Notes under the pieces: generated by a model
Seen by the model: the letters and a program-made list of their open reading frames with translations, nothing else
What the model was told of the DNA's origin: nothing
Databases searched by the model: none
Source of the DNA: Thermodesulfobacteriota bacterium
GTDB lineage: Bacteria > Desulfobacterota_D > UBA1144 > Nemesobacterales > UBA2774
Direction of reading: 5' to 3'
Assembly (NCBI GenBank): GCA_965216785.1
Contig: OZ244197.1
Span: 2,880,001-2,944,000 of the forward strand
Length of the DNA stretch: 64,000 nucleotides
Position numbers and translations under genes: made by a program
Shown: positions 1 through 64,000 of the stretch, one piece after another
Layout of the letters: each line of letters begins with the position of its first letter
How positions within the stretch are numbered: position 1 is the stretch's first letter

Positions 1-31
1 CAATTTTGTTTTGGCTTACAGATTAATTTAG

Positions 32-46
32 GCAAGAGAAGTGCCA
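32..46 (-). promoter_or_regulatory. sigma-54 (-24/-12) promoter pointing left, out of the window
   Basis: Minus strand reads TGGCACTTCTCTTGC, an exact TGGCAC-N5-TTGC match (GG-N10-GC). Confidence 0.7.
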
Positions 47-242
47 TTGGAATATGCTTATCTGGCAGGGTTTTTGTTTGCAAATTATGTCGGTTGTCAG
101 AAACTGCTACATAAATCGCCTTACATATACTTGAATATTTGATAGTCCGGTTCATACGTTGAATGGAAATTACCCTCTATTGATCGCGTTATTATTCCCA
201 AAACATTCTAAGAAAGCCATCTGCGGCTAAAAGACTTTCCGA

Positions 243-259
243 TTGGCATAGGGATTGCA
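243..259 (+). promoter_or_regulatory. sigma-54 (-24/-12) promoter of the radical SAM gene
   Basis: TTGGCATAGGGATTGCA, GG-N10-GC spacing, directly upstream of the ORF. Confidence 0.7.
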
Positions 260-264
260 CCCTA

Positions 265-1425
265 ATGTTAAGTATTATGAGAAAGAACGGACATTCCGCC
301 CATAGCGGCATGATGAAAAAGCTCCATGATATCGATTTTGCCCAGTCTCCTTTTATTGTAATCTGGGAAATTACACAGGCTTGCGACCTTGCGTGCAGAC
401 ATTGCAGGGCGGAAGCAATTGACTGGCGCGACCCCAGAGAGCTTTCTACCCAGGAGGGGCTTGATCTGATTTCAGACGTGAGCTCTATGGGTTCACAAAT
501 TATGGTGTTGACGGGCGGAGACCCGGTTAAGAGGGACGATATATTTGATTTAATACGCCATGGCTCTCAATTGGGGCTTAGAATGGCCACAATCCCGGCC
601 GCTACCAAAATGCTTACCCAAGAGCTGGTTAATGAGCTAAAATCTGCCGGGCTATCACAGATGGCTCTTAGCCTTGACGGCCATAACGCTGAGGTTCACG
701 ATACATTTCGAGGCGTACCGGGAGCATTCGATATAACAATGAAAGGAGCGGAATACGCCCGCAATGCCGCCCTGCCATTTCAGATTAACACAACTTTCAG
801 TAAATATAATTTTCATTACTTTGATGAGATCGCAGAGCTTGTGAAGTCTCTAGGGGTAGTGTTCTGGGAAGTGTTTTTCCTAGTACCTATGGGGAGAGGC
901 AAACTCCTAAAGCAAATGAGCGCCAGAGAGTTTGAGAAATTGTTTGAAAAGCTCTACAAATTTTCAAAAGAGGTTGATTTTATAGTAAAGATTACAGAAG
1001 CGCAGCACTACAGAAGATACGCGGTAGAGCAGGAGAGAAATAACGGGCCTTCACGGAAAAGCACTTCCGAAATTGAATTACCGGACCGTATGACGCGTGA
1101 TTTCGGACCAGGAGGCAGTATCGGGCACGCGCCAAAGGGCGTTAACGCGGGAAACGGTTATGTTTTCATCTCGCACACGGGAGAAATATACCCGAGCGGG
1201 TTTCTCCCCCTAAAAACGGGAGATGTACGCAGTGATTCCCTGGCCGAGGTTTACAGAGATCACGAGGTTTTTCAGCTTCTAAGAGACACTGACCGTTTGC
1301 TGGGTAAGTGTGGTATATGTGAGTACAGAGCCATCTGCGCAGGCTCTCGCTCGCGTGCATACGCTATGTCGGGCAACTTAATGGCGCCAGAGCCCTTTTG
1401 CGTCTATCAGCCTCCTCATGACTGA
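265..1425 (+). CDS. Radical SAM/SPASM protein (NirJ/AhbD-like, TIGR04053-type)
   Basis: WEITQACDLACRHC (CxxxCxxC), LTGGDP, C-terminal CGICEYRAICAGSRSRA...C SPASM cysteines. The true start is probably ATG 277 or 310 given the sigma-54 promoter position. Confidence 0.85.
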   Translation: MLSIMRKNGHSAHSGMMKKLHDIDFAQSPFIVIWEITQACDLACRHCRAEAIDWRDPRELSTQEGLDLISDVSSMGSQIMVLTGGDPVKRDDIFDLIRHGSQLGLRMATIPAATKMLTQELVNELKSAGLSQMALSLDGHNAEVHDTFRGVPGAFDITMKGAEYARNAALPFQINTTFSKYNFHYFDEIAELVKSLGVVFWEVFFLVPMGRGKLLKQMSAREFEKLFEKLYKFSKEVDFIVKITEAQHYRRYAVEQERNNGPSRKSTSEIELPDRMTRDFGPGGSIGHAPKGVNAGNGYVFISHTGEIYPSGFLPLKTGDVRSDSLAEVYRDHEVFQLLRDTDRLLGKCGICEYRAICAGSRSRAYAMSGNLMAPEPFCVYQPPHD

Positions 1426-1441
1426 CAATCAGAGGCTGCTA

Positions 1442-2641
1442 TCAGGGCTTTTTCTCTAATGCGGGTCGAAGCAGCATCGGGAAAAACGAGACCGCGAAGA
1501 TGAGAAACGATACAATCCACATAAGTTGCGAGACAGCTATCCAAACCCCGTAATAACTCATATCTATAATCGGAAAGAATACTCTCACGACTGTTCCAGA
1601 AAATAAAATTATAAAGATCCAAAAAGCTATATTCGGTGGGTCAAATACGTTTCTTCCAGTATGCCCAAGAGTCACACGGGACATGAACCCGATTGTCATA
1701 AGACCTATGCCGCCATAAGTAAAGCTGTGAGTAGAGAGAACTGTTGGGATATTAAAAAACCCTGAGAGGAATAAGAGAGCAAACCCTACTACGATCCAGG
1801 AGTAAGCCCCAAACATAACCCAGAGTAGCGGCTTATCCAATATTTTATTTGAATACCATCCGGATAACCTGAGTGAATATAGAAGGGCCAGTATTCCCGC
1901 TATTATAAGAACAAACTGACCACTATTGTAGAAAAGCTCCAGTATGAAAAATAAGATAAAAAACGCCATGCTTAGTATATCTACGACTCTGTAGTTTTTG
2001 GGCTCGAATTTATATTCCATTAGCGCATTGCGGATAAATATAGGCGTCATTCTCCGTCCCATGAGCAAAATAATTGATATTACAACGTATAAGGCAGAGT
2101 ACACTCCAAGGCGCTCAGCATTTGGGATTATACCGAACAGTCCCAGATAGAAGATGATATTACTCGCCGCTATAATAGCCAGGTGCGCGGCCAAGACTGT
2201 TTTATCCCAGGCCTTGGCGCTTAAGATCGGATACAAAACTCTTATGGTAAGAACGATAAAGAATAAGCAGTCAATGACAGCTCCGTAAATATAAGAAATG
2301 CCCGAAAACAAGGGCGCTGAGATTAATATCCTTGCAAGGACCCATAGGATTAATAGAAAAATGAGCGTGTACTTCTTGTTTATTTCAACCCCCAGCCAAT
2401 ACTTCTCGACAGTTAGCAGAAAGCCCGCAATTACAGCCGCTGTGTAGCCGAACAGCATCTCGTGGGCATGCCACATCGTAGGTGAAATGTTCTGGAAATT
2501 GAGGTCGAGCTTAAATGTATAATAAACCGTCCAGATTATCATATAGTATAGGGAGGCTATTCCCGCCAGTAAAAAAAACGGTCTGAACGGTGTTTCGAGA
2601 ACTGAGAATTTTTGATTTTCGTTTCTTATTATCCGCTTCAT
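1442..2641 (-). CDS. nnrS: NnrS family membrane protein (NO response)
   Basis: FRPFFL, WHAHEMLFGY, GFLLT and MSRVTLGHTGR motifs; multiple TM helices. Confidence 0.9.
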   Translation of the reverse strand: MKRIIRNENQKFSVLETPFRPFFLLAGIASLYYMIIWTVYYTFKLDLNFQNISPTMWHAHEMLFGYTAAVIAGFLLTVEKYWLGVEINKKYTLIFLLILWVLARILISAPLFSGISYIYGAVIDCLFFIVLTIRVLYPILSAKAWDKTVLAAHLAIIAASNIIFYLGLFGIIPNAERLGVYSALYVVISIILLMGRRMTPIFIRNALMEYKFEPKNYRVVDILSMAFFILFFILELFYNSGQFVLIIAGILALLYSLRLSGWYSNKILDKPLLWVMFGAYSWIVVGFALLFLSGFFNIPTVLSTHSFTYGGIGLMTIGFMSRVTLGHTGRNVFDPPNIAFWIFIILFSGTVVRVFFPIIDMSYYGVWIAVSQLMWIVSFLIFAVSFFPMLLRPALEKKP

Positions 2642-2724
2642 TGTCTATCCTGTGATCATATGTATGTGAGGAGAATACTAAAAATTCATCCTATTCTGAG
2701 TCGTTACAATCTGGAATGTTGTCG

Positions 2725-3633
2725 TTAGTGCTTTCCCCCCTCCATCATACGATAGAGGTGGATAATATAGGGAAAGAGCGCGTCCATTGATTCCTTGGCG
2801 CCTTTTGATGAGCCGGGGAGCGTTAATATTAACGTTTCTCCACTGAGCCCCGACACACCTCTTGAAAGCATGGAGTAAGGGGTTCTGTTCTGGCCGTAGC
2901 TCCTGGCCGCCTCCATGATCCCAGGTATTTCTTTTTCGATCAGCGGACGAAGTGCTTCAGGTGTATTGTCCCTCGGTGAAAGACCGGTGCCGCCTGTTGT
3001 AACTACCAGCTTGTAGCCGCTCTCACACCACTTGGTAACGGTGTTTCTTATATCCTCGGGTTCATCCGGAACAATCCTGTATTCGGCATTTTCTATTCCA
3101 ACCTCTCGTAGTTTAGAGAGGATATTCTTACCTGCCGTGTCCTGCTTCTTTTCGGCGAAAACAGAATCCGAGATCACAAGAACACCCGCTTTCATACCCT
3201 CTGGGATTTTCTCTTTAAACTGTGACTTGCCGCCCGATTTCTCAAGAAGCTTTATGGATGTAATCTCCATACTCTTATCTATAGGTTTACACATGTCATA
3301 TACAGTAAGGGCCGCGGCGCTTGCCGCCGTTAGGGCCTCCATCTCACAGCCCGTCTTAGCCGTAGACTGAACGGTTACATCAATTATTATCCTCTTCTCG
3401 TCCTGTATTTCCGTCTCCGTTTCCACCCACTCAACTGGGATATTGTGGCAGAATAAGAGAATTTCCGGGGTCTTTTTAGCCCCTACCATCGCGGCTGCCT
3501 TTGTGAATTCAAGCACATCCCCTTTAGGCACTTCCCGGTTAAGTATTCTTTGAGCGGTCTCCGGAGCCATCTCCACAACTGCCCGGGCTTTTGCGATTCT
3601 AAGAGTAGTCGTCTTATTACTCACATTTATCAT
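2725..3633 (-). CDS. moaCB: Bifunctional MoaC-MoaB/MogA molybdenum cofactor protein
   Basis: N-terminal MoaC (KGDVL, CHNIP, TGCEMEAL, YDMCK, LLEKSGGKS) fused to a MogA/MoaB domain (TTGGTGLSPRDNTPEA, LPGS). Confidence 0.9.
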   Translation of the reverse strand: MINVSNKTTTLRIAKARAVVEMAPETAQRILNREVPKGDVLEFTKAAAMVGAKKTPEILLFCHNIPVEWVETETEIQDEKRIIIDVTVQSTAKTGCEMEALTAASAAALTVYDMCKPIDKSMEITSIKLLEKSGGKSQFKEKIPEGMKAGVLVISDSVFAEKKQDTAGKNILSKLREVGIENAEYRIVPDEPEDIRNTVTKWCESGYKLVVTTGGTGLSPRDNTPEALRPLIEKEIPGIMEAARSYGQNRTPYSMLSRGVSGLSGETLILTLPGSSKGAKESMDALFPYIIHLYRMMEGGKH

Positions 3634-3710
3634 TCAACGTATCTCCTATCATAACTTTTCTTATATTGCTTTAATCCTAGCACTCTAATATCTATTAATT
3701 AACCTCATGA

Positions 3711-4445
3711 CTATACAAACATGTAAAAAATCCTGAGTGATACAAAAAGCACCAGGAGCGCCGTAATATCCCTGACCAGTCTCTGTGAGAGTATAGTCCC
3801 CGATCCAAGGCGGCTCCCGATCTGCCCGCCAATGAGAACAGCGAGAAAAAGAGGCCAGTGATTTGTTACTTCTACAAAATTCACCCCCTTTGCCAATTGG
3901 CCCGCAAGACCCGCAAGCGAATTGAGTAGTATAAACATCGCTGCCGTAGCGGCTATCTGCTTTGGCAAACCCCATCTCGAGTATAGGAGAAGAGGAGCAA
4001 GAAATATTCCCCCTCCTATTCCAACCATACCGGCCAGGAGCCCGAGCACCGATCCTAAGAGGAGCGCGATAGGCACTGAGGGTAGTTTATATTCTTCATA
4101 ATTTCTGTTAATACGCTTAACTAATAGAAGCCTTAAAGCTACTAAAAACAAACACGACGCAAGGAGCAAAAGAAATACCTCTTTACTTATGGGGATACTC
4201 CCGCCTATGTAAGCCATCGGTATCGAGGTCACGCCAAAAGGCCAGAATAGTTTCCATTTAAAATGTCCATTCTTACGAAATAAATAAACCCCGCCTGAAA
4301 CTACTATTAAATTGCAAATCAGTGCGATCACCGGAATTGACTCGTAGGGGTAACCGAACAGCGCGAGCGCTGCAATATAAGACGACCCTCCCCCGAATCC
4401 TACGGATGAGTAAACAAGAGCGATTATTAAAAATAATAACGGCAT
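3711..4445 (-). CDS. TSUP (TauE/SafE) family membrane transporter
   Basis: Repeated VGFGGGS / VGIGGGIF motifs, about 8 TM helices. Confidence 0.85.
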   Translation of the reverse strand: MPLLFLIIALVYSSVGFGGGSSYIAALALFGYPYESIPVIALICNLIVVSGGVYLFRKNGHFKWKLFWPFGVTSIPMAYIGGSIPISKEVFLLLLASCLFLVALRLLLVKRINRNYEEYKLPSVPIALLLGSVLGLLAGMVGIGGGIFLAPLLLYSRWGLPKQIAATAAMFILLNSLAGLAGQLAKGVNFVEVTNHWPLFLAVLIGGQIGSRLGSGTILSQRLVRDITALLVLFVSLRIFYMFV

Positions 4446-4473
4446 ACTATTCCTCTCATTACACTTATATTAT

Positions 4474-4899
4474 TTAGGCTCCGTGGTGCTCGCTGCACTG
4501 AACCCACTTGGGTTCTCCACTCGTATAATGCTCCTTTTTCCATATCGGGAGTCTGTGCTTTATTTCATCAATCATATACCTGCAAGCATCAAACGCGCTC
4601 CCGCGGTGCTCTGCAATAACCCCGATCCAAACCGCTATGTCCCCAATGGCCAGATGCCCCTGGCGGTGCACCCCTACTACCTCTAAAATGTTGAACTTCT
4701 CCTTTGCCTCCGCCACAATGCGGAGCGCTTCTTTTACGGCAAGCTCCTCGTAAACCTCGTATTCAAGCGAGGTAACTTCTTCTCCGTCATTATGATTGCG
4801 TACCCTGCCCTCAAAACACACAAATGCCCCGGCCCTTGAATTTATCAGCTCTTTAGTAAGAAAATCGGTATCTATAGACTCATCGGATATCGAGAACAT
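4474..4899 (-). CDS. moaE: Molybdopterin synthase catalytic subunit
   Basis: GAFVCFEGRVRNHN, LEYE, HRxG, IKHRLPIWKKE. Confidence 0.95.
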   Translation of the reverse strand: MFSISDESIDTDFLTKELINSRAGAFVCFEGRVRNHNDGEEVTSLEYEVYEELAVKEALRIVAEAKEKFNILEVVGVHRQGHLAIGDIAVWIGVIAEHRGSAFDACRYMIDEIKHRLPIWKKEHYTSGEPKWVQCSEHHGA

Positions 4900-4902
4900 T
4901 CA

Positions 4903-5154
4903 TTAACCTCCCGCCACCGGGGGAATGAAGATGACACGATCCCCCGAGCATAGAGCTGTATCCATACTCTGGAACTCTTCGTTAATCGACACTCTGATGC
5001 TCCTTGAATCTTGAGGGAAACCGTATTCCCCCGAAAGGTCTTTATATAGCTCCTGGGGAGTCGCGGCGAAAGATTCTATATCTTCCTCTCTCTTCCCGGC
5101 TTTCTCTCTCAACATTGCATAGTAATGAATATTTAAGACTTTGGGTTTTTCCAT
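4903..5154 (-). CDS. moaD: Molybdopterin synthase sulfur carrier
   Basis: 83 aa, YYAMLRE, C-terminal IPPVAGG. Confidence 0.95.
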   Translation of the reverse strand: MEKPKVLNIHYYAMLREKAGKREEDIESFAATPQELYKDLSGEYGFPQDSRSIRVSINEEFQSMDTALCSGDRVIFIPPVAGG

Positions 5155-6341
5155 TACCGTTCTCCTTTATCTAAATTGGATTTTGCTGTTTTAAATTCCT
5201 CTTCATTGTTAATATTTTCGAGATTTTCACGCTCTGTCTGTTCGACCGTTTCCACCGGTGAGTGCATGAGAATGTCTCTTGGGGACATGTTGCCCGCTGC
5301 GAGATTCTGAAGGAGCCTTAGTCTTATTTTAGGCTCATAGATAGAGCAAAGAGGCTCTGGGAGATCGCCCTTAGCGCTACTGAAACAGGTGGCTATTTTC
5401 AAGGGATTTCGGTTCTTTAAAAGCCTCTCAATAGTCTCTCGGTCCACATAAGGCAGATCGCAGGCAACCACAAGCCAGGCCGCTTGAGGATGAGCGTGCA
5501 TTGCGGAGAGAATTCCCGAAAGTGGGCCCAACCCGATGAATACGTCATGTATCTGAGGCAGTTTCCCCAAACTCTGAGCTTTCCACTGATCCTTTTTGGA
5601 CGATATGAATACTTTGCCGCAAACCTCAGACAAAAGCCTGTAAACCACCTCTGCCTGAGGCCGTCCGTGATAATCGATCATGGCCTTGTCCCTATCCATT
5701 CGCCGGCTGTCGCCACCTGTGAGCACAAGACCGTAAAGAGGCGTCTCTGAAGCTAAAGCGGCAAGATACTCTCTGATAAAATCTACGATACCAAAAACGT
5801 CATCCCGATGAAAATAGGGCGCGTCTACGGGAAGTCTGTCAACTCTTTGTTCTGAGCCGATAAAGCCGATTACGTTTTCTATATCACCGCAAGATACGGA
5901 GCTTAGAATCTCCTTCTTATCATCTATTAATAAGAGCTTATTAACGAGCGTTTTCTTAAAACCTTCTATGAACACTAAATCACAGGAGTTAAACGCGGCC
6001 TGTATCTCTAATGGCGTAGGCACGCCCCTATGAATATTGGCCGTATGGCGGGAATCTGAGATAGAGATGCGGGAAGCCCCGCTCGACCAGGCTCTTTGCG
6101 TATCCTTCCCCTCTTTATCTATCTCAAACTGATGTATGCCGTATTTTATATAGCCAATATCGAACTCTTGGCTTAAGCTCTCGATAAGGCGCGTAATCAG
6201 AGTCGTTTTCCCCGTATTTGAATAACCGCAGATCGAGATTTCGAAGGGATGAAATATATACCCGTCCTGAGCTACAGCGCTCTGGCCGCTTGAATCGCGT
6301 TTGATATCCGTAATCCCGGTAATGTTTTTAAAATCTTCCAT
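5154..6341 (-). CDS. mobAB: MobB-MobA fusion (Mo-bisPGD biosynthesis)
   Basis: N-terminal P-loop GYSNTGKTTL...DKEGKDT...EGFK (MobB); C-terminal LVLTGGDSRRM, GPLSGI, VACDLP (MobA). Confidence 0.88.
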   Translation of the reverse strand: MEDFKNITGITDIKRDSSGQSAVAQDGYIFHPFEISICGYSNTGKTTLITRLIESLSQEFDIGYIKYGIHQFEIDKEGKDTQRAWSSGASRISISDSRHTANIHRGVPTPLEIQAAFNSCDLVFIEGFKKTLVNKLLLIDDKKEILSSVSCGDIENVIGFIGSEQRVDRLPVDAPYFHRDDVFGIVDFIREYLAALASETPLYGLVLTGGDSRRMDRDKAMIDYHGRPQAEVVYRLLSEVCGKVFISSKKDQWKAQSLGKLPQIHDVFIGLGPLSGILSAMHAHPQAAWLVVACDLPYVDRETIERLLKNRNPLKIATCFSSAKGDLPEPLCSIYEPKIRLRLLQNLAAGNMSPRDILMHSPVETVEQTERENLENINNEEEFKTAKSNLDKGER

Positions 6342-6364
6342 AGCTATGGACTCTGTCGCTAAAA

Positions 6365-7321
6365 TCAGCCTCCTATCTTATACATATCCTGCTCTACGCG
6401 CTCGATCCTTCTATACGGTTTCATCTTAAGTAGCTCGTTTAATTTACTTTTAAATTCCTGAGGCTCTACATCACGTATGTATACGCCGTCCTCCGACATC
6501 AGGCAGGCCCTTAAAAATCCGTCCGCAGAGAGCCTCCATCTGGAGCAATTACGGCAGAATGGAAGGGTCTCGGAGGCAATAAATCCGATACTGGCCCCTG
6601 TTGCAGTCTTGAAGTTAAAAGAGGTCGAATCACTCTCTGACTGCTCGCTTATTAGCTCCACCTGACTCGATATTTTCTGAATTGCTTGCGCAGCGGAGAC
6701 AAAGAGCTTATCTTTAGAGCCGCCCGCCTGCCCAATGCTCATGAGCTCAAGGAACCTCACCTGAATTCCGTGATCGGCAGAAAATTTTATAAAATCCAAT
6801 ATCTCGTGCTCGTTAATTCCACTCATGAGCACTGTATTGATCTTCACATGAAACCCAAGCTGTTTGGCGCGCAAAACCGAATCCAGAACCTTATCGAAGT
6901 AGTCTCTTCTCGCGATACGGTTAAAAGTATCCTTGGTGAGCGAATCAAGACTTATGTTGATGTGCTTACAGTTGGTATCATTTAAGAAGTCGAGCTCTTT
7001 TGTTAAATTCCAGCCGTTTGTGGTAAGCCCGAGCTTCTCAAGCGGAAGTGAAGAGAGGCGAAGGACAATATCCCTGAAATCCTCACGTAAAGTAGGCTCT
7101 CCGCCCGTTATACGTATCTGCTCCAATCCGAAATTAACTAAAGTAGAGCATACGCTCTCGATCTCATCCGGGCGAAGCCAACGTGATGAATCCATAAATA
7201 CAGGATTTAGCGGCATACAGTAAACACAGCGGAAATTGCACGCATCCAGAAGAGAAACCCTGAGTTTTCTGATCCTTCTTCCATAGTTGTCAATTAGCGG
7301 TACGATAGGTTTAACGTTCAT
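6365..7321 (-). CDS. moaA: GTP 3',8-cyclase
   Basis: CNFRCVYC, RITGGEP, FCRNCSRWRLSADG..CL, terminal IGG. ATG at 7321 overlaps the moeA stop (ATGA). Confidence 0.93.
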   Translation of the reverse strand: MNVKPIVPLIDNYGRRIRKLRVSLLDACNFRCVYCMPLNPVFMDSSRWLRPDEIESVCSTLVNFGLEQIRITGGEPTLREDFRDIVLRLSSLPLEKLGLTTNGWNLTKELDFLNDTNCKHINISLDSLTKDTFNRIARRDYFDKVLDSVLRAKQLGFHVKINTVLMSGINEHEILDFIKFSADHGIQVRFLELMSIGQAGGSKDKLFVSAAQAIQKISSQVELISEQSESDSTSFNFKTATGASIGFIASETLPFCRNCSRWRLSADGFLRACLMSEDGVYIRDVEPQEFKSKLNELLKMKPYRRIERVEQDMYKIGG

Positions 7322-8535
7322 AGCGGTTGTCCTCTCCACAGGTATAGTGGAAATGCTTTTCCTTTTTCGAAATAATTTTTTTCTTCTGAAAGCTCGATGA
7401 ACCCAGAGCTGTAGGCAAGGGACGTGAAATCCCCCGAGCCGTTAAGCGCGACAGGTGCACCAGTAATTGTCCCGTTCTCACGGTATGTAATTTTGACGGG
7501 CAAGAAGTATGTAAGATCTTTTTCAAATATGAAATCTTCTTCCAAAACTGCATATGGCATGTGTGCCTTAGTATCGATACCTAAAGATTTCCAGAGTGAG
7601 GGCAGTACGTAGCGGTGCAGGCAAACGAGAGCTGAATTGGGGTTTCCAGGGAGCCCGAAAACTCTTTTCCCTTCTTGAGTACAGCCAAACCAAAGAGGTT
7701 TTCCGGGGCGCTGTTTGACCCTGTGAAACAGCTCTTCCACACCAAGGTGTTTTAACGCTCCGGGGATAAAATCGAACTTACCCTTTGAGACCCCTCCGGA
7801 AATAATAACCACGTCCGACGTATCGAGTATTTTCCCAAGTGAGGATAAAATCTCATCCTCACTATCGTGAAGGTGATAACTGTTAATATCGTTAAACTCG
7901 TATGCTGAAAGTGATGTCATGAGAGCATAAGAATTAGACTGTCTTATCTGATAATCGGCGGGTTTTTGATCGACGTCGACAAGCTCGTCCCCGGTGCTGA
8001 CAACAGATATGGGAGGACGCTTGGACACTTTTATGTCCGCACACCCGACTGCAGCTGCGATTGCGGCATATGGGGCGCTTAGCACACATCCTCCGTTATT
8101 GATTACTTCACCCCCTCTACAATCAGTACCCATGCGGTGGACGTTCTGCATTTTTTCCAAAGTGAGAGAGCCATCAATACCCGCTATGCCGTCCTTTATG
8201 CACACGTCTTCGTATCTGATTACGGCGTCTGAGCCCTTGGGGAGCGGCGCTCCTGTCATAACTTCGATACAGTTCTCCGGATTTTTAAGAGCCATCTGAG
8301 GCTGCCCGGCTTTTTGGCATCCTTCAATCGGATAGTCCGTCCGTCCGCTCTCCCTGCTTTGTACGGAGACGGCAATACCGTCCATAGCTGCGCGGTTAAA
8401 CGGAGGATAATCCCTGTCGGCAACGAGGGGCTGCCTGAGCACTTCGCCCTGTATACTGCAGATTTCGGTAAGGGTTGAATCTGCCGGTAACGATCGGCTG
8501 AGAATAATTTCTTCGGCTTTTTTAACTGATATCAT
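7318..8535 (-). CDS. moeA: Molybdopterin molybdotransferase
   Basis: PPFNRAAMDG, MTGAPLP, STGDELV, SGGVSKG, QRPGKP, LPGNP. Confidence 0.95.
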   Translation of the reverse strand: MISVKKAEEIILSRSLPADSTLTEICSIQGEVLRQPLVADRDYPPFNRAAMDGIAVSVQSRESGRTDYPIEGCQKAGQPQMALKNPENCIEVMTGAPLPKGSDAVIRYEDVCIKDGIAGIDGSLTLEKMQNVHRMGTDCRGGEVINNGGCVLSAPYAAIAAAVGCADIKVSKRPPISVVSTGDELVDVDQKPADYQIRQSNSYALMTSLSAYEFNDINSYHLHDSEDEILSSLGKILDTSDVVIISGGVSKGKFDFIPGALKHLGVEELFHRVKQRPGKPLWFGCTQEGKRVFGLPGNPNSALVCLHRYVLPSLWKSLGIDTKAHMPYAVLEEDFIFEKDLTYFLPVKITYRENGTITGAPVALNGSGDFTSLAYSSGFIELSEEKNYFEKGKAFPLYLWRGQPL

Positions 8536-8539
8536 ATAG

Positions 8540-8661
8540 GCTCCTTTCCAAGCACGGGAGGCCAGGCGTTTTCACTGCTCTGACCCCGGCAAATATATTT
8601 CTATATTTGCGGCTTAGCCCCCATATTCAAAGAGCTGAACTTAGAGAGCTAAGCTCGGAAC
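8540..8661 (-). ncRNA. Moco riboswitch (Moco RNA motif, RF01055-like) in the moeA leader
   Basis: Minus strand GTTCCGAGCTTAGC..CTAAG..TATGG..GCAAATATA-GAAA-TATATTTGC..GGGT..GCCTCCCGTGCTTGGAAAGGAGC. The 3' end resembles the E. coli moaA leader (GCCUCCCGUAUUUGGAAAGGUG, from memory). P1 (GTTCC/GGAGC) sequesters the SD. Confidence 0.85.
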
Positions 8662-8700
8662 TTCTGGTTTATAGTTTAAGTTACTTTGTTCTCTTCTCCT

Positions 8701-9264
8701 TCATAACGGTTCCACTGTTATTGCTTTCCCTGTTTGGCTTACACAAATGTAGGCGCACTTTCCGCACCCTATGCATTTATCTCCGTCTATTACCGGATAC
8801 TTATCGTCGTGCATGGATATTGCCGACACACCGGGTGGACACGTGTTGAAACAGTAATCACAGTACTGTCCCTGCTTTACCAAACAGTGTTTTAAATCGA
8901 CGTGCGCGGCGCCGATTCTAAGCTCTTTATCGTCATTTTCTCTAAGTGCTAATGGCTCACAGGACTTTATGCAAGGCATGTCCTCACAGAACCTGCAGGG
9001 GGCATAGTACGGGTCTATAAATGGGGTTCCGGCGTTAACACCACCTGTGAGCAGATCAACCAAGTGCACCGCATCGTGCGGGCAGGCTTTCCTGCAGTCC
9101 CCGCAGCGCGTGCACGTAATGAGGAACTGCTCCTCACGGAGCGCCCCCGGAGGTCTTATCGCCGGGCGTTTAAACTTGTGCTTTAGCCCCTTATCTATAA
9201 GCTTGGTGCTTTCTTTAAAACCGAACTTTAAAAATCCTCTCCTGCTCAGCTGCTCAGATTGCAT
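8701..9264 (-). CDS. napF: NapF-like polyferredoxin
   Basis: SRRGFL motif with no hydrophobic h-region (typical of NapF), RPPGA, CTRCGDCRKACP and CIGCGKCAYIC clusters. Confidence 0.7.
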   Translation of the reverse strand: MQSEQLSRRGFLKFGFKESTKLIDKGLKHKFKRPAIRPPGALREEQFLITCTRCGDCRKACPHDAVHLVDLLTGGVNAGTPFIDPYYAPCRFCEDMPCIKSCEPLALRENDDKELRIGAAHVDLKHCLVKQGQYCDYCFNTCPPGVSAISMHDDKYPVIDGDKCIGCGKCAYICVSQTGKAITVEPL

Positions 9265-9267
9265 ATA

Positions 9268-10989
9268 CTAGTAGCTCCCCCTCATCGCCATAGGCTGGAA
9301 TACAAACCATATCCCTAAAATCCCGATCGCGAGTAAAAGCGCATAATGGGCATAATAAAGACTCCTGCCCTTTGCAGCTTCAGATCCGAACAATTTATCG
9401 GAAATGCTAAAAGACCTTATCTTTAAAATTTTTGCCGAATAGTAAAATCCCAAACAGATGGCAATTAACTGCAGAGCCATCATTGTACCGTGCCCGGCAA
9501 GCGGCCCAGGGGTGTAGCCCTTGAGACCCAGCAGGTTCCATCCCCAACCAAACGGATCGTTAAAAAGCGGGAACAGATATGTGACCTCATCCAGTATATG
9601 CATGAGGTTATGACCTATGTGATAACCCAGCACAACCGGCACCAGGGCATAAATCATCATCATGGAAATACCCTTTTTGCCAAACCTGTGCCCGATGAGC
9701 TTTTCAAATAGGTAGAAAACCGCAAACGAGCCGGCGAGTATTGTAGTGAGCAGTATGGAAAAAACGGACAGATAAGAGAGATCGAGCGCCCTGCCTATTC
9801 CCTCCGTCCATTCCACCCAGATGTTAGTCATAGTAAGCCCATGGAAAAAAGTAAGCACCAGTATAACGTAAATAAGAATCGATTCATCCATCCGGTACGT
9901 CGATGTGTTTTGTAAGTCGTATGCAGGAGGACGAAGCTTCAGGGTCAGATTGTCTTTATCGCAAGAGCGGACGCATTCGGTGCAAAGGGTGCAGTAAGTA
10001 TTCTGGCTTAGTTTGAACGGAACTTCAAGCGTGGGGCATGGAGTGGAATAAGTGCCCCCTCTAACACAGTCTATGGTTTTACAGTCTTTACATACCTGCG
10101 CGTCTTTTTGCCTAAGCTCCAAGGGTGAGAATTGAGCGTAAATACCGCTGATACGGCCTATTGGGCATGCGTAGCGGCAAAAAGAGCGTTTTTCAAATAT
10201 CAGTGCCGACAGTACCGCAATAACCACGACAGAAAGCCCGAGCCAGGCGGTCAGATATGAGTTCTGTGTAAGCTCCACACCAAGCTCAAGCCAGGTGAAT
10301 ATGATGAAAAACACAACTGCCAGATATGTATTTCTAAGGAGCTTTGGCCATTTAAGGTTTAGAGTCTGCACTTTTCCCTTAACCCTGTAGAACCAGCCGA
10401 ACTGAAATAGGTTAGAGAAAAAATCCCACGGGCACGCTGCGCAGAATATCTTTCCCCCGAACGCGACGAAAAATATAAGCAGTGTCCACCAAAATAGCCA
10501 CGTAAACGGAGCGGCCAGGTTTGCCCTTGTGCGGCCGAAGAACCCCGTAGCAAGCACAAGGATAAAAAGTAAGGCAGGTATGAGACGGAGTGAGAATGAA
10601 AAATACGGTGACTTAACCGCCTTCTCCAGAAGCGGGAGCCTGAACAAATCGAACCTTTTCTCTGAAACGGGCTTTACGGCTTTTGCGGCAACCCATACGC
10701 CCACAACAACAAAGAACAGGATCGAAAGCCAAGCGCCGGCGGCGCCCCCGTACATTCCGTGGTGGGCTCCGTGGTCCATGTTCATACCGTGCGCAGGCAT
10801 CTGAACCTCGGTATGGGCTGAGCTTTGCATATCGTGGCCCATTTCCCCGTGCCCTTCGTGAGTATCCATATTCATTTCGTGCCCAGAGCCCTGATCCACA
10901 CCCATACTATGATCACTTTCGGGCATCTCATGCTGGATACTTTTATGATCGTCGTGATTCATGTTTTTATCTTGCATCTCATCTGGCAT
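9268..10989 (-). CDS. Membrane 4Fe-4S protein (NapH/CcoG/NosR-superfamily-like) with His/Met-rich N-terminus
   Basis: FCAACP and FCRYACP motifs, CKDCKTIDC and CTLCTECVRSC ferredoxin motifs, many TM helices; 13 His and 13 Met in the first 80 aa. Confidence 0.75.
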   Translation of the reverse strand: MPDEMQDKNMNHDDHKSIQHEMPESDHSMGVDQGSGHEMNMDTHEGHGEMGHDMQSSAHTEVQMPAHGMNMDHGAHHGMYGGAAGAWLSILFFVVVGVWVAAKAVKPVSEKRFDLFRLPLLEKAVKSPYFSFSLRLIPALLFILVLATGFFGRTRANLAAPFTWLFWWTLLIFFVAFGGKIFCAACPWDFFSNLFQFGWFYRVKGKVQTLNLKWPKLLRNTYLAVVFFIIFTWLELGVELTQNSYLTAWLGLSVVVIAVLSALIFEKRSFCRYACPIGRISGIYAQFSPLELRQKDAQVCKDCKTIDCVRGGTYSTPCPTLEVPFKLSQNTYCTLCTECVRSCDKDNLTLKLRPPAYDLQNTSTYRMDESILIYVILVLTFFHGLTMTNIWVEWTEGIGRALDLSYLSVFSILLTTILAGSFAVFYLFEKLIGHRFGKKGISMMMIYALVPVVLGYHIGHNLMHILDEVTYLFPLFNDPFGWGWNLLGLKGYTPGPLAGHGTMMALQLIAICLGFYYSAKILKIRSFSISDKLFGSEAAKGRSLYYAHYALLLAIGILGIWFVFQPMAMRGSY

Positions 10990-10991
10990 GA

Positions 10992-11597
10992 CTAAGCACC
11001 TGCCGTACCCACCTGTTTCCCCGGGGCCTGCTCTTTATTCTTTTGCAGCCTTGAAGTAACGATCTTTAGCATAATTACGACTGCGAAAAACAGGGCGATA
11101 AAGATATATAGCGAGTATTTCTGGAAAAATGTTTGAGTGATCTGAAACGGCATCTCGAGCCTTACGGGAGCACCGTTCTTGTCGGCAAACTCAACATTCA
11201 ACACCAAATCGTCCTGCTCCTTAATTTGCTCCTGTATTACGTAAATGCTTTCCTGCTCGGGTGGGATAAACCCTGTTTTATATACTGTTTTGCCGTGGGA
11301 CAGCACCTCGAAGCTAGCCTCATTTTGAAACACTTTATCTGCCTCGATGTCGTAGATAAATATGTATAGTCTCACATCATCCGAGGATTCGACCTGCTCC
11401 AGATTAAGCCCCTGGAAGTTGTAAACCGTAACGAAGAGCTCATACTCAGGCGTCTCTTTTATAAATTCCAGATAAGGAACCTGGGGATAGTTCTCAAAAT
11501 ACCCGTAATGGGGAAGCCCCTTATAGTGATGGGCTCCCGCACTGATTGCGGGGAGAATGAATATTGCGATTAAAACCATAAATTTAAGCAGTTTCAT
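10992..11597 (-). CDS. Hypothetical exported protein with C-terminal membrane anchor
   Basis: Signal peptide ending AGA, beta-rich domain, C-terminal TM helix; overlaps the napH stop and abuts the next gene. Confidence 0.7.
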   Translation of the reverse strand: MKLLKFMVLIAIFILPAISAGAHHYKGLPHYGYFENYPQVPYLEFIKETPEYELFVTVYNFQGLNLEQVESSDDVRLYIFIYDIEADKVFQNEASFEVLSHGKTVYKTGFIPPEQESIYVIQEQIKEQDDLVLNVEFADKNGAPVRLEMPFQITQTFFQKYSLYIFIALFFAVVIMLKIVTSRLQKNKEQAPGKQVGTAGA

Positions 11598-12582
11598 GTT
11601 GTGCTACTTCCTCTAATTTTTCGTATCCGGGATTTGGCTTTTTATAAAGCGGATTTAAGCCGAGCGCTATGTTTGTCGTAGGGCAGTTATCGACGCATTT
11701 GAGACACAGATGACAGGAGTAGAGATCTCCCTCTTTAGGGAATAGTTCCACCGGGCATACTTTATTGCAAAGAGTGCAGCCGCTCGGGCATTTCGAGGCT
11801 TCGACTCTGAGTTTTACAACACTGAACTTTCCTAGATAGGACAATAAAAACCCGGTCGGACATACGGAGTTGCAAAACTGTCCGGGCACAAGTCCAATGT
11901 CCAGCACTAGTAGCGCGATTATGAAATAAAACCCAACATTGAATGTGGAAAATACAAAATATGAAAACATCTCGTGCGTAAATGAGATATAAGGCAGAAT
12001 GAAGTGCCAGACCCAGGCGCCGAATAGGTAGGAAAGCACCAGCCCTCCCCAAAATACTATCACCCTCGTTTTCCTCTCAAGTCTGACTGACATAAGAGGG
12101 ATACCGACCCTGAGCATTATTGAGCGTATATAACCCGTCACGCCGTACAGCACAGTCATGGGACACAACCATGAACAGAACACCCGTCCGAGCAAAAGCA
12201 CCACAACAAAAGGTATGAGCCCCCCGATCAGGTACTTGAGCGGGAATTTCACAGAGTTTATGAGCTCTGAGATTAACCCAAGCGGGTCTGAGAACGGTAC
12301 GCCCAATATCGTAAAGGCCCAGAGGGAGCCGTTATTGGAAGTTGCCGCCGTCACGGGATCATCCCACATAGAGTAAAACCAATCCAGCGCTGCATAAGTG
12401 CTGCCCATCATAGGACCGTAGCTCAGACCCACTAGATGAGAGTGGTTATAAGAGATTTTGTTGTTAGCGTACCAACTGCTGAGCGGAACAAATATAAAAA
12501 ACAGTAATACGCTTAATAGAATAGCGTATCTTAGATACTGGTATTTAGACCTTTTTATTCTAAGTCTTTTTGATCTTTTCAT
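11584..12582 (-). CDS. napH: NapH-like quinol dehydrogenase membrane subunit (copy 1)
   Basis: SDPLG, GRVFCSWLCP, FCNSVCPTG, CTLCNKVCP, CHLCLKCVDNCP. Start taken at ATG 12582, after the napG stop. Confidence 0.8.
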   Translation of the reverse strand: MKRSKRLRIKRSKYQYLRYAILLSVLLFFIFVPLSSWYANNKISYNHSHLVGLSYGPMMGSTYAALDWFYSMWDDPVTAATSNNGSLWAFTILGVPFSDPLGLISELINSVKFPLKYLIGGLIPFVVVLLLGRVFCSWLCPMTVLYGVTGYIRSIMLRVGIPLMSVRLERKTRVIVFWGGLVLSYLFGAWVWHFILPYISFTHEMFSYFVFSTFNVGFYFIIALLVLDIGLVPGQFCNSVCPTGFLLSYLGKFSVVKLRVEASKCPSGCTLCNKVCPVELFPKEGDLYSCHLCLKCVDNCPTTNIALGLNPLYKKPNPGYEKLEEVAQHETA

Positions 12583-12587
12583 TCCAG

Positions 12588-13160
12588 CTACACCGGACGA
12601 ACGCGTATGGCCTGCGGCATATGTATACACGCCTGCTCACAAAGTCCGCACCCTACGCACTCATCTTCATTCACAATCGGCTGCTCGTACAAGCCAACGC
12701 TAAGAGCCTTGCCAGGAAGCGGACACGCTCTGTAGCAAACACCGCATGTACGCCCGTGATATGAAAAGCAAAGATCCTTGTCAACATAGGCAATGCCCAT
12801 TTTAACTTCTTTTCTCACGACGTCCATATCACGGGAAATCGTCGTCAAAGCTCCGGTCGGGCAAACTTCCGTACAACGCATACAGAGTGTACATCCCTTA
12901 CTTCTGGGAACTACAATGGGCGTGTGTACGTTTTCAAACCCGTACTCAAAACCAGCCATCTGTATACAGTTGTTAGGACAAGCGGTCGCACACTTAAAAC
13001 ACCCTATGCACTGCTCTTTGAACTCAGCTTCCTTAAGAGCCCCTGGAGGTCTCAGGAATCTTATCTTTGCCCTAATCTTATCCCGCGTGGCTATGTAGAA
13101 AACCGGCGTTAGGAAAAATAATGCTGAGATTAGGGCAAAGAAAAACCTTCTTCTGTTCAT
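12588..13160 (-). CDS. napG: NapG/MauM-like periplasmic polyferredoxin (copy 1)
   Basis: MNRRRFF Tat-like leader, LRPPGA, four Fe-S motifs (CIGCFKCATACP, CTLCMRCTEVCP, CFS..CGVCYRACP, CVGCGLCEQAC). Confidence 0.85.
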   Translation of the reverse strand: MNRRRFFFALISALFFLTPVFYIATRDKIRAKIRFLRPPGALKEAEFKEQCIGCFKCATACPNNCIQMAGFEYGFENVHTPIVVPRSKGCTLCMRCTEVCPTGALTTISRDMDVVRKEVKMGIAYVDKDLCFSYHGRTCGVCYRACPLPGKALSVGLYEQPIVNEDECVGCGLCEQACIHMPQAIRVRPV

Positions 13161-13162
13161 TT

Positions 13163-13948
13163 TCAGTCTTGTAAACTTCTAAGGTAAGCCACAATGTTGT
13201 TAATGTCGGTCTCGTCAATGTTGGCAAGACCTCTTCCGTGACCAAAAGGCTTCATAGCCGTTCCGGCACGGCCTACCTGAATTGTTTTCTTGATGTAATC
13301 ATCCGACGCTACATCTAGAAAACCGGGGAGACCAATACCCGGACCCGAACCCCCGTCCGCATAACCCCCGCCGTTAATTCCGTGACAGGACGCGCAGAAG
13401 TTACGAAAAGCTTTTTGCCCTTCCTTAGGGTCACCGTCTATAGTAGCCGTCCAATCAACGTGGTAGTCTCTGAATGTAGCATAATCGTTTTGCCAGGATC
13501 TTATATAAACCACGAGATCATCGACGTTATCAGCTACGTTAGGCATTACCTTGTAACCTATCATCGCCGTTCCCGGCCGCCCGTTTAGGATTGTATCCTT
13601 GATATACGTGTCATTGGCAAGCCCTAAGAAGTCCGGGCTGTTGAGCCTCGGCGCTAGCCCTGCCCTTCCTGCCCCGTCGGGCTGGTGGCACGCAACACAG
13701 ATTTGGTTAAAGAGCACTTTCCCTCTTTCTACCTGCTCCTCATCCAACTCGACTGTTTCGGGATGTGGCTCGGGCATGACATCATCACCTGTTGCCTTGG
13801 CGTGCTCATTTTTAGTTTCCTCTTCAGATACCGACTGCTTGGCCGCATTGGCCTTTGCAACAATATCTGTCGATACATCTGTGCCCCCCTGCTCCCCGCA
13901 GCCAATCAACGCCACGATGGCTATTAGTAGAAGTGTAATATTTTTCAT
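13163..13948 (-). CDS. Lipoprotein diheme class I cytochrome c
   Basis: Lipobox ALIG-C; two CxxCH (CVACH, CASCH), each followed by a GRxGTAM distal-Met motif. Confidence 0.85.
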   Translation of the reverse strand: MKNITLLLIAIVALIGCGEQGGTDVSTDIVAKANAAKQSVSEEETKNEHAKATGDDVMPEPHPETVELDEEQVERGKVLFNQICVACHQPDGAGRAGLAPRLNSPDFLGLANDTYIKDTILNGRPGTAMIGYKVMPNVADNVDDLVVYIRSWQNDYATFRDYHVDWTATIDGDPKEGQKAFRNFCASCHGINGGGYADGGSGPGIGLPGFLDVASDDYIKKTIQVGRAGTAMKPFGHGRGLANIDETDINNIVAYLRSLQD

Positions 13949-13962
13949 CGTCCATTATCTCC

Positions 13963-16701
13963 TTATGATATCTTTTCAATTCTTGCTGCCAGCTTCTTAA
14001 AGTCGACCTGCCCTGAGACCGGATCATACGCTCTGTGGGATACTCCGTTAACTAGCCATTTATTCTTTTCAGGATCGGCTGAGTCCGCAACGGAGAGGTT
14101 CCACGGGCTAAATACATACCCTTTAGGAACCGTATTCCTGGCCGGCTTAACCACTGAATCAAGCCCTATGGATACTCTGCCCTCGTATTCTCCGCGGCGT
14201 GTAATGAGCTTTACCCACTCACCGTCTTTAACTCCAAGCTCCTTAGCGTCATCAGGGTGCATCTCAACATACTGCTCAGGAACCAACTTTCTCGTTGTAC
14301 CAGAGCGTATGGTTTTCGCGGTGTGGAAGTGTTCGTATACAACACCGAGCCCAAGCCAGAAGGGGTACTTATCATCAGGAACATCGCTCCATTTCTTCCC
14401 GAGGTAATCAAAGTCGGGAAGCTCTGGTGTAAGCGCCATGTCGCGCGCCTTCACTAGAAGCTCTTGATTGTCTATCGCGTAGAAATCTTTCTCTACACCC
14501 AACTTCATCAGCTCATCCGTAATCTCCTTACGCTGTGAGTAATCCTGATCGCAGAAATGCATGTGGAGCTTTCCGTCTTTTTGTCTGAACTCCCCGTACG
14601 GTTTGCCGGGCCAATCGCCTTCTTGCCCCATGTATCTGCGTTTGGTTCCGCCGTTCTTAGCAATCTCGGCTGTGGGTGCAGGCCACTGGATTCCCCTAAG
14701 GTCTCTTATTTGATCATAGAGTCCTTTTCCGGTTTCCTTCTCCACTTCGAGCATTCCGGTAAGATCGGCGTCCGTTCCCTTCGAGGCAATTACAAAGTCG
14801 CGGAACACCTCTTCAGGATCATAGAACCCGTTTTCCTTTCTCTGATACGGGAATATCTTCTCACTATCGAGTCCGAGCTTGTCGGCGATGAGTTTTCCTT
14901 TATCTATTACCATGTCCATGTCGGGACGCGTTCCCTTGATTGGGTTTGCGGTACCGTCACAGACAAAGAGCCTTCTTTCCGACTGAATATATATACCGCC
15001 TACCCATTCTCCCCACGTTGCGGCAGGCAAGATCACGTCTGAATAGAGGTTATTAGGAGCATGGCGGTAGATTTCCTGTGACACGGTGAAACACCTCGTA
15101 AGAGCGGGGCGCACCAGATGGTAGCTGTCCGGAAGGTCAATGTGGGTAGCGTAGATTAAAAACATAGCGTGCACGTCGCCTTTTTGAGCGCGCTCCATCA
15201 TACCGATCGCCATACCCTGGTTGTTCTGTGTCGCCACTTTATCGAGCCTCTCCTGAGGTACTCCCCAGAGATCGGCAATTTTATGACGGTGGGCTTCGTC
15301 GTTGATCCCTATATTAAACGGCAGCCTGCCGGTCAGGCCTCCTGTCAGACGCTCACCCATAGCGTTTGGCTGTCCTGTCTGAGAGTGCGCTCCGCAGCCT
15401 GGTCTTCCTATGTTGCCGGTAAGAGCCATAAGGTTCACAAGTCCGACAGTGTTGTTCTGTCCGTGTATGTGCTGGTTGTAGCCGATACCCCAGAATGTGA
15501 GTACTCCGCCTTTGCCGTTCTTCCTACCTTTTACAGAGGCATCCGCCCACAGAGCGGCTATTTTATATATTTCCTCAGCAGGAACCATGGTCATGGGCTC
15601 TACGTCTTTTGGATTAAATTTAGCCTGTACTTTCTCAATATAGTCTTCCCAACCGGTGACGCTCTTCTTTAAGAATTCGTAGTCAACGGCTTCAGGGTGT
15701 TTCTCCAAGATAGCGTAGGCTATTGCGTTATGTATGGAGATGTCACCGTTTATTGTCTGAAAGTGGAAAGAATTACCAGGGTTGATCTCCTCTAACCCCT
15801 GAACAGAACCCGTTCTTCGGGGGTCTACTATTAAGGTGGGGATGTTATTTATTTTTTTATGGTCCGCCACCCTCCAGAAAAGGATCGGATGAGCTCCCCT
15901 CGGGTTATGGCCCCAGAAGGTGATCATGTCGGCCATTTCTATATCGTCGTAACACGTGGCCGGAGTATCCGAGCCGAATGTTTTGAAGTATCCCGTAACG
16001 GCAGAGGTCATGCACATCCTTGCGTTTGCCTCAATCGTATTTGACCCCAGAACTCCCTTCATGAATATATTCTCAAGATACTGCCCTTCAAGAGTCAACT
16101 GGCCCGATCCGTAAAGCCCTACGGAGTTACCCCCTTTTTCTTTTACTATATTAGCGACCTGCTCAGAGATCAGCTCTTCCGCCTCATCCCATGAAGCTTC
16201 CCGGAAGTCGCTTGCTTTAAAGCTGCCCTTTGTTTTTGATACGTGCCCCTTAAGAGGATCTGACATATCTTTTCTGATTAAAGGTTTCGTGAGACGGTCT
16301 ACGTATATCGCTTCCGCCGACGCGAGCCCCTTGATACACTGAAGGCCCTTATTAGTAGGATGGTCTTTGTCGGGAATGACTCCGACGATTTTACCTTTTT
16401 TAACTTGCAGGATAGTGCCGCAGCCGACTCCACAGTAAGGACACGCGGCCAAAAGATCGTTTTTATATTCAGTATTGGTAAGCTCATACTCCTCGGTCTC
16501 CTGAGAATGAGCTATTTTCCCGTTACCGCCGGTAAAGAGACCTAAGGCTGTCGCAGCAGCCCCGACCCCGGCAGATGTTTTTATAAAATTTCTCCGCCCA
16601 ACATCGGCTAGTTCCGAAGCTTCGGGAGCCTCGGTTCGAAGCTCATGTTTCTTAGCCTCGTCAATAGGTAATTTTACTTCTTTTGATTTGTTTCCCTTCA
16701 T
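13963..16701 (-). CDS. Tat-signal Mo-bisPGD oxidoreductase, nitrate reductase family (NapA/NasA/NarB clade)
   Basis: GRRNFIK plus hydrophobic stretch; CPYCGVGCG...CIKG 4Fe-4S; NARMCMTSA (Cys Mo ligand); GQPNAMGER; EHFHT...VEMHPDDA C-terminal domain; SD AAGGAGG. Confidence 0.88.
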   Translation of the reverse strand: MKGNKSKEVKLPIDEAKKHELRTEAPEASELADVGRRNFIKTSAGVGAAATALGLFTGGNGKIAHSQETEEYELTNTEYKNDLLAACPYCGVGCGTILQVKKGKIVGVIPDKDHPTNKGLQCIKGLASAEAIYVDRLTKPLIRKDMSDPLKGHVSKTKGSFKASDFREASWDEAEELISEQVANIVKEKGGNSVGLYGSGQLTLEGQYLENIFMKGVLGSNTIEANARMCMTSAVTGYFKTFGSDTPATCYDDIEMADMITFWGHNPRGAHPILFWRVADHKKINNIPTLIVDPRRTGSVQGLEEINPGNSFHFQTINGDISIHNAIAYAILEKHPEAVDYEFLKKSVTGWEDYIEKVQAKFNPKDVEPMTMVPAEEIYKIAALWADASVKGRKNGKGGVLTFWGIGYNQHIHGQNNTVGLVNLMALTGNIGRPGCGAHSQTGQPNAMGERLTGGLTGRLPFNIGINDEAHRHKIADLWGVPQERLDKVATQNNQGMAIGMMERAQKGDVHAMFLIYATHIDLPDSYHLVRPALTRCFTVSQEIYRHAPNNLYSDVILPAATWGEWVGGIYIQSERRLFVCDGTANPIKGTRPDMDMVIDKGKLIADKLGLDSEKIFPYQRKENGFYDPEEVFRDFVIASKGTDADLTGMLEVEKETGKGLYDQIRDLRGIQWPAPTAEIAKNGGTKRRYMGQEGDWPGKPYGEFRQKDGKLHMHFCDQDYSQRKEITDELMKLGVEKDFYAIDNQELLVKARDMALTPELPDFDYLGKKWSDVPDDKYPFWLGLGVVYEHFHTAKTIRSGTTRKLVPEQYVEMHPDDAKELGVKDGEWVKLITRRGEYEGRVSIGLDSVVKPARNTVPKGYVFSPWNLSVADSADPEKNKWLVNGVSHRAYDPVSGQVDFKKLAARIEKIS

Positions 16702-16750
16702 GGCATTCGGCCTCCTTTGATCTACTCATTTCTGTAGAATATTTAAGCAT

Positions 16751-16772
16751 ATATTTGACTTCTGTCAAATAT
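16751..16772. promoter_or_regulatory. CRP/FNR-family-like operator palindrome
   Basis: ATATTTGAC-TTCT-GTCAAATAT, perfect 9-bp arms with a TTGAC-N4-GTCAA core, between the divergent reductase and Rrf2 genes. Confidence 0.65.
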
Positions 16773-16865
16773 CCTGATATACTTTTAGTGTTTTGTTAAT
16801 ATTAAAGATGACTTACAGATCATCAAGTCTTCTATAGATATTATACCTTAATAAATTCAAATAAA

Positions 16866-17318
16866 ATGTTTAGCAAAAAAGTAGCTTACGCAATAAGGTG
16901 TTTGGTTTATTTATCTAATCAAAACGATCCTGTTTTGATTAGGGAAATTTCCGATGAAACGGGTATGCCGCGTCCGTTTTTAGCTAAGATTGTAAATACT
17001 CTGACCAGGAAAGGTTTTCTCCACTCACAGCGCGGCGTTGGGGGCGGCATATCTCTTTCGAGAAAACCAGAGCTAATAAGCATTTGCGATGTTTGCATCG
17101 CGCTTGATGACCCTTTATTAGATGACCAGTGCATCGTGGGACTGCCCGACTGCTCCGCGGAGAACGCCTGCGCCCTTCACGGCTTTTGGTCGAAACAAAA
17201 ACAGGCGATTATAGAATTTTTGACAATTAACACAATAGCCACGTTAGCAGTCACAAATAAAAAAGCGAAAAAGGATCTTTTAAAAGAGGTAAAACTTCAT
17301 AATGCTATTTCCGAGTAG
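16866..17318 (+). CDS. Rrf2 family transcriptional regulator with putative Fe-S ligands
   Basis: YAIRCLVYL, HTH, SQRGVGGG wing, CIVGLPDCSAENACALH (Cx6Cx5CxxH). Confidence 0.9.
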   Translation: MFSKKVAYAIRCLVYLSNQNDPVLIREISDETGMPRPFLAKIVNTLTRKGFLHSQRGVGGGISLSRKPELISICDVCIALDDPLLDDQCIVGLPDCSAENACALHGFWSKQKQAIIEFLTINTIATLAVTNKKAKKDLLKEVKLHNAISE

Positions 17319-17430
17319 CCGCTTTATGTTTTAAAGTGTTTTAAAGTATAATTTAGCACTCCGAAGTTATCTGCCAAGAAGAATGCCGCAACTAAAGACA
17401 CTAAACTTTTATTATCAGAGGAGGGGCGCC

Positions 17431-18945
17431 TTGCGATATCTCAAACCAAAATCCGATTTACCTTTACGTCAGTATTTTTCGTTTGCCGCGGTATTTATTG
17501 TAGTTGTTGCCGCCGCTTTTTGTATGTATTTAATTGATACAACTGAAGCGTTAGCTCAAGACTCTCAGGGTTTTTCCCAAACAATAAAGGACCACACAAC
17601 ACTTGGGATTAACGTCAGACTTCGGAACGAGTACTGGAATACATTTGAGAAAAAGGGGACCGACACTGAAAGATCCTATAACTTCTTTCTCATAAGAGCA
17701 AGGGCTTTTGCAGATTTTAAATGGCAAAAATACAGAATCCATATACTCACCCAGGGAGTAAAAGCATTTGACTTCCCAAGAAACGGGGCATTCGGTCCGG
17801 GTCCCCTATACTTCAACGCGAGTGACCGGAAAACCGGTCCCGGCAACTTTCAGTTTGTAGAAGCCTTTTTCCAGTACGATGATCCCGAAGGGTTTTATTT
17901 TACGGGAGGGCGTATTCCCATTCGTGAAGGAGCCGAGGTTCTGTATAAGGACAACCCAAAGTTAAATTGGGTTATCAAAAAGAGGCTTTCAGAGCGCCTC
18001 ATCGGAACATGGGACTGGACGAACATAGGAAGAAGATTCGACGGGGCAAGCCTTGGGTATCACAACTCCACATTTGATTTTAACGCGTTCGGGTCGTGGG
18101 TAACTTTCGGCGGATTTGATTTTGATGACGGTTACTGGAAAGACCTGGATAATGTTGTGGTTGTTGGCGGATCGTTCACCATAAAAGAAGGTGTGCTCTT
18201 GGATAATACCCAGTTTAAGCTATTTAACTATTACTATTTCGATAACAGAAATGTCGCGGTTGATTTTGCCGGTGATGATTTGAAGATAGACACTATAGGG
18301 GTAAACATGGTCGGCGCTTATCCCGCGGGACCGGGGGAAATCGATCTTATGTTGTGGGGTGCGCTTCAGTTCGGGAGCTTCGGCGACCTAGACCAAAAAG
18401 CCGGAGCTTTTATAGGAGAGGTAGGATACCAGCTTACAGAAGTTCCATGGAAACCATGGCTTAGAGCGGGTATAGCATATGCCTCGGGAGACGGCGACCC
18501 GAATGACGGAGATAACGGCACTTTCTTCAATATGGTCCCTACGAATCACAAATTTTACGGCTATGTAGACGCAAACGCTTTTAGTAACCTCGTGGATACC
18601 TATTTGCAGTTCTTTTTATCCCCCCACAAGAGAATCAACCTGGCCGTAGACGGCCATCTGTTTTGGCTGGCCTCGGATGAAGAGGTCTGGATCGGCGGAT
18701 CGGGACCTTTTAACGACGCGGTTTTCGGTTACGCGTTCAGAAACCCGGTCGAAGGGAATAATATAGAGCAAGACCTTGGCGGCGAGATCGACATTGGCGC
18801 AAATATAGTCGCCTTGGACTTCCTGTCGTTTCAAGTCGGATACTCTCACTTCTTTGGTGGAGACGGCGTGAGCGTCGTATTTGATAGGGAAGATAACCTG
18901 GATTGGTTCTATGCTCAGTGCATAATCAACTTCCAGACAAAATAA
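17431..18945 (+). CDS. Alginate-export (AlgE-like) family outer-membrane beta-barrel
   Basis: Signal peptide (ALA-Q), RLRNEY, RRFDG, YASGDGDP..D, NHKFYGYVD, DLGGEID, amphipathic strands. TTG start chosen because GAGGAGG precedes it. Confidence 0.75.
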   Translation: MRYLKPKSDLPLRQYFSFAAVFIVVVAAAFCMYLIDTTEALAQDSQGFSQTIKDHTTLGINVRLRNEYWNTFEKKGTDTERSYNFFLIRARAFADFKWQKYRIHILTQGVKAFDFPRNGAFGPGPLYFNASDRKTGPGNFQFVEAFFQYDDPEGFYFTGGRIPIREGAEVLYKDNPKLNWVIKKRLSERLIGTWDWTNIGRRFDGASLGYHNSTFDFNAFGSWVTFGGFDFDDGYWKDLDNVVVVGGSFTIKEGVLLDNTQFKLFNYYYFDNRNVAVDFAGDDLKIDTIGVNMVGAYPAGPGEIDLMLWGALQFGSFGDLDQKAGAFIGEVGYQLTEVPWKPWLRAGIAYASGDGDPNDGDNGTFFNMVPTNHKFYGYVDANAFSNLVDTYLQFFLSPHKRINLAVDGHLFWLASDEEVWIGGSGPFNDAVFGYAFRNPVEGNNIEQDLGGEIDIGANIVALDFLSFQVGYSHFFGGDGVSVVFDREDNLDWFYAQCIINFQTK

Positions 18946-18985
18946 TAGGCGGCTCGTATTTCTTAATGACAGCCCCAAGAGAAGT

Positions 18986-20368
18986 CTAAAACCTCGGATC
19001 GGGATAGTAGAACTTAAACGAGAGCGGGTCGAAATCTCCTGCGGGAGACTCGATAAAGAATTCATAGTGAGTGCGCGGCTCGTAGTTAAAATCCATCCCG
19101 TAGGTACTGCGGTTAATTATAGATATAGGGTGCGTCACAGTCTCATATTCTTCCCTATGAAGCTCCTTTCCTTCTCTCCACTGGATTAGCGTAAGGGGCT
19201 TTGTGTATATTTTATCACCGTCTTTTATGTGAACGTAAAGAGACAGATCGCCGGGCTTATTTTCGTAAGCGGCTCTTCCGAACACTGAGTAAAATACATT
19301 TAGCTCCTTACCGCTTCGGTCTTTTGTAGTAGACTCGCCCTCAAAGAAGGTCTTCTCTAGAACGATATTATGATAATCCTCTTTATCGCTCCACGAGTCT
19401 GCCATGGAGCTCTCAGCCGGCAATAAAAGAAGCAGTGAGACCAAAGCCACGCTTATGAACTTTATCCTTCCGGTAGGGCAATGATCCAGACAGCGCGAGC
19501 ACATATCGCACCTGGGGTCGTTGATCCTGGCCATCGGCGAGAGACCGAGCCAGCACTCTTCCATACACTGCATACACCCCTTTGGACAGCTGAGATCAGA
19601 ATCGTGTCTGAGGCGGAAGACCTTGAGCTTCCCGACTACGCTTAGAAAAATGCCTGTGGGGCATAAATACCTGCAGAAATAACCGGGCTTAGACAACTCA
19701 AATACAACTAAACCCAGAAACAGCGCTCCCCAAAGAGTCCAGCCACCCCATAGTAAAAAATCCGAGACCGAATGCTGAAATATCGCGGGCGGAAGTAGGT
19801 ACTGCAGCACAAGCGGATTTGTGATGACGAGCAAGAAGAGCACTATCATATACACTACCCTACCCTTTTTTTTAAACATCGTTCCGGGAGGAGCCTGCGC
19901 CTTAATTTTTCTTCCAAAAAACTTTCTCTGGATTTTGAGGTTTGTGGATACAATAAGGGACATCGGGCATATATATCCGCAGAATGCCCGTCCGAACAAT
20001 AAAGCGAGACCAAGTGCGATCAGTAATGTCGTAAGGAAAACCCAGTTCCAGGAAGCGGGCTCTAGAACGCTGTTCACAGCCTGCACCGTAATAGTGAGCG
20101 GCTCTGTGAATATTACGGGGAAAAATTTAAACGTGTACGGGCCGCCGGACACATTTTCGTAAATAGGATCGAGCGAGGACCTGAGCCAGTGATCGAACTG
20201 AATAAGAAAATCCCTGCTCCACTGTGTCGTAACAGCGGGAGAGGTGGGGTATGGATAGGGGTCCTGCCTGAATGTTCTGATCAGCTGGAACAGCGGGCTT
20301 ATGAAGAGGATCAATATAATAAATATCTGCAGAGTGCGTCTTACCCATGGGAGTGTTTTATGAGGCAT
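18986..20368 (-). CDS. napH: NapH-like membrane subunit (copy 2) with C-terminal extra domain
   Basis: GRAFCGYICP, FCRYLCPTG, CMQCMEEC, CDMCSRCLDHCP, then a hydrophobic segment and a ~135-aa soluble domain. ATG 20368 is preceded by AGGAGG. Confidence 0.78.
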   Translation of the reverse strand: MPHKTLPWVRRTLQIFIILILFISPLFQLIRTFRQDPYPYPTSPAVTTQWSRDFLIQFDHWLRSSLDPIYENVSGGPYTFKFFPVIFTEPLTITVQAVNSVLEPASWNWVFLTTLLIALGLALLFGRAFCGYICPMSLIVSTNLKIQRKFFGRKIKAQAPPGTMFKKKGRVVYMIVLFLLVITNPLVLQYLLPPAIFQHSVSDFLLWGGWTLWGALFLGLVVFELSKPGYFCRYLCPTGIFLSVVGKLKVFRLRHDSDLSCPKGCMQCMEECWLGLSPMARINDPRCDMCSRCLDHCPTGRIKFISVALVSLLLLLPAESSMADSWSDKEDYHNIVLEKTFFEGESTTKDRSGKELNVFYSVFGRAAYENKPGDLSLYVHIKDGDKIYTKPLTLIQWREGKELHREEYETVTHPISIINRSTYGMDFNYEPRTHYEFFIESPAGDFDPLSFKFYYPDPRF

Positions 20369-20963
20369 AATTTTCCTCCTTTGGCAAGACGTATATCGCG
20401 GTCGGGGTTTGCGGGCAGCGCTCTTCGCACCTGCCGCACCCGATGCAGTGGTCTTCATGCACGACGGGCTTTGCCCTTGGGATAAGAGTAATGGCGCTTC
20501 CTTTCAGAGGGCAGGCGTCGTGGCAAATCCCGCATATCCTGCCGTTATAGGAAAGACAATTTGTCTCGAGCACTACAGCCGTTCCCATATCTACTTTTTC
20601 GCTGATCTCCTGAAGATCGCGTTTGATGGGCGAGAGAGCGCCAGAAGGACACACCTGAGTGCAGTTCATGCACAGATTGCATGACCTGATCCTCGTATTA
20701 AGAAACGGGGTTCCGGCGAGCCGCTCGTTCTCTGTAAAGCTGAAAAAGCGTATGCACCCGGCCTGGCACACATTGGCGCAGGCGCGGCACCTGATGCATT
20801 CCTTTACGAATTCGCGCTCGGCTTTAGCGCCCGGGGGGCGGACGTACCTGTGCGCAAGCGCTGAATCTGGGAAGAAAAAATTAAACAACCGGAAGAACTG
20901 GAAAGTGAAACTTACCAGGAGAAATGAAATGAACCATAAAAACTGGTTTCTTGTTATCTTCAA
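20358..20963 (-). CDS. napG: NapG/MauM-like polyferredoxin (copy 2)
   Basis: VRPPGA, CIRCRACANVC, CNLCMNCTQVCP, CGICHDACP, CIGCGRCEERCP; TTG start with AAGGAG. Confidence 0.82.
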   Translation of the reverse strand: MKITRNQFLWFISFLLVSFTFQFFRLFNFFFPDSALAHRYVRPPGAKAEREFVKECIRCRACANVCQAGCIRFFSFTENERLAGTPFLNTRIRSCNLCMNCTQVCPSGALSPIKRDLQEISEKVDMGTAVVLETNCLSYNGRICGICHDACPLKGSAITLIPRAKPVVHEDHCIGCGRCEERCPQTPTAIYVLPKEENYAS

Positions 20964-21156
20964 GAGACAACTCCTTAAGCTTCGTTTATCATTCAGCTCG
21001 CCACGTTATTGTCTCGATCAGTAATACTACCTGAGTTAGTGGATTAGGCTATATGCAAATAGACAATGAATAAAAAATCACGCCTAGAATGAGTAAAAGA
21101 CTTTAGAGAAAGCAGAACTGGTAAATATAAAAGTGTTCAGGAATTACCTTGAAAAT

Positions 21157-21232
21157 TGGCTCCGGAGGAGGGATTCGAACCCCCGACCTAGTGATTAACA
21201 GTCACCCGCTCTGCCAGCTGAGCTACTCCGGA
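21157..21232 (-). tRNA. tRNA-Asn(GTT)
   Basis: TCCGGAGTAGCTCAG...GTGACTGTTAATCAC...GGTTCGAATCC...TCCGGAGCCA; cloverleaf, CCA encoded. Confidence 0.97.
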
Positions 21233-21263
21233 ACCGAAAACTAAGCTCAGAACTAAGGCATTA

Positions 21264-21292
21264 ACTTTATCCATTAGATCAGGGTGAGTCAA
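21264..21292 (-). promoter_or_regulatory. sigma-70 promoter of tRNA-Asn
   Basis: TTGACT-N17-TAAAGT on the minus strand. Confidence 0.55.
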
Positions 21293-21426
21293 GGTTTTTA
21301 AGCTGCTTATTTCTATATGCTCTATTTTTACATTCATAGCTTTCATATCCGCAAATACCCTGTTGCTTAGGAATACGCAAAAACGTATACTAAACAGTAT
21401 AAATGCGTTAACCTAAGTGCTGATAT

Positions 21427-22326
21427 ATGTCAGAAAAACCCGATAAAAAAGTTAAAAAAGAAAAGAAGCAATCCAAAAACCTTCTGCCGGCACAAACAAC
21501 TTCGCTCCACCGCTATCTTGCGGAGATAAGTAATTATCCCGTGCTGAGCCGCGAGGAAGAGTACGAGCTCGCCATGAAATATAAGAATGAAGGCGACTTG
21601 GAAGCGGCCAGGAAGCTCGTAACATCGAACCTAAAATTCGTCGTGAGCGTCGCCAATGAGTACAAAAACTACGGCTTTAACACGATGGACATAATTCAGG
21701 AAGGAAACGTCGGGCTCATGCACGCCGTAAAGGGGTTCGACCCAACAAAAGGGTACCGCCTTATATCCTACGCTGTGTGGTGGATAAGGGCGTACATGCA
21801 AAACTACATAATAAAGAGCTGGAGCCTGGTAAAAGTGGGCACGACACAGGCCCAGAGAAAGCTATTCTACAAGCTTAGGTCCGCCAAGAACGAGCTTGCT
21901 AAGGAAAATCTGAGCGCCGAGGACTATAAAGAGCTTGCCGCTAAGCTCAACGTATCGGACAAGGCCGTGATCGAGATGGACCAGAGAATGGGGGGTAAGG
22001 ACCTGTCGCTGGACGCTGAGATAAAGAGCGATAACGATATGTCGCACCTTGATTTCCTGGCGGACTCGGAAGTGAACCAGGAAGACCTGCTCACAAAAAC
22101 GCAGGAATCGGAGATGGTGAGAGACGGGATGGAAGACGCGCTCGATACCCTTAAAGACAGAGAGCGCTACATCATCGAAGAGAGAGTCCTCTCGGACAAC
22201 CCTAAGACGCTCGATGAGCTCGGGACGAAGTTCAACATTTCAAGAGAAAGGGTGAGGCAGATTGAGAGCGCAGCGCTTAAAAAGATTAAGACCGTCCTTC
22301 AGGAAAAAGGAATCAGAAAAGAATAG
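21427..22326 (+). CDS. rpoH: RNA polymerase sigma-32 factor
   Basis: DIIQEGNVGLM, YAVWWIRA, RpoH box TTQAQRKLFYKLR, ISRERVRQIE. Confidence 0.92.
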   Translation: MSEKPDKKVKKEKKQSKNLLPAQTTSLHRYLAEISNYPVLSREEEYELAMKYKNEGDLEAARKLVTSNLKFVVSVANEYKNYGFNTMDIIQEGNVGLMHAVKGFDPTKGYRLISYAVWWIRAYMQNYIIKSWSLVKVGTTQAQRKLFYKLRSAKNELAKENLSAEDYKELAAKLNVSDKAVIEMDQRMGGKDLSLDAEIKSDNDMSHLDFLADSEVNQEDLLTKTQESEMVRDGMEDALDTLKDRERYIIEERVLSDNPKTLDELGTKFNISRERVRQIESAALKKIKTVLQEKGIRKE

Positions 22327-24963
<2,637 letters not shown>

Positions 24964-25003
24964 CTATACCATTAATTACCTTTTGTATTTGTAGTAGTTA
25001 AAT

Positions 25004-26068
25004 TCAGGCCCCCTGAGCACGGGCTTTGATTTGCGCGGTTTTGGCCGGATAGCTCGCGGCAAGCTGTCCGCATGCGCCCAGAATATCCGTTCCGCGGCTC
25101 TTTCTTATCCTTACGTTTATCCCGTAGGACATTAGAATCTTTTGAAACGCTAACACACCATCCATGGAAGGCGTACGGTAGGACAGAGGCGGAGCTTCAT
25201 TAAACGGAATCAGGTTCACTTTACACCTGATACCCCGCAGCAGCTCACCCAAGTCATAGGCGTCTTTAATCGAATCGTTTACTCCTTTTAACATCACGTA
25301 TTCGAACATAAGGTCTTTTCTGGGAGGAAGCGGGAACCGCATGCATTCCTTAAGCAGCTTTTTTATCGGGTAGCGCTTATTTATGGGCATTATTTCATTT
25401 CTCAACTCGTCTCTGGGCGCGTTCAACGACACAGCCAGATTAACCGAAACCTCTTTGCCTAGCTCGCCGATCTTAGGAACGATACCCGAAGTGGATACGG
25501 TAATCCTCTTAGCTGATAATGATATGAAATTTGTGTCCATAAGAATATTAAGCGCTTTAACCAGGTTCTCGAGGTTATCCAGAGGCTCTCCCATTCCCAT
25601 GAATACGATATTAGTAACGCCGTCCCCGCAGTAGCGGTTGGCAAGAATGTACTGATCGACGATCTCAGAGGGGCTGAGGTTTCTTATCTTGCCTACCGTG
25701 CCTGTCAGGCAGAATTTACATGCAAGCGCGCACCCTACCTGAGAGGAGATACAGAGCGTATTCCTCGTCTTCTCGGGTATCAAAACCGACTCTATGCGCT
25801 TTCCGTCCCAAAGCTCAAAAAGGAATTTCCTGGTGCCGTCCGTTGAGACCTGCTCGTCCGAAAGCTCGAGCGCGCAGTCAAGAGTGAAGTTTTCTTTGAG
25901 AACCTCCCTTAGCTCTTTTGACAGATCGGTCATATCGTCAAAAGAGGAGGCGTCCTTTTGGTAGAGCCATTTTCCGATCTGGCGCGAGCGGTAAGGCTCG
26001 AGACCTTTTGACTCAATAAATTCCTCGATATCCTTAGGACTTAGGTCTTTTATATTTACTTTATCCAT
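25004..26068 (-). CDS. rlmN: 23S rRNA m2A2503 / tRNA methyltransferase
   Basis: CISSQVGCALACKFC, MGMGEP, DILGACGQL. Confidence 0.96.
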   Translation of the reverse strand: MDKVNIKDLSPKDIEEFIESKGLEPYRSRQIGKWLYQKDASSFDDMTDLSKELREVLKENFTLDCALELSDEQVSTDGTRKFLFELWDGKRIESVLIPEKTRNTLCISSQVGCALACKFCLTGTVGKIRNLSPSEIVDQYILANRYCGDGVTNIVFMGMGEPLDNLENLVKALNILMDTNFISLSAKRITVSTSGIVPKIGELGKEVSVNLAVSLNAPRDELRNEIMPINKRYPIKKLLKECMRFPLPPRKDLMFEYVMLKGVNDSIKDAYDLGELLRGIRCKVNLIPFNEAPPLSYRTPSMDGVLAFQKILMSYGINVRIRKSRGTDILGACGQLAASYPAKTAQIKARAQGA

Positions 26069-26228
26069 TTCAATACAACCCTGTATTTATAAACAGTTAA
26101 TGATACAGGCGGTATATATATTATACAATAGCGCGGGAGAGCCGCATGTGAGTCAAAGTAAGCGCAGTTTATTCAGAAGGCAAATCCGAGTTTAAGATGA
26201 TACCACACAGAAACTATAGGTAATTATA

Positions 26229-27230
26229 TCAGGCGTTTTTATTGTCTTTTGAGACCCGGGCCACGAGCTCTGTAAACTCTTGCAGCTCTCTTCTGACTTC
26301 GACTATTTCAGCGTGGAGCTTTTCACGCCGTTTCCCGCTCGATTTGTAGTAAGAAGTTTTTCGGAGCGAGAGGCGGCTTACGAGCATGAGGAACTTTTCT
26401 TTATTTAGATACTCAGGGAACCAGCCGCTTTTTTTCATAGCGCCGTAAGACATCAGAATTTTTTTGTAATCCTCGGGTAGAACGCCCAGGTCAAACTCTT
26501 CTCCCAGCACACTTTCTCTTTGCTTCCGCTCCCCGCGTATGCCGAATACGAATATTATAAAAATAATAACCACATAGACGATGAGAAGTAATACAGCAGT
26601 GCCCCAGCCCTCGGCGCTTCCCGTCGTAACAAGATAATTCCAGCTGCTGTGGAGAAGAACCGCGAGGATATAGGAGCCTAGAACATACATTACCGCTTTT
26701 ACTCCGTGCTCCTTTAGCTTACTTATACCGGCTCCGAAAGTTGCGCTTGCCGCGCAGTGCATATTCGCCGTGAGCATGCTCCGTATGAATATGAGACTTA
26801 GCCACTCATAACCCGGGTCATAACCGGCATATTGAGTGAAATACAGGAAGTTCTCTGTCATTCCGAACCCTAGTCCAGAAGCCGCGCCGTAAACGAGGCC
26901 GTCGGTTACGTTGTCGAAATTTCTGTATCTGAGAAGGAAGAACACTATGAGACCCTTCATGAATTCTTCCACAACCGGGGCAACCACCACAGCTCCGGCA
27001 TCTAGACCCGCGTCGTAAGCAGTATAAATAGCCTCCTGAAACAAGTTTATGCTAAACGTGGAAGCTATTATAGAAAGCCCTATAGCGCCGAATCCGCCCC
27101 ACAGAAACGCCGCCAGAACGAACCTTAGGGGCTCACGGTCATAACGGTCTACCCACCATATGAAATAGAGCATGGCAACCATTGGAGCGACCGCCATTAC
27201 TAACGATACATACAGGATTACATGATCCAT
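26229..27230 (-). CDS. prsW: PrsW family intramembrane metalloprotease
   Basis: DRYDREP, APVVEEFMK, GLGFGMTEN, H motifs (NMH, LLHSSWN). Confidence 0.88.
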   Translation of the reverse strand: MDHVILYVSLVMAVAPMVAMLYFIWWVDRYDREPLRFVLAAFLWGGFGAIGLSIIASTFSINLFQEAIYTAYDAGLDAGAVVVAPVVEEFMKGLIVFFLLRYRNFDNVTDGLVYGAASGLGFGMTENFLYFTQYAGYDPGYEWLSLIFIRSMLTANMHCAASATFGAGISKLKEHGVKAVMYVLGSYILAVLLHSSWNYLVTTGSAEGWGTAVLLLIVYVVIIFIIFVFGIRGERKQRESVLGEEFDLGVLPEDYKKILMSYGAMKKSGWFPEYLNKEKFLMLVSRLSLRKTSYYKSSGKRREKLHAEIVEVRRELQEFTELVARVSKDNKNA

Positions 27231-27366
27231 GGGCTAAAATACATAATATTCCCGATTGGGAATTAATACAAGTGCAAAAGTACGGTATTTTTAGGAAGAA
27301 TATATAAGGATTATAGCCCAGTGATTACATCTGAATTTACTGGTATATTATTCCCCGTACAATAAA

Positions 27367-29571
27367 ATGCCAGACTTAAAGACCGCCAAAGAGCACGGAC
27401 TCACAGAAGAAGAATATAATAAAATTATAGATACGCTCGGCAGGGAGCCAAACCTTACGGAGCTAGGCATACTCGCGGCCATGTGGAGTGAGCACTGCTC
27501 CTATAAAAGCTCTAAAATACATCTGAAAACACTGCCCACAGAGGGTGAGCAGGTTATCCAAGGCCCCGGGGAAAACGCCGGGATCGTGGACATAGGTGAG
27601 GGTCTCTGCGCGGTGTTTAAGATGGAGAGCCACAACCACCCCTCTTTTATCGAGCCTTATCAGGGAGCGGCTACGGGAGTGGGCGGTATTCTAAGAGATA
27701 TATTCACAATGGGCGCGCGCCCTGTAGCACTGCTCGATTCGCTAAGGTTCGGAGACCCTTCGCTTCCAAAAACAAAGTTCCTGGTAGACGGCGTTGTAGC
27801 CGGAATTGCGGGTTACGGAAACTGTATAGGCATACCCACCATCGGGGGTGAAGTGTATTTTGACAAATGCTACGATGGAAACCCTCTTGTAAACGTGTTC
27901 GCGCTCGGAATTGCAAAAACCGACGGGATATTCAAAGGCTACGCCGAGGGCGTTGGGAACCCGGTGATCTATGTGGGTTCTAAAACCGGACGGGACGGTA
28001 TACACGGCGCTGTGATGGCATCGGAAACTTTTACAAAAGAAGCCGAGGAGAAGAGACCCGCCGTTCAGGTGGGAGACCCATTTACGGAGAAATTACTGCT
28101 CGAAGCGTGCCTCGAGCTATTCAAGACAGACGCCGTTGTAGGAATTCAGGACATGGGGGCCGCGGGACTTACTTCTTCTTCCACAGAGATGGCAGAGCGC
28201 GCGGGGACCGGGATTACGATCGATATTGACAAAGTACCCCGGCGGGAAGAGTCGATGAGCGCTTATGAGGTAATGCTCTCGGAATCGCAGGAGCGCATGC
28301 TCATGGTGCTTAAAAGAGGTAAAGAAGAGGTAGCCGAGAGGATATTCAAGAAATGGGAACTCGATTTTAGCGTCATTGGAGAGGTTACTGACGACAGCTC
28401 ACTTAAATTGACAGAAAAGGGCGAGCTCGTATGCGATATACCCATAAGTCTCATCGCCGAAGAAGCGCCTCTTTATGATAGGCCATGGAGCGAGCCGGCA
28501 TATCAGAGCGGACTTAACGTCCTTAATACGTCTGACATACCAATACCGGGAGATTTGGGAGGAGTACTCCTCACTCTTCTTTCATCGCCAACACTGGCGA
28601 ATAAACGCTGGATATTCGAGCAGTACGATCATATGGTAAGGACAAACACTGTAGTACTCCCGGGCGGTGACTCTTCTGTAATCAGGGTTAAGGGAACCGA
28701 TAAAGCCTTATCCATGACAGTTAACTGCAACTCTAAATACTGCTACTTGGACCCGTATTGGGGAGCGGCCATTGCTGTTGCGGAATGTGCCAGAAACTTA
28801 GCGGTATCCGGCGCAAGACCCCTTGCGATCACAGATTGTCTTAACTTTGGGAGCCCCGAGAAGCCGGGCGTGATGTGGCAGTTTAAGCGGGCGATTGAAG
28901 GAATGAGTGAAGCGGTGGAAAAATTCAACACGCCGGTTGTGAGCGGCAACGTCAGTTTTTACAATGAAACAGAGGAAAAGGCAATCTACCCGACCCCTAC
29001 AATAGGCATGGTCGGACTCATTGAAAACATAAATAATATGGTAACCCCGTGGTTTAAGAATGAGGGGGATATAATAGTACTGCTGGGAGAGACAAAAGAG
29101 GAACTTGGCGGCAGCGAGTACTTGGAAAAAATTCACGGCAAGGTATGCGGCACTGCTCCAGAGCTTGTGTTCGATTCGGAAATAAAACTGATTGAAACCT
29201 TACTTAAAGCTTCGGGAAAAGGTATACTACACTCTGCACATGATCTATCTGAAGGCGGCCTTGCAATAGCACTTACAGAATCATGCTTCTCACCACAAGG
29301 CAATATTGGTGTTAAAATTTATATACCCATTGATATGAGAGAGGATGCTCTTTTGTTTTCTGAATCACAGTCAAGAGCGATTGTCTCTTTGGATGAAGGA
29401 AACATTGAAAGTCTTAAGGGTATTGCGCAAGAACTCGGCCTTACCGCAAATGTTATCGGCAAGGTCGGAGGCGATAAAATACATATCGAGGACTTAGTGA
29501 ATATATCTCTTGACGAAGCCTTTAGTGCATGGAATACGGGTTTCGAAAATATACTCAAAAGCTATGCCTAA
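27367..29571 (+). CDS. purL: FGAM synthase subunit PurL (small type)
   Basis: [40 protein letters not shown]. Confidence 0.97.
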
Positions 29572-30979
29572 GCTCAAAGAAGAGTGCGGAGTTTTCGGTA
29601 TTTACGGCCACCCCGAGGCCGGAAATCTAACTTATCTCGGCCTTCACGCACTTCAGCACAGAGGACAGGAAAGCGCCGGAATTGTGACTTCGGACGGCGT
29701 TAATCTCCATAAACATAGAGACATGGGACTCGTCTCAGATATTTTCTCTGAGGATGTGCTCGCAGGACTCACAGGAGAGAACGCCATTGGGCACGTCCGT
29801 TACTCCACGACAGGATCGAGTCAGATCAAGAACATGCAGCCGATTGTTATAAACTACGTCAGGGGAGCCCTGTCTATAGCTCATAACGGGAACCTCACTA
29901 ACGCGAAGACTCTTCATGACGAGCTCGAGGGTGAGGGAGCAATATTTCAATCCACCACGGATACTGAAGTAATAGTTCACCTGATTGCGAAATCCAAAGA
30001 AGAAAAGCTTGTACAGAGAGTCATCGAAGCCCTTTCCAGATGTAAGGGAGCTTATTCCCTTATGTTCCTAACGCCTGAAATGATGATCGCGGCGAGAGAC
30101 CCTTACGGCTTCAGACCGCTTGTAATGGGCAAGATCGGGGATTCACCGGTGTTCGCATCGGAGACATGCGCGTTTGACCTGATCGAGGCTGATTTCGTAA
30201 GAGAGATCGAGCCCGGTGAGATAGTCGTAGTTGATGATAACGGAGTGGAGTCATTTAAGCCCTTCGTTGAGCAAAAGCATGCTTACTGTGTGTTCGAATA
30301 TATCTACTTTGCACGCCCGGACAGTTTTCTTACGGGAAGAAACGTATATCAGGTGAGAAAAAACCTTGGCAGACAGCTGGCACAGGAGCATCCGGCAGAT
30401 GCTGATATTGTCGTAGCTGTCCCAGATTCTGGAGTGCCATCGGCAATGGGCTTTGCAGAAGAGGCGGGGCTGCCGCTCGAGCTGGGGCTACTCCGAAGCC
30501 ACTATATGGGGAGGACATTTATCGAGCCTCAGCAGTCGATCAGAAACTTTGGGGTTAAGCTCAAACTCAACGCTATTAGGGAAGTACTTGACGGCAAGAG
30601 AGTCGTTATAGTGGATGATTCTATCGTAAGGGGAACTACGAGCAGAAAAATTGTGAAGATGATACGCGCGGCAGGCGCAAAAGAGATTCACATGAGGATA
30701 AGCTCGCCGCCGACCAAGTTCTCGTGCTACTACGGTATAGACACCCCTGTGCGCGAAGAGCTGATAGCAAACTCACTTGATGCCGATGAGATAAGAAAGT
30801 ATATAACCTCTGACTCGCTTGGGTATTTGAGCATGGACGGCGTTATGAAAGCTGTAAACGGCTCAAAGGACGTAAACGGCAAAGAGCACTTTTGTAACGC
30901 CTGTTTTACGGGGAAATATCCGGTCGAGCTTACGGATCATAAAGCTAAGATTAATCAGCTAAAGCTCTTTGGGGAGTGA
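29564..30979 (+). CDS. purF: Amidophosphoribosyltransferase
   Basis: EECGVFG propeptide/N-terminal Cys, [19 protein letters not shown]. Start ATG 29564. Confidence 0.97.
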
Positions 30980-31011
30980 GCAGATATTTAATATTTTAGT
31001 TTCCGGCAAGA

Positions 31012-31509
31012 TCAAGGAGTTCCAAGCGTTTTCCTCGAAGTTATGCGAAATGGTTTGTAGCCCAGCCGTTCCCACACTGCCTCAGCCTCCGTATTACCGA
31101 CAATAAAGTTTAGCTCTATGTGCTCGAGTCCTCTTTCCCTGCACCATTTCTCAACAGCCAAAACCAGCGTACCTGCTACTCCTTTTTTTCTGACGTCAGG
31201 TTCTACCCAACACATAATGATCTCTCCTACCCGCTTTACAGTGGAAAAGGGAAGAAAAGGAGCGGTTTCTTTTGCAATGATTGAGCCTGCAGGAATATTA
31301 TCAATCTCTGCGATCAAGACCAAAGTAGTCGTTTCCTGAATTAAGTCCGAAACCCATGAGTCAAATCCGTGCTCATACCCTTGGACGAGGTCTAAAAAGT
31401 AAGTATCTCGGGAAGTTAGCCTAGTATGCTCAACTAGATCTTTAACTGATTTGGATAGGTAAGAAATGTCTGTAGGCAGGGCTTCTCTGATAATCATATC
31501 ATCTGGCAT
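31012..31509 (-). CDS. GNAT family N-acetyltransferase
   Basis: WVEPDVRKKGVAG (motif A), NTEAEAVWERLGY (motif B). Confidence 0.85.
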   Translation of the reverse strand: MPDDMIIREALPTDISYLSKSVKDLVEHTRLTSRDTYFLDLVQGYEHGFDSWVSDLIQETTTLVLIAEIDNIPAGSIIAKETAPFLPFSTVKRVGEIIMCWVEPDVRKKGVAGTLVLAVEKWCRERGLEHIELNFIVGNTEAEAVWERLGYKPFRITSRKTLGTP

Positions 31510-31526
31510 GATACTTATTAAAACTG

Positions 31527-34235
31527 CTAGGATATATCAATTAGCTTCTGAAGCATGTCTTCCATCTTCTTAATCTGGAAGGAAAGCTCTTCAAATTTAT
31601 CTCTTTCTTTTTGGACTACATCTTCAGGAGCCCTATCCAGAAAGTCCGAGTTTCCGAGCTTCTTTTCCGTACGATCAAGGTCCTTGCCAATCTTAGCGAT
31701 CTCTTTTTTTATCCTCTCGGATTCTTTATCCACATCTATCAGGCCTTCGACCGGGATAAACAGCTCAACACCGGGAACCACCTGAGCTACAGCTTTCTCA
31801 GGTTTTGTGCCGTCAATTATCTCAAGACCGGTTAATGAGGCGGAGTTCAAGATAAAATCTCGGTTGGATTCAATCTGTGCCCCTATCTCAGGGCTTTCTG
31901 GGATAAGAGTAACGCTTACCTTCTCAGAAGGGTGAAGCCCGATCACCGCTCTTAAGTTCCTTACACCAACAACTATTGATTTTATGAACTCAAACTCCCT
32001 GTGGGCTTCATCAAATACGGGCACGTCTTGTGAATCGGGAAATGAGCTAAGCACGATACTATCGGACTTTTCTCCGTCCGGAGTTTTTAACTCGACGCCG
32101 AACTCCCTGAGTTTATTTGTAAGCTCTTCGGTTATAAACGGCGATATCGGGTGGAGCAGCTGAAGTGAGCTTGTGAGCACCTGTACGAGAACGCTCCTGG
32201 TCTTTTGTTTCTGACTGTCGTCATCGCCGTAGAGCGCAGGCTTTACGGCTTCTATGTACCAGTCGCAGTACTCGGCCCAGAAGAATTGATATATAGCGCT
32301 TGCCGCCTTGTCGAACTCGTATCCTTCAAAGGATTCCTCTACTACTTTAATCGTGCGGTTAAGCTCTGTCAGTATCCATTTATCGTATGTGGATAGCTCA
32401 TCATCCAAGGGTGAGAAACCGGGATCATAACCGTCCAAGTTCATGATGAGAAACCTCGAAGCGTTCCAGAGCTTATTGATAAAATTCCTGTACCCCTGGA
32501 TCACGGACATAGAGAGCTTCATGTCTCTTCCCTGAGTGCAGAGCGCAGCCAGAGTGAACCTTAGCGCGTCGGCCCCGTTTTCCTCTATGACACCGAGAGG
32601 GTCTATGACATTACCCCTCGTTTTACTCATCTTAAGCCCTTTCTCGTCTCTAATAAGACCGTGAATGTATACGTCTTTAAACGGAACCTCGTCCATAAAT
32701 TTGATGCCCTGCATGATCATGCGTGCCACCCAGAAAAAGATGATGTCGTAGGCTGTTACCAGTACGTCTGTAGGGTAATACTTTTTAAGCTCGGGCGTAT
32801 CCTCGGGCCAGCCGAGAGTTGAAAAAGGCCAAAGCCCTGAAGAAAACCATGTGTCCAGCACATCTGAGTCTTGAGTAAGCTCTACGTCTTCTCCGTAGTG
32901 CTCTTTTGCCGCTTTCAGAGCCTCTTGTTCTGAAAGCGCGACAAACACTTCATTGTCGGGCCCGTACCAGGCCGGAATCTGGTGTCCCCACCAAAGCTGG
33001 CGCGAGATGCACCAGGGCTCGATATTGCGGAGCCATTCAAAGTATGTGTTCTCCCAGTATTTCGGGACAAACTTTATATCTCCCTTCTCAACTGCTTTTA
33101 TCGCCGGGGCCGCCAGCTTCTTTGCATCCACGTACCACTGATCTGTAAGCCAGGGCTCGATAACCACTCCGGAGCGGTCTCCGTAGGGCACAGTGTGGTC
33201 CGTATCCTCTATGGTTTCAAGAAGCCCAAGCGCTTCCATGTCTTCTATTATGCGCTTTCTTGCTTCGAACCTTTCCATTCCCCTGTAAGCTTCGGGTACG
33301 TTTTCGTTTAAGTGCGCGGTGGAATCGAAAATATTTATGACGTCCAGCTTATTCCTAACGCCTACTTCAAAGTCGTTGAAGTCATGCGCTGGTGTGATTT
33401 TTACAGCACCGCTACCCTTCTCCGGGTCGCTGTACTCATCTGCAACTATAGGTATTTCACGCTCCACTAAAGGCAGTACTGCAAACTTACCTACCAGGTG
33501 TTTATACCTCTCATCATCCGGATGAACCGCCACAGCGGTGTCTCCGAGCATTGTTTCGGGTCTGGTGGTGGCAACCGTGATATATTGGCCATCTGATCCT
33601 GCTACAGGGTATTTAAAATGCCATAAATGACCTTTTGATTCTCTCTGCTCCACTTCGAGGTCCGACACGGCGGTCCTGAGCTTGGGGTCCCAGTTAACGA
33701 GGCGTTTGTCCTTGTATATTAGCTTCTGCTTGTAAAGCTCTACAAAAACTTGCCTGACCGCACGGGAGAGCCCATCATCCATGGTGAAGCGCTCTTTATC
33801 CCAATCAGGCATTGCGCCGAGTCGCCTGAGCTGAGTAGTTATCCTGCCCCCGGACTCATCTTTCCACTCCCAAACTCTTTTTAAGAACTTATCTCTACCC
33901 ATCTCTACCCGAGAAGCACCGTCTTTCTCGAGCTCGCGCTCAACAACCATCTGGGTCGCGATACCCGCGTGATCCGTACCCGGCACCCAAAGGGCGTCAA
34001 ACCCTTTCATACGCTTATACCTGATTAAAATGTCCTGTATCGTGTAATCAAGTGCGTGACCAATGTGGAGCGAGCCAGTCACGTTGGGAGGGGGTATGAC
34101 TATAGTGTAAGGAGTTTTGTCAGACTCTGTAGAGGCCTTGTAATAACCCTTTTCCATCCATTCCTCATACCACCTTTCTTCAACCTTCTTGGGGTTATAG
34201 GCCTTGTCCATGTCGGTTTTAATTTCGGAACTCAT
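31527..34235 (-). CDS. valS: Valine--tRNA ligase
   Basis: PPPNVTGSLHIGH, WCISRQLWWGH, KMSKT, C-terminal coiled coil. Confidence 0.98.
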   Translation of the reverse strand: MSSEIKTDMDKAYNPKKVEERWYEEWMEKGYYKASTESDKTPYTIVIPPPNVTGSLHIGHALDYTIQDILIRYKRMKGFDALWVPGTDHAGIATQMVVERELEKDGASRVEMGRDKFLKRVWEWKDESGGRITTQLRRLGAMPDWDKERFTMDDGLSRAVRQVFVELYKQKLIYKDKRLVNWDPKLRTAVSDLEVEQRESKGHLWHFKYPVAGSDGQYITVATTRPETMLGDTAVAVHPDDERYKHLVGKFAVLPLVEREIPIVADEYSDPEKGSGAVKITPAHDFNDFEVGVRNKLDVINIFDSTAHLNENVPEAYRGMERFEARKRIIEDMEALGLLETIEDTDHTVPYGDRSGVVIEPWLTDQWYVDAKKLAAPAIKAVEKGDIKFVPKYWENTYFEWLRNIEPWCISRQLWWGHQIPAWYGPDNEVFVALSEQEALKAAKEHYGEDVELTQDSDVLDTWFSSGLWPFSTLGWPEDTPELKKYYPTDVLVTAYDIIFFWVARMIMQGIKFMDEVPFKDVYIHGLIRDEKGLKMSKTRGNVIDPLGVIEENGADALRFTLAALCTQGRDMKLSMSVIQGYRNFINKLWNASRFLIMNLDGYDPGFSPLDDELSTYDKWILTELNRTIKVVEESFEGYEFDKAASAIYQFFWAEYCDWYIEAVKPALYGDDDSQKQKTRSVLVQVLTSSLQLLHPISPFITEELTNKLREFGVELKTPDGEKSDSIVLSSFPDSQDVPVFDEAHREFEFIKSIVVGVRNLRAVIGLHPSEKVSVTLIPESPEIGAQIESNRDFILNSASLTGLEIIDGTKPEKAVAQVVPGVELFIPVEGLIDVDKESERIKKEIAKIGKDLDRTEKKLGNSDFLDRAPEDVVQKERDKFEELSFQIKKMEDMLQKLIDIS

Positions 34236-34267
34236 GTCTGGATATGAGGTGCAGTGCTGAAAGTAAT

Positions 34268-34301
34268 GGGATTAGAACCCTAACACTATGGCTCTAATCC
34301 C
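34268..34301. terminator. Stem-loop between rpoC and valS (probable terminator)
   Basis: GGGATTAGAACC...GGCTCTAATCCC inverted repeat just after the rpoC stop. Confidence 0.55.
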
Positions 34302-34312
34302 GTGATTTTTTG

Positions 34313-37300
34313 TTATTCTTCATCCGCTGCAGCCGCGGTAGGAACAGGTACTTCAAGAACGGGCACTTCAACGTCGATGTTCCTGTATATCGGAAGCCCC
34401 GTACCCGCTGGTATCAGTCTGCCCATGATAACATTTTCCTTGAGTCCCCTGAGATTATCCGCTTTACCTTCGCATGCGGCCTCTGTCAGTACTCTGGTCG
34501 TTTCCTGGAATGACGCCGCTGAAAGCCAGCTGTCCGTGCTAAGAGAAGCTCTCGTTATACCTAAGAGAAGCGGCTCTGCTGATGCAGGTCTTCCGCCCTG
34601 AGCGAGAATCCTTTCATTCTCTTCAAAGAAGATATGCTTTTCAACAGCTTCTCCGACTAGAAGAATGGTATCCCCTGGGTCTTTAATCCTGACACGCTTG
34701 AGCATCTGCCTTACGATTGCCTCTATGTGTTTATCATTTATTTTTACGCCCTGTAACCTGTATACCTCCTGGATTTCATCAACCAGGTAACGGGTTAGCG
34801 CCCTTTCTCCCCTGATGCTTAGGATGTCATGGGGGTTAATGGAGCCGTCAACAAGCTGGTCGCCCGAGCTTACCTGCTCGCCCTCTCTTACGAGTACGTG
34901 CTTACCTCTTGGCGCTAGGTATTCTTTGGGCTCGCCGATCTCAGGGGTAACAACCACTCTCCTCTTCCCTTTAAGGTCTTTCCCGTAGCTTACAATACCG
35001 TCGATTTCCGTCACGACCGCTGGGTCTTTGGGCAACCTTGCCTCAAAGAGCTCCGCCACCCTGGGTAGTCCGCCCGTGATGTCCTTGGTCTTAGCCGTGG
35101 CTCTTGCAATTTTAGCTACAATATCTCCTGCGTTTACTGTGTCGCCTTCGTTCTTTTCGATAATTGCTCCGATCGGAAGAGAATACTGAATGTTCTTTCC
35201 GTCATTTGTTTTTATGACGATTCCGGGGTGCATTTCAAGGTTCTTAGTCTCTATAACTACTTTTTTATAAATACCGGTTACTTCGTCTACCTGCTCTTTA
35301 AGAGTGACTCCCTGCTCTAGATCTACGAAACCGATAGCGCCGTCAAATTCCGCGATGAACGGAGTTGTGTAAGGGTCCCATTCAGCCATCATTTGACCTT
35401 CTTTTACCTTATCACCCTCGGCAATCTTTAGCTTGGCGCCTAAAGCAAGTGGGTACCTTTCTCTTTCATATCCTTTATCATCTACAATAATCAGAGTTCC
35501 GGTACGGTTACTCACAATTTCGCCATCCTTACTGGACACCGTTTTTACGTTATGGAACTGAACAATGCCCTGATGAGAGCTCTCAAGAGTACTCTCGGCA
35601 GCTCTCTGTGAAGCCGCACCACCAATGTGGAAGGTTCTCATGGTAAGCTGGGTTCCGGGCTCTCCGATAGACTGAGCCGCAATGATTCCCACTGCCTCAC
35701 CGATGTTTACGAGCTTACCTGTGGCCAGGTTTCTACCGTAACAAAGCACGCAGACGCCGATCCTGGTCTCGCAGGTAAGAACAGAGCGGATTCTGATTTC
35801 CGTAATACCACCCGCTTCGTCAATTTTTGAAGCCGCCAGCTCATCAATCTCTTCATTCGTCCTTACAATTACATCTCCGCTCACTGGATCAATGATGTCA
35901 TCAAGCGTCACTCTGCCTAATACCCTCTCACCTACCCTTTCTATGATTTCTCCACCCTCAACCAGGTCGCTGACCGTGATCCCCTCTGTGGTGCCGCAGT
36001 CATACTCTTTTATCATGACATCCTGAGCAACGTCGATAAGTCTTCTTGTTAGGTAACCTGCGTTTGCGGTTTTAAGCGCCGTATCTGCCAAACCTTTTCT
36101 TGCTCCGTGAGTCGAAATAAAGTACTGAAGTACCGTAAGACCCTCACGGAAGTTTGATGTGATCGGGGTCTCAATGATCTCACCAGAAGGTTTGGCCATT
36201 AGTCCCCTCATACCGGCAAGCTGACGAACCTGGGTCTGGCTTCCCCTGGCGCCTGAATCGATCATCATATATATTGGATTTGAGCTGGTTCCTTTCTTGG
36301 TTTCACCCTCAGGGTCAATCATCTCTTCAAAAGAAATGTCTTTCATCATCTGCTGTGCTACATCGTCACTTGTTCTAGCCCAGATATCGATCACTTTGTT
36401 GTACCTTTCACCATCTGTAATTAGACCCTGGGAGTACTGGTTTTGCACCTTGACGACTTCATCCTGTGCTTTTTCCAGAAGATCCTTCTTCTTCTCAGGG
36501 ATACTCATGTCGTCGATCGAGATTGAGATTCCCGCTCTTGTTGAGTATTTAAATCCTAAGGTCCTCATGCGGTCTGCTAGAAGTACTGTGCTTTTGCCGC
36601 CGGCTACCCTGAAGCAGTTGTCTACAAGCTCTTCTATAGCCCTCTTTGTCATAACCCTGTTAACCAGGTCAAACGGTATATTTTTAGGCATTATCTCATA
36701 TAGGAACACTCTGCCTGGCGTGGTTTCATACATTTTTTCGTTGATACGTACTTTGATTTTGGCGTGTATGCCGATCTCGCCCGAATCATAAGCCATCTGA
36801 ACTTCATCCATGCTCGAGAATATCTTACCGTCGCCTTTCTCTACGGCCATGTCACGTGTCATGTAGTAGATTCCAAGCACAATATCCTGCGTCGGAAGGA
36901 TGATGGGTTTACCATGAGCAGGCGAAAGAATATTGTTAGTAGACATAACGAGCGCCCTGCACTCTGTCTGTGCCTCTATAGAGAGAGGAACATGAACAGC
37001 CATCTGGTCACCGTCAAAGTCCGCATTGTAAGCCGGGCAAACGAGCGGGTGAATTTGTATGGCCTTATCTTCAATTAATATAGGCTCAAAAGCTTGAATG
37101 CTGAGCCTGTGGAGTGTCGGAGCTCTGTTTAACAGAACCGGGTGCTCTTTGATTACCTCATCCAGTGCGTCCCAAACAATAGGGGCTTCCTGCTCTACCA
37201 GCTTCTTGGCTATCTTTATAGTCGCTGCAGCTCCCCAAAGCTCTAATTTTTGATATATGAACGGTCTGAAAAGCTCAAGACCCATCTGTTTTGGTATTCC

Positions 37301-38395
37301 GCACTGATGGAGCTTAAGCTCGGGGCCTACCGTAATAACGGAACGACCCGAGTAGTCGACCCTTTTACCAAGGAGATTCTGCCTGAACCTTCCCTGTTTA
37401 CCTTTTATTATATCGCTCAGACTCTTAAGAGGTCTGTGGTTATGACCGAGCACGGGTCTTCCCCTCCGGCCGTTTTCCAAAAGCGCGTCAACAGATTCCT
37501 GGAGCATACGTTTTTCGTTCCTTACGATAATATCAGGCGCTCCAAGCTCTAGTAGTTTTTTAAGACGATTATTTCTGTTTATTACACGGCGGTAAAGATC
37601 ATTTAAATCTGAGGTAGCAAAACGGCCTCCGTCCAGAGGAACAAGCGGCCTAAGATCTGGAGGTAGAACGGGGATCCTGGTAAGTATCATCCACTCGGGA
37701 CGATTCTTTGATTTTCTGAACGCTTCACCTATTCTGAGCCTCTTGGCTATTCTTGCTCTTTTGATGGGAGAGGTAGTGTTTTTCATCTCGTGGCGCAACT
37801 GCTCTGAGAGCTCTACGAGATCGATCTTCTTGAGCATTTCCCTTATAGTCTCGGCGCCCATACCAACTTTGAAGCTGTGTCCGTACTCCTCAACAGCCTT
37901 TCTATATCTATCCTCGCTCAGAACCTCAGCGAATTTAAGATCAGTGCCTCCCGGATCCAGCACCACGTATGATTCATAGTAAAGCACTTTTTCCAAGTCC
38001 TTAAGAGTCATATCGAGAAGCATACCGATCCTTGAAGGGATGCTTCTTAGGAACCAGATGTGCGCTACCGGAGATGAAAGCTCTATATGGGCCATTCTGT
38101 CGCGTCTGACTTTTGAAGATATTACTTCGACGCCGCACTTCTCACATGTAATTCCCCTGTGCTTTAGTCTCTTATATTTTCCGCAGGTACATTCGTAATC
38201 CTTTACCGGCCCGAATATCTTGGCGCAAAAAAGCCCGCTCCTTTCGGGTTTGAATGTCCTGTAGTTGATCGTTTCCGGCTTTCTTACTTCTCCGTGAGAC
38301 CAGTCTTTAATCTTCTCAGGCGAAGCAATCGATATTTTTACTGCCGAATACTCAGACGGATTTTTTGGCTTTTCAAATAAAGTATCTACGTCCAC
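34313..38395 (-). CDS. rpoC: RNA polymerase beta' subunit
   Basis: [29 protein letters not shown] 38395 with GAGGGAG SD preferred over TTG 38413. Confidence 0.98.
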
Positions 38396-38422
38396 TTTTT
38401 CTCTCCCTCGCAAACTAGATTT

Positions 38423-41400
38423 TTAATCCGTTTCAACTTCCTCTTCTTCAAGAAGATCAATGTCCAGCGATAGCGCCTGGAGCTCTTTTTGAAGAACCTT
38501 AAAGGATTCGGGAAGCCCGGGCTCAAAATTCATATCGCCCTTTACGATCGAATCAAATATTCTCGTTCTTCCTATAACATCATCGGATTTTACAGTTAAA
38601 AATTCCTGCAGCGTATATGACGCACCGTATGCCTCAAGAGCCCATACCTCCATCTCTCCAAGCCTCTGGCCTCCGAAATGGGCTTTACCACCGAGAGGCT
38701 GCTGAGTCACGAGCGAATACGGCCCTATTGCTCTAGCGTGAATCTTTTCCTCAACGAGGTGGTGAAGCTTGAGCATGTACATAACACCAACAGTAACTTT
38801 CTGGTCAAATGGCTCGCCCGTCTCACCGTTAAACAAAATGGTTTTACCGTCTTCAGGCAGGCCCGTTTCCCTGAGCAATTCCTTTATCTCCGCCTCAGAA
38901 GCTCCGTCAAACACAGGAGACTTGACCGGGATACCGCTTCCGAGCCTTCTGGCAATGTCCAAAACCTCGTCATCGTCCAGATTGTCTATAAGCTTCTTTG
39001 GCGTAGCTTCTTTATATATAGCTTTTAGCTTATCCTTCAGCGCCTTGGGGCTAAACTCTCTTTCAATAAATTCATTTATTTGATTCCCAAGCTCTTTTGA
39101 AGCCCAACCCAGGTGTGTTTCGAGCACCTGACCTACATTCATTCGGGAAGGTACGCCGAGAGGATTCAGTATCATGTCTACAGGGCTTCCGTTTGGCAGA
39201 TAGGGCATATCCTCTTCTGAGAGAATCTTGGAAATAACACCTTTGTTCCCGTGGCGCCCCGCCATTTTGTCGCCTACCTGGAGCTTACGTTTAACAGCTA
39301 TGTTGACCTTAACCACCTTCAGCACTCCGGGCGGCAGCTCATCTGGTTTTGTGAGCTTGGATATTCTCTGATCGTAAACAACATTTGTTAAATCAATCTG
39401 TTCAAGCGTCCTCTCAATAAGACGCTTTATCTCGGCCTCTATCGCATCGCCCTTCTCTACACTCAGATCGGCGAACTTCTCAAAAGGCACAGTCTTAAGA
39501 ACTTCTTCAACGATTTTATCACCCTTTTTAAACACGGTTTTTCTGGAAACTGTGAGTTTCGCAGAAGCAGTCTTGTTTAACACTAGGGATTTAATACGCT
39601 CATAGGCGTCATCTTTCAGTATTTTTATTTCATCTTCCAGGTCCTGCTTGAGACGGGTTACTTCGAAGTCTTCGATGCTCTTTGCCCGCTCGTCCTTATC
39701 TACGACACGGGAGATAAGCATCTTTACGTCTATAACAGTGCCGTACACTCCGGGGGATGCCCTGAGCGAGGTGTCCTTTACGTCACCTGCTTTATCTCCG
39801 AATATAGCTCTTAGAAGCCTCTCTTCAGGGGACAGCTGCGTCTCGCCCTTGGGGGAGATCTTACCCACCAGGATGTCGCCCGATTTAACCTCGGCGCCTA
39901 CTCTAATTATACCGCTCTCGTCAAGGTTCCTGAGTGCGTCTTCGCTGACGTTTGGTATGTCTCGCGTAATTTCTTCACGTCCAAGCTTGGTCTCACGCGC
40001 AATACATTCAACTTCTTCTATATGTATGGATGTAAACCTGTCTTCTTTTACGAGCCTTTCGCTCATCAATATCGCATCTTCAAAGTTGTATCCGCCCCAG
40101 GGCATAAACGCCACAAGAACGTTCTGTCCGAGCGCAAGCTCGCCGAAATCGGTTGATGGTCCGTCCGCAATCACCTGACCCGAGCTGATCGGCTGTCCCT
40201 TAGATACGATTGGTTTCTGGTTCCAGCAGGTACTCTGATTGGATTTTTGAAATTTAAGCAGATTGTACATATCTACGCCCGCTTCTGTACCGCTTCCGTT
40301 TTCATTTGAGCTTACGACGATCCTCGAGGAATCAACGTATTCGATTACTCCGTCACGCTTCGCAATTACCGCAACCCCGGAGTCCTTGGCAACAGTGCTC
40401 TCAAGCCCTGTACCCACCAGAGGTGAGCTTGTGCGGATCAGCGGTACGGCCTGGCGTTGCATGTTAGAACCCATAAGCGCACGGTTCGCGTCGTCATGCT
40501 CTAAAAACGGAATGAGCGATGCCGACACAGATACGAGCTGAGCCGGGGATACGTCCATGAGGTCGAGCTTTTCGCGCTCTACCATCATAAACTCCCCTTC
40601 GTGTCTTGCCGAGACGAATTCTGAAGTGAAATTGTTTTTGTCGTCCAGAGGAGCGTTTGCCTGAGCAATAATATACTTCTCTTCGGCAAGCGCATTAAGC
40701 AGTACTATTTCATCTGTGACTCTAGCGTTTTTAACTACCCTGTAAGGGGTTTGAATAAATCCGAAATCATTGATCTTCCCAAAGGTGCTAAGGCTTGAAA
40801 TAAGACCGATGTTGGGACCTTCAGGGGTTTCGATCGGGCAGATTCTGCCGTAATGGGAAGAGTGAACGTCCCTTACTTCAAATCCGGCTCTCTCTCTTGT
40901 AAGACCACCGGGTCCAAGCGCGCTGAGTCTTCTCTTGTGCGTAATCTCAGAGAGCGGGTTTGTTTGATCCATAAACTGTGAAAGCTGTCCGGTAGCGAAA
41001 AACTCCTTAACTACGGCAATAACGGTTTTCGGTATTAAAAGCTCGCTCGGCATCAGGTTCTCAACAGCCTGATAACCCATTTTCTCCTTTACGGAGCGGG
41101 CGAGCCTTTCAAGTCCATGGTAAAAGCGGTCTTCTATGAGCTCACCTACCGTACGCACCCTTCTGTTACCCAGGTGGTCGATATCATCGGTGCTTCCCCT
41201 ACCGCCCCTTAAACCCAGGAGATAGCCCACTGTACCCGTGATATCTTCTTTTGTGAGTGTGTTTACTTCTTCTGAAATATCGTGATTGAGCTTGTAATTG
41301 ATCTTAAGACGCCCTACCTGAGAAAGTCTGTAGGTATCCGGGTTAAAAAACATGTTTTCGAAAAACGTTTCAGCCACACTTAACGTAGGAGGATCAGTCG

Positions 41401-42535
41401 GTCGGAATTTTTTGTAAATCTCCGTTATCGCCTCTTCCCGAGTGTTGACTTTATCGGCTAAAACAGTGCTTCTGAGAGACATTACGACGGATACGTTATC
41501 TATGTAAAAAGTTTTAAACTCCGTCACATCGCTCTTTAGGATTTCTTCTAGCTTATCTTCTGAAATAATTTCGTTAAAACCTACAATCACCTCTCCAGAA
41601 GAGGGATCCACAATATCGTCAGCCGCATATCTATCGATAAGCTCAGAGGGATCTATATCGATTCTTTCAAGTTTAGCCTGTTTTATTCTTTCAATAGTAT
41701 TTCTTACAAATCTTCTGCCCTTTTTGACTACGACATCACCTGTCTTTGGATCTTTTATGTCGGCAGTTGATTTTTGATAGGAAAGCACATCAAAGTTCAC
41801 ATCCTTTTGCACATTCTTTCCGTCTATATATACAGCTTCAACAGGATAGAAATAGGACATGATTTGCTTGTCATCATACCCAAGCGCTTTTAGAAGCACG
41901 GTGACAAGGAACTTTTTCTTTCTATCTATCCTCACATGAAGAAGGTCCTTAGAGTCAAATTCAAAATCGATCCACCTGCCGTCATGCGGGACAATCCTGG
42001 CGGAAAAAGAGCTTCTTCCCGCGCTGTTATCTTTATTTTTCACATGGTCAAAGAAAACTCCAGGCGAGCGGTGGAGCTGATTTACTATCACTCTCTCTGT
42101 GCCGTTTACAATAAAGGAGCCATTCGGAGTCATTAGAGGTATCTCCCCGAAATACACTTCCTGCTCTTTTACGTCTCTGATGGTCCGCTCATCACCTGAC
42201 TCCGTGTCCCATATTACAAGCCTGAAAGTAACGTACAGAGGCGCTACATACGTATAGCCTTTAAGCCTGCACTCGACAGCTTCGTACTTTGGCTTGTCTA
42301 AACGATAGCTTATGTACTCAAGTGACGCTTTCTCATTGTAATCTTCAATTGGGAATACGGTTTTAAATGCGTTATGGAGACCTACGTCCTGTCTCTCTTC
42401 TATAGCCGCATCGCTCTGAAGGAAGTCAAAGTAAGACTTGACCTGTACTTCGAGTAGATGAGGTATATCGAGAATAGATGGTAATTTAGAAAAACTCTTC
42501 CTCAGTTTATAAGATTCTAGACCGTCTAGGCTCAA
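38423..42535 (-). CDS. rpoB: RNA polymerase beta subunit
   Basis: [50 protein letters not shown]. Confidence 0.98.
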
Positions 42536-42616
42536 CTTAAGTTACCCCCGTATTTTGTTTTTCTATTTTCCAGTCAAATAATTTCATGCTGAAATTCTTT
42601 ACAATAATACGCAGAA

Positions 42617-42640
42617 CGCACCCCTTAAAATATGGGTGCG
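42617..42640 (-). terminator. Hairpin in the rplL-rpoB spacer (possible attenuator)
   Basis: CGCACCC-N10-GGGTGCG followed by TTCTGCGTATTATT; weak U-tract. Confidence 0.4.
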
Positions 42641-42794
42641 CACAACTCAAAAATTATTTTTTAAGCAGTTTTGAGAAAAGATACATTTACACCTTATGGC
42701 GCAATATCAGTGACCCCGGCGTCAGCGGACCCCGCAATATAAAACAACCGCGGTTCTAAATGATCCGGCAACCTGGGTCAACTATGTAAGAGGT

Positions 42795-43190
42795 CTACTT
42801 AACCTCTACTTCTGCGCCAGCTTCTTCAAGCTTTGCCTTTATGCTGTCAGCCTCTTCCTTGTCAATACCTTCTTTTATGGGCTTGGGTGCTCCTTCAACA
42901 AGCTCCTTTGCTTCCTTAAGCCCTAAGGATGTGACCTCTCTAACAGCTTTAATAACCTGTATCTTGTTGCTGCCGAAAGCCTTTAAAACAACGCTGACTT
43001 CCGAACTGTCGCCTGCATCCGCAGCAGCATCACCGCCTGCCCCGGCTCCGGGCGCGGCAGCTACAACCGCCTGAGGCGCAGCAGCTTTAACATCGAATTT
43101 ATCTTCGATCTCTTTTATCAGCTCTGAGATTTCAAGCATGCTAGCCTTCTCAAGATATGTTAATACATCAGTTCTTGTAACTTCGGGCAT
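42795..43190 (-). CDS. rplL: 50S ribosomal protein L7/L12
   Basis: Ala/Gly hinge, [21 protein letters not shown]. Confidence 0.98.
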
Positions 43191-43260
43191 TTTATAAAAA
43201 CCTCCTTAACCTATATGAATCAATAATTTTATCTAAATCCTTACTATTTATTGTTTATCT

Positions 43261-44148
43261 CTATTTTTCTTCTTCACTCTCTTCTGAAGCTTCTTCGGCC
43301 TGTTCAGGCTCTGCCTCTGCTGCTTCTTTTGTTTCCTCTACCTCTTTGGTTGGCTCAGAAACCTCTTGCGGAGCTTCGGCCGCCGCATCTTTAGTGTCTT
43401 CTACGGCTTGCGCTTCATCGGACGATCCCTCAGCTTCCTGGGAAGCCTCTTTACTCTCGTCCTCTGCTTGCTCAGGTTCCTGTGCCGGCTCTTCTGATGC
43501 AGCCTGGTCTTCTTTAGTTTCCTCAGGGGCCTCTTTAGCCTCTGGAGATTCCTGAGCCGCCTCTTCCTTAGCTTCTTTGGCTTCTTTTGCCGGCTCAGCC
43601 GCGGCTTGTGTGGCTTCTTTTTCGGGTTCTTCTTCTTTTGTAGCCTTTAGAGCTTCAAGCGCATAAAGGAGCTTCGTTTGCATTTGACTCAGCACACCTA
43701 CTACATTTGACATAGGAGCCTTCAATAGCCCCATAAACTCGGCGATGAGCTCTGGTCTTGAAGGAAGCTTCGAAAGCTCTGAAATAGCACTTGCATCCAT
43801 GACGCTTCCGTCTACAAAACCGCCCTTTACCTTTAGCATCGGGGCGTCTTTAATCGTATCGACGAAAACCTTTGCAACCGCGGTGGCATCGCTCTCACAT
43901 ATCGCAACCGCCGTAGGTCCCTCAAATAACTCATCTATCTTCTCAATATCAGTATCTTTGGCAGCTATCTTGAGAAGCGTGTTTTTAACAACCTTAAGCT
44001 CGGCCTGGGCATCGCGAACATCTTTTCTGAGCTTTTCCATCTCGTTTACGGTAAGCCCTTTATACTCAACGACCATCACAGACGAACTGGCTTTGAACGC
44101 TGCATTAAATTCCTTAATCTGTTGATCTTTAGCTGCTCTCGTTAACAT
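43261..44148 (-). CDS. rplJ: 50S ribosomal protein L10 with long acidic C-terminal extension
   Basis: YKGLTV, VVKNTLL, GPTAVA, LSKLPSR core of ~170 aa, then ~120 aa of Glu/Ala-rich sequence. Confidence 0.95.
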   Translation of the reverse strand: MLTRAAKDQQIKEFNAAFKASSSVMVVEYKGLTVNEMEKLRKDVRDAQAELKVVKNTLLKIAAKDTDIEKIDELFEGPTAVAICESDATAVAKVFVDTIKDAPMLKVKGGFVDGSVMDASAISELSKLPSRPELIAEFMGLLKAPMSNVVGVLSQMQTKLLYALEALKATKEEEPEKEATQAAAEPAKEAKEAKEEAAQESPEAKEAPEETKEDQAASEEPAQEPEQAEDESKEASQEAEGSSDEAQAVEDTKDAAAEAPQEVSEPTKEVEETKEAAEAEPEQAEEASEESEEEK

Positions 44149-44203
44149 TACTATCTCCTTAATAAACCGATACTAAATAACCCGGGAAATCAAAATATAA
44201 TAC

Positions 44204-44929
44204 CTATGCTGCGATTTGGAACCCTTTGAGTATTTCACGTACGTCAGAATAATCTATCTTTATACCCGGACCCATCGTATTTGAAACAGTTATTTTCCTT
44301 ACAAAAGTTCCCTTTGAAGACGAGGGCTTCATTTTTACAAGCGAGTCCATGAATACAAGGAAATTTTCCCTTAATTTATCCGCACCGAAAGAAACTTTAC
44401 CAAGCGGAGCATGTATAACGCCGCCTTTATCATTTTTCACTTCGATCCTACCCGCTTTTGCCTCTTTGACTGCATTATCTATCTCAAAAGTAACCGTACC
44501 CACCTTGGGAGTCGGCATAAGCCCTCTTGGCCCAAGCACCTTACCAAGCTTTGCAACCGTGCTCATAACATCAGGGGTAGCTATCGAAACATCGAAGTCA
44601 AGCCAGTTCTCTTTTGAGATTTTATCTATTAATTCTTCAAATCCTACATGATCAGCCCCAGCCGCTTTGGCTTCCTCAGCCTTGTCGCCTTTTGCGAAGA
44701 CCAGCACCCTTATGTCTTTTCCGATACCGTGCGGCAACACCATTCCGGTCCTGATCTGCTGGTTTGCCTGCCTAGGGTCAATACCTAGCTTGACAGACAC
44801 TTCAACGGTCTCATCAAACTTGGCAGTTTTCGTCTCTTCGATAAGTTTAATGGCTTCTGCAAGCTTGTAACTAGCTTTAGCGTCGACTAAACCGACTACA
44901 TCGTTATATTTTTTCCCTTTCTTCGCCAC
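44204..44929 (-). CDS. rplA: 50S ribosomal protein L1
   Basis: [25 protein letters not shown]. Confidence 0.98.
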
Positions 44930-44972
44930 TTCTTATCTCCTTATTAGTGCAATCATAATTTCGTGATTCCAT

Positions 44973-45389
44973 TTAATTTACGTCAATTCCCATACTTCTG
45001 GCTGTTCCTTCAACGATCTTAGATGCAGCCTCAATACTGTCGGTATTCAGATCGGGGAGTTTGGTTTTGGCAATCTCCTCAACCTGAGACCTGGTAACTG
45101 CGCCCGCTTTCACTTTGGGCACCTCACCCGAGCCTTTTTGTATATTCGCAGCCTTTTTAAGTAAATAAGAAACCGGCGGCGTCTTAACAATAAAGGAAAA
45201 TGATTTGTCGACATAAACCGTTACCGTTACAGGCAAAAGCCCTTCCATCTTGGAGGTCTCAGCGTTAAACGCTTTACAGAACTCCATGATATTCACACCG
45301 CGCTGTCCGAGCGCAGGCCCTACGGGCGGGGAAGGAGTCGCTTTACCCGCATCTACCAGAAGTTTTATATATCCGTCTATCTTCTTCAT
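44973..45389 (-). CDS. rplK: 50S ribosomal protein L11
   Basis: [26 protein letters not shown]. Confidence 0.98.
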
Positions 45390-45390
45390 A

Positions 45391-45948
45391 CTAAATCTTC
45401 TCCACTTGATTGAAATCCAGCTCTATTGGCGTTGTTCTCCCGAATATGGTTACAAGCACCTGCACTTTTGCTTTATCAGGCCTCACTTCCTCTATCACTC
45501 CAGAGAAATTGGCAAACGGACCTTCAATGACTTTAACAGTCTCGCCTCTTTCAAAAGTGATCTTCGGTTTGGGCTTTAACGTGCCCTCTTCTATCTGCTT
45601 CTTTATCTTCTGTACTTCCTGCTCCTGTATATCGGGAACCGAGTCCGGATCTATAATGCCGTCCTTTATCTTTCCCCCTACAAAACCTATTACTTTAGGA
45701 ATATTTCTTATGAAGTGCCAACTTCTGTCGTTAAGCTCCATTTTTACCAATATATATCCCGGGAAGAACTTTCTTACAGACGTCTTTTTCTTCCCGCCCT
45801 TAATGGGTTCCACTATAGTTTCTGTCGGGACAAGCACTTCATATACCTGGTCCTGAAACCCCTCAGGAACCAACCTGTCCTCGATATATGACTTTACCCT
45901 GTCCTCAAAACCCGTATTCGTATGTACCACGTACCACCTGTCGGCCAT
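45391..45948 (-). CDS. nusG: Transcription antitermination factor NusG
   Basis: [31 protein letters not shown]. Confidence 0.97.
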
Positions 45949-45974
45949 AAATTTAAACTCTCTCCGTTTCTCGA

Positions 45975-46178
45975 TTAACCCAATATAAACCTAACTATGT
46001 ATGAAAAAGTGAAGTCTACAAGACCTAAAAAAGCTGCAAATACGCCTGATATAACGACTACGGCTAATGTTGACTTCACGGCTTCTGGCCTGGATGGCCA
46101 CGTTATGCGCTTGGCCTCAGTCTCAATATCCTTAGCGTATTGCGTAGTATACTCGGTAAGCTCACTTATTTTACTCAT
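45975..46178 (-). CDS. secE: Preprotein translocase SecE
   Basis: EAKRITWPS plus one TM helix; canonical position before nusG. Confidence 0.93.
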   Translation of the reverse strand: MSKISELTEYTTQYAKDIETEAKRITWPSRPEAVKSTLAVVVISGVFAAFLGLVDFTFSYIVRFILG

Positions 46179-46226
46179 AATGTATTTCCCAAGTTCACAA
46201 ATTTATCCCATGAATCTATTCATATA

Positions 46227-46300
46227 CAGGGCAGGAGGGAATCGAACCCCCAACCGCTGGTTTTGGAGACCAGTGCTCTACCTAATTGAGCTACTGCCCT
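46227..46300 (-). tRNA. tRNA-Trp(CCA)
   Basis: AGGGCAGTAGCTCAA...CTGGTCTCCAAAACCAG...GGTTCGATTCC...GCCCTG; 3' CCA not encoded. Confidence 0.95.
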
Positions 46301-46315
46301 TCACTAATATTCCCG

Positions 46316-46474
46316 CTACTTCGTTTCCTTATGAAGTATATGGCGTCTGCACCATCTGCAATATTTTTTAAGCTCGATCTTCTCGCGGTGAGTCTGCTTA
46401 TTCTTTATAGTTGAATAGTTTCTTCTCTTGCACTCATCGCAAGCAAGCGTTACGACTACTGTATTATCGCCCAT
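46316..46474 (-). CDS. rpmG: 50S ribosomal protein L33 (zinc-ribbon C+ form; absent from the ORF track)
   Basis: Hand translation: [52 protein letters not shown] (52 aa). Confidence 0.95.
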
Positions 46475-46484
46475 ATCCTAATTT

Positions 46485-47669
46485 CTACTCCGTAATTTTA
46501 GTAACAACACCAGCGCCAACGGTTCTTCCGCCTTCGCGGATAGCGAAGCGAAGCTGCTCTTCCATCGCCACAGGCGCTATAAGCTCTACATCCATGTTTA
46601 TGTTATCCCCGGGCATTACCATCTCAACTCCCTCTGGAAGCACTATCGATCCCGTCACGTCCGTTGTCCTTAAGTAAAACTGCGGACGGTATCCAGGGAA
46701 AAACGGCGTATGCCTTCCACCCTCTTCTTTCTTAAGCACATAAACCTCTGCCTTAAACTTCGCATGAGGTGTAATGCTCCCGGGTTTTGACAGTACCTGC
46801 CCTCTTTCCACATCGTCTTTTCCCGTACCCCTCAGAAGCACTCCTACGTTGTCCCCGGCTATCGCGTCGTCAAGTATCTTCCTGAACATCTCAAGGCTCG
46901 TGGCAACCGTCTTCTGCGTCTCCCCAAAACCTACTATCTCCACCTCGTCTCCGCCTACGATCTTCCCTCTCTCAACTCTTCCCGTTACAACCGTTCCCCT
47001 ACCGGAGATAGTGAACACGTCCTCTATCGCCATCAAGAAAGGCTTGTCCATGTCCCTTACCGGCTCTGGAATGTAGCTGTCTACCGCGTTCATCAGCTCA
47101 AGTATCTGCTGCTCTGCGGCCGCGTCCTCTTCTAGAGCTTTAAGCGCGCTTACCCTTACTACAGGGATATCGTCCCCAGGGAAGCCGTACTGGCTAAGGA
47201 GGTCCCTTACCTCAAGCTCTACCAAATCTAGTAATTCTTCGTCGTCCATCATATCTACTTTATTAAGCGCTACAACTATATAAGGCACTCCAACCTGGCG
47301 TGCAAGAAGTATGTGCTCACGTGTCTGTGGCATCGGGCCGTCAGGGGCGCTTACCACCAATATCGCGCCGTCCATCTGCGCAGCTCCGGTGATCATGTTC
47401 TTTACATAGTCCGCGTGACCGGGGCAGTCTACGTGCGCGTAGTGCCGGGTCTCTGTCTCGTACTCTACGTGGGCGATGTTTATTGTGATTCCGCGCTCTT
47501 TCTCTTCAGGGGCTTTGTCTATGTCCGCAAACTCCACGAACGCCGCCTGTCCGGCTTTCTCCAAAACCTTTGTTATCGCTGCCGTGAGCGTCGTCTTCCC
47601 GTGGTCTACGTGACCTATCGTCCCTATGTTTAAGTGCGGCTTGCCCCGCTCAAATTTCTCTTTTGACAT
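46485..47669 (-). CDS. tuf: Elongation factor Tu
   Basis: [28 protein letters not shown]. Confidence 0.99.
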
Positions 47670-47731
47670 CGATTGCCTCCTTTATATTGCCTCCTGAGAG
47701 TATTTAGAAACAAACAATTTTTTGTAAAATA

Positions 47732-47807
47732 TGGAGCCCACGAGCGGACTTGAACCGCTGACCTCATCCTTACCAAGGATGTGCTCTACCGGCTGAGCTA
47801 CGTGGGC
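47732..47807 (-). tRNA. tRNA-Thr(GGT)
   Basis: GCCCACGTAGCTCAG...CATCCTTGGTAAGGATG...GTGGGCTCCA. Confidence 0.96.
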
Positions 47808-47820
47808 CAAGCTCTTTATG

Positions 47821-47894
47821 AGCGGGAGACGGGATTCGAACCCGCGACCCTCAGCTTGGAAGGCTGATGCTCTAGCCAACTGAGCTACTCCCGC
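47821..47894 (-). tRNA. tRNA-Gly(TCC)
   Basis: GCGGGAGTAGCTCAG...TCAGCCTTCCAAGCTGA...TCCCGCT; CCA not encoded. Confidence 0.96.
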
Positions 47895-47988
47895 TAAAAC
47901 AGCATTAGCATTTCGAACCATCCAATAATATAGGTAAGACAAAGATCTCCAAGGCAAAGTAACCATAGCATTTCGTATCAAATTATTT

Positions 47989-48071
47989 TGGGGAGGGCAG
48001 GATTCGAACCTACGTAGGCTTGCACCGGCAGATTTACAGTCTGCTGCTTTTGACCACTCAGCCACCTCCCC
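47989..48071 (-). tRNA. tRNA-Tyr(GTA)
   Basis: GGGGAGGTGGCTGAGTGG...GCAGACTGTAAATCTGC, long variable arm, GGTTCGAATCC; CCA not encoded. Confidence 0.96.
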
Positions 48072-48134
48072 TATAGGTACGTATGTTAATATTTGCATCT
48101 GATGCATTTTATATACCAGTGTAATTTATATAGC

Positions 48135-48209
48135 TGGAGCTGGCGAAGGGATTTGAACCCCCGGCCTGCTGATTACAAATCAGCTGCTCTACCACTGAGC
48201 TACGCCAGC
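48135..48209 (-). tRNA. tRNA-Thr(TGT)
   Basis: GCTGGCGTAGCTCAG...GCTGATTTGTAATCAGC...GCCAGCTCCA. Confidence 0.96.
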
Positions 48210-48291
48210 AATTTAAAATTTATTGATTATTTACTATGGAATCTCCATCTAATAAATTAGATATAACTCGACCGCATATTAGAAACTATCT

Positions 48292-48321
48292 ATTTTAACA
48301 CAGGTATTCCGATACTGTCAA
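48292..48321 (-). promoter_or_regulatory. sigma-70 promoter of the tRNA-tuf operon
   Basis: TTGACA-N18-TAAAAT with extended -10 TG. Confidence 0.65.
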
Positions 48322-48338
48322 TACTAGAAGCTGTAAAA

Positions 48339-48776
48339 TTAGTAAAGAGATACTATAATCTCGGCTTCCGCGGCCTTGTCATCATTTACAAAAGCCTCTG
48401 CACTAAATCTAATGATTCTAGAGCGCTTTCTTTGAATGCTTACATCCATTTTTATGAGATCTCCGGGCCTGACTACCTGTCTGAACCTAACTTTTTCAAG
48501 ACCTGCCAGATACGCCCCTGTAAGACCCTCAGCCTCAAGCTCCTCGGTGAACGAATAGTATACCAGAACGCCGCCTGTCTGAGCCAGCGCTTCTACAATT
48601 AATACTCCTGGAACTATCGGATTTCCGGGAAAATGACCCTTAAAGAACTCCTCTTCGGGCCCGAATGTTCTTTGGGCTACGATTCTTGATCCCTTCTCAA
48701 GCTCAATTACCTTGTCTACAAAGAGAAAGGGATCCCTGTGCGGAATATAGTTCTTTATTTCATCTCTTTCAATCAA
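48339..48776 (-). CDS. fabZ: 3-hydroxyacyl-ACP dehydratase
   Basis: IPHRDPFLFVD, FFKGHFP..PIVPGVLIVEALAQ. Confidence 0.95.
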   Translation of the reverse strand: MIERDEIKNYIPHRDPFLFVDKVIELEKGSRIVAQRTFGPEEEFFKGHFPGNPIVPGVLIVEALAQTGGVLVYYSFTEELEAEGLTGAYLAGLEKVRFRQVVRPGDLIKMDVSIQRKRSRIIRFSAEAFVNDDKAAEAEIIVSLY

Positions 48777-48815
48777 CTTAACAAACCTCTTGTTGATAAT
48801 AACGGGCTATATGCG

Positions 48816-49322
48816 CTAATTTTTAGCATCATACGCCTGAATAACCTGCTGAGTTATATCAGCGCTCGGCTCTCCGTAAACAAGCGCATCAGAGCTGAGT
48901 ATAAGAGTATATCCACCGGCTTTCCCTATGGACTGGAGCACTGTTTCCAAATCCTTAACGATGCTTTGCATAAGCTCAAAATCCCTTTTCTGCAGATCAT
49001 CTCTGAAGTCAGCGCGCGTTCTGTTTAACTCCTTATCAAGTTTCTCAATTTGATCGGCTTTCTGGAGCCTTGTGGTTTCGTTCATAGCGGGACCTTGCTG
49101 AACAAAATCACTGCGGAGTCTCTCTAGCTGAGCACGCTTACTCTCTATAATCTGCTGCTTTCGCTGTATTTCGCTCTCAAAAGAAGCTTTAGCGGCTTTT
49201 CCAGCTTTAGAGTCCCTAATTACACGCTGAATGTCTATAAAAGCCAGCTTATTACCCTGCGCATAGGCAGAGCCTGAAACAAACAACAATAAACCCAATA
49301 TAATAAGTGATACTCGCATCAT
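48816..49322 (-). CDS. skp: Periplasmic chaperone Skp/OmpH
   Basis: Signal peptide, KLAFIDIQRV, coiled coil, DITQQVI; follows bamA. Confidence 0.9.
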   Translation of the reverse strand: MMRVSLIILGLLLFVSGSAYAQGNKLAFIDIQRVIRDSKAGKAAKASFESEIQRKQQIIESKRAQLERLRSDFVQQGPAMNETTRLQKADQIEKLDKELNRTRADFRDDLQKRDFELMQSIVKDLETVLQSIGKAGGYTLILSSDALVYGEPSADITQQVIQAYDAKN

Positions 49323-49337
49323 AAACCTCCTTGATTT

Positions 49338-51737
49338 TTAGAATAATGTTCCTACAGTAAACTGAATTTCATACGACTTTTCACCTGGCAGTCTGTCACT
49401 GATCGGGAATCCGACTTCCAGCCTAAGCGGCCCCAGAGGAGATACCCACCTGACACCGAAACCAACGTCGGATCTTAGATCAGCCGGATTAATGGTCAAA
49501 TCCTCACCATCGTTAAACGCGTTACCCGTATCAAAAAACAAGACCCCCCTGAGCCCTGCTCTGGGAAGAATCGGGAATACGAAATCCGCTGTTACCAATA
49601 GCTCCTGAACACCACCGATGATAACGAAATCTCCGTCAGCAGTTGGCACTCTAGGCCCTACTCTCCTGAAACCGTAACCCCTTAGAGAATTAGGTCCTCC
49701 GAGAAAGAACCTTTCGCCCACGACCAGATCGTTACCGTTGTTCCTGAGATTAATCAACCCGTAACGGCCTCTGAAAGAGAACACGGTTCCCAGATAGAAC
49801 GGAACCCATTGTCTTGAGGAAATAGTATATTTAATAAAATCGGTATTTCCACCAAAGGGCGTGCCTGCAAATTCAAGATTGGTCCTTGTAAGGTTCCCAC
49901 GGGTCGGATCGAGTAGGTTATTTCTGGAATCCCATCTTAAACCAAAACCCAAGCTACTTATAGTTCGTTTCTCTTTCGTAAGAATAAGCCTTGCTTCGTC
50001 GTCTATGTCTCCAATATCAAGACTCTCAAGCCTGTAAGTTATTGTACCGTAGAGCTGTCTCCACAATCTACGTCCAACAGTCAGACTTCCACCGAAGGAT
50101 TTCCTATCGAAATCCCTGAATCTCCTATCTGTTCTGAATATAAGCGCGTCTAGAGTCCAGTCTGTGTCAAATAAGTGAGGGTCCTGATAATTTAAGAAGA
50201 ACAGCTGAGTCACACCCCCGATCTGGGCGTTAAAAGAGACTCTCTTTCCGGTTCCAAAAAGGTTGGCTTCCTGTATCTGCCCAGCAAAAATGAATGTTTC
50301 CACAGAGCTGAAACCTCCGGCGACGCTAAAGAACCCTGTAGATTTCTCCTCAACTCTGACTTTTAAATCCAGCTCGTCCTCATCACCCGGCACTCGCTCT
50401 GATACTACTTCAACATTTTCTTCAAAGAAGCCCAGCCTGGTAACCCTTGAGCGGATTGCATCTACCTGTGAAGCGTTAAAAAGCCGTTCCTCCTGAATAG
50501 GTATTTCTCTCCTGATAACCCCGTCCCGGGTTCTTGTGTTTCCTACAATATCAATATTTCTTATGTAAACCTCAGGTCCCTTTTCTACCGCAAACCTTAT
50601 ATCCACCGTGAGGTTCTCTCTGTCAAGATTAAAAGCGGGCTCGACGTTTGCGAACGCATACCCCTTATTGCCGTAAAATGTTGTGAGTCCCGAAATATCC
50701 TCGGCCAGGAAGCTGCCTCTGAATATCTTCCCGCTCTTTAGCTTTAATAGCGCTGTGAGCTCTTCTTCAGGCACGAGAAGATCTCCTGTAAACGAGAGGT
50801 CTTTTACAGTAAATTGATCACCCTCTTCAACCCTGAACGTAACTATGTATCCCTTTTTCTCATCGCTATATACGATCTCAGGCTTTGCAACTTTAGCGTC
50901 GAGAAAACCGTTATCGATATAGGTTGCCCTTATCCTTTCCGAATCGTTCTCAATTTCCCTCTGGTTATAAAGTCCCTTTCCTGAAAGAAATGAGAACATG
51001 CCTTTTGGTTTTGCGTACAGGCCCTCTCTCACAGTTTTAGTTTTAAGTTTTTCGTTGCCTAAAATATTGACTTGTTTTACGTAAGCTTTTTTCCCCTCTT
51101 TAATATTAAAGGTAACACTTACAGTGCCTTCTCCCTCGGGCTCGATATCATAGCTTACATCGGTGCCAACCAAGCCTTTTTCGGAATACAGGGTTTTTAT
51201 GATCTCAACGCTTTTCTGAACCTTGTTAAGATCAATTATCCTGCCCTCTTTAACTTCTATAACTTCGAGGATATCCGGGCTCTTTATATCTTTATTGCCC
51301 CTTATCCTAAGGTCTACGACCACGGGCTTTTCCTTGACGTTAAAAGTAAGGACCACCCCTGTTGGCGTTCTGTCTACTTCTGCTCTTACGTCCTCGAAAA
51401 ATCCTAATTTATAGATTTTCTTTATGTCTTCCCGAACCGAAGCCCCGCTTAGCGGCTGGCCTATCTGAGAAGATAGGTTCAGGGTTATAAGCTCTTTTTC
51501 CACCCTCACATTGCCTTTTACGTCGATATCAATTACCTTGACATCTTCACCCACATCTTGAATTTCGGAGGACCCATCCCCCTCTTCGGTAATTATTTCC
51601 TCACCGGGCTTCTGCACGACACTGTCTTCTTGTCCCAAGACCGAGACTGAGCCCGAGACCAAAACCATTATCAAAATTACCAATCCAAAAGATAGGTGTA
51701 TTTGAGCAATATTAATTCGCTTCAACAATTTTTCCAT
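49338..51737 (-). CDS. bamA: Outer membrane assembly factor BamA
   Basis: POTRA repeats (GNVRV, GNTRTRDGVIRRE), FFLGGPNSLRGY, WVSPLGPL, terminal Phe. Confidence 0.96.
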   Translation of the reverse strand: MEKLLKRINIAQIHLSFGLVILIMVLVSGSVSVLGQEDSVVQKPGEEIITEEGDGSSEIQDVGEDVKVIDIDVKGNVRVEKELITLNLSSQIGQPLSGASVREDIKKIYKLGFFEDVRAEVDRTPTGVVLTFNVKEKPVVVDLRIRGNKDIKSPDILEVIEVKEGRIIDLNKVQKSVEIIKTLYSEKGLVGTDVSYDIEPEGEGTVSVTFNIKEGKKAYVKQVNILGNEKLKTKTVREGLYAKPKGMFSFLSGKGLYNQREIENDSERIRATYIDNGFLDAKVAKPEIVYSDEKKGYIVTFRVEEGDQFTVKDLSFTGDLLVPEEELTALLKLKSGKIFRGSFLAEDISGLTTFYGNKGYAFANVEPAFNLDRENLTVDIRFAVEKGPEVYIRNIDIVGNTRTRDGVIRREIPIQEERLFNASQVDAIRSRVTRLGFFEENVEVVSERVPGDEDELDLKVRVEEKSTGFFSVAGGFSSVETFIFAGQIQEANLFGTGKRVSFNAQIGGVTQLFFLNYQDPHLFDTDWTLDALIFRTDRRFRDFDRKSFGGSLTVGRRLWRQLYGTITYRLESLDIGDIDDEARLILTKEKRTISSLGFGLRWDSRNNLLDPTRGNLTRTNLEFAGTPFGGNTDFIKYTISSRQWVPFYLGTVFSFRGRYGLINLRNNGNDLVVGERFFLGGPNSLRGYGFRRVGPRVPTADGDFVIIGGVQELLVTADFVFPILPRAGLRGVLFFDTGNAFNDGEDLTINPADLRSDVGFGVRWVSPLGPLRLEVGFPISDRLPGEKSYEIQFTVGTLF

Positions 51738-52386
51738 CAGAGAGTTTGATTCTCCTATTTAGCCTGTTGGCAATTTCCAGATTGTGTGTAACAAGGACAG
51801 ATGAAATTCCGTATTCGTTGTTTAGCATCATAAATAAATCAAGCACATGCGCCCCGGTTTCCATATCGAGATTACCCGTTGGCTCATCGGCTAAGATCAC
51901 TTTAGGCTTCATAACAACGGCTCTTGCAATGGCAACCCTTTGCTGCTCTCCTCCCGAAAGCTCTCCCGGGCGGTGCTCCAGCCTTTCTTTAAGTCCTACT
52001 TTAGTCAGCAGATCACGTGCCAAAGCCTCTGCTTCCTCTGTTACCACACCGTTTATAAGAGCTGGCATCATAACATTTTCTAACGCAGTGAACTCGGCTA
52101 GTAGATAGTGGAATTGAAATACAAAACCAATCTCCGTGTTTCTAAACACCGAAAGCTCGCTGTCAGATTTCTCAAAAATATTTTCATCCGCAAAAAATAT
52201 TTCGCCTTCCGTAGGTCTTTCCAAAGTACCCAGCAAATGTAAAAGCGTACTTTTCCCTGACCCCGAAACACCTACCACGGCAAGTGTTTCTTTATCCGCT
52301 ATATCAAGATCTATACCCCTTAGAGCCTCTACTTTGCCACCTACGGTCTCAAACACTTTCCATAAACCTCGTACTCGAATCTGCAT
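51712..52386 (-). CDS. lolD: Lipoprotein-releasing ABC ATPase
   Basis: GVSGSGKST, GFVFQFHYLL, LSGGEQQR, DEPTGNLD. Confidence 0.92.
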   Translation of the reverse strand: MQIRVRGLWKVFETVGGKVEALRGIDLDIADKETLAVVGVSGSGKSTLLHLLGTLERPTEGEIFFADENIFEKSDSELSVFRNTEIGFVFQFHYLLAEFTALENVMMPALINGVVTEEAEALARDLLTKVGLKERLEHRPGELSGGEQQRVAIARAVVMKPKVILADEPTGNLDMETGAHVLDLFMMLNNEYGISSVLVTHNLEIANRLNRRIKLSDGKIVEAN

Positions 52387-52389
52387 TTG

Positions 52390-53694
52390 TTATTCGTACC
52401 TTAATGCCTCAATCGGATCTTTTCGAGACGCTTGATACGACGGATATAAAGTTGCCACAAAACATATCAATATGCTGAAGAATGCAACAAGTAAAAAATA
52501 AAACGGTTCAATTCTAACCGGAAACTCGGAAATAGGATAGACATTATTATCAAAAGGAATAAGTCCTCTTATAGTATCGTTGGTTTTTAAGAGATAGCAG
52601 AACCCGAATCCAGCGAGTGTTCCCAGAATTGTACCTATGGTTCCGATGATCATTCCGTCTATTATAAAAATCTTTAGAATCCCTTTTCTTGTAGCGCCCA
52701 TGGCGCGCAGTATAGCTATATCCTTTCCTTTTTCCATAACCACCATTGTCAGCGTGCTGACAATGTCTAGCGCAGCCACAAGTACAATAAACCCAAGAAA
52801 TATTCCTATTGCTATCCTCTCTAACCTAAGAGCTTTGAAAAGGCTCTGATTTACCTCTTCCCAGTTTCTTGCGTAATATGGGAAGCCCAATACCGAGGCA
52901 AGCTCCTGACCGAGAGTTTTAGCTGCATATATATCCTCAACCTTTATCTCCACTCCCGACACTTGCTCCTTCATATCGAAGAAATCCATAGCGTCCGGCA
53001 AGTTGATGTAAGAGATAGAAGAATCGTACTCTATCATACCGTAATTGAATATTCCTATAACTTCAAACTTTTTAACTTTAGCGGTGGGTCCAAAGGGACC
53101 CATTTTTCCGAACGGAGAAACCAGGCTCACCAAGTCACCTTCGACAATACCAAGTGTAGACGCAAGCTCCTTGCCGATTAATATCGGTGGTTTTTCACTC
53201 TGAGTTTCTTGAGAGAGTTTCCCCAGAATTTCCTTTCCAATCTCACTTAGCTGCTTATCTTTTATTCTCTCGCCGTCTTTGACTCCCAGAGCGCCCCTGC
53301 CCAGAGCCTGTTCGATATTGGTTACTGAGCCCGCGCTTTTCGTATCTATGCCCCTTATAACCGAGCCCGAAACACTCCTTTCGCTTCCGATCATTCCCTG
53401 GCCGTATATAAAGGGACTTGCTCCCAATACCCCTGGGAATTCGAGCGCGTCTTCTTTAACTTCCTCGTAATCACTCATCGGCCCTTCATAGCTAAGAATG
53501 ACAACATGGGAGCTGACTCCAAGGATTTTATCCCTGAGCTCATCCTCAAACCCGCCCATAACCGACAGCACGACGTTAAGAGCCATTACACCAATGAACA
53601 CACCGAGCACAGAAATAAAACCTATAATGGAGGTAAACTTCTGCTTTCTCCGCGAGCTCAGATATCTAAGTCCTATAAAAAATTCGTATTTCAT
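52390..53694 (-). CDS. lolE: Lipoprotein-releasing permease LolC/E
   Basis: [33 protein letters not shown]. Confidence 0.9.
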
Positions 53695-55154
53695 TCGGGC
53701 CTTAGGTGAGGGAAAAATATTACTTCCCTTATCGAAAGGGAATTCGTCAATAGCATTACAAGGCGGTCGATCCCTATTCCGGCTCCAGCCGCCGGAGGCA
53801 TGCCATGCTCAAGCGCGGTAACATAGTCCTCGTCCATCTGATGCGCCTCCTCGTCGCCCCTTTCTTTTAGTTCCAGCTGTTTTTGAAATCTCTCTTTTTG
53901 ATCTATTGGGTCATTGAGCTCTGAAAAAGCGTTTGCCATCTCGCGGCCCGCTATATATAGCTCGAACCGGTCAGTAATTTTAGGGTTCTCCTCGTTTTTT
54001 CGCGCCAACGGAGATACATCGAGAGGAAAGCCATAGACAAATGTAGGATCCATAAGATGATCACCGATAAGGGCTTCAAAAATTTCAGTTACAGCTTTCC
54101 CCCATACACCGTGATGCTCAAGACCCATAGAATCGGCCTTGGCAAATATTTTCGCTTCGTCGCTCAGTACTTCATCCCCCAGCTTTTCCCTAAGCGACTC
54201 AAGAATATTTATCCTCTTCCACGGACGAGCCATATCAATGCTCAAGTCTCCGTATTCAAACTTCAGTGAGCCTTTAATCTCTTCTGCAAGATAGCATAAA
54301 AGCTCTTCGATAAGCTCCATCAGATCTTCGTAAGTAGCATACGCTTCATATAATTCCATTATGGTAAATTCAGGGTTGTGCTGGGTCGATATACCCTCGT
54401 TCCTAAAGGTCCTTCCGATCTCGTAGACCCTCTCGATTCCACCTACGACCAACCTCTTTAAGAACAGCTCGGGGGCTATCCTTAGAAAAAGGTCCATGCT
54501 TAGAGCGTTGTGGAAAGTTTCAAAAGGTTTCGCAGCGGCACCGCCCGCTATTTGATTAAGTATAGGTGTTTCTACCTCTACATAATCCTTATTGTCCATG
54601 AACTCCCTGATTAGCTTTAGCACCCTGCTTCTGGTCAGAAAGATTTCCTTCACTTCGGGATTGGATATTAGATCCAGGTAGCGCTGTCGGTATCTGAGCT
54701 CAACGTCTTTAAGACCGTGCCACTTTTCAGGAAGCGGATGCAGGGATTTCGTGAGAAGGGAAAACTCGCTAACGTTAACAGTAAGCTCCCCTGTTCTGGT
54801 TTTAAATAGAGTGCCTTTTATGCCTACTATGTCGCCCAGATCTACGTACTTCTTAAAGAACTTAAGCTCATCTTCGCCTATAACATCTTTTTTTACATAA
54901 CCCTGAATACGGCCGGTTCTGTCGGAAATATGCATGAAGAGACTTTTTCCAAAATCCCTCACAGCCACGACTCTCCCGGCTAGAGAGAATACATCTTCTA
55001 AGCTTGAGAGCTCTTCCTCGCTCATCTCACCGTAACAGGATATAAGTTCCCTGGCTACGTGCGCTGGTTTAAAATTATTGGCGAAAGGGTTAACGCCTTG
55101 AGACCTAAGCTCATCAAGCTTATCCTTTCGTTGCTCAAATTGTTCGTTTTCCAT
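53691..55154 (-). CDS. lysS: Lysine--tRNA ligase (class II)
   Basis: [34 protein letters not shown]. Confidence 0.98.
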
Positions 55155-55256
55155 TGTGAAGAATAAGGTTCTAACTCAAAATGACTACAGCGTCAAGAAA
55201 AAATGCATATTGAATAACATTTATGTATTAGGAATCCCGAGCGAGCGGCTTTTGAG

Positions 55257-55670
55257 TTAAAGTTTTCTATTTTCGTCAAGAATAATATACGTTGCTATAG
55301 CCTTTGCAACAAGTTTATTTTCATTAAATACTTCAACGTCTATAGGAATGATCCGTCCGCCCTTTAGAACACGGGCTTTGGCCTCAACTATACCCTCTTT
55401 GACAGGGGCAAGAAAATTAATTTTCATCTCTACCGTAACGAACTGCTTTGTACGCTCTGTAGTGCCGGCAAGGGCGTATGCGGCCGCGGCGTCGGCAATA
55501 GTAAATAATGAGCCTCCGTGGAGTACTCCGTAGGGCTGCTCCAGCTTTTCATGATAGGGCATTGTAAGAGTCGCGCGTCCGTTTTCGGCGAGATCTGTGA
55601 CCTCAATTCCCATTTTCTCGCAAAACGGAGGCATCTTAAACGGCAAGTCCAAGTTGTTATTATTACCCAT
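55257..55670 (-). CDS. PaaI family hotdog thioesterase
   Basis: GVLHGGSLFTIAD, TVEMKINFLAP. Confidence 0.88.
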   Translation of the reverse strand: MGNNNNLDLPFKMPPFCEKMGIEVTDLAENGRATLTMPYHEKLEQPYGVLHGGSLFTIADAAAAYALAGTTERTKQFVTVEMKINFLAPVKEGIVEAKARVLKGGRIIPIDVEVFNENKLVAKAIATYIILDENRKL

Positions 55671-55773
55671 ATGCGTTTTCTCCAGGCATCTATTATTTCT
55701 AAAATTTTACTCTAATTCCACGTTTTAAGACTATTGAATAATCCCGACTCCATAAACCATAGTCCCATAGCTA

Positions 55774-56961
55774 TTATCTTCCTCTGCCAATTAATGAGAA
55801 TACTATGGAACCCAGCAAACAAACTACCCCGCATGCCGCGAACATCAAATTAAAACCCCAAAGCTCTGCAACGACTCCGTATATGAATACCCCGAGCATG
55901 CCGCCGAACGTAAATGAAACGCTGCATATTGAAACGGCCTTACCCCTGTCCGCTTCTTGAGATAGATAAATGATTAGCGCATAAATCGCGGGATAAAAAA
56001 TACCCTGACCGAGCCCAAAGAAAACTCCTGACAATACCAGACTATATGCACCTGAGGCGAAGCTGAGGCTCAGTATGCTCAGTGAAAATAGAAGAAGCGC
56101 CGGTATCGAGACTTTTTTGTAACCGTATTTATCTGGCATCCAGCCACCGAATACTCGGACCACAATAACCGCGCCTGTGTATGCAAGAAAAAATAGCTCA
56201 AACGCCTCAACTTTTATCCGTGGGGCAAAAACCGGTATAAATGATATAACAGTTACAAATCCGCTTCCTGATATCATCAGCACTAAAGCCGCCTGGATAA
56301 CCCCGGTTCTCGTAAGAGCTTTAACAAAGCTTCCTCTTTTCTCATAGTGCTCTTTAAGAATCCCGGGCTCTCTAACAAAAACAGCCATTAGGAAAGCCAG
56401 AAGCCCAAACGCTCCATCGAACATAAAGAAGGTCTCAAATCCGTAACTCTCTAAAACTACCTTTCCCACGAGAGGGGCCAGAGCAAAATTCAAAATGCTG
56501 AACATTCCGAAAATACCCATAGCCTGTGATCTTCTTCTTGGAGTGGATACGTCCGCCACAAGAGTCCCTGCAGAAACAAAACAAAGGGATAGAGCGGCGC
56601 CCTGCAGGATTCTCAGTATTGGGAAGAGAAAACTTAAGGTATCAAGATATGCAAAAGGAATGGTTGTCATAGCCATCAACAGGCCGCCAAGGGCAAGAAA
56701 CCACTTTTTTCCCCACTTATCTATAAAAATCCCGACAGCGGGAGTTGTGAGTATCGTTGCCATCGCTGCCGCACCCATTATAAAGCCAATTACTGACTCT
56801 GAACCGCCAAGGTCTTCTATACGAATAGGCAGCAGCACAAAGGAATGAAAATTGAAGAAAAAGAAGAAAGAAGAGAGGGTAATTAGAATAAAATCCCTGT
56901 TAAATAGGGGCCTTTCTGAGTCGGTCTCTGTAAATTCCGGAGTGTCTAAGTGTTGAGCCAT
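55774..56961 (-). CDS. MFS transporter
   Basis: About 12 TM helices, motif A GIFIDKWGKK, RILQG. Confidence 0.88.
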   Translation of the reverse strand: MAQHLDTPEFTETDSERPLFNRDFILITLSSFFFFFNFHSFVLLPIRIEDLGGSESVIGFIMGAAAMATILTTPAVGIFIDKWGKKWFLALGGLLMAMTTIPFAYLDTLSFLFPILRILQGAALSLCFVSAGTLVADVSTPRRRSQAMGIFGMFSILNFALAPLVGKVVLESYGFETFFMFDGAFGLLAFLMAVFVREPGILKEHYEKRGSFVKALTRTGVIQAALVLMISGSGFVTVISFIPVFAPRIKVEAFELFFLAYTGAVIVVRVFGGWMPDKYGYKKVSIPALLLFSLSILSLSFASGAYSLVLSGVFFGLGQGIFYPAIYALIIYLSQEADRGKAVSICSVSFTFGGMLGVFIYGVVAELWGFNLMFAACGVVCLLGSIVFSLIGRGR

Positions 56962-57074
56962 TTACACCTTTTGATACAAAATAAACTTACACAACAAAAT
57001 CAAGAAGAAAAGCTGAGAATGAGACGTTATACTAAATATTCAGGTAAATACGCATTTAGGGAGAGAAGAAAAGA

Positions 57075-57554
57075 ATGATAAAAAACAGCTTAATTATAGT
57101 GCTTGCGCTTCTATTGGCAGCTTCCTCCTACCTTTTATATGAGAACAAAAATATCTCAATCTCTATAGATAACTCAGAACCTCCGGTCCCTGAGAAAGCA
57201 CCTGAGTATGAGGAATTTTACGAAAAGGAGGTCCTTGGCACACTCTCTTCAGAGGCGCCTGGCGATACGGACATAAAAGAAGATCCTGAATCACTGGATG
57301 CAGAAAATATCGAGCCCTATCTTGATCCTACCGTAAGGCTAACTATTAATGAAAACCGCGAGATAGTCACGGACTACAAGATAATAGGACCAAGAAAATT
57401 CGCTCTACTTACAGAGGATGATGAGCCTATGGTAGAGATAAACCTTGACACTGGTGAAGTTAAGATAAACCCGGATTACACACTTGATGAAGCGTCCGCC
57501 GAGTTCTGGAAAACCATCGGCAGAAAATACCCTGAAGTCTGTTTTGTGGAATAG
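57075..57554 (+). CDS. Hypothetical membrane-anchored/exported acidic protein
   Basis: N-terminal hydrophobic helix, SD GGGAG upstream, fills the intergenic gap. Confidence 0.6.
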   Translation: MIKNSLIIVLALLLAASSYLLYENKNISISIDNSEPPVPEKAPEYEEFYEKEVLGTLSSEAPGDTDIKEDPESLDAENIEPYLDPTVRLTINENREIVTDYKIIGPRKFALLTEDDEPMVEINLDTGEVKINPDYTLDEASAEFWKTIGRKYPEVCFVE

Positions 57555-57584
57555 TACTTAATAGAAGTTGAACAAGAAGCTTAG

Positions 57585-58868
57585 CTAAGCGGAATATACA
57601 ACCTTGCCGTTTACAATCGTGTAGTTTATTTCTCCCTTTAGCTCCCAGCCGTGAAAAGGGGTGTTTTTACCTTTTGAGTGAAAGCTCTCGCGGTCGATTG
57701 TGACTTTTTTCTTAGGATCGAAAATCACAACGTCCGCCGGCGCGCCCTTTTTCAGCGTTCCCCTATTTAGGTTCAGGATTTCCGAGGGTACGTCTGTAAG
57801 CTTGCTGACCATTTGATTTAATGTGAGAACCTTATCGTCAACAAGTTTGAGCGACAGGGGAAGAGCAGTCTCAAGACCGACTATTCCAAACGGCGCCAGG
57901 TTGAATTCAACCTTCTTCTCATCCTCACTGTGGGGCGCGTGGTCGGTTGCGATAACGTCAATTGTTCCGTCTTTAAGACCTTCTCTGCAGGCCTTCATAT
58001 CCGCTTTACCCCTTAAAGGCGGATTCATTTTCGCATTCGTATCGTAACGGTCAACCGCCTCATCCGTAAGAGTAAAGTGGTGCGGAGTGACTTCAGCTGT
58101 TACGCGTACGCCTCTTTTTTTTGCTGCCCTTATAAGCCTTACAGAGGCCTCTGAAGAAACGTGGCAAATGTGCAAATGGGCACCGGTAAGCTCGGCTACG
58201 TTTATATCGCGGGAAACCATAACGTCTTCTGAAGCACAGGGGATACCTTCGAGTCCCAGGCGCGTTGACATCTCGCCTTCGTTCATGACACCGTTCCCGG
58301 ATAGGTTCTTATCTTCGGCGTGTGATATGACAGGTATATCGAAAGCCTTTACGTACTCCATGGCGTGGCGCATGACTTTAGAATTCATAACAGGCATACC
58401 GTCATCCGATACCCCTACGCAGCCTGCCTCATACATCTCTCCGATCTGCGCAAGGCTCTCACCCTTTTCTCCCTTTGTTATAGCGCCTATCGGAAATACA
58501 TTCACTATGCCCTCTGTCCTTGCTTTAAGAAGTATGTACTCTGTCACAGAAGCGTTATCGTTTACGGGATTGGTGTTGGGCATACAAACTATGGTCGTAA
58601 ATCCCCCCGCGGCAGCCGACTCACACCCGGTTTTGATAGTCTCTTTATGCTCAAACCCCGGCTCCCTTAAATGGACGTGAATGTCTACAAACCCTGGGGA
58701 AACTATTTTCCCGCGGGCGTTGATTACCTTAGTTTTCGAACTTTTCTCAAACTTAGCTGTTGATCGGGGAAAAGATTTTATCATCCCGCCTTCAATAAGA
58801 ACGTTTGTTACTCTATCTATATCTTGGGAAGGGTCGATTACCCGTCCACCCTTAATTAATATGCTCAC
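57585..58868 (-). CDS. pyrC: Dihydroorotase
   Basis: [23 protein letters not shown]. Confidence 0.96.
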
Positions 58869-59794
58869 GAATTTCCCCCTCCGGATACAACAAGGTAAAA
58901 CATAGCCATTCTGACCGCGATTCCGTTAGATACCTGATCGAGTATTACAGAGCCCGCGTCGTCAGCGATGTCGGATGAAAGCTCAATCCCCCTATTGATA
59001 GGTCCCGGGTGCATTACTACTACGTCTTTTGCGGCGAACTCAAGTTTTTCTCTTTTTAGCCCGTAAAATCTAGCGTATTCCCTGAGTGATGGGAAGAACT
59101 CAGAATCCTGGCGCTCCATCTGTATCCTAAGCATTATTACAACGTCGACCCCTTTTACCGCTTCCTCTAGATTATAGTATGTTTTGACATTTATATTCTC
59201 AATATAAGGAGGGATAAGGGTCGGTGGGCCGGCTACTCTGACTTCGGCCCCGAGTTTAAGGAGTCCCCAGATATTTGAGCGCGCCACACGGCTGTGGAGT
59301 ATATCTCCGACTACTAGGACTTTGAGCCCCTTTATACTCCCCTTAATCTCCCTTATGGTGAATAGATCGAGCAGAGCCTGGCTCGGGTGCTCGTGCGAGC
59401 CGTCGCCGGCGTTAATGATCGATGAGTCAAGCTCTTTGGCTAATAGCCAAGGAGCACCTGACATGGGGTGTCTAATGACTATCACACCCGCTCCCATCGC
59501 TTCCAGGTTCCGGGCTGTATCGAGCAGGGTCTCCCCCTTAGAAACGCTGCTGTGAGAAAGGGTGAAATTGAGCACATCGGCGCTCAGGCGCTTCTCGGCA
59601 ATCTCAAATGAAGAGCGAGTCCTCGTGCTTGGCTCGTAAAATAAATTACAAACGGTAACCCCGCGGAGCGCGGGAACTTTTTTTACGTCACGCTCAGACA
59701 CCTCTTTCATTGAAACTGCTGTGTCGAGAATAAGTGTTATTTCCTCGGCTGAGAGCTCTTCGAGCCCCAAGATGTGTCTGCGGTTAAAATCCAT
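58865..59794 (-). CDS. pyrB: Aspartate carbamoyltransferase catalytic subunit
   Basis: [22 protein letters not shown]. Confidence 0.97.
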
Positions 59795-59796
59795 TT

Positions 59797-60339
59797 CTAA
59801 CCCCGCTGTACCGTAACTTCATCATTCCCATCATTTTCCTTAAGATGTACTCTTACTTTTTCTTTGCTCAGTGTGTCTATTGTACACCCTGCATAATCAG
59901 GCTGTATCGGCAGCTCTCTGTGCCCCCGGTCAACCAAAACCGCTAGCTGAATAGAGGCGGGTCTGCCGAAGTCCATTATTTCCTCAAGTGCCGCCCTAGT
60001 TGTACGGCCAGTGTATATTACATCGTCGACCAGTATAACTACCTTATCTTCTACAGAAAATTTTATCTCGGTTTTCTTTACCTTTGGCCATTCGGTCTTG
60101 CGCCTGAGGTCGTCTCTGTATAGCGTTATATCGAGCGTTCCCAGAGGAGGCTCGACTCCTTCAAGCTTTTTGATCAGCTTTAATATCCTCTCTGCGAGAT
60201 ACACGCCCCTTGTTCTAACGCCGATTATAACCAATTCTGAGGCGCCCTTATTTCTTTCAAGTATTTCGTTTACAATACGCGACACCGTACGTTTAATGGC
60301 GCGCTGATCCATGACTACTCTGTCTTTTTTCTTATTCAT
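59797..60339 (-). CDS. pyrR: PyrR regulator / uracil phosphoribosyltransferase
   Basis: [29 protein letters not shown]. Confidence 0.95.
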
Positions 60340-60342
60340 GAT

Positions 60343-60696
60343 CTAGTGGTACACGCTTTTCAGCACTCCCTCGCACTGGTACTCAAACTCAAAATCCTTC
60401 ACGTAATAATCCTCAAAGTTTGCCCTATCGTGATAATAAATCGATATGTAAATGGCGTCTTTCCCCTTTGTTATACCGAACTGTCTCTTATCGGGCGGTA
60501 TACCCATATCTTCAAGTGATTCCGCAATGTTAGTAGTAATATACCCTTGTCCATACTTATGATATATATCGGCATTTTCCTGACAGACGGCTCGTATGCC
60601 TACTATGCCTCTATAGTATATGGGAACTACCTTAAAACCTACGTAAAAAATTATTACAAGGATCAGTAACCAGAATATAGAAGACCAGCTATTCAT
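60343..60696 (-). CDS. Small membrane protein, DUF4845-like
   Basis: N-terminal TM ending GFKVVPIY; sits directly downstream of lepB, as DUF4845 genes do. Confidence 0.55.
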   Translation of the reverse strand: MNSWSSIFWLLILVIIFYVGFKVVPIYYRGIVGIRAVCQENADIYHKYGQGYITTNIAESLEDMGIPPDKRQFGITKGKDAIYISIYYHDRANFEDYYVKDFEFEYQCEGVLKSVYH

Positions 60697-60729
60697 AAAG
60701 CTAACCCTCCCGTTGCTATCACCGGCAGT

Positions 60730-61665
60730 TTAATCAATACCGGATAGTATCCTCTCCCACCTTACCTTATCCGCAAAACTGGGGTTATCAAAATCCCAGG
60801 ACCAGTGTATAACGAAAGCCTTTCCGGCAATATTCTCTATCGGCACAAACCCCCAATACCTTGAGTCCTGGCTGTTATCTCTGTTGTCGCCCATAACAAA
60901 AACATTTCCTTCCGGCACGTTAGTTACGGGTATGTAATTTCCTGTATTAGTGTTTTCCTTACCTTTGCGGAAAATCACCTTGTGGTCATCACCGTAAAGG
61001 TCTTCGTCATATTCGTCAAAAGCCTCGCCGTTTCGCGCGTCCTCATAAGTACCTACAAACTGCATAGGAACCTCTTGATCATTTATTAATAGTGAGCGGC
61101 CTTCAATATCTATTTGATCCCCGGGGAGTCCGACTACGCGTTTAATATAATATACACCTTTTTTCGATGGGTCTCTTTCAGAGTTAGGGTAAGTGAAAAC
61201 TATTACGTCTCCGCGCTCAATATCTTTTAATGGGAACACGACTTTATCGGTAAAAGGTATTTTCGTTCCGTATATAAATTTATTCACGAGCAGGTGATCC
61301 CCAACCAACAGGGTCGGGATCATTGAGCCCGAAGGTATCTTAAAAGGCTGAAAAACGAAAGTTCTTATAAGAAGAGCCAAAACGACTGCAAATACAAGCG
61401 CTTCAATATTCTGACGGAGCTTTGACTTCGTATACTTTGAGAGGTAATCGTGAGATGCGCCTTCAAGCGCGTCGGTCTCTATTAATATCTCTTTTGTGCT
61501 GCCCTCTGCGAGCGCTGCCTCGAGACTACCGATTCTCTGTTTAATAAGCGCCGCCGAGCCCGGATTTATTCTCGAAATATTCTTTTCTAAAACGGATTTT
61601 GTTTGAGAAAGTATCTGATTTGCTTTCTTTCTGACTTTCGCTTCTTTTGACCAAAAATTGAGCAT
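60730..61665 (-). CDS. lepB: Signal peptidase I
   Basis: IPSGSMIPTL, YIKRVVGLPGD, GDNRDNSQDSR. Confidence 0.96.
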   Translation of the reverse strand: MLNFWSKEAKVRKKANQILSQTKSVLEKNISRINPGSAALIKQRIGSLEAALAEGSTKEILIETDALEGASHDYLSKYTKSKLRQNIEALVFAVVLALLIRTFVFQPFKIPSGSMIPTLLVGDHLLVNKFIYGTKIPFTDKVVFPLKDIERGDVIVFTYPNSERDPSKKGVYYIKRVVGLPGDQIDIEGRSLLINDQEVPMQFVGTYEDARNGEAFDEYDEDLYGDDHKVIFRKGKENTNTGNYIPVTNVPEGNVFVMGDNRDNSQDSRYWGFVPIENIAGKAFVIHWSWDFDNPSFADKVRWERILSGID

Positions 61666-61677
61666 AATTGAGGTTTG

Positions 61678-61706
61678 AGTATATATGGTGAATTAATCCG
61701 TTTCAA
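61678..61706 (-). promoter_or_regulatory. sigma-70 promoter of lepB
   Basis: TTGAAA-N17-TATACT, 12 nt before the ATG. Confidence 0.5.
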
Positions 61707-61766
61707 TACGAGGTCGCCAAGTAATATAAAACAAGTACACAAAACGACCCGGGAGCTAATCGAGAG

Positions 61767-63929
61767 TTAAACCCTCTCCCTCTCGTTTGAGCGCTCAACG
61801 GATTTTACACCTTTTACCTGTTTAATAGATTTCATGACATTTTCAAGCTGCGAGAGGTTCGAGATGATAACATCAAAGTTGCCCATGGCGCTTTCCACGT
61901 CGTCCGCATGCATTTCCGCTTTGGCGATATTAACGTCACATGCAGATATTGAGCTAGAGATATCGGAAAGCACGCCGGGGCGGTCTGAGCACATAACTAT
62001 TAATCTCACCGGTCTTAGCCCCTCGAAATTTTTATCCCATTCAACATCAATTCTCCTGGCGCTATCGACCTCGTGCAAGATAGGACAATCGTCTTTATGT
62101 ATAGTGATACCTTTACCCCTCGTTATATAACCTATAATATCCTCCCCTGGAAGAGGTGAGCAGCAGTTGGCAAAGCGTATCATCACGTCGTCGTATCCCC
62201 TCACCAGTATGCCGCTGTCAGAGGAGCGTGTAATGGTCTTTATTATCTTCTCGATACGCGATTCCTTTTCGGGAGGCGTTTCCATTTTATCGCTCGGCAG
62301 AATGCGTTTTAACAGATCGTTCGCCGACATCTTACCAAACCCAACGGCAAGGTAGAGATCCTTCACATCTTTAATCTTCAGCTCTGAGAGCGGTTTTTGA
62401 AGCTCGCCCTTTTTAAGGAGTTTATTAAAATCCAGTCCGTGCTGTTTGAATTTTCTTTCACAAATTGACTTACCAACAATCCCGGACTGTGTTCTTTCCT
62501 CGTTTCGGAGCCAGTTTCGTATTTTTGTTTTAGCGTTTGAGGTTACTACGAATTTAAGCCAGTCTCGGCTCGGATGACGGTCCTTGGCGGTTACAATTTC
62601 TATGGTATCGCCTGTCTTTAACTGGTGGTTGAGCGGCACGAGCTTGCCGTTTACCATAGCCCCCGTGCAAGTGTTGCCAACTTCCGTATGCACCGAGTAA
62701 GCAAAATCGATCGGAGTTGCCCCCGTAGGAAGCTCTCTCAGATCGCCCTTGGGTGTAAACACATATAGAACGTTTGTTATCAGCTCTCCTTTTATTGCCT
62801 CCATGTATTCTGTGGGGTCCTGAATATCCTTCCACTCTAGCAGCTGACGGAGTGTGGAATAGACCTCATAGGTACCTCCACCCTCGAGCTTGCCCTCTTT
62901 GTAAGTCCAGTGGGATGCTACTCCGTGCTCCGCTATTTCATGCATGGCGCGCGTACGTATTTGTATCTCCATTCTCTCGCCGAACGGACCGATCACAGTA
63001 GTATGAAGCGACTGGTAGCCGTTCCCCTTGGGAAGAGCTATATAGTCCTTAAAACGCCCCGGCACAGGCTTCCATGAGGAATGCACCGCACCTAGAGCTT
63101 CATAGCATTCTTTAAGAGAGCTAGTGATAATCCTAAACGCTATAACGTCGTATACGTTCTCGAATTCCAGGTTCTGAGCCTGCATCTTGCTGTATATACC
63201 GTGTATATGCTTGAATCTTCCCGTGACCTCTGAGCTTATATCAAATTCCATAAGCTTACTTTCAATAATCTTTTTTATGTCGTCTACATGCTTTTCCCAC
63301 TCGGATTTGCGCTCCGTAATCAGTTTTGACAGTCTCTCGTATTCCTCACGGTTTATATAGCTGAAAGCTAAATCTTCCAGATCGTTCGTGACCCAGTTTA
63401 TCCCCAGCCGGTGAGAGAGCGGAGCATATATATCCATAGTCTCTTTCGCTATTCTCTTCTGCCGTTCTTCTGAAAGGTGCTCGAGTGTGCGCATATTGTG
63501 GAGTCTGTCCGCAAGCTTTATAAGCACCACTCTAATATCCTTTGCTGTGGCCAGGATAAGCTTTCTGAAACTCTCCGCCTGACGCTCTTTTTTGGATGAG
63601 TAAGGAAGCTGACTAATCTTTGTAACACCGTCCACTAGATACGCAATCTCTTTTCCGAATATAGACTCGATCTCCTCAGTGGTCGCGAGCGTATCCTCCA
63701 CTGTGTCGTGCAAAAGCCCGGTGATAATAGATGAGAGATCAAGCTTCATATCTGAGATAATTCCGCTAACCTCAAGAGGGTGGCTGAGATAAGGCTCTCC
63801 GGAGCTCCGTTTCTGTCCGGAGTGGACTTTTGCAGAGTACACGTATGCCTTTTTAAGAAGCTCCACATCTCCTTCATTTAAAAAGAGATAGGAATTAACT
63901 TTGTCAATTATGTCGTTTAACCTTATCAT
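61767..63929 (-). CDS. spoT: Bifunctional (p)ppGpp synthetase/hydrolase (Rel/SpoT)
   Basis: HD domain (LLHDTVED), RFKD, YQSLHT, TGS, zinc finger and ACT domains. Confidence 0.95.
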   Translation of the reverse strand: MIRLNDIIDKVNSYLFLNEGDVELLKKAYVYSAKVHSGQKRSSGEPYLSHPLEVSGIISDMKLDLSSIITGLLHDTVEDTLATTEEIESIFGKEIAYLVDGVTKISQLPYSSKKERQAESFRKLILATAKDIRVVLIKLADRLHNMRTLEHLSEERQKRIAKETMDIYAPLSHRLGINWVTNDLEDLAFSYINREEYERLSKLITERKSEWEKHVDDIKKIIESKLMEFDISSEVTGRFKHIHGIYSKMQAQNLEFENVYDVIAFRIITSSLKECYEALGAVHSSWKPVPGRFKDYIALPKGNGYQSLHTTVIGPFGERMEIQIRTRAMHEIAEHGVASHWTYKEGKLEGGGTYEVYSTLRQLLEWKDIQDPTEYMEAIKGELITNVLYVFTPKGDLRELPTGATPIDFAYSVHTEVGNTCTGAMVNGKLVPLNHQLKTGDTIEIVTAKDRHPSRDWLKFVVTSNAKTKIRNWLRNEERTQSGIVGKSICERKFKQHGLDFNKLLKKGELQKPLSELKIKDVKDLYLAVGFGKMSANDLLKRILPSDKMETPPEKESRIEKIIKTITRSSDSGILVRGYDDVMIRFANCCSPLPGEDIIGYITRGKGITIHKDDCPILHEVDSARRIDVEWDKNFEGLRPVRLIVMCSDRPGVLSDISSSISACDVNIAKAEMHADDVESAMGNFDVIISNLSQLENVMKSIKQVKGVKSVERSNERERV

Positions 63930-64000
63930 GTCATGCTCTCAAGCCCTTTTTATCATTCCAGGAGGCATATTAATTCTACCTTCTTTTAGACTCTATAATT

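What the first reader, a model, noticed from the sequence alone, without database searches (positions are those of the whole stretch)
8701..20963. Candidate undescribed periplasmic nitrate (oxyanion) reductase system lacking NapB, NapC and NapD
Seen: a tightly coupled operon (gaps of 14 nt or less) reading Mo-enzyme > lipoprotein diheme cytochrome c > NapG > NapH > exported unknown protein > His/Met membrane polyferredoxin > NapF, then the Moco genes. Divergently lie Rrf2 and an outer-membrane barrel, and beyond them a second NapG-NapH pair. Known: canonical Nap operons use NapA with NapD and usually NapB, with or without NapC; NasA/NarB enzymes are cytoplasmic and lack Tat signals. Inference: a distinct respiratory module in which an assimilatory-type catalytic subunit is exported and wired quinol > NapGH > membrane-tethered cytochrome > Mo enzyme, with its own porin and cofactor supply.
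Basis: partly seen in the sequence, partly recalled or inferred. Interest (0 to 1): 0.88.

Follow-up and report, generated by a model that had tools for sequence, protein, structure and literature searches.

The report
Third branch of nitrate-reductase-like enzymes
This gene cluster encodes a molybdenum enzyme, likely exported from the cell, from a widespread and strongly conserved lineage that lies apart from the two known related nitrate reductases (NapA and Nas); it likely reduces nitrate for respiration using a different cytochrome and without the usual chaperone, which would mean a nitrate-respiring system that databases mislabel.

Summary
The operon is real. The Mo enzyme is about 33% identical to NapA and Nas and scores far under their cut-offs. 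It belongs to a family that is 60-86% identical across many phyla and forms its own branch; nesting in NapA is rejected (p=0.012) and nesting in Nas only borderline (p=0.047). The nitrate-reductase core is kept, but the pocket is rewired in all 240 members checked. Cytochrome c, NapG and NapH are in 46 of 46 long loci. NapB and NapD were not found in the host, and all 12 NapD hits in 50 carrier genomes sit beside a separate NapA. Corrections: the enzyme is not Nas-type; NapC is present in 51 of 80 loci of the other sub-branch; the porin, Rrf2 and His/Met tract are local. Best reading: a respiratory periplasmic nitrate reductase (0.62). NarX/NarL-like genes flank it in one lineage, but 23 of 50 carriers showed no other nitrogen-oxide marker. 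The scan found this family before on other DNA (six notes). Ten paper searches found no description.

The parts
13963..16701 (-). Mo-bisPGD catalytic subunit, 912 aa, Tat-type signal; [4Fe-4S] ligands C87/C90/C94/C122, K124, Mo ligand C230
13163..13948 (-). Dihaem class I cytochrome c, lipobox-like LIGC, invariant M129 and M232; 2 to 6 haems in relatives
12588..13160 (-). NapG-like ferredoxin
   Evidence: 131 bits, under the cut-off of 269; 46 of 46 loci
11584..12630 (-). NapH-like membrane quinol dehydrogenase (likely start 12582)
   Evidence: 105 bits, under the cut-off of 234; 46 of 46 loci
10992..11597 (-). Exported, C-terminally anchored beta-sandwich protein with invariant His-His at the predicted mature N-terminus; YtkA-like
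   Evidence: 43 of 46 loci by this query, with a related form in 2 of the other 3
9268..10989 (-). Membrane polyferredoxin of the NapH/CcoG kind with invariant membrane His (H383, H457, H460, H464); His/Met tract local
   Evidence: 39 of 46 loci
8701..9264 (-). NapF/NapG-like ferredoxin, RR motif without a hydrophobic stretch
2725..8535 (-). Moco genes moeA, moaA, mobB-mobA fusion, moaD, moaE, tauE-type exporter, moaC-mog fusion
1442..2641 (-). NnrS-family membrane protein, 83 nt after moaC
16751..16772 (.). Perfect inverted repeat with 9-bp arms between the Mo gene and rrf2; candidate operator; overlaps the best promoter-like site
   Evidence: the only TTGAC-N4-GTCAA in the genome
16866..17318 (+). 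Rrf2-family regulator with three Cys and a His
17383..18945 (+). Alginate-export-family outer-membrane barrel
   Evidence: 2 of 46 loci
18986..20458 (-). Second NapH-like protein (likely start 20368) with an extra C-terminal domain of no family
20358..20963 (-). Second NapG-like ferredoxin
21157..21232 (-). tRNA-Asn at the right edge of the cluster; possible integration site

Best explanation
The cluster encodes a molybdenum enzyme of a separate, strongly conserved lineage beside NapA and Nas, which is likely exported by Tat and likely works as a respiratory periplasmic nitrate reductase fed by a His/Met cytochrome c instead of NapB. Shown: the gene set, its conservation, the branch, the residues, and no NapB or NapD match in the host. 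Inferred path: quinol > NapH > NapG (plus NapC in the other sub-branch) > membrane-tethered dihaem cytochrome c > [4Fe-4S] > K124 > Mo-bisPGD bound by C230 > oxygen-atom transfer from nitrate. In this host NrfHA would take the nitrite to ammonium. The His-His protein and the polyferredoxin likely handle metal or help maturation in place of NapD; this is the weakest step.
For: Residues that separate nitrate reductases from formate dehydrogenases are invariant in 240 of 240 members: M231 (Fdh His), T442 (Fdh Arg), D245, Q444, R451, K124. R451 and D245 align with D. desulfuricans Arg354 and Asp155, named as channel residues in PMC13223375. The fold is closest to D. desulfuricans NapA (TM 0.73/0.83). 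NapG, NapH and cytochrome c are in 46 of 46 long loci; NapC-like genes in 51 of 80 loci of the other sub-branch. A NarX-like sensor with NarL lies next to the operon in 15 of 55 loci with room upstream, 13 of them directly divergent, and in L083 and L084. The host has NrfHA and NosZ but no NarG or other NapA. Eight of 50 carriers have a nitrite reductase and no NapA or NarG detected. L126 replaces the Tyr said to be conserved in NapB-binding NapAs (PMC13223375).
Against: No assay, mutant or expression data. The pocket differs in all members: Glu156-equivalent to Thr (Ala in one), Asp355-equivalent to Leu/Phe, a new E450, Met372 (E. coli numbering) to Ile, Arg720 to Val/Ile. Fifteen of 50 carriers also keep a separate NapA, directly downstream in L009, which suggests a different job. 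Twenty-three of 50 carriers show none of NapA, NarG, NrfA, NirS, NirK or NosZ (completeness of these genomes is not given). NrfA is in only 4 of 50 carriers, and in 11 of 40 host relatives that are not carriers, so host NrfA is background. The NarX loci are one lineage (84-99.8% identical), score under the NarX cut-off (396 against 578), and the genomes of L083 and L084 also have NapA and NirS.
Confidence: 0.62

Rival explanations
1. The enzyme reduces another oxyanion (iodate, chlorate, selenate or similar) by the same periplasmic chain; nitrate is a side activity.
For: Invariant changes in the channel and pterin patches. Coexists with canonical NapA in 15 of 50 carriers. Record titles and source names point mostly to marine or saline settings (my reading of the names). 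A dihaem cytochrome c peroxidase is near in 6 of 80 loci.
Against: NarX/NarL-like and NapC-like neighbours. Far from AioA (124.8 bits against 359), and it keeps the Cys ligand that IdrA and AioA lack (PMC10100899 table passage). The host's only chlorite-dismutase-family hit is weak and unlinked.
Confidence: 0.2
2. The enzyme runs in the oxidising direction (for example nitrite to nitrate) and passes electrons to the cytochrome c and on to oxygen or nitrous oxide.
For: His/Met class I haems are usually of higher potential than NapB haems (recalled). The host has cbb3, caa3-type and NosZ genes. Oxidised C. jejuni NapA can oxidise nitrite, less efficiently (PMC13223375, Mechanism section).
Against: NapGH and NapC are quinol dehydrogenases of reductive chains (established knowledge). 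Known nitrite oxidoreductases belong to the Nar branch (recalled), and the NarG model gives only 23 bits.
Confidence: 0.08
3. An exported assimilatory (Nas-type) enzyme that scavenges nitrate for biomass; the first reader's ancestry claim.
For: Nas-like motifs CPYCGVGC and GQPNAMG. Nesting in Nas is only borderline rejected (p=0.047). Some sources name members 'ferredoxin-nitrate reductase'.
Against: Outside Nas in three trees. No NirB over the cut-off in the host. No nitrite reductase or nitrate transporter among the recurring neighbours listed. Quinol-dehydrogenase partners.
Confidence: 0.05
4. A fast-evolving canonical NapA whose NapD and NapB were missed.
For: Best NCBIfam and PDB matches are NapA. 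A sister position to NapA is not rejected (p=0.62).
Against: 362.7 bits against a cut-off of 904. Nesting rejected (p=0.012). All 12 NapD hits in carriers belong to another napA. No TorD/NarJ-family match in the host either.
Confidence: 0.05

Closest known systems
Monomeric NapA of Desulfovibrio desulfuricans (PDB 2NAP/2V45; napCMADGH type)
   Same: Closest fold; Cys ligand, Met, Lys, Arg354 and Asp155 equivalents; Tat export; NapGH; no NapB.
   Different: 27% identity in the structural match; about 100 aa longer; no NapD; tandem class I cytochrome c; changed pocket; two extra conserved genes.
NapC-independent Nap of Campylobacterota (napAGHBFLD; Sulfuricurvum locus L100)
   Same: NapGH as quinol dehydrogenase, NapF-like gene, about 920 aa subunit.
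   Different: 32% identity; that operon has NapB and NapD, this one has neither.
Assimilatory Nas/NarB (L102-L104, L107; host-phylum Nas L088-L097)
   Same: CPYCGVGC and GQPNAMG motifs; 30-35% identity.
   Different: No Tat signal in the Nas references, and NirB/NirD or NarK neighbours in three of four; separate branch.
Clade II Nos electron module of Wolinella (NosGH with c-type cytochromes; recalled, not tested)
   Same: NapGH-type pair plus c-type cytochromes feeding a periplasmic reductase.
   Different: The terminal enzyme there is a copper enzyme; this is a wiring analogy only.
FtrA/P19 with FtrD-type polyferredoxin of iron-uptake systems (FtrD label recalled)
   Same: Weak fold matches of the His-His protein to FetP, FtrA, CrdA and PmoD (E 0.005-0.02), next to a membrane polyferredoxin.
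   Different: Generic beta-sandwiches score as well; no permease among the recurring neighbours; a lead only.

Membership tests
Mo-bisPGD (DMSO reductase) superfamily, Nap/Nas/Fdh clade | N-terminal [4Fe-4S] motif, conserved Lys, Cys/Sec Mo ligand, four-domain fold | tested here: met
NapA | Curated model score above cut-off | tested here: not met
   NF010055 362.7 against 904; TIGR01706 328.6 against 930.55. Genuine monomeric NapAs can also fall under it.
NapA | Branches inside the NapA clade | tested here: not met
   nesting p=0.012; sister position not rejected
NapA | Tat signal peptide | tested here: met
   RR motif in 231 of 239; Pfam TAT just under cut-off; export itself not shown
NapA | napD in the operon (all four operon types in PMC13223375; enzyme degraded without it, PMC10609526 passage) | tested here: not met
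NapA | Channel residues Arg354, Asp155, Glu156, Asp355 | tested here: not met
   two of four kept; Glu to Thr, Asp/Glu to Leu/Phe, new E450
NapA | Pterin patches: Gly213, Asn215, Glu218; Arg720, Val721, His724, Trp725, His726 | tested here: not met
   Arg720 to Val/Ile and Trp725 to Phe in 240 of 240; Glu218 kept in 120 of 240; new invariant R268
NapA | Reduces nitrate to nitrite | not testable with these tools
   needs an assay
Nas/NarB | Cytoplasmic, no export signal | tested here: not met
Nas/NarB | Branches inside Nas; model score above cut-off | tested here: not met
   NasC 258.8 against 1100; trees; nesting p=0.047, borderline
Formate dehydrogenase (FdhF type) | His after the Mo ligand and Arg before GQ | tested here: not met
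   M231 and T442 in 240 of 240; the role of these residues is recalled
AioA/IdrA | No amino-acid ligand to Mo | tested here: not met
   C230 invariant; PMC10100899 table passage; no IdrA sequence was in the trees

The most novel reading that the evidence does not exclude
The rewired pocket is tuned to a substrate other than nitrate, such as seawater iodate, or the enzyme oxidises nitrite: a common marine energy metabolism with an unrecognised enzyme, matured without any known chaperone by a His-His protein and a membrane polyferredoxin.
Probability: 0.25. Interest if true: 0.92.

Novelty: new variant of a known kind. Interest (0 to 1): 0.7.

Why it matters
A 2026 review (PMC13223375) lists three prokaryotic nitrate reductases and four nap operon types, all with napD. 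This family fits none, yet at least 250 stretches in the species-level genome collection and 349 in metagenomes encode relatives. Sources name members NapA, ferredoxin-nitrate reductase, assimilatory nitrate reductase or selenocysteine dehydrogenase, so surveys of nitrogen cycling would miscount it either way. It would also show how a Tat molybdoenzyme matures without NapD or TorD. Named cultured carriers make it testable: Lentisphaera profundi, Thiogranum longum, Ruegeria sp. HKCCD8929 and, at 51% identity, Microaerobacter geothermalis.

Tried and rejected
NrfA pairing as evidence: rejected (4 of 50 carriers; 11 of 40 relatives that are not carriers). A conserved FNR-type box: 7 of 67 upstream regions match with up to one mismatch against 2.65 in shuffles, and the closest locus L015 lacks it; local only. 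The promoter and terminator scan was at chance level (26 against 25.4; 22 against 18.1). A link to iodate or arsenite enzymes through three long-branch proteins (P0177, P0234, P0266): no AioA model among their hits, and the two I read lack the Mo-ligand Cys. A flavoprotein-bearing bc complex as in earlier notes: the flavoprotein beside the host bc genes is convergent and looks unrelated. Microaerobacter as a sole-enzyme test: it also has the subunits of a respiratory nitrate reductase (PMC9119079, whole text). Homology of the napH2 tail to the His-His protein: probability 8%; Atlas hits under 0.9. Expression: no RNA holder listed; run X21 laid nothing. Complex prediction of enzyme with cytochrome was not available, so binding is untested. 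The test of the family as sister to Nas gave no answer. The careful tree did not finish; the quick tree is reported. Barnum and Coates 2020 on a new chlorate reductase clade: title seen only in a reference list, not held; I recall it concerns the Nar/Pcr branch, unverified.
Full report
Observation. The seven genes run on the minus strand from 16701 to 8701 with gaps of 14 nt or less, followed after 165 nt by the Moco genes, a TauE-type exporter and nnrS. Rrf2 and an alginate-export barrel are divergent, and a second napG-napH pair converges on them. An independent run covers 12551-20449 in one contig. A tRNA-Asn lies at 21157-21232. A perfect inverted repeat at 16751-16772 is the only TTGAC-N4-GTCAA in the genome. 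It may be an Rrf2 or FNR-type operator (labels recalled), but it is not conserved in relatives.

The enzyme. It scores 362.7 bits on the NapA model (cut-off 904) and 258.8 on NasC (cut-off 1100). Identity is 32-35% to five NapA, 30-35% to four Nas and 28-32% to three Fdh references. Close relatives are many: the best 120 hits are 72-85% identical, apart from the protein itself; 250 of 264 pattern hits in the genome collection are relatives, of which 80 were kept. Record titles span Verrucomicrobiota, Myxococcota, Bacteroidota, Planctomycetota, Bdellovibrionota, Pseudomonadota and others. Some titles are unreliable: L015 is titled Spirochaetia, but its coordinates match G016, of the host's order. 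At 50% clustering the family is only a few clusters. In the host phylum 2 of 120 genomes carry it; the other 10 matches are 34-38% identical, and the six I placed group with Nas. This patchiness and an 86% nearest neighbour titled Bdellovibrionota suggest lateral transfer (inference).

Trees. The family is one side of a fully supported branch in a 35-row IQ-TREE quick tree and a 30-row tree rooted on Fdh, and lies outside NapA and Nas in a 142-row FastTree (representatives without the Fe-S motif or under 600 residues were dropped). Nesting inside NapA is rejected at p=0.012 and inside Nas at p=0.047. I named these groups after seeing the trees and used the simpler model, so the second result is weak. 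A sister position to NapA is not rejected (p=0.62). No IdrA or cyanobacterial NarB was included.

Active site. Among 240 members (the top 120 of each of two searches, so two sub-branches), C122, K124, C230, M231, D245, T442, Q444 and R451 are invariant and match NapA and Nas; at M231, D245, T442 and R451 the Fdh references differ. PMC13223375 (parts 1-3 of 5, the main text) names Arg354, Asp155, Glu156 and Asp355 as channel residues and two pterin patches. Here Glu156 becomes Thr, Asp355 becomes Leu or Phe, a Glu appears just before the Arg, and Arg720, kept in all 13 reference rows, becomes Val or Ile while a new invariant Arg (R268) appears in the other pterin patch. I infer a compensating swap. 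The Tyr linked to NapB binding is Leu. The AlphaFold model (pLDDT 81.4) is closest to D. desulfuricans NapA.

Operon. Of 80 genome loci, 46 had room on both sides: cytochrome c 46, napG 46, napH 46, His-His protein 43, polyferredoxin 39, moaA 8, porin 2, Rrf2 0. The cytochrome is one gene with mostly 2 or 4, and up to 6, haem motifs and invariant Met ligands. In 80 metagenome loci found with the L083 protein (best 80 of 349), NapC-like genes occur in 51, at three different positions; only 2 of the 80 genome loci have one. NarX-like sensors occur in 15 of those 80 loci, within one lineage; the partner passes the NarL cut-off, the sensor stays under the NarX cut-off. The His-His protein is a beta-sandwich, YtkA-like by features, with weak fold matches to copper- and iron-binding periplasmic proteins among generic hits.

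Genome context. The host (92% complete, one contig) gave no match for NapD, NapB or the TorD/NarJ family, none for NarG, NirS or NirK, and no NirB over cut-off. It has NrfHA, NosZ and cbb3. In 50 of the 80 carrier genomes, chosen for long contigs and spread: NapD 12, each within about 0.7 kb of a separate NapA-type gene; NapA 15; NarG 2; NrfA 4; NirS 4; NirK 9; NosZ 11. Eight have a nitrite reductase without NapA or NarG, which favours nitrate reduction. Twenty-three have none of the six enzyme markers, which is neutral at best. NrfA is common in host relatives that lack the family (11 of 40).

Mechanism. [quoted passage not shown] Gene content, residues and branch are shown. Export, electron path, binding of the cytochrome and substrate are inferred (0.62). 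Rivals: another oxyanion 0.20, oxidising direction 0.08, assimilation 0.05, disguised NapA 0.05. It works like a NapC-independent Nap but fails the NapA tests for branch, NapD and pocket residues, so I do not file it as NapA.

Literature. Ten searches found no description of this family or operon; subscription journals are mostly not held. Seen: PMC13223375 main text; PMC9119079 whole text; PMC12769810 abstract and two passages; PMC10100899, PMC10609526, PMC10305379 and PMC6850669 passages; PMC12780646 abstract. PMC10100899 notes that Nas and NapA form one family with basal homologues from anaerobes, but the passages seen name no such clade. No supplements were opened. The scan noted this family six times on other DNA. 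Added here: the residue map, the link of NapD to a separate NapA, the NapC and NarX-like neighbours, and the control against NrfA.

Verdict. Real, and a new variant of a known kind; interest 0.70.

Noticed in passing
G000:C1:2714872-2722172 (L206): Clade II-type nosZ cluster without recognisable nosG/nosH among its ORFs; the second napGH pair of the window might serve it, but that pair does not track nosZ in carriers.
   Followed up: partly
G000:C1:2814436-2816371 (L001): nrfH-nrfA; NrfA has five CxxCH motifs and no CxxCK at haem 1 (the CxxCH variant; label recalled).
   Followed up: partly
P0177, P0234, P0266: Tat-bearing 930-960 aa proteins on a long branch next to the family; the two read lack the Mo-ligand Cys and look like inactive derivatives.
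   Followed up: partly
L009:17963-20284: A canonical monomeric NapA directly after the family operon; napD and nirK lie on the same contig (G122:C8).
   Followed up: partly
L079:9954-12281; L135:3136-5475: A DUF255 thioredoxin-domain protein recurs near the operon (6 of 80 genome loci, 22 of 80 metagenome loci); a haemerythrin-like gene in 10 of 80.
   Followed up: no
L026, L032, L035, L040-L042, L044, L046, L050, L055: The second napG-napH pair is inside the operon (napG napG napH napH) in these loci.
   Followed up: partly
L018, L027, L036, L045, L069: The operon is split, rearranged or interrupted by 3-4 kb between the Mo gene and napG.
   Followed up: no
window 265-1425 (+): Radical SAM protein converging on nnrS; resembles haem-synthesis AhbC/AhbD or NirJ proteins (recalled); a homologue lies near the operon in L080.
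   Followed up: no
L104:1-1019: An alginate-export-family barrel also sits beside NarK and a Nas gene in Spirosoma, which fits an anion-channel role for such barrels.
   Followed up: no
G000:C1:170689-176751: Alternative complex III-like genes, including the 974 aa Mo-domain protein of L003; a possible second electron source.
   Followed up: no
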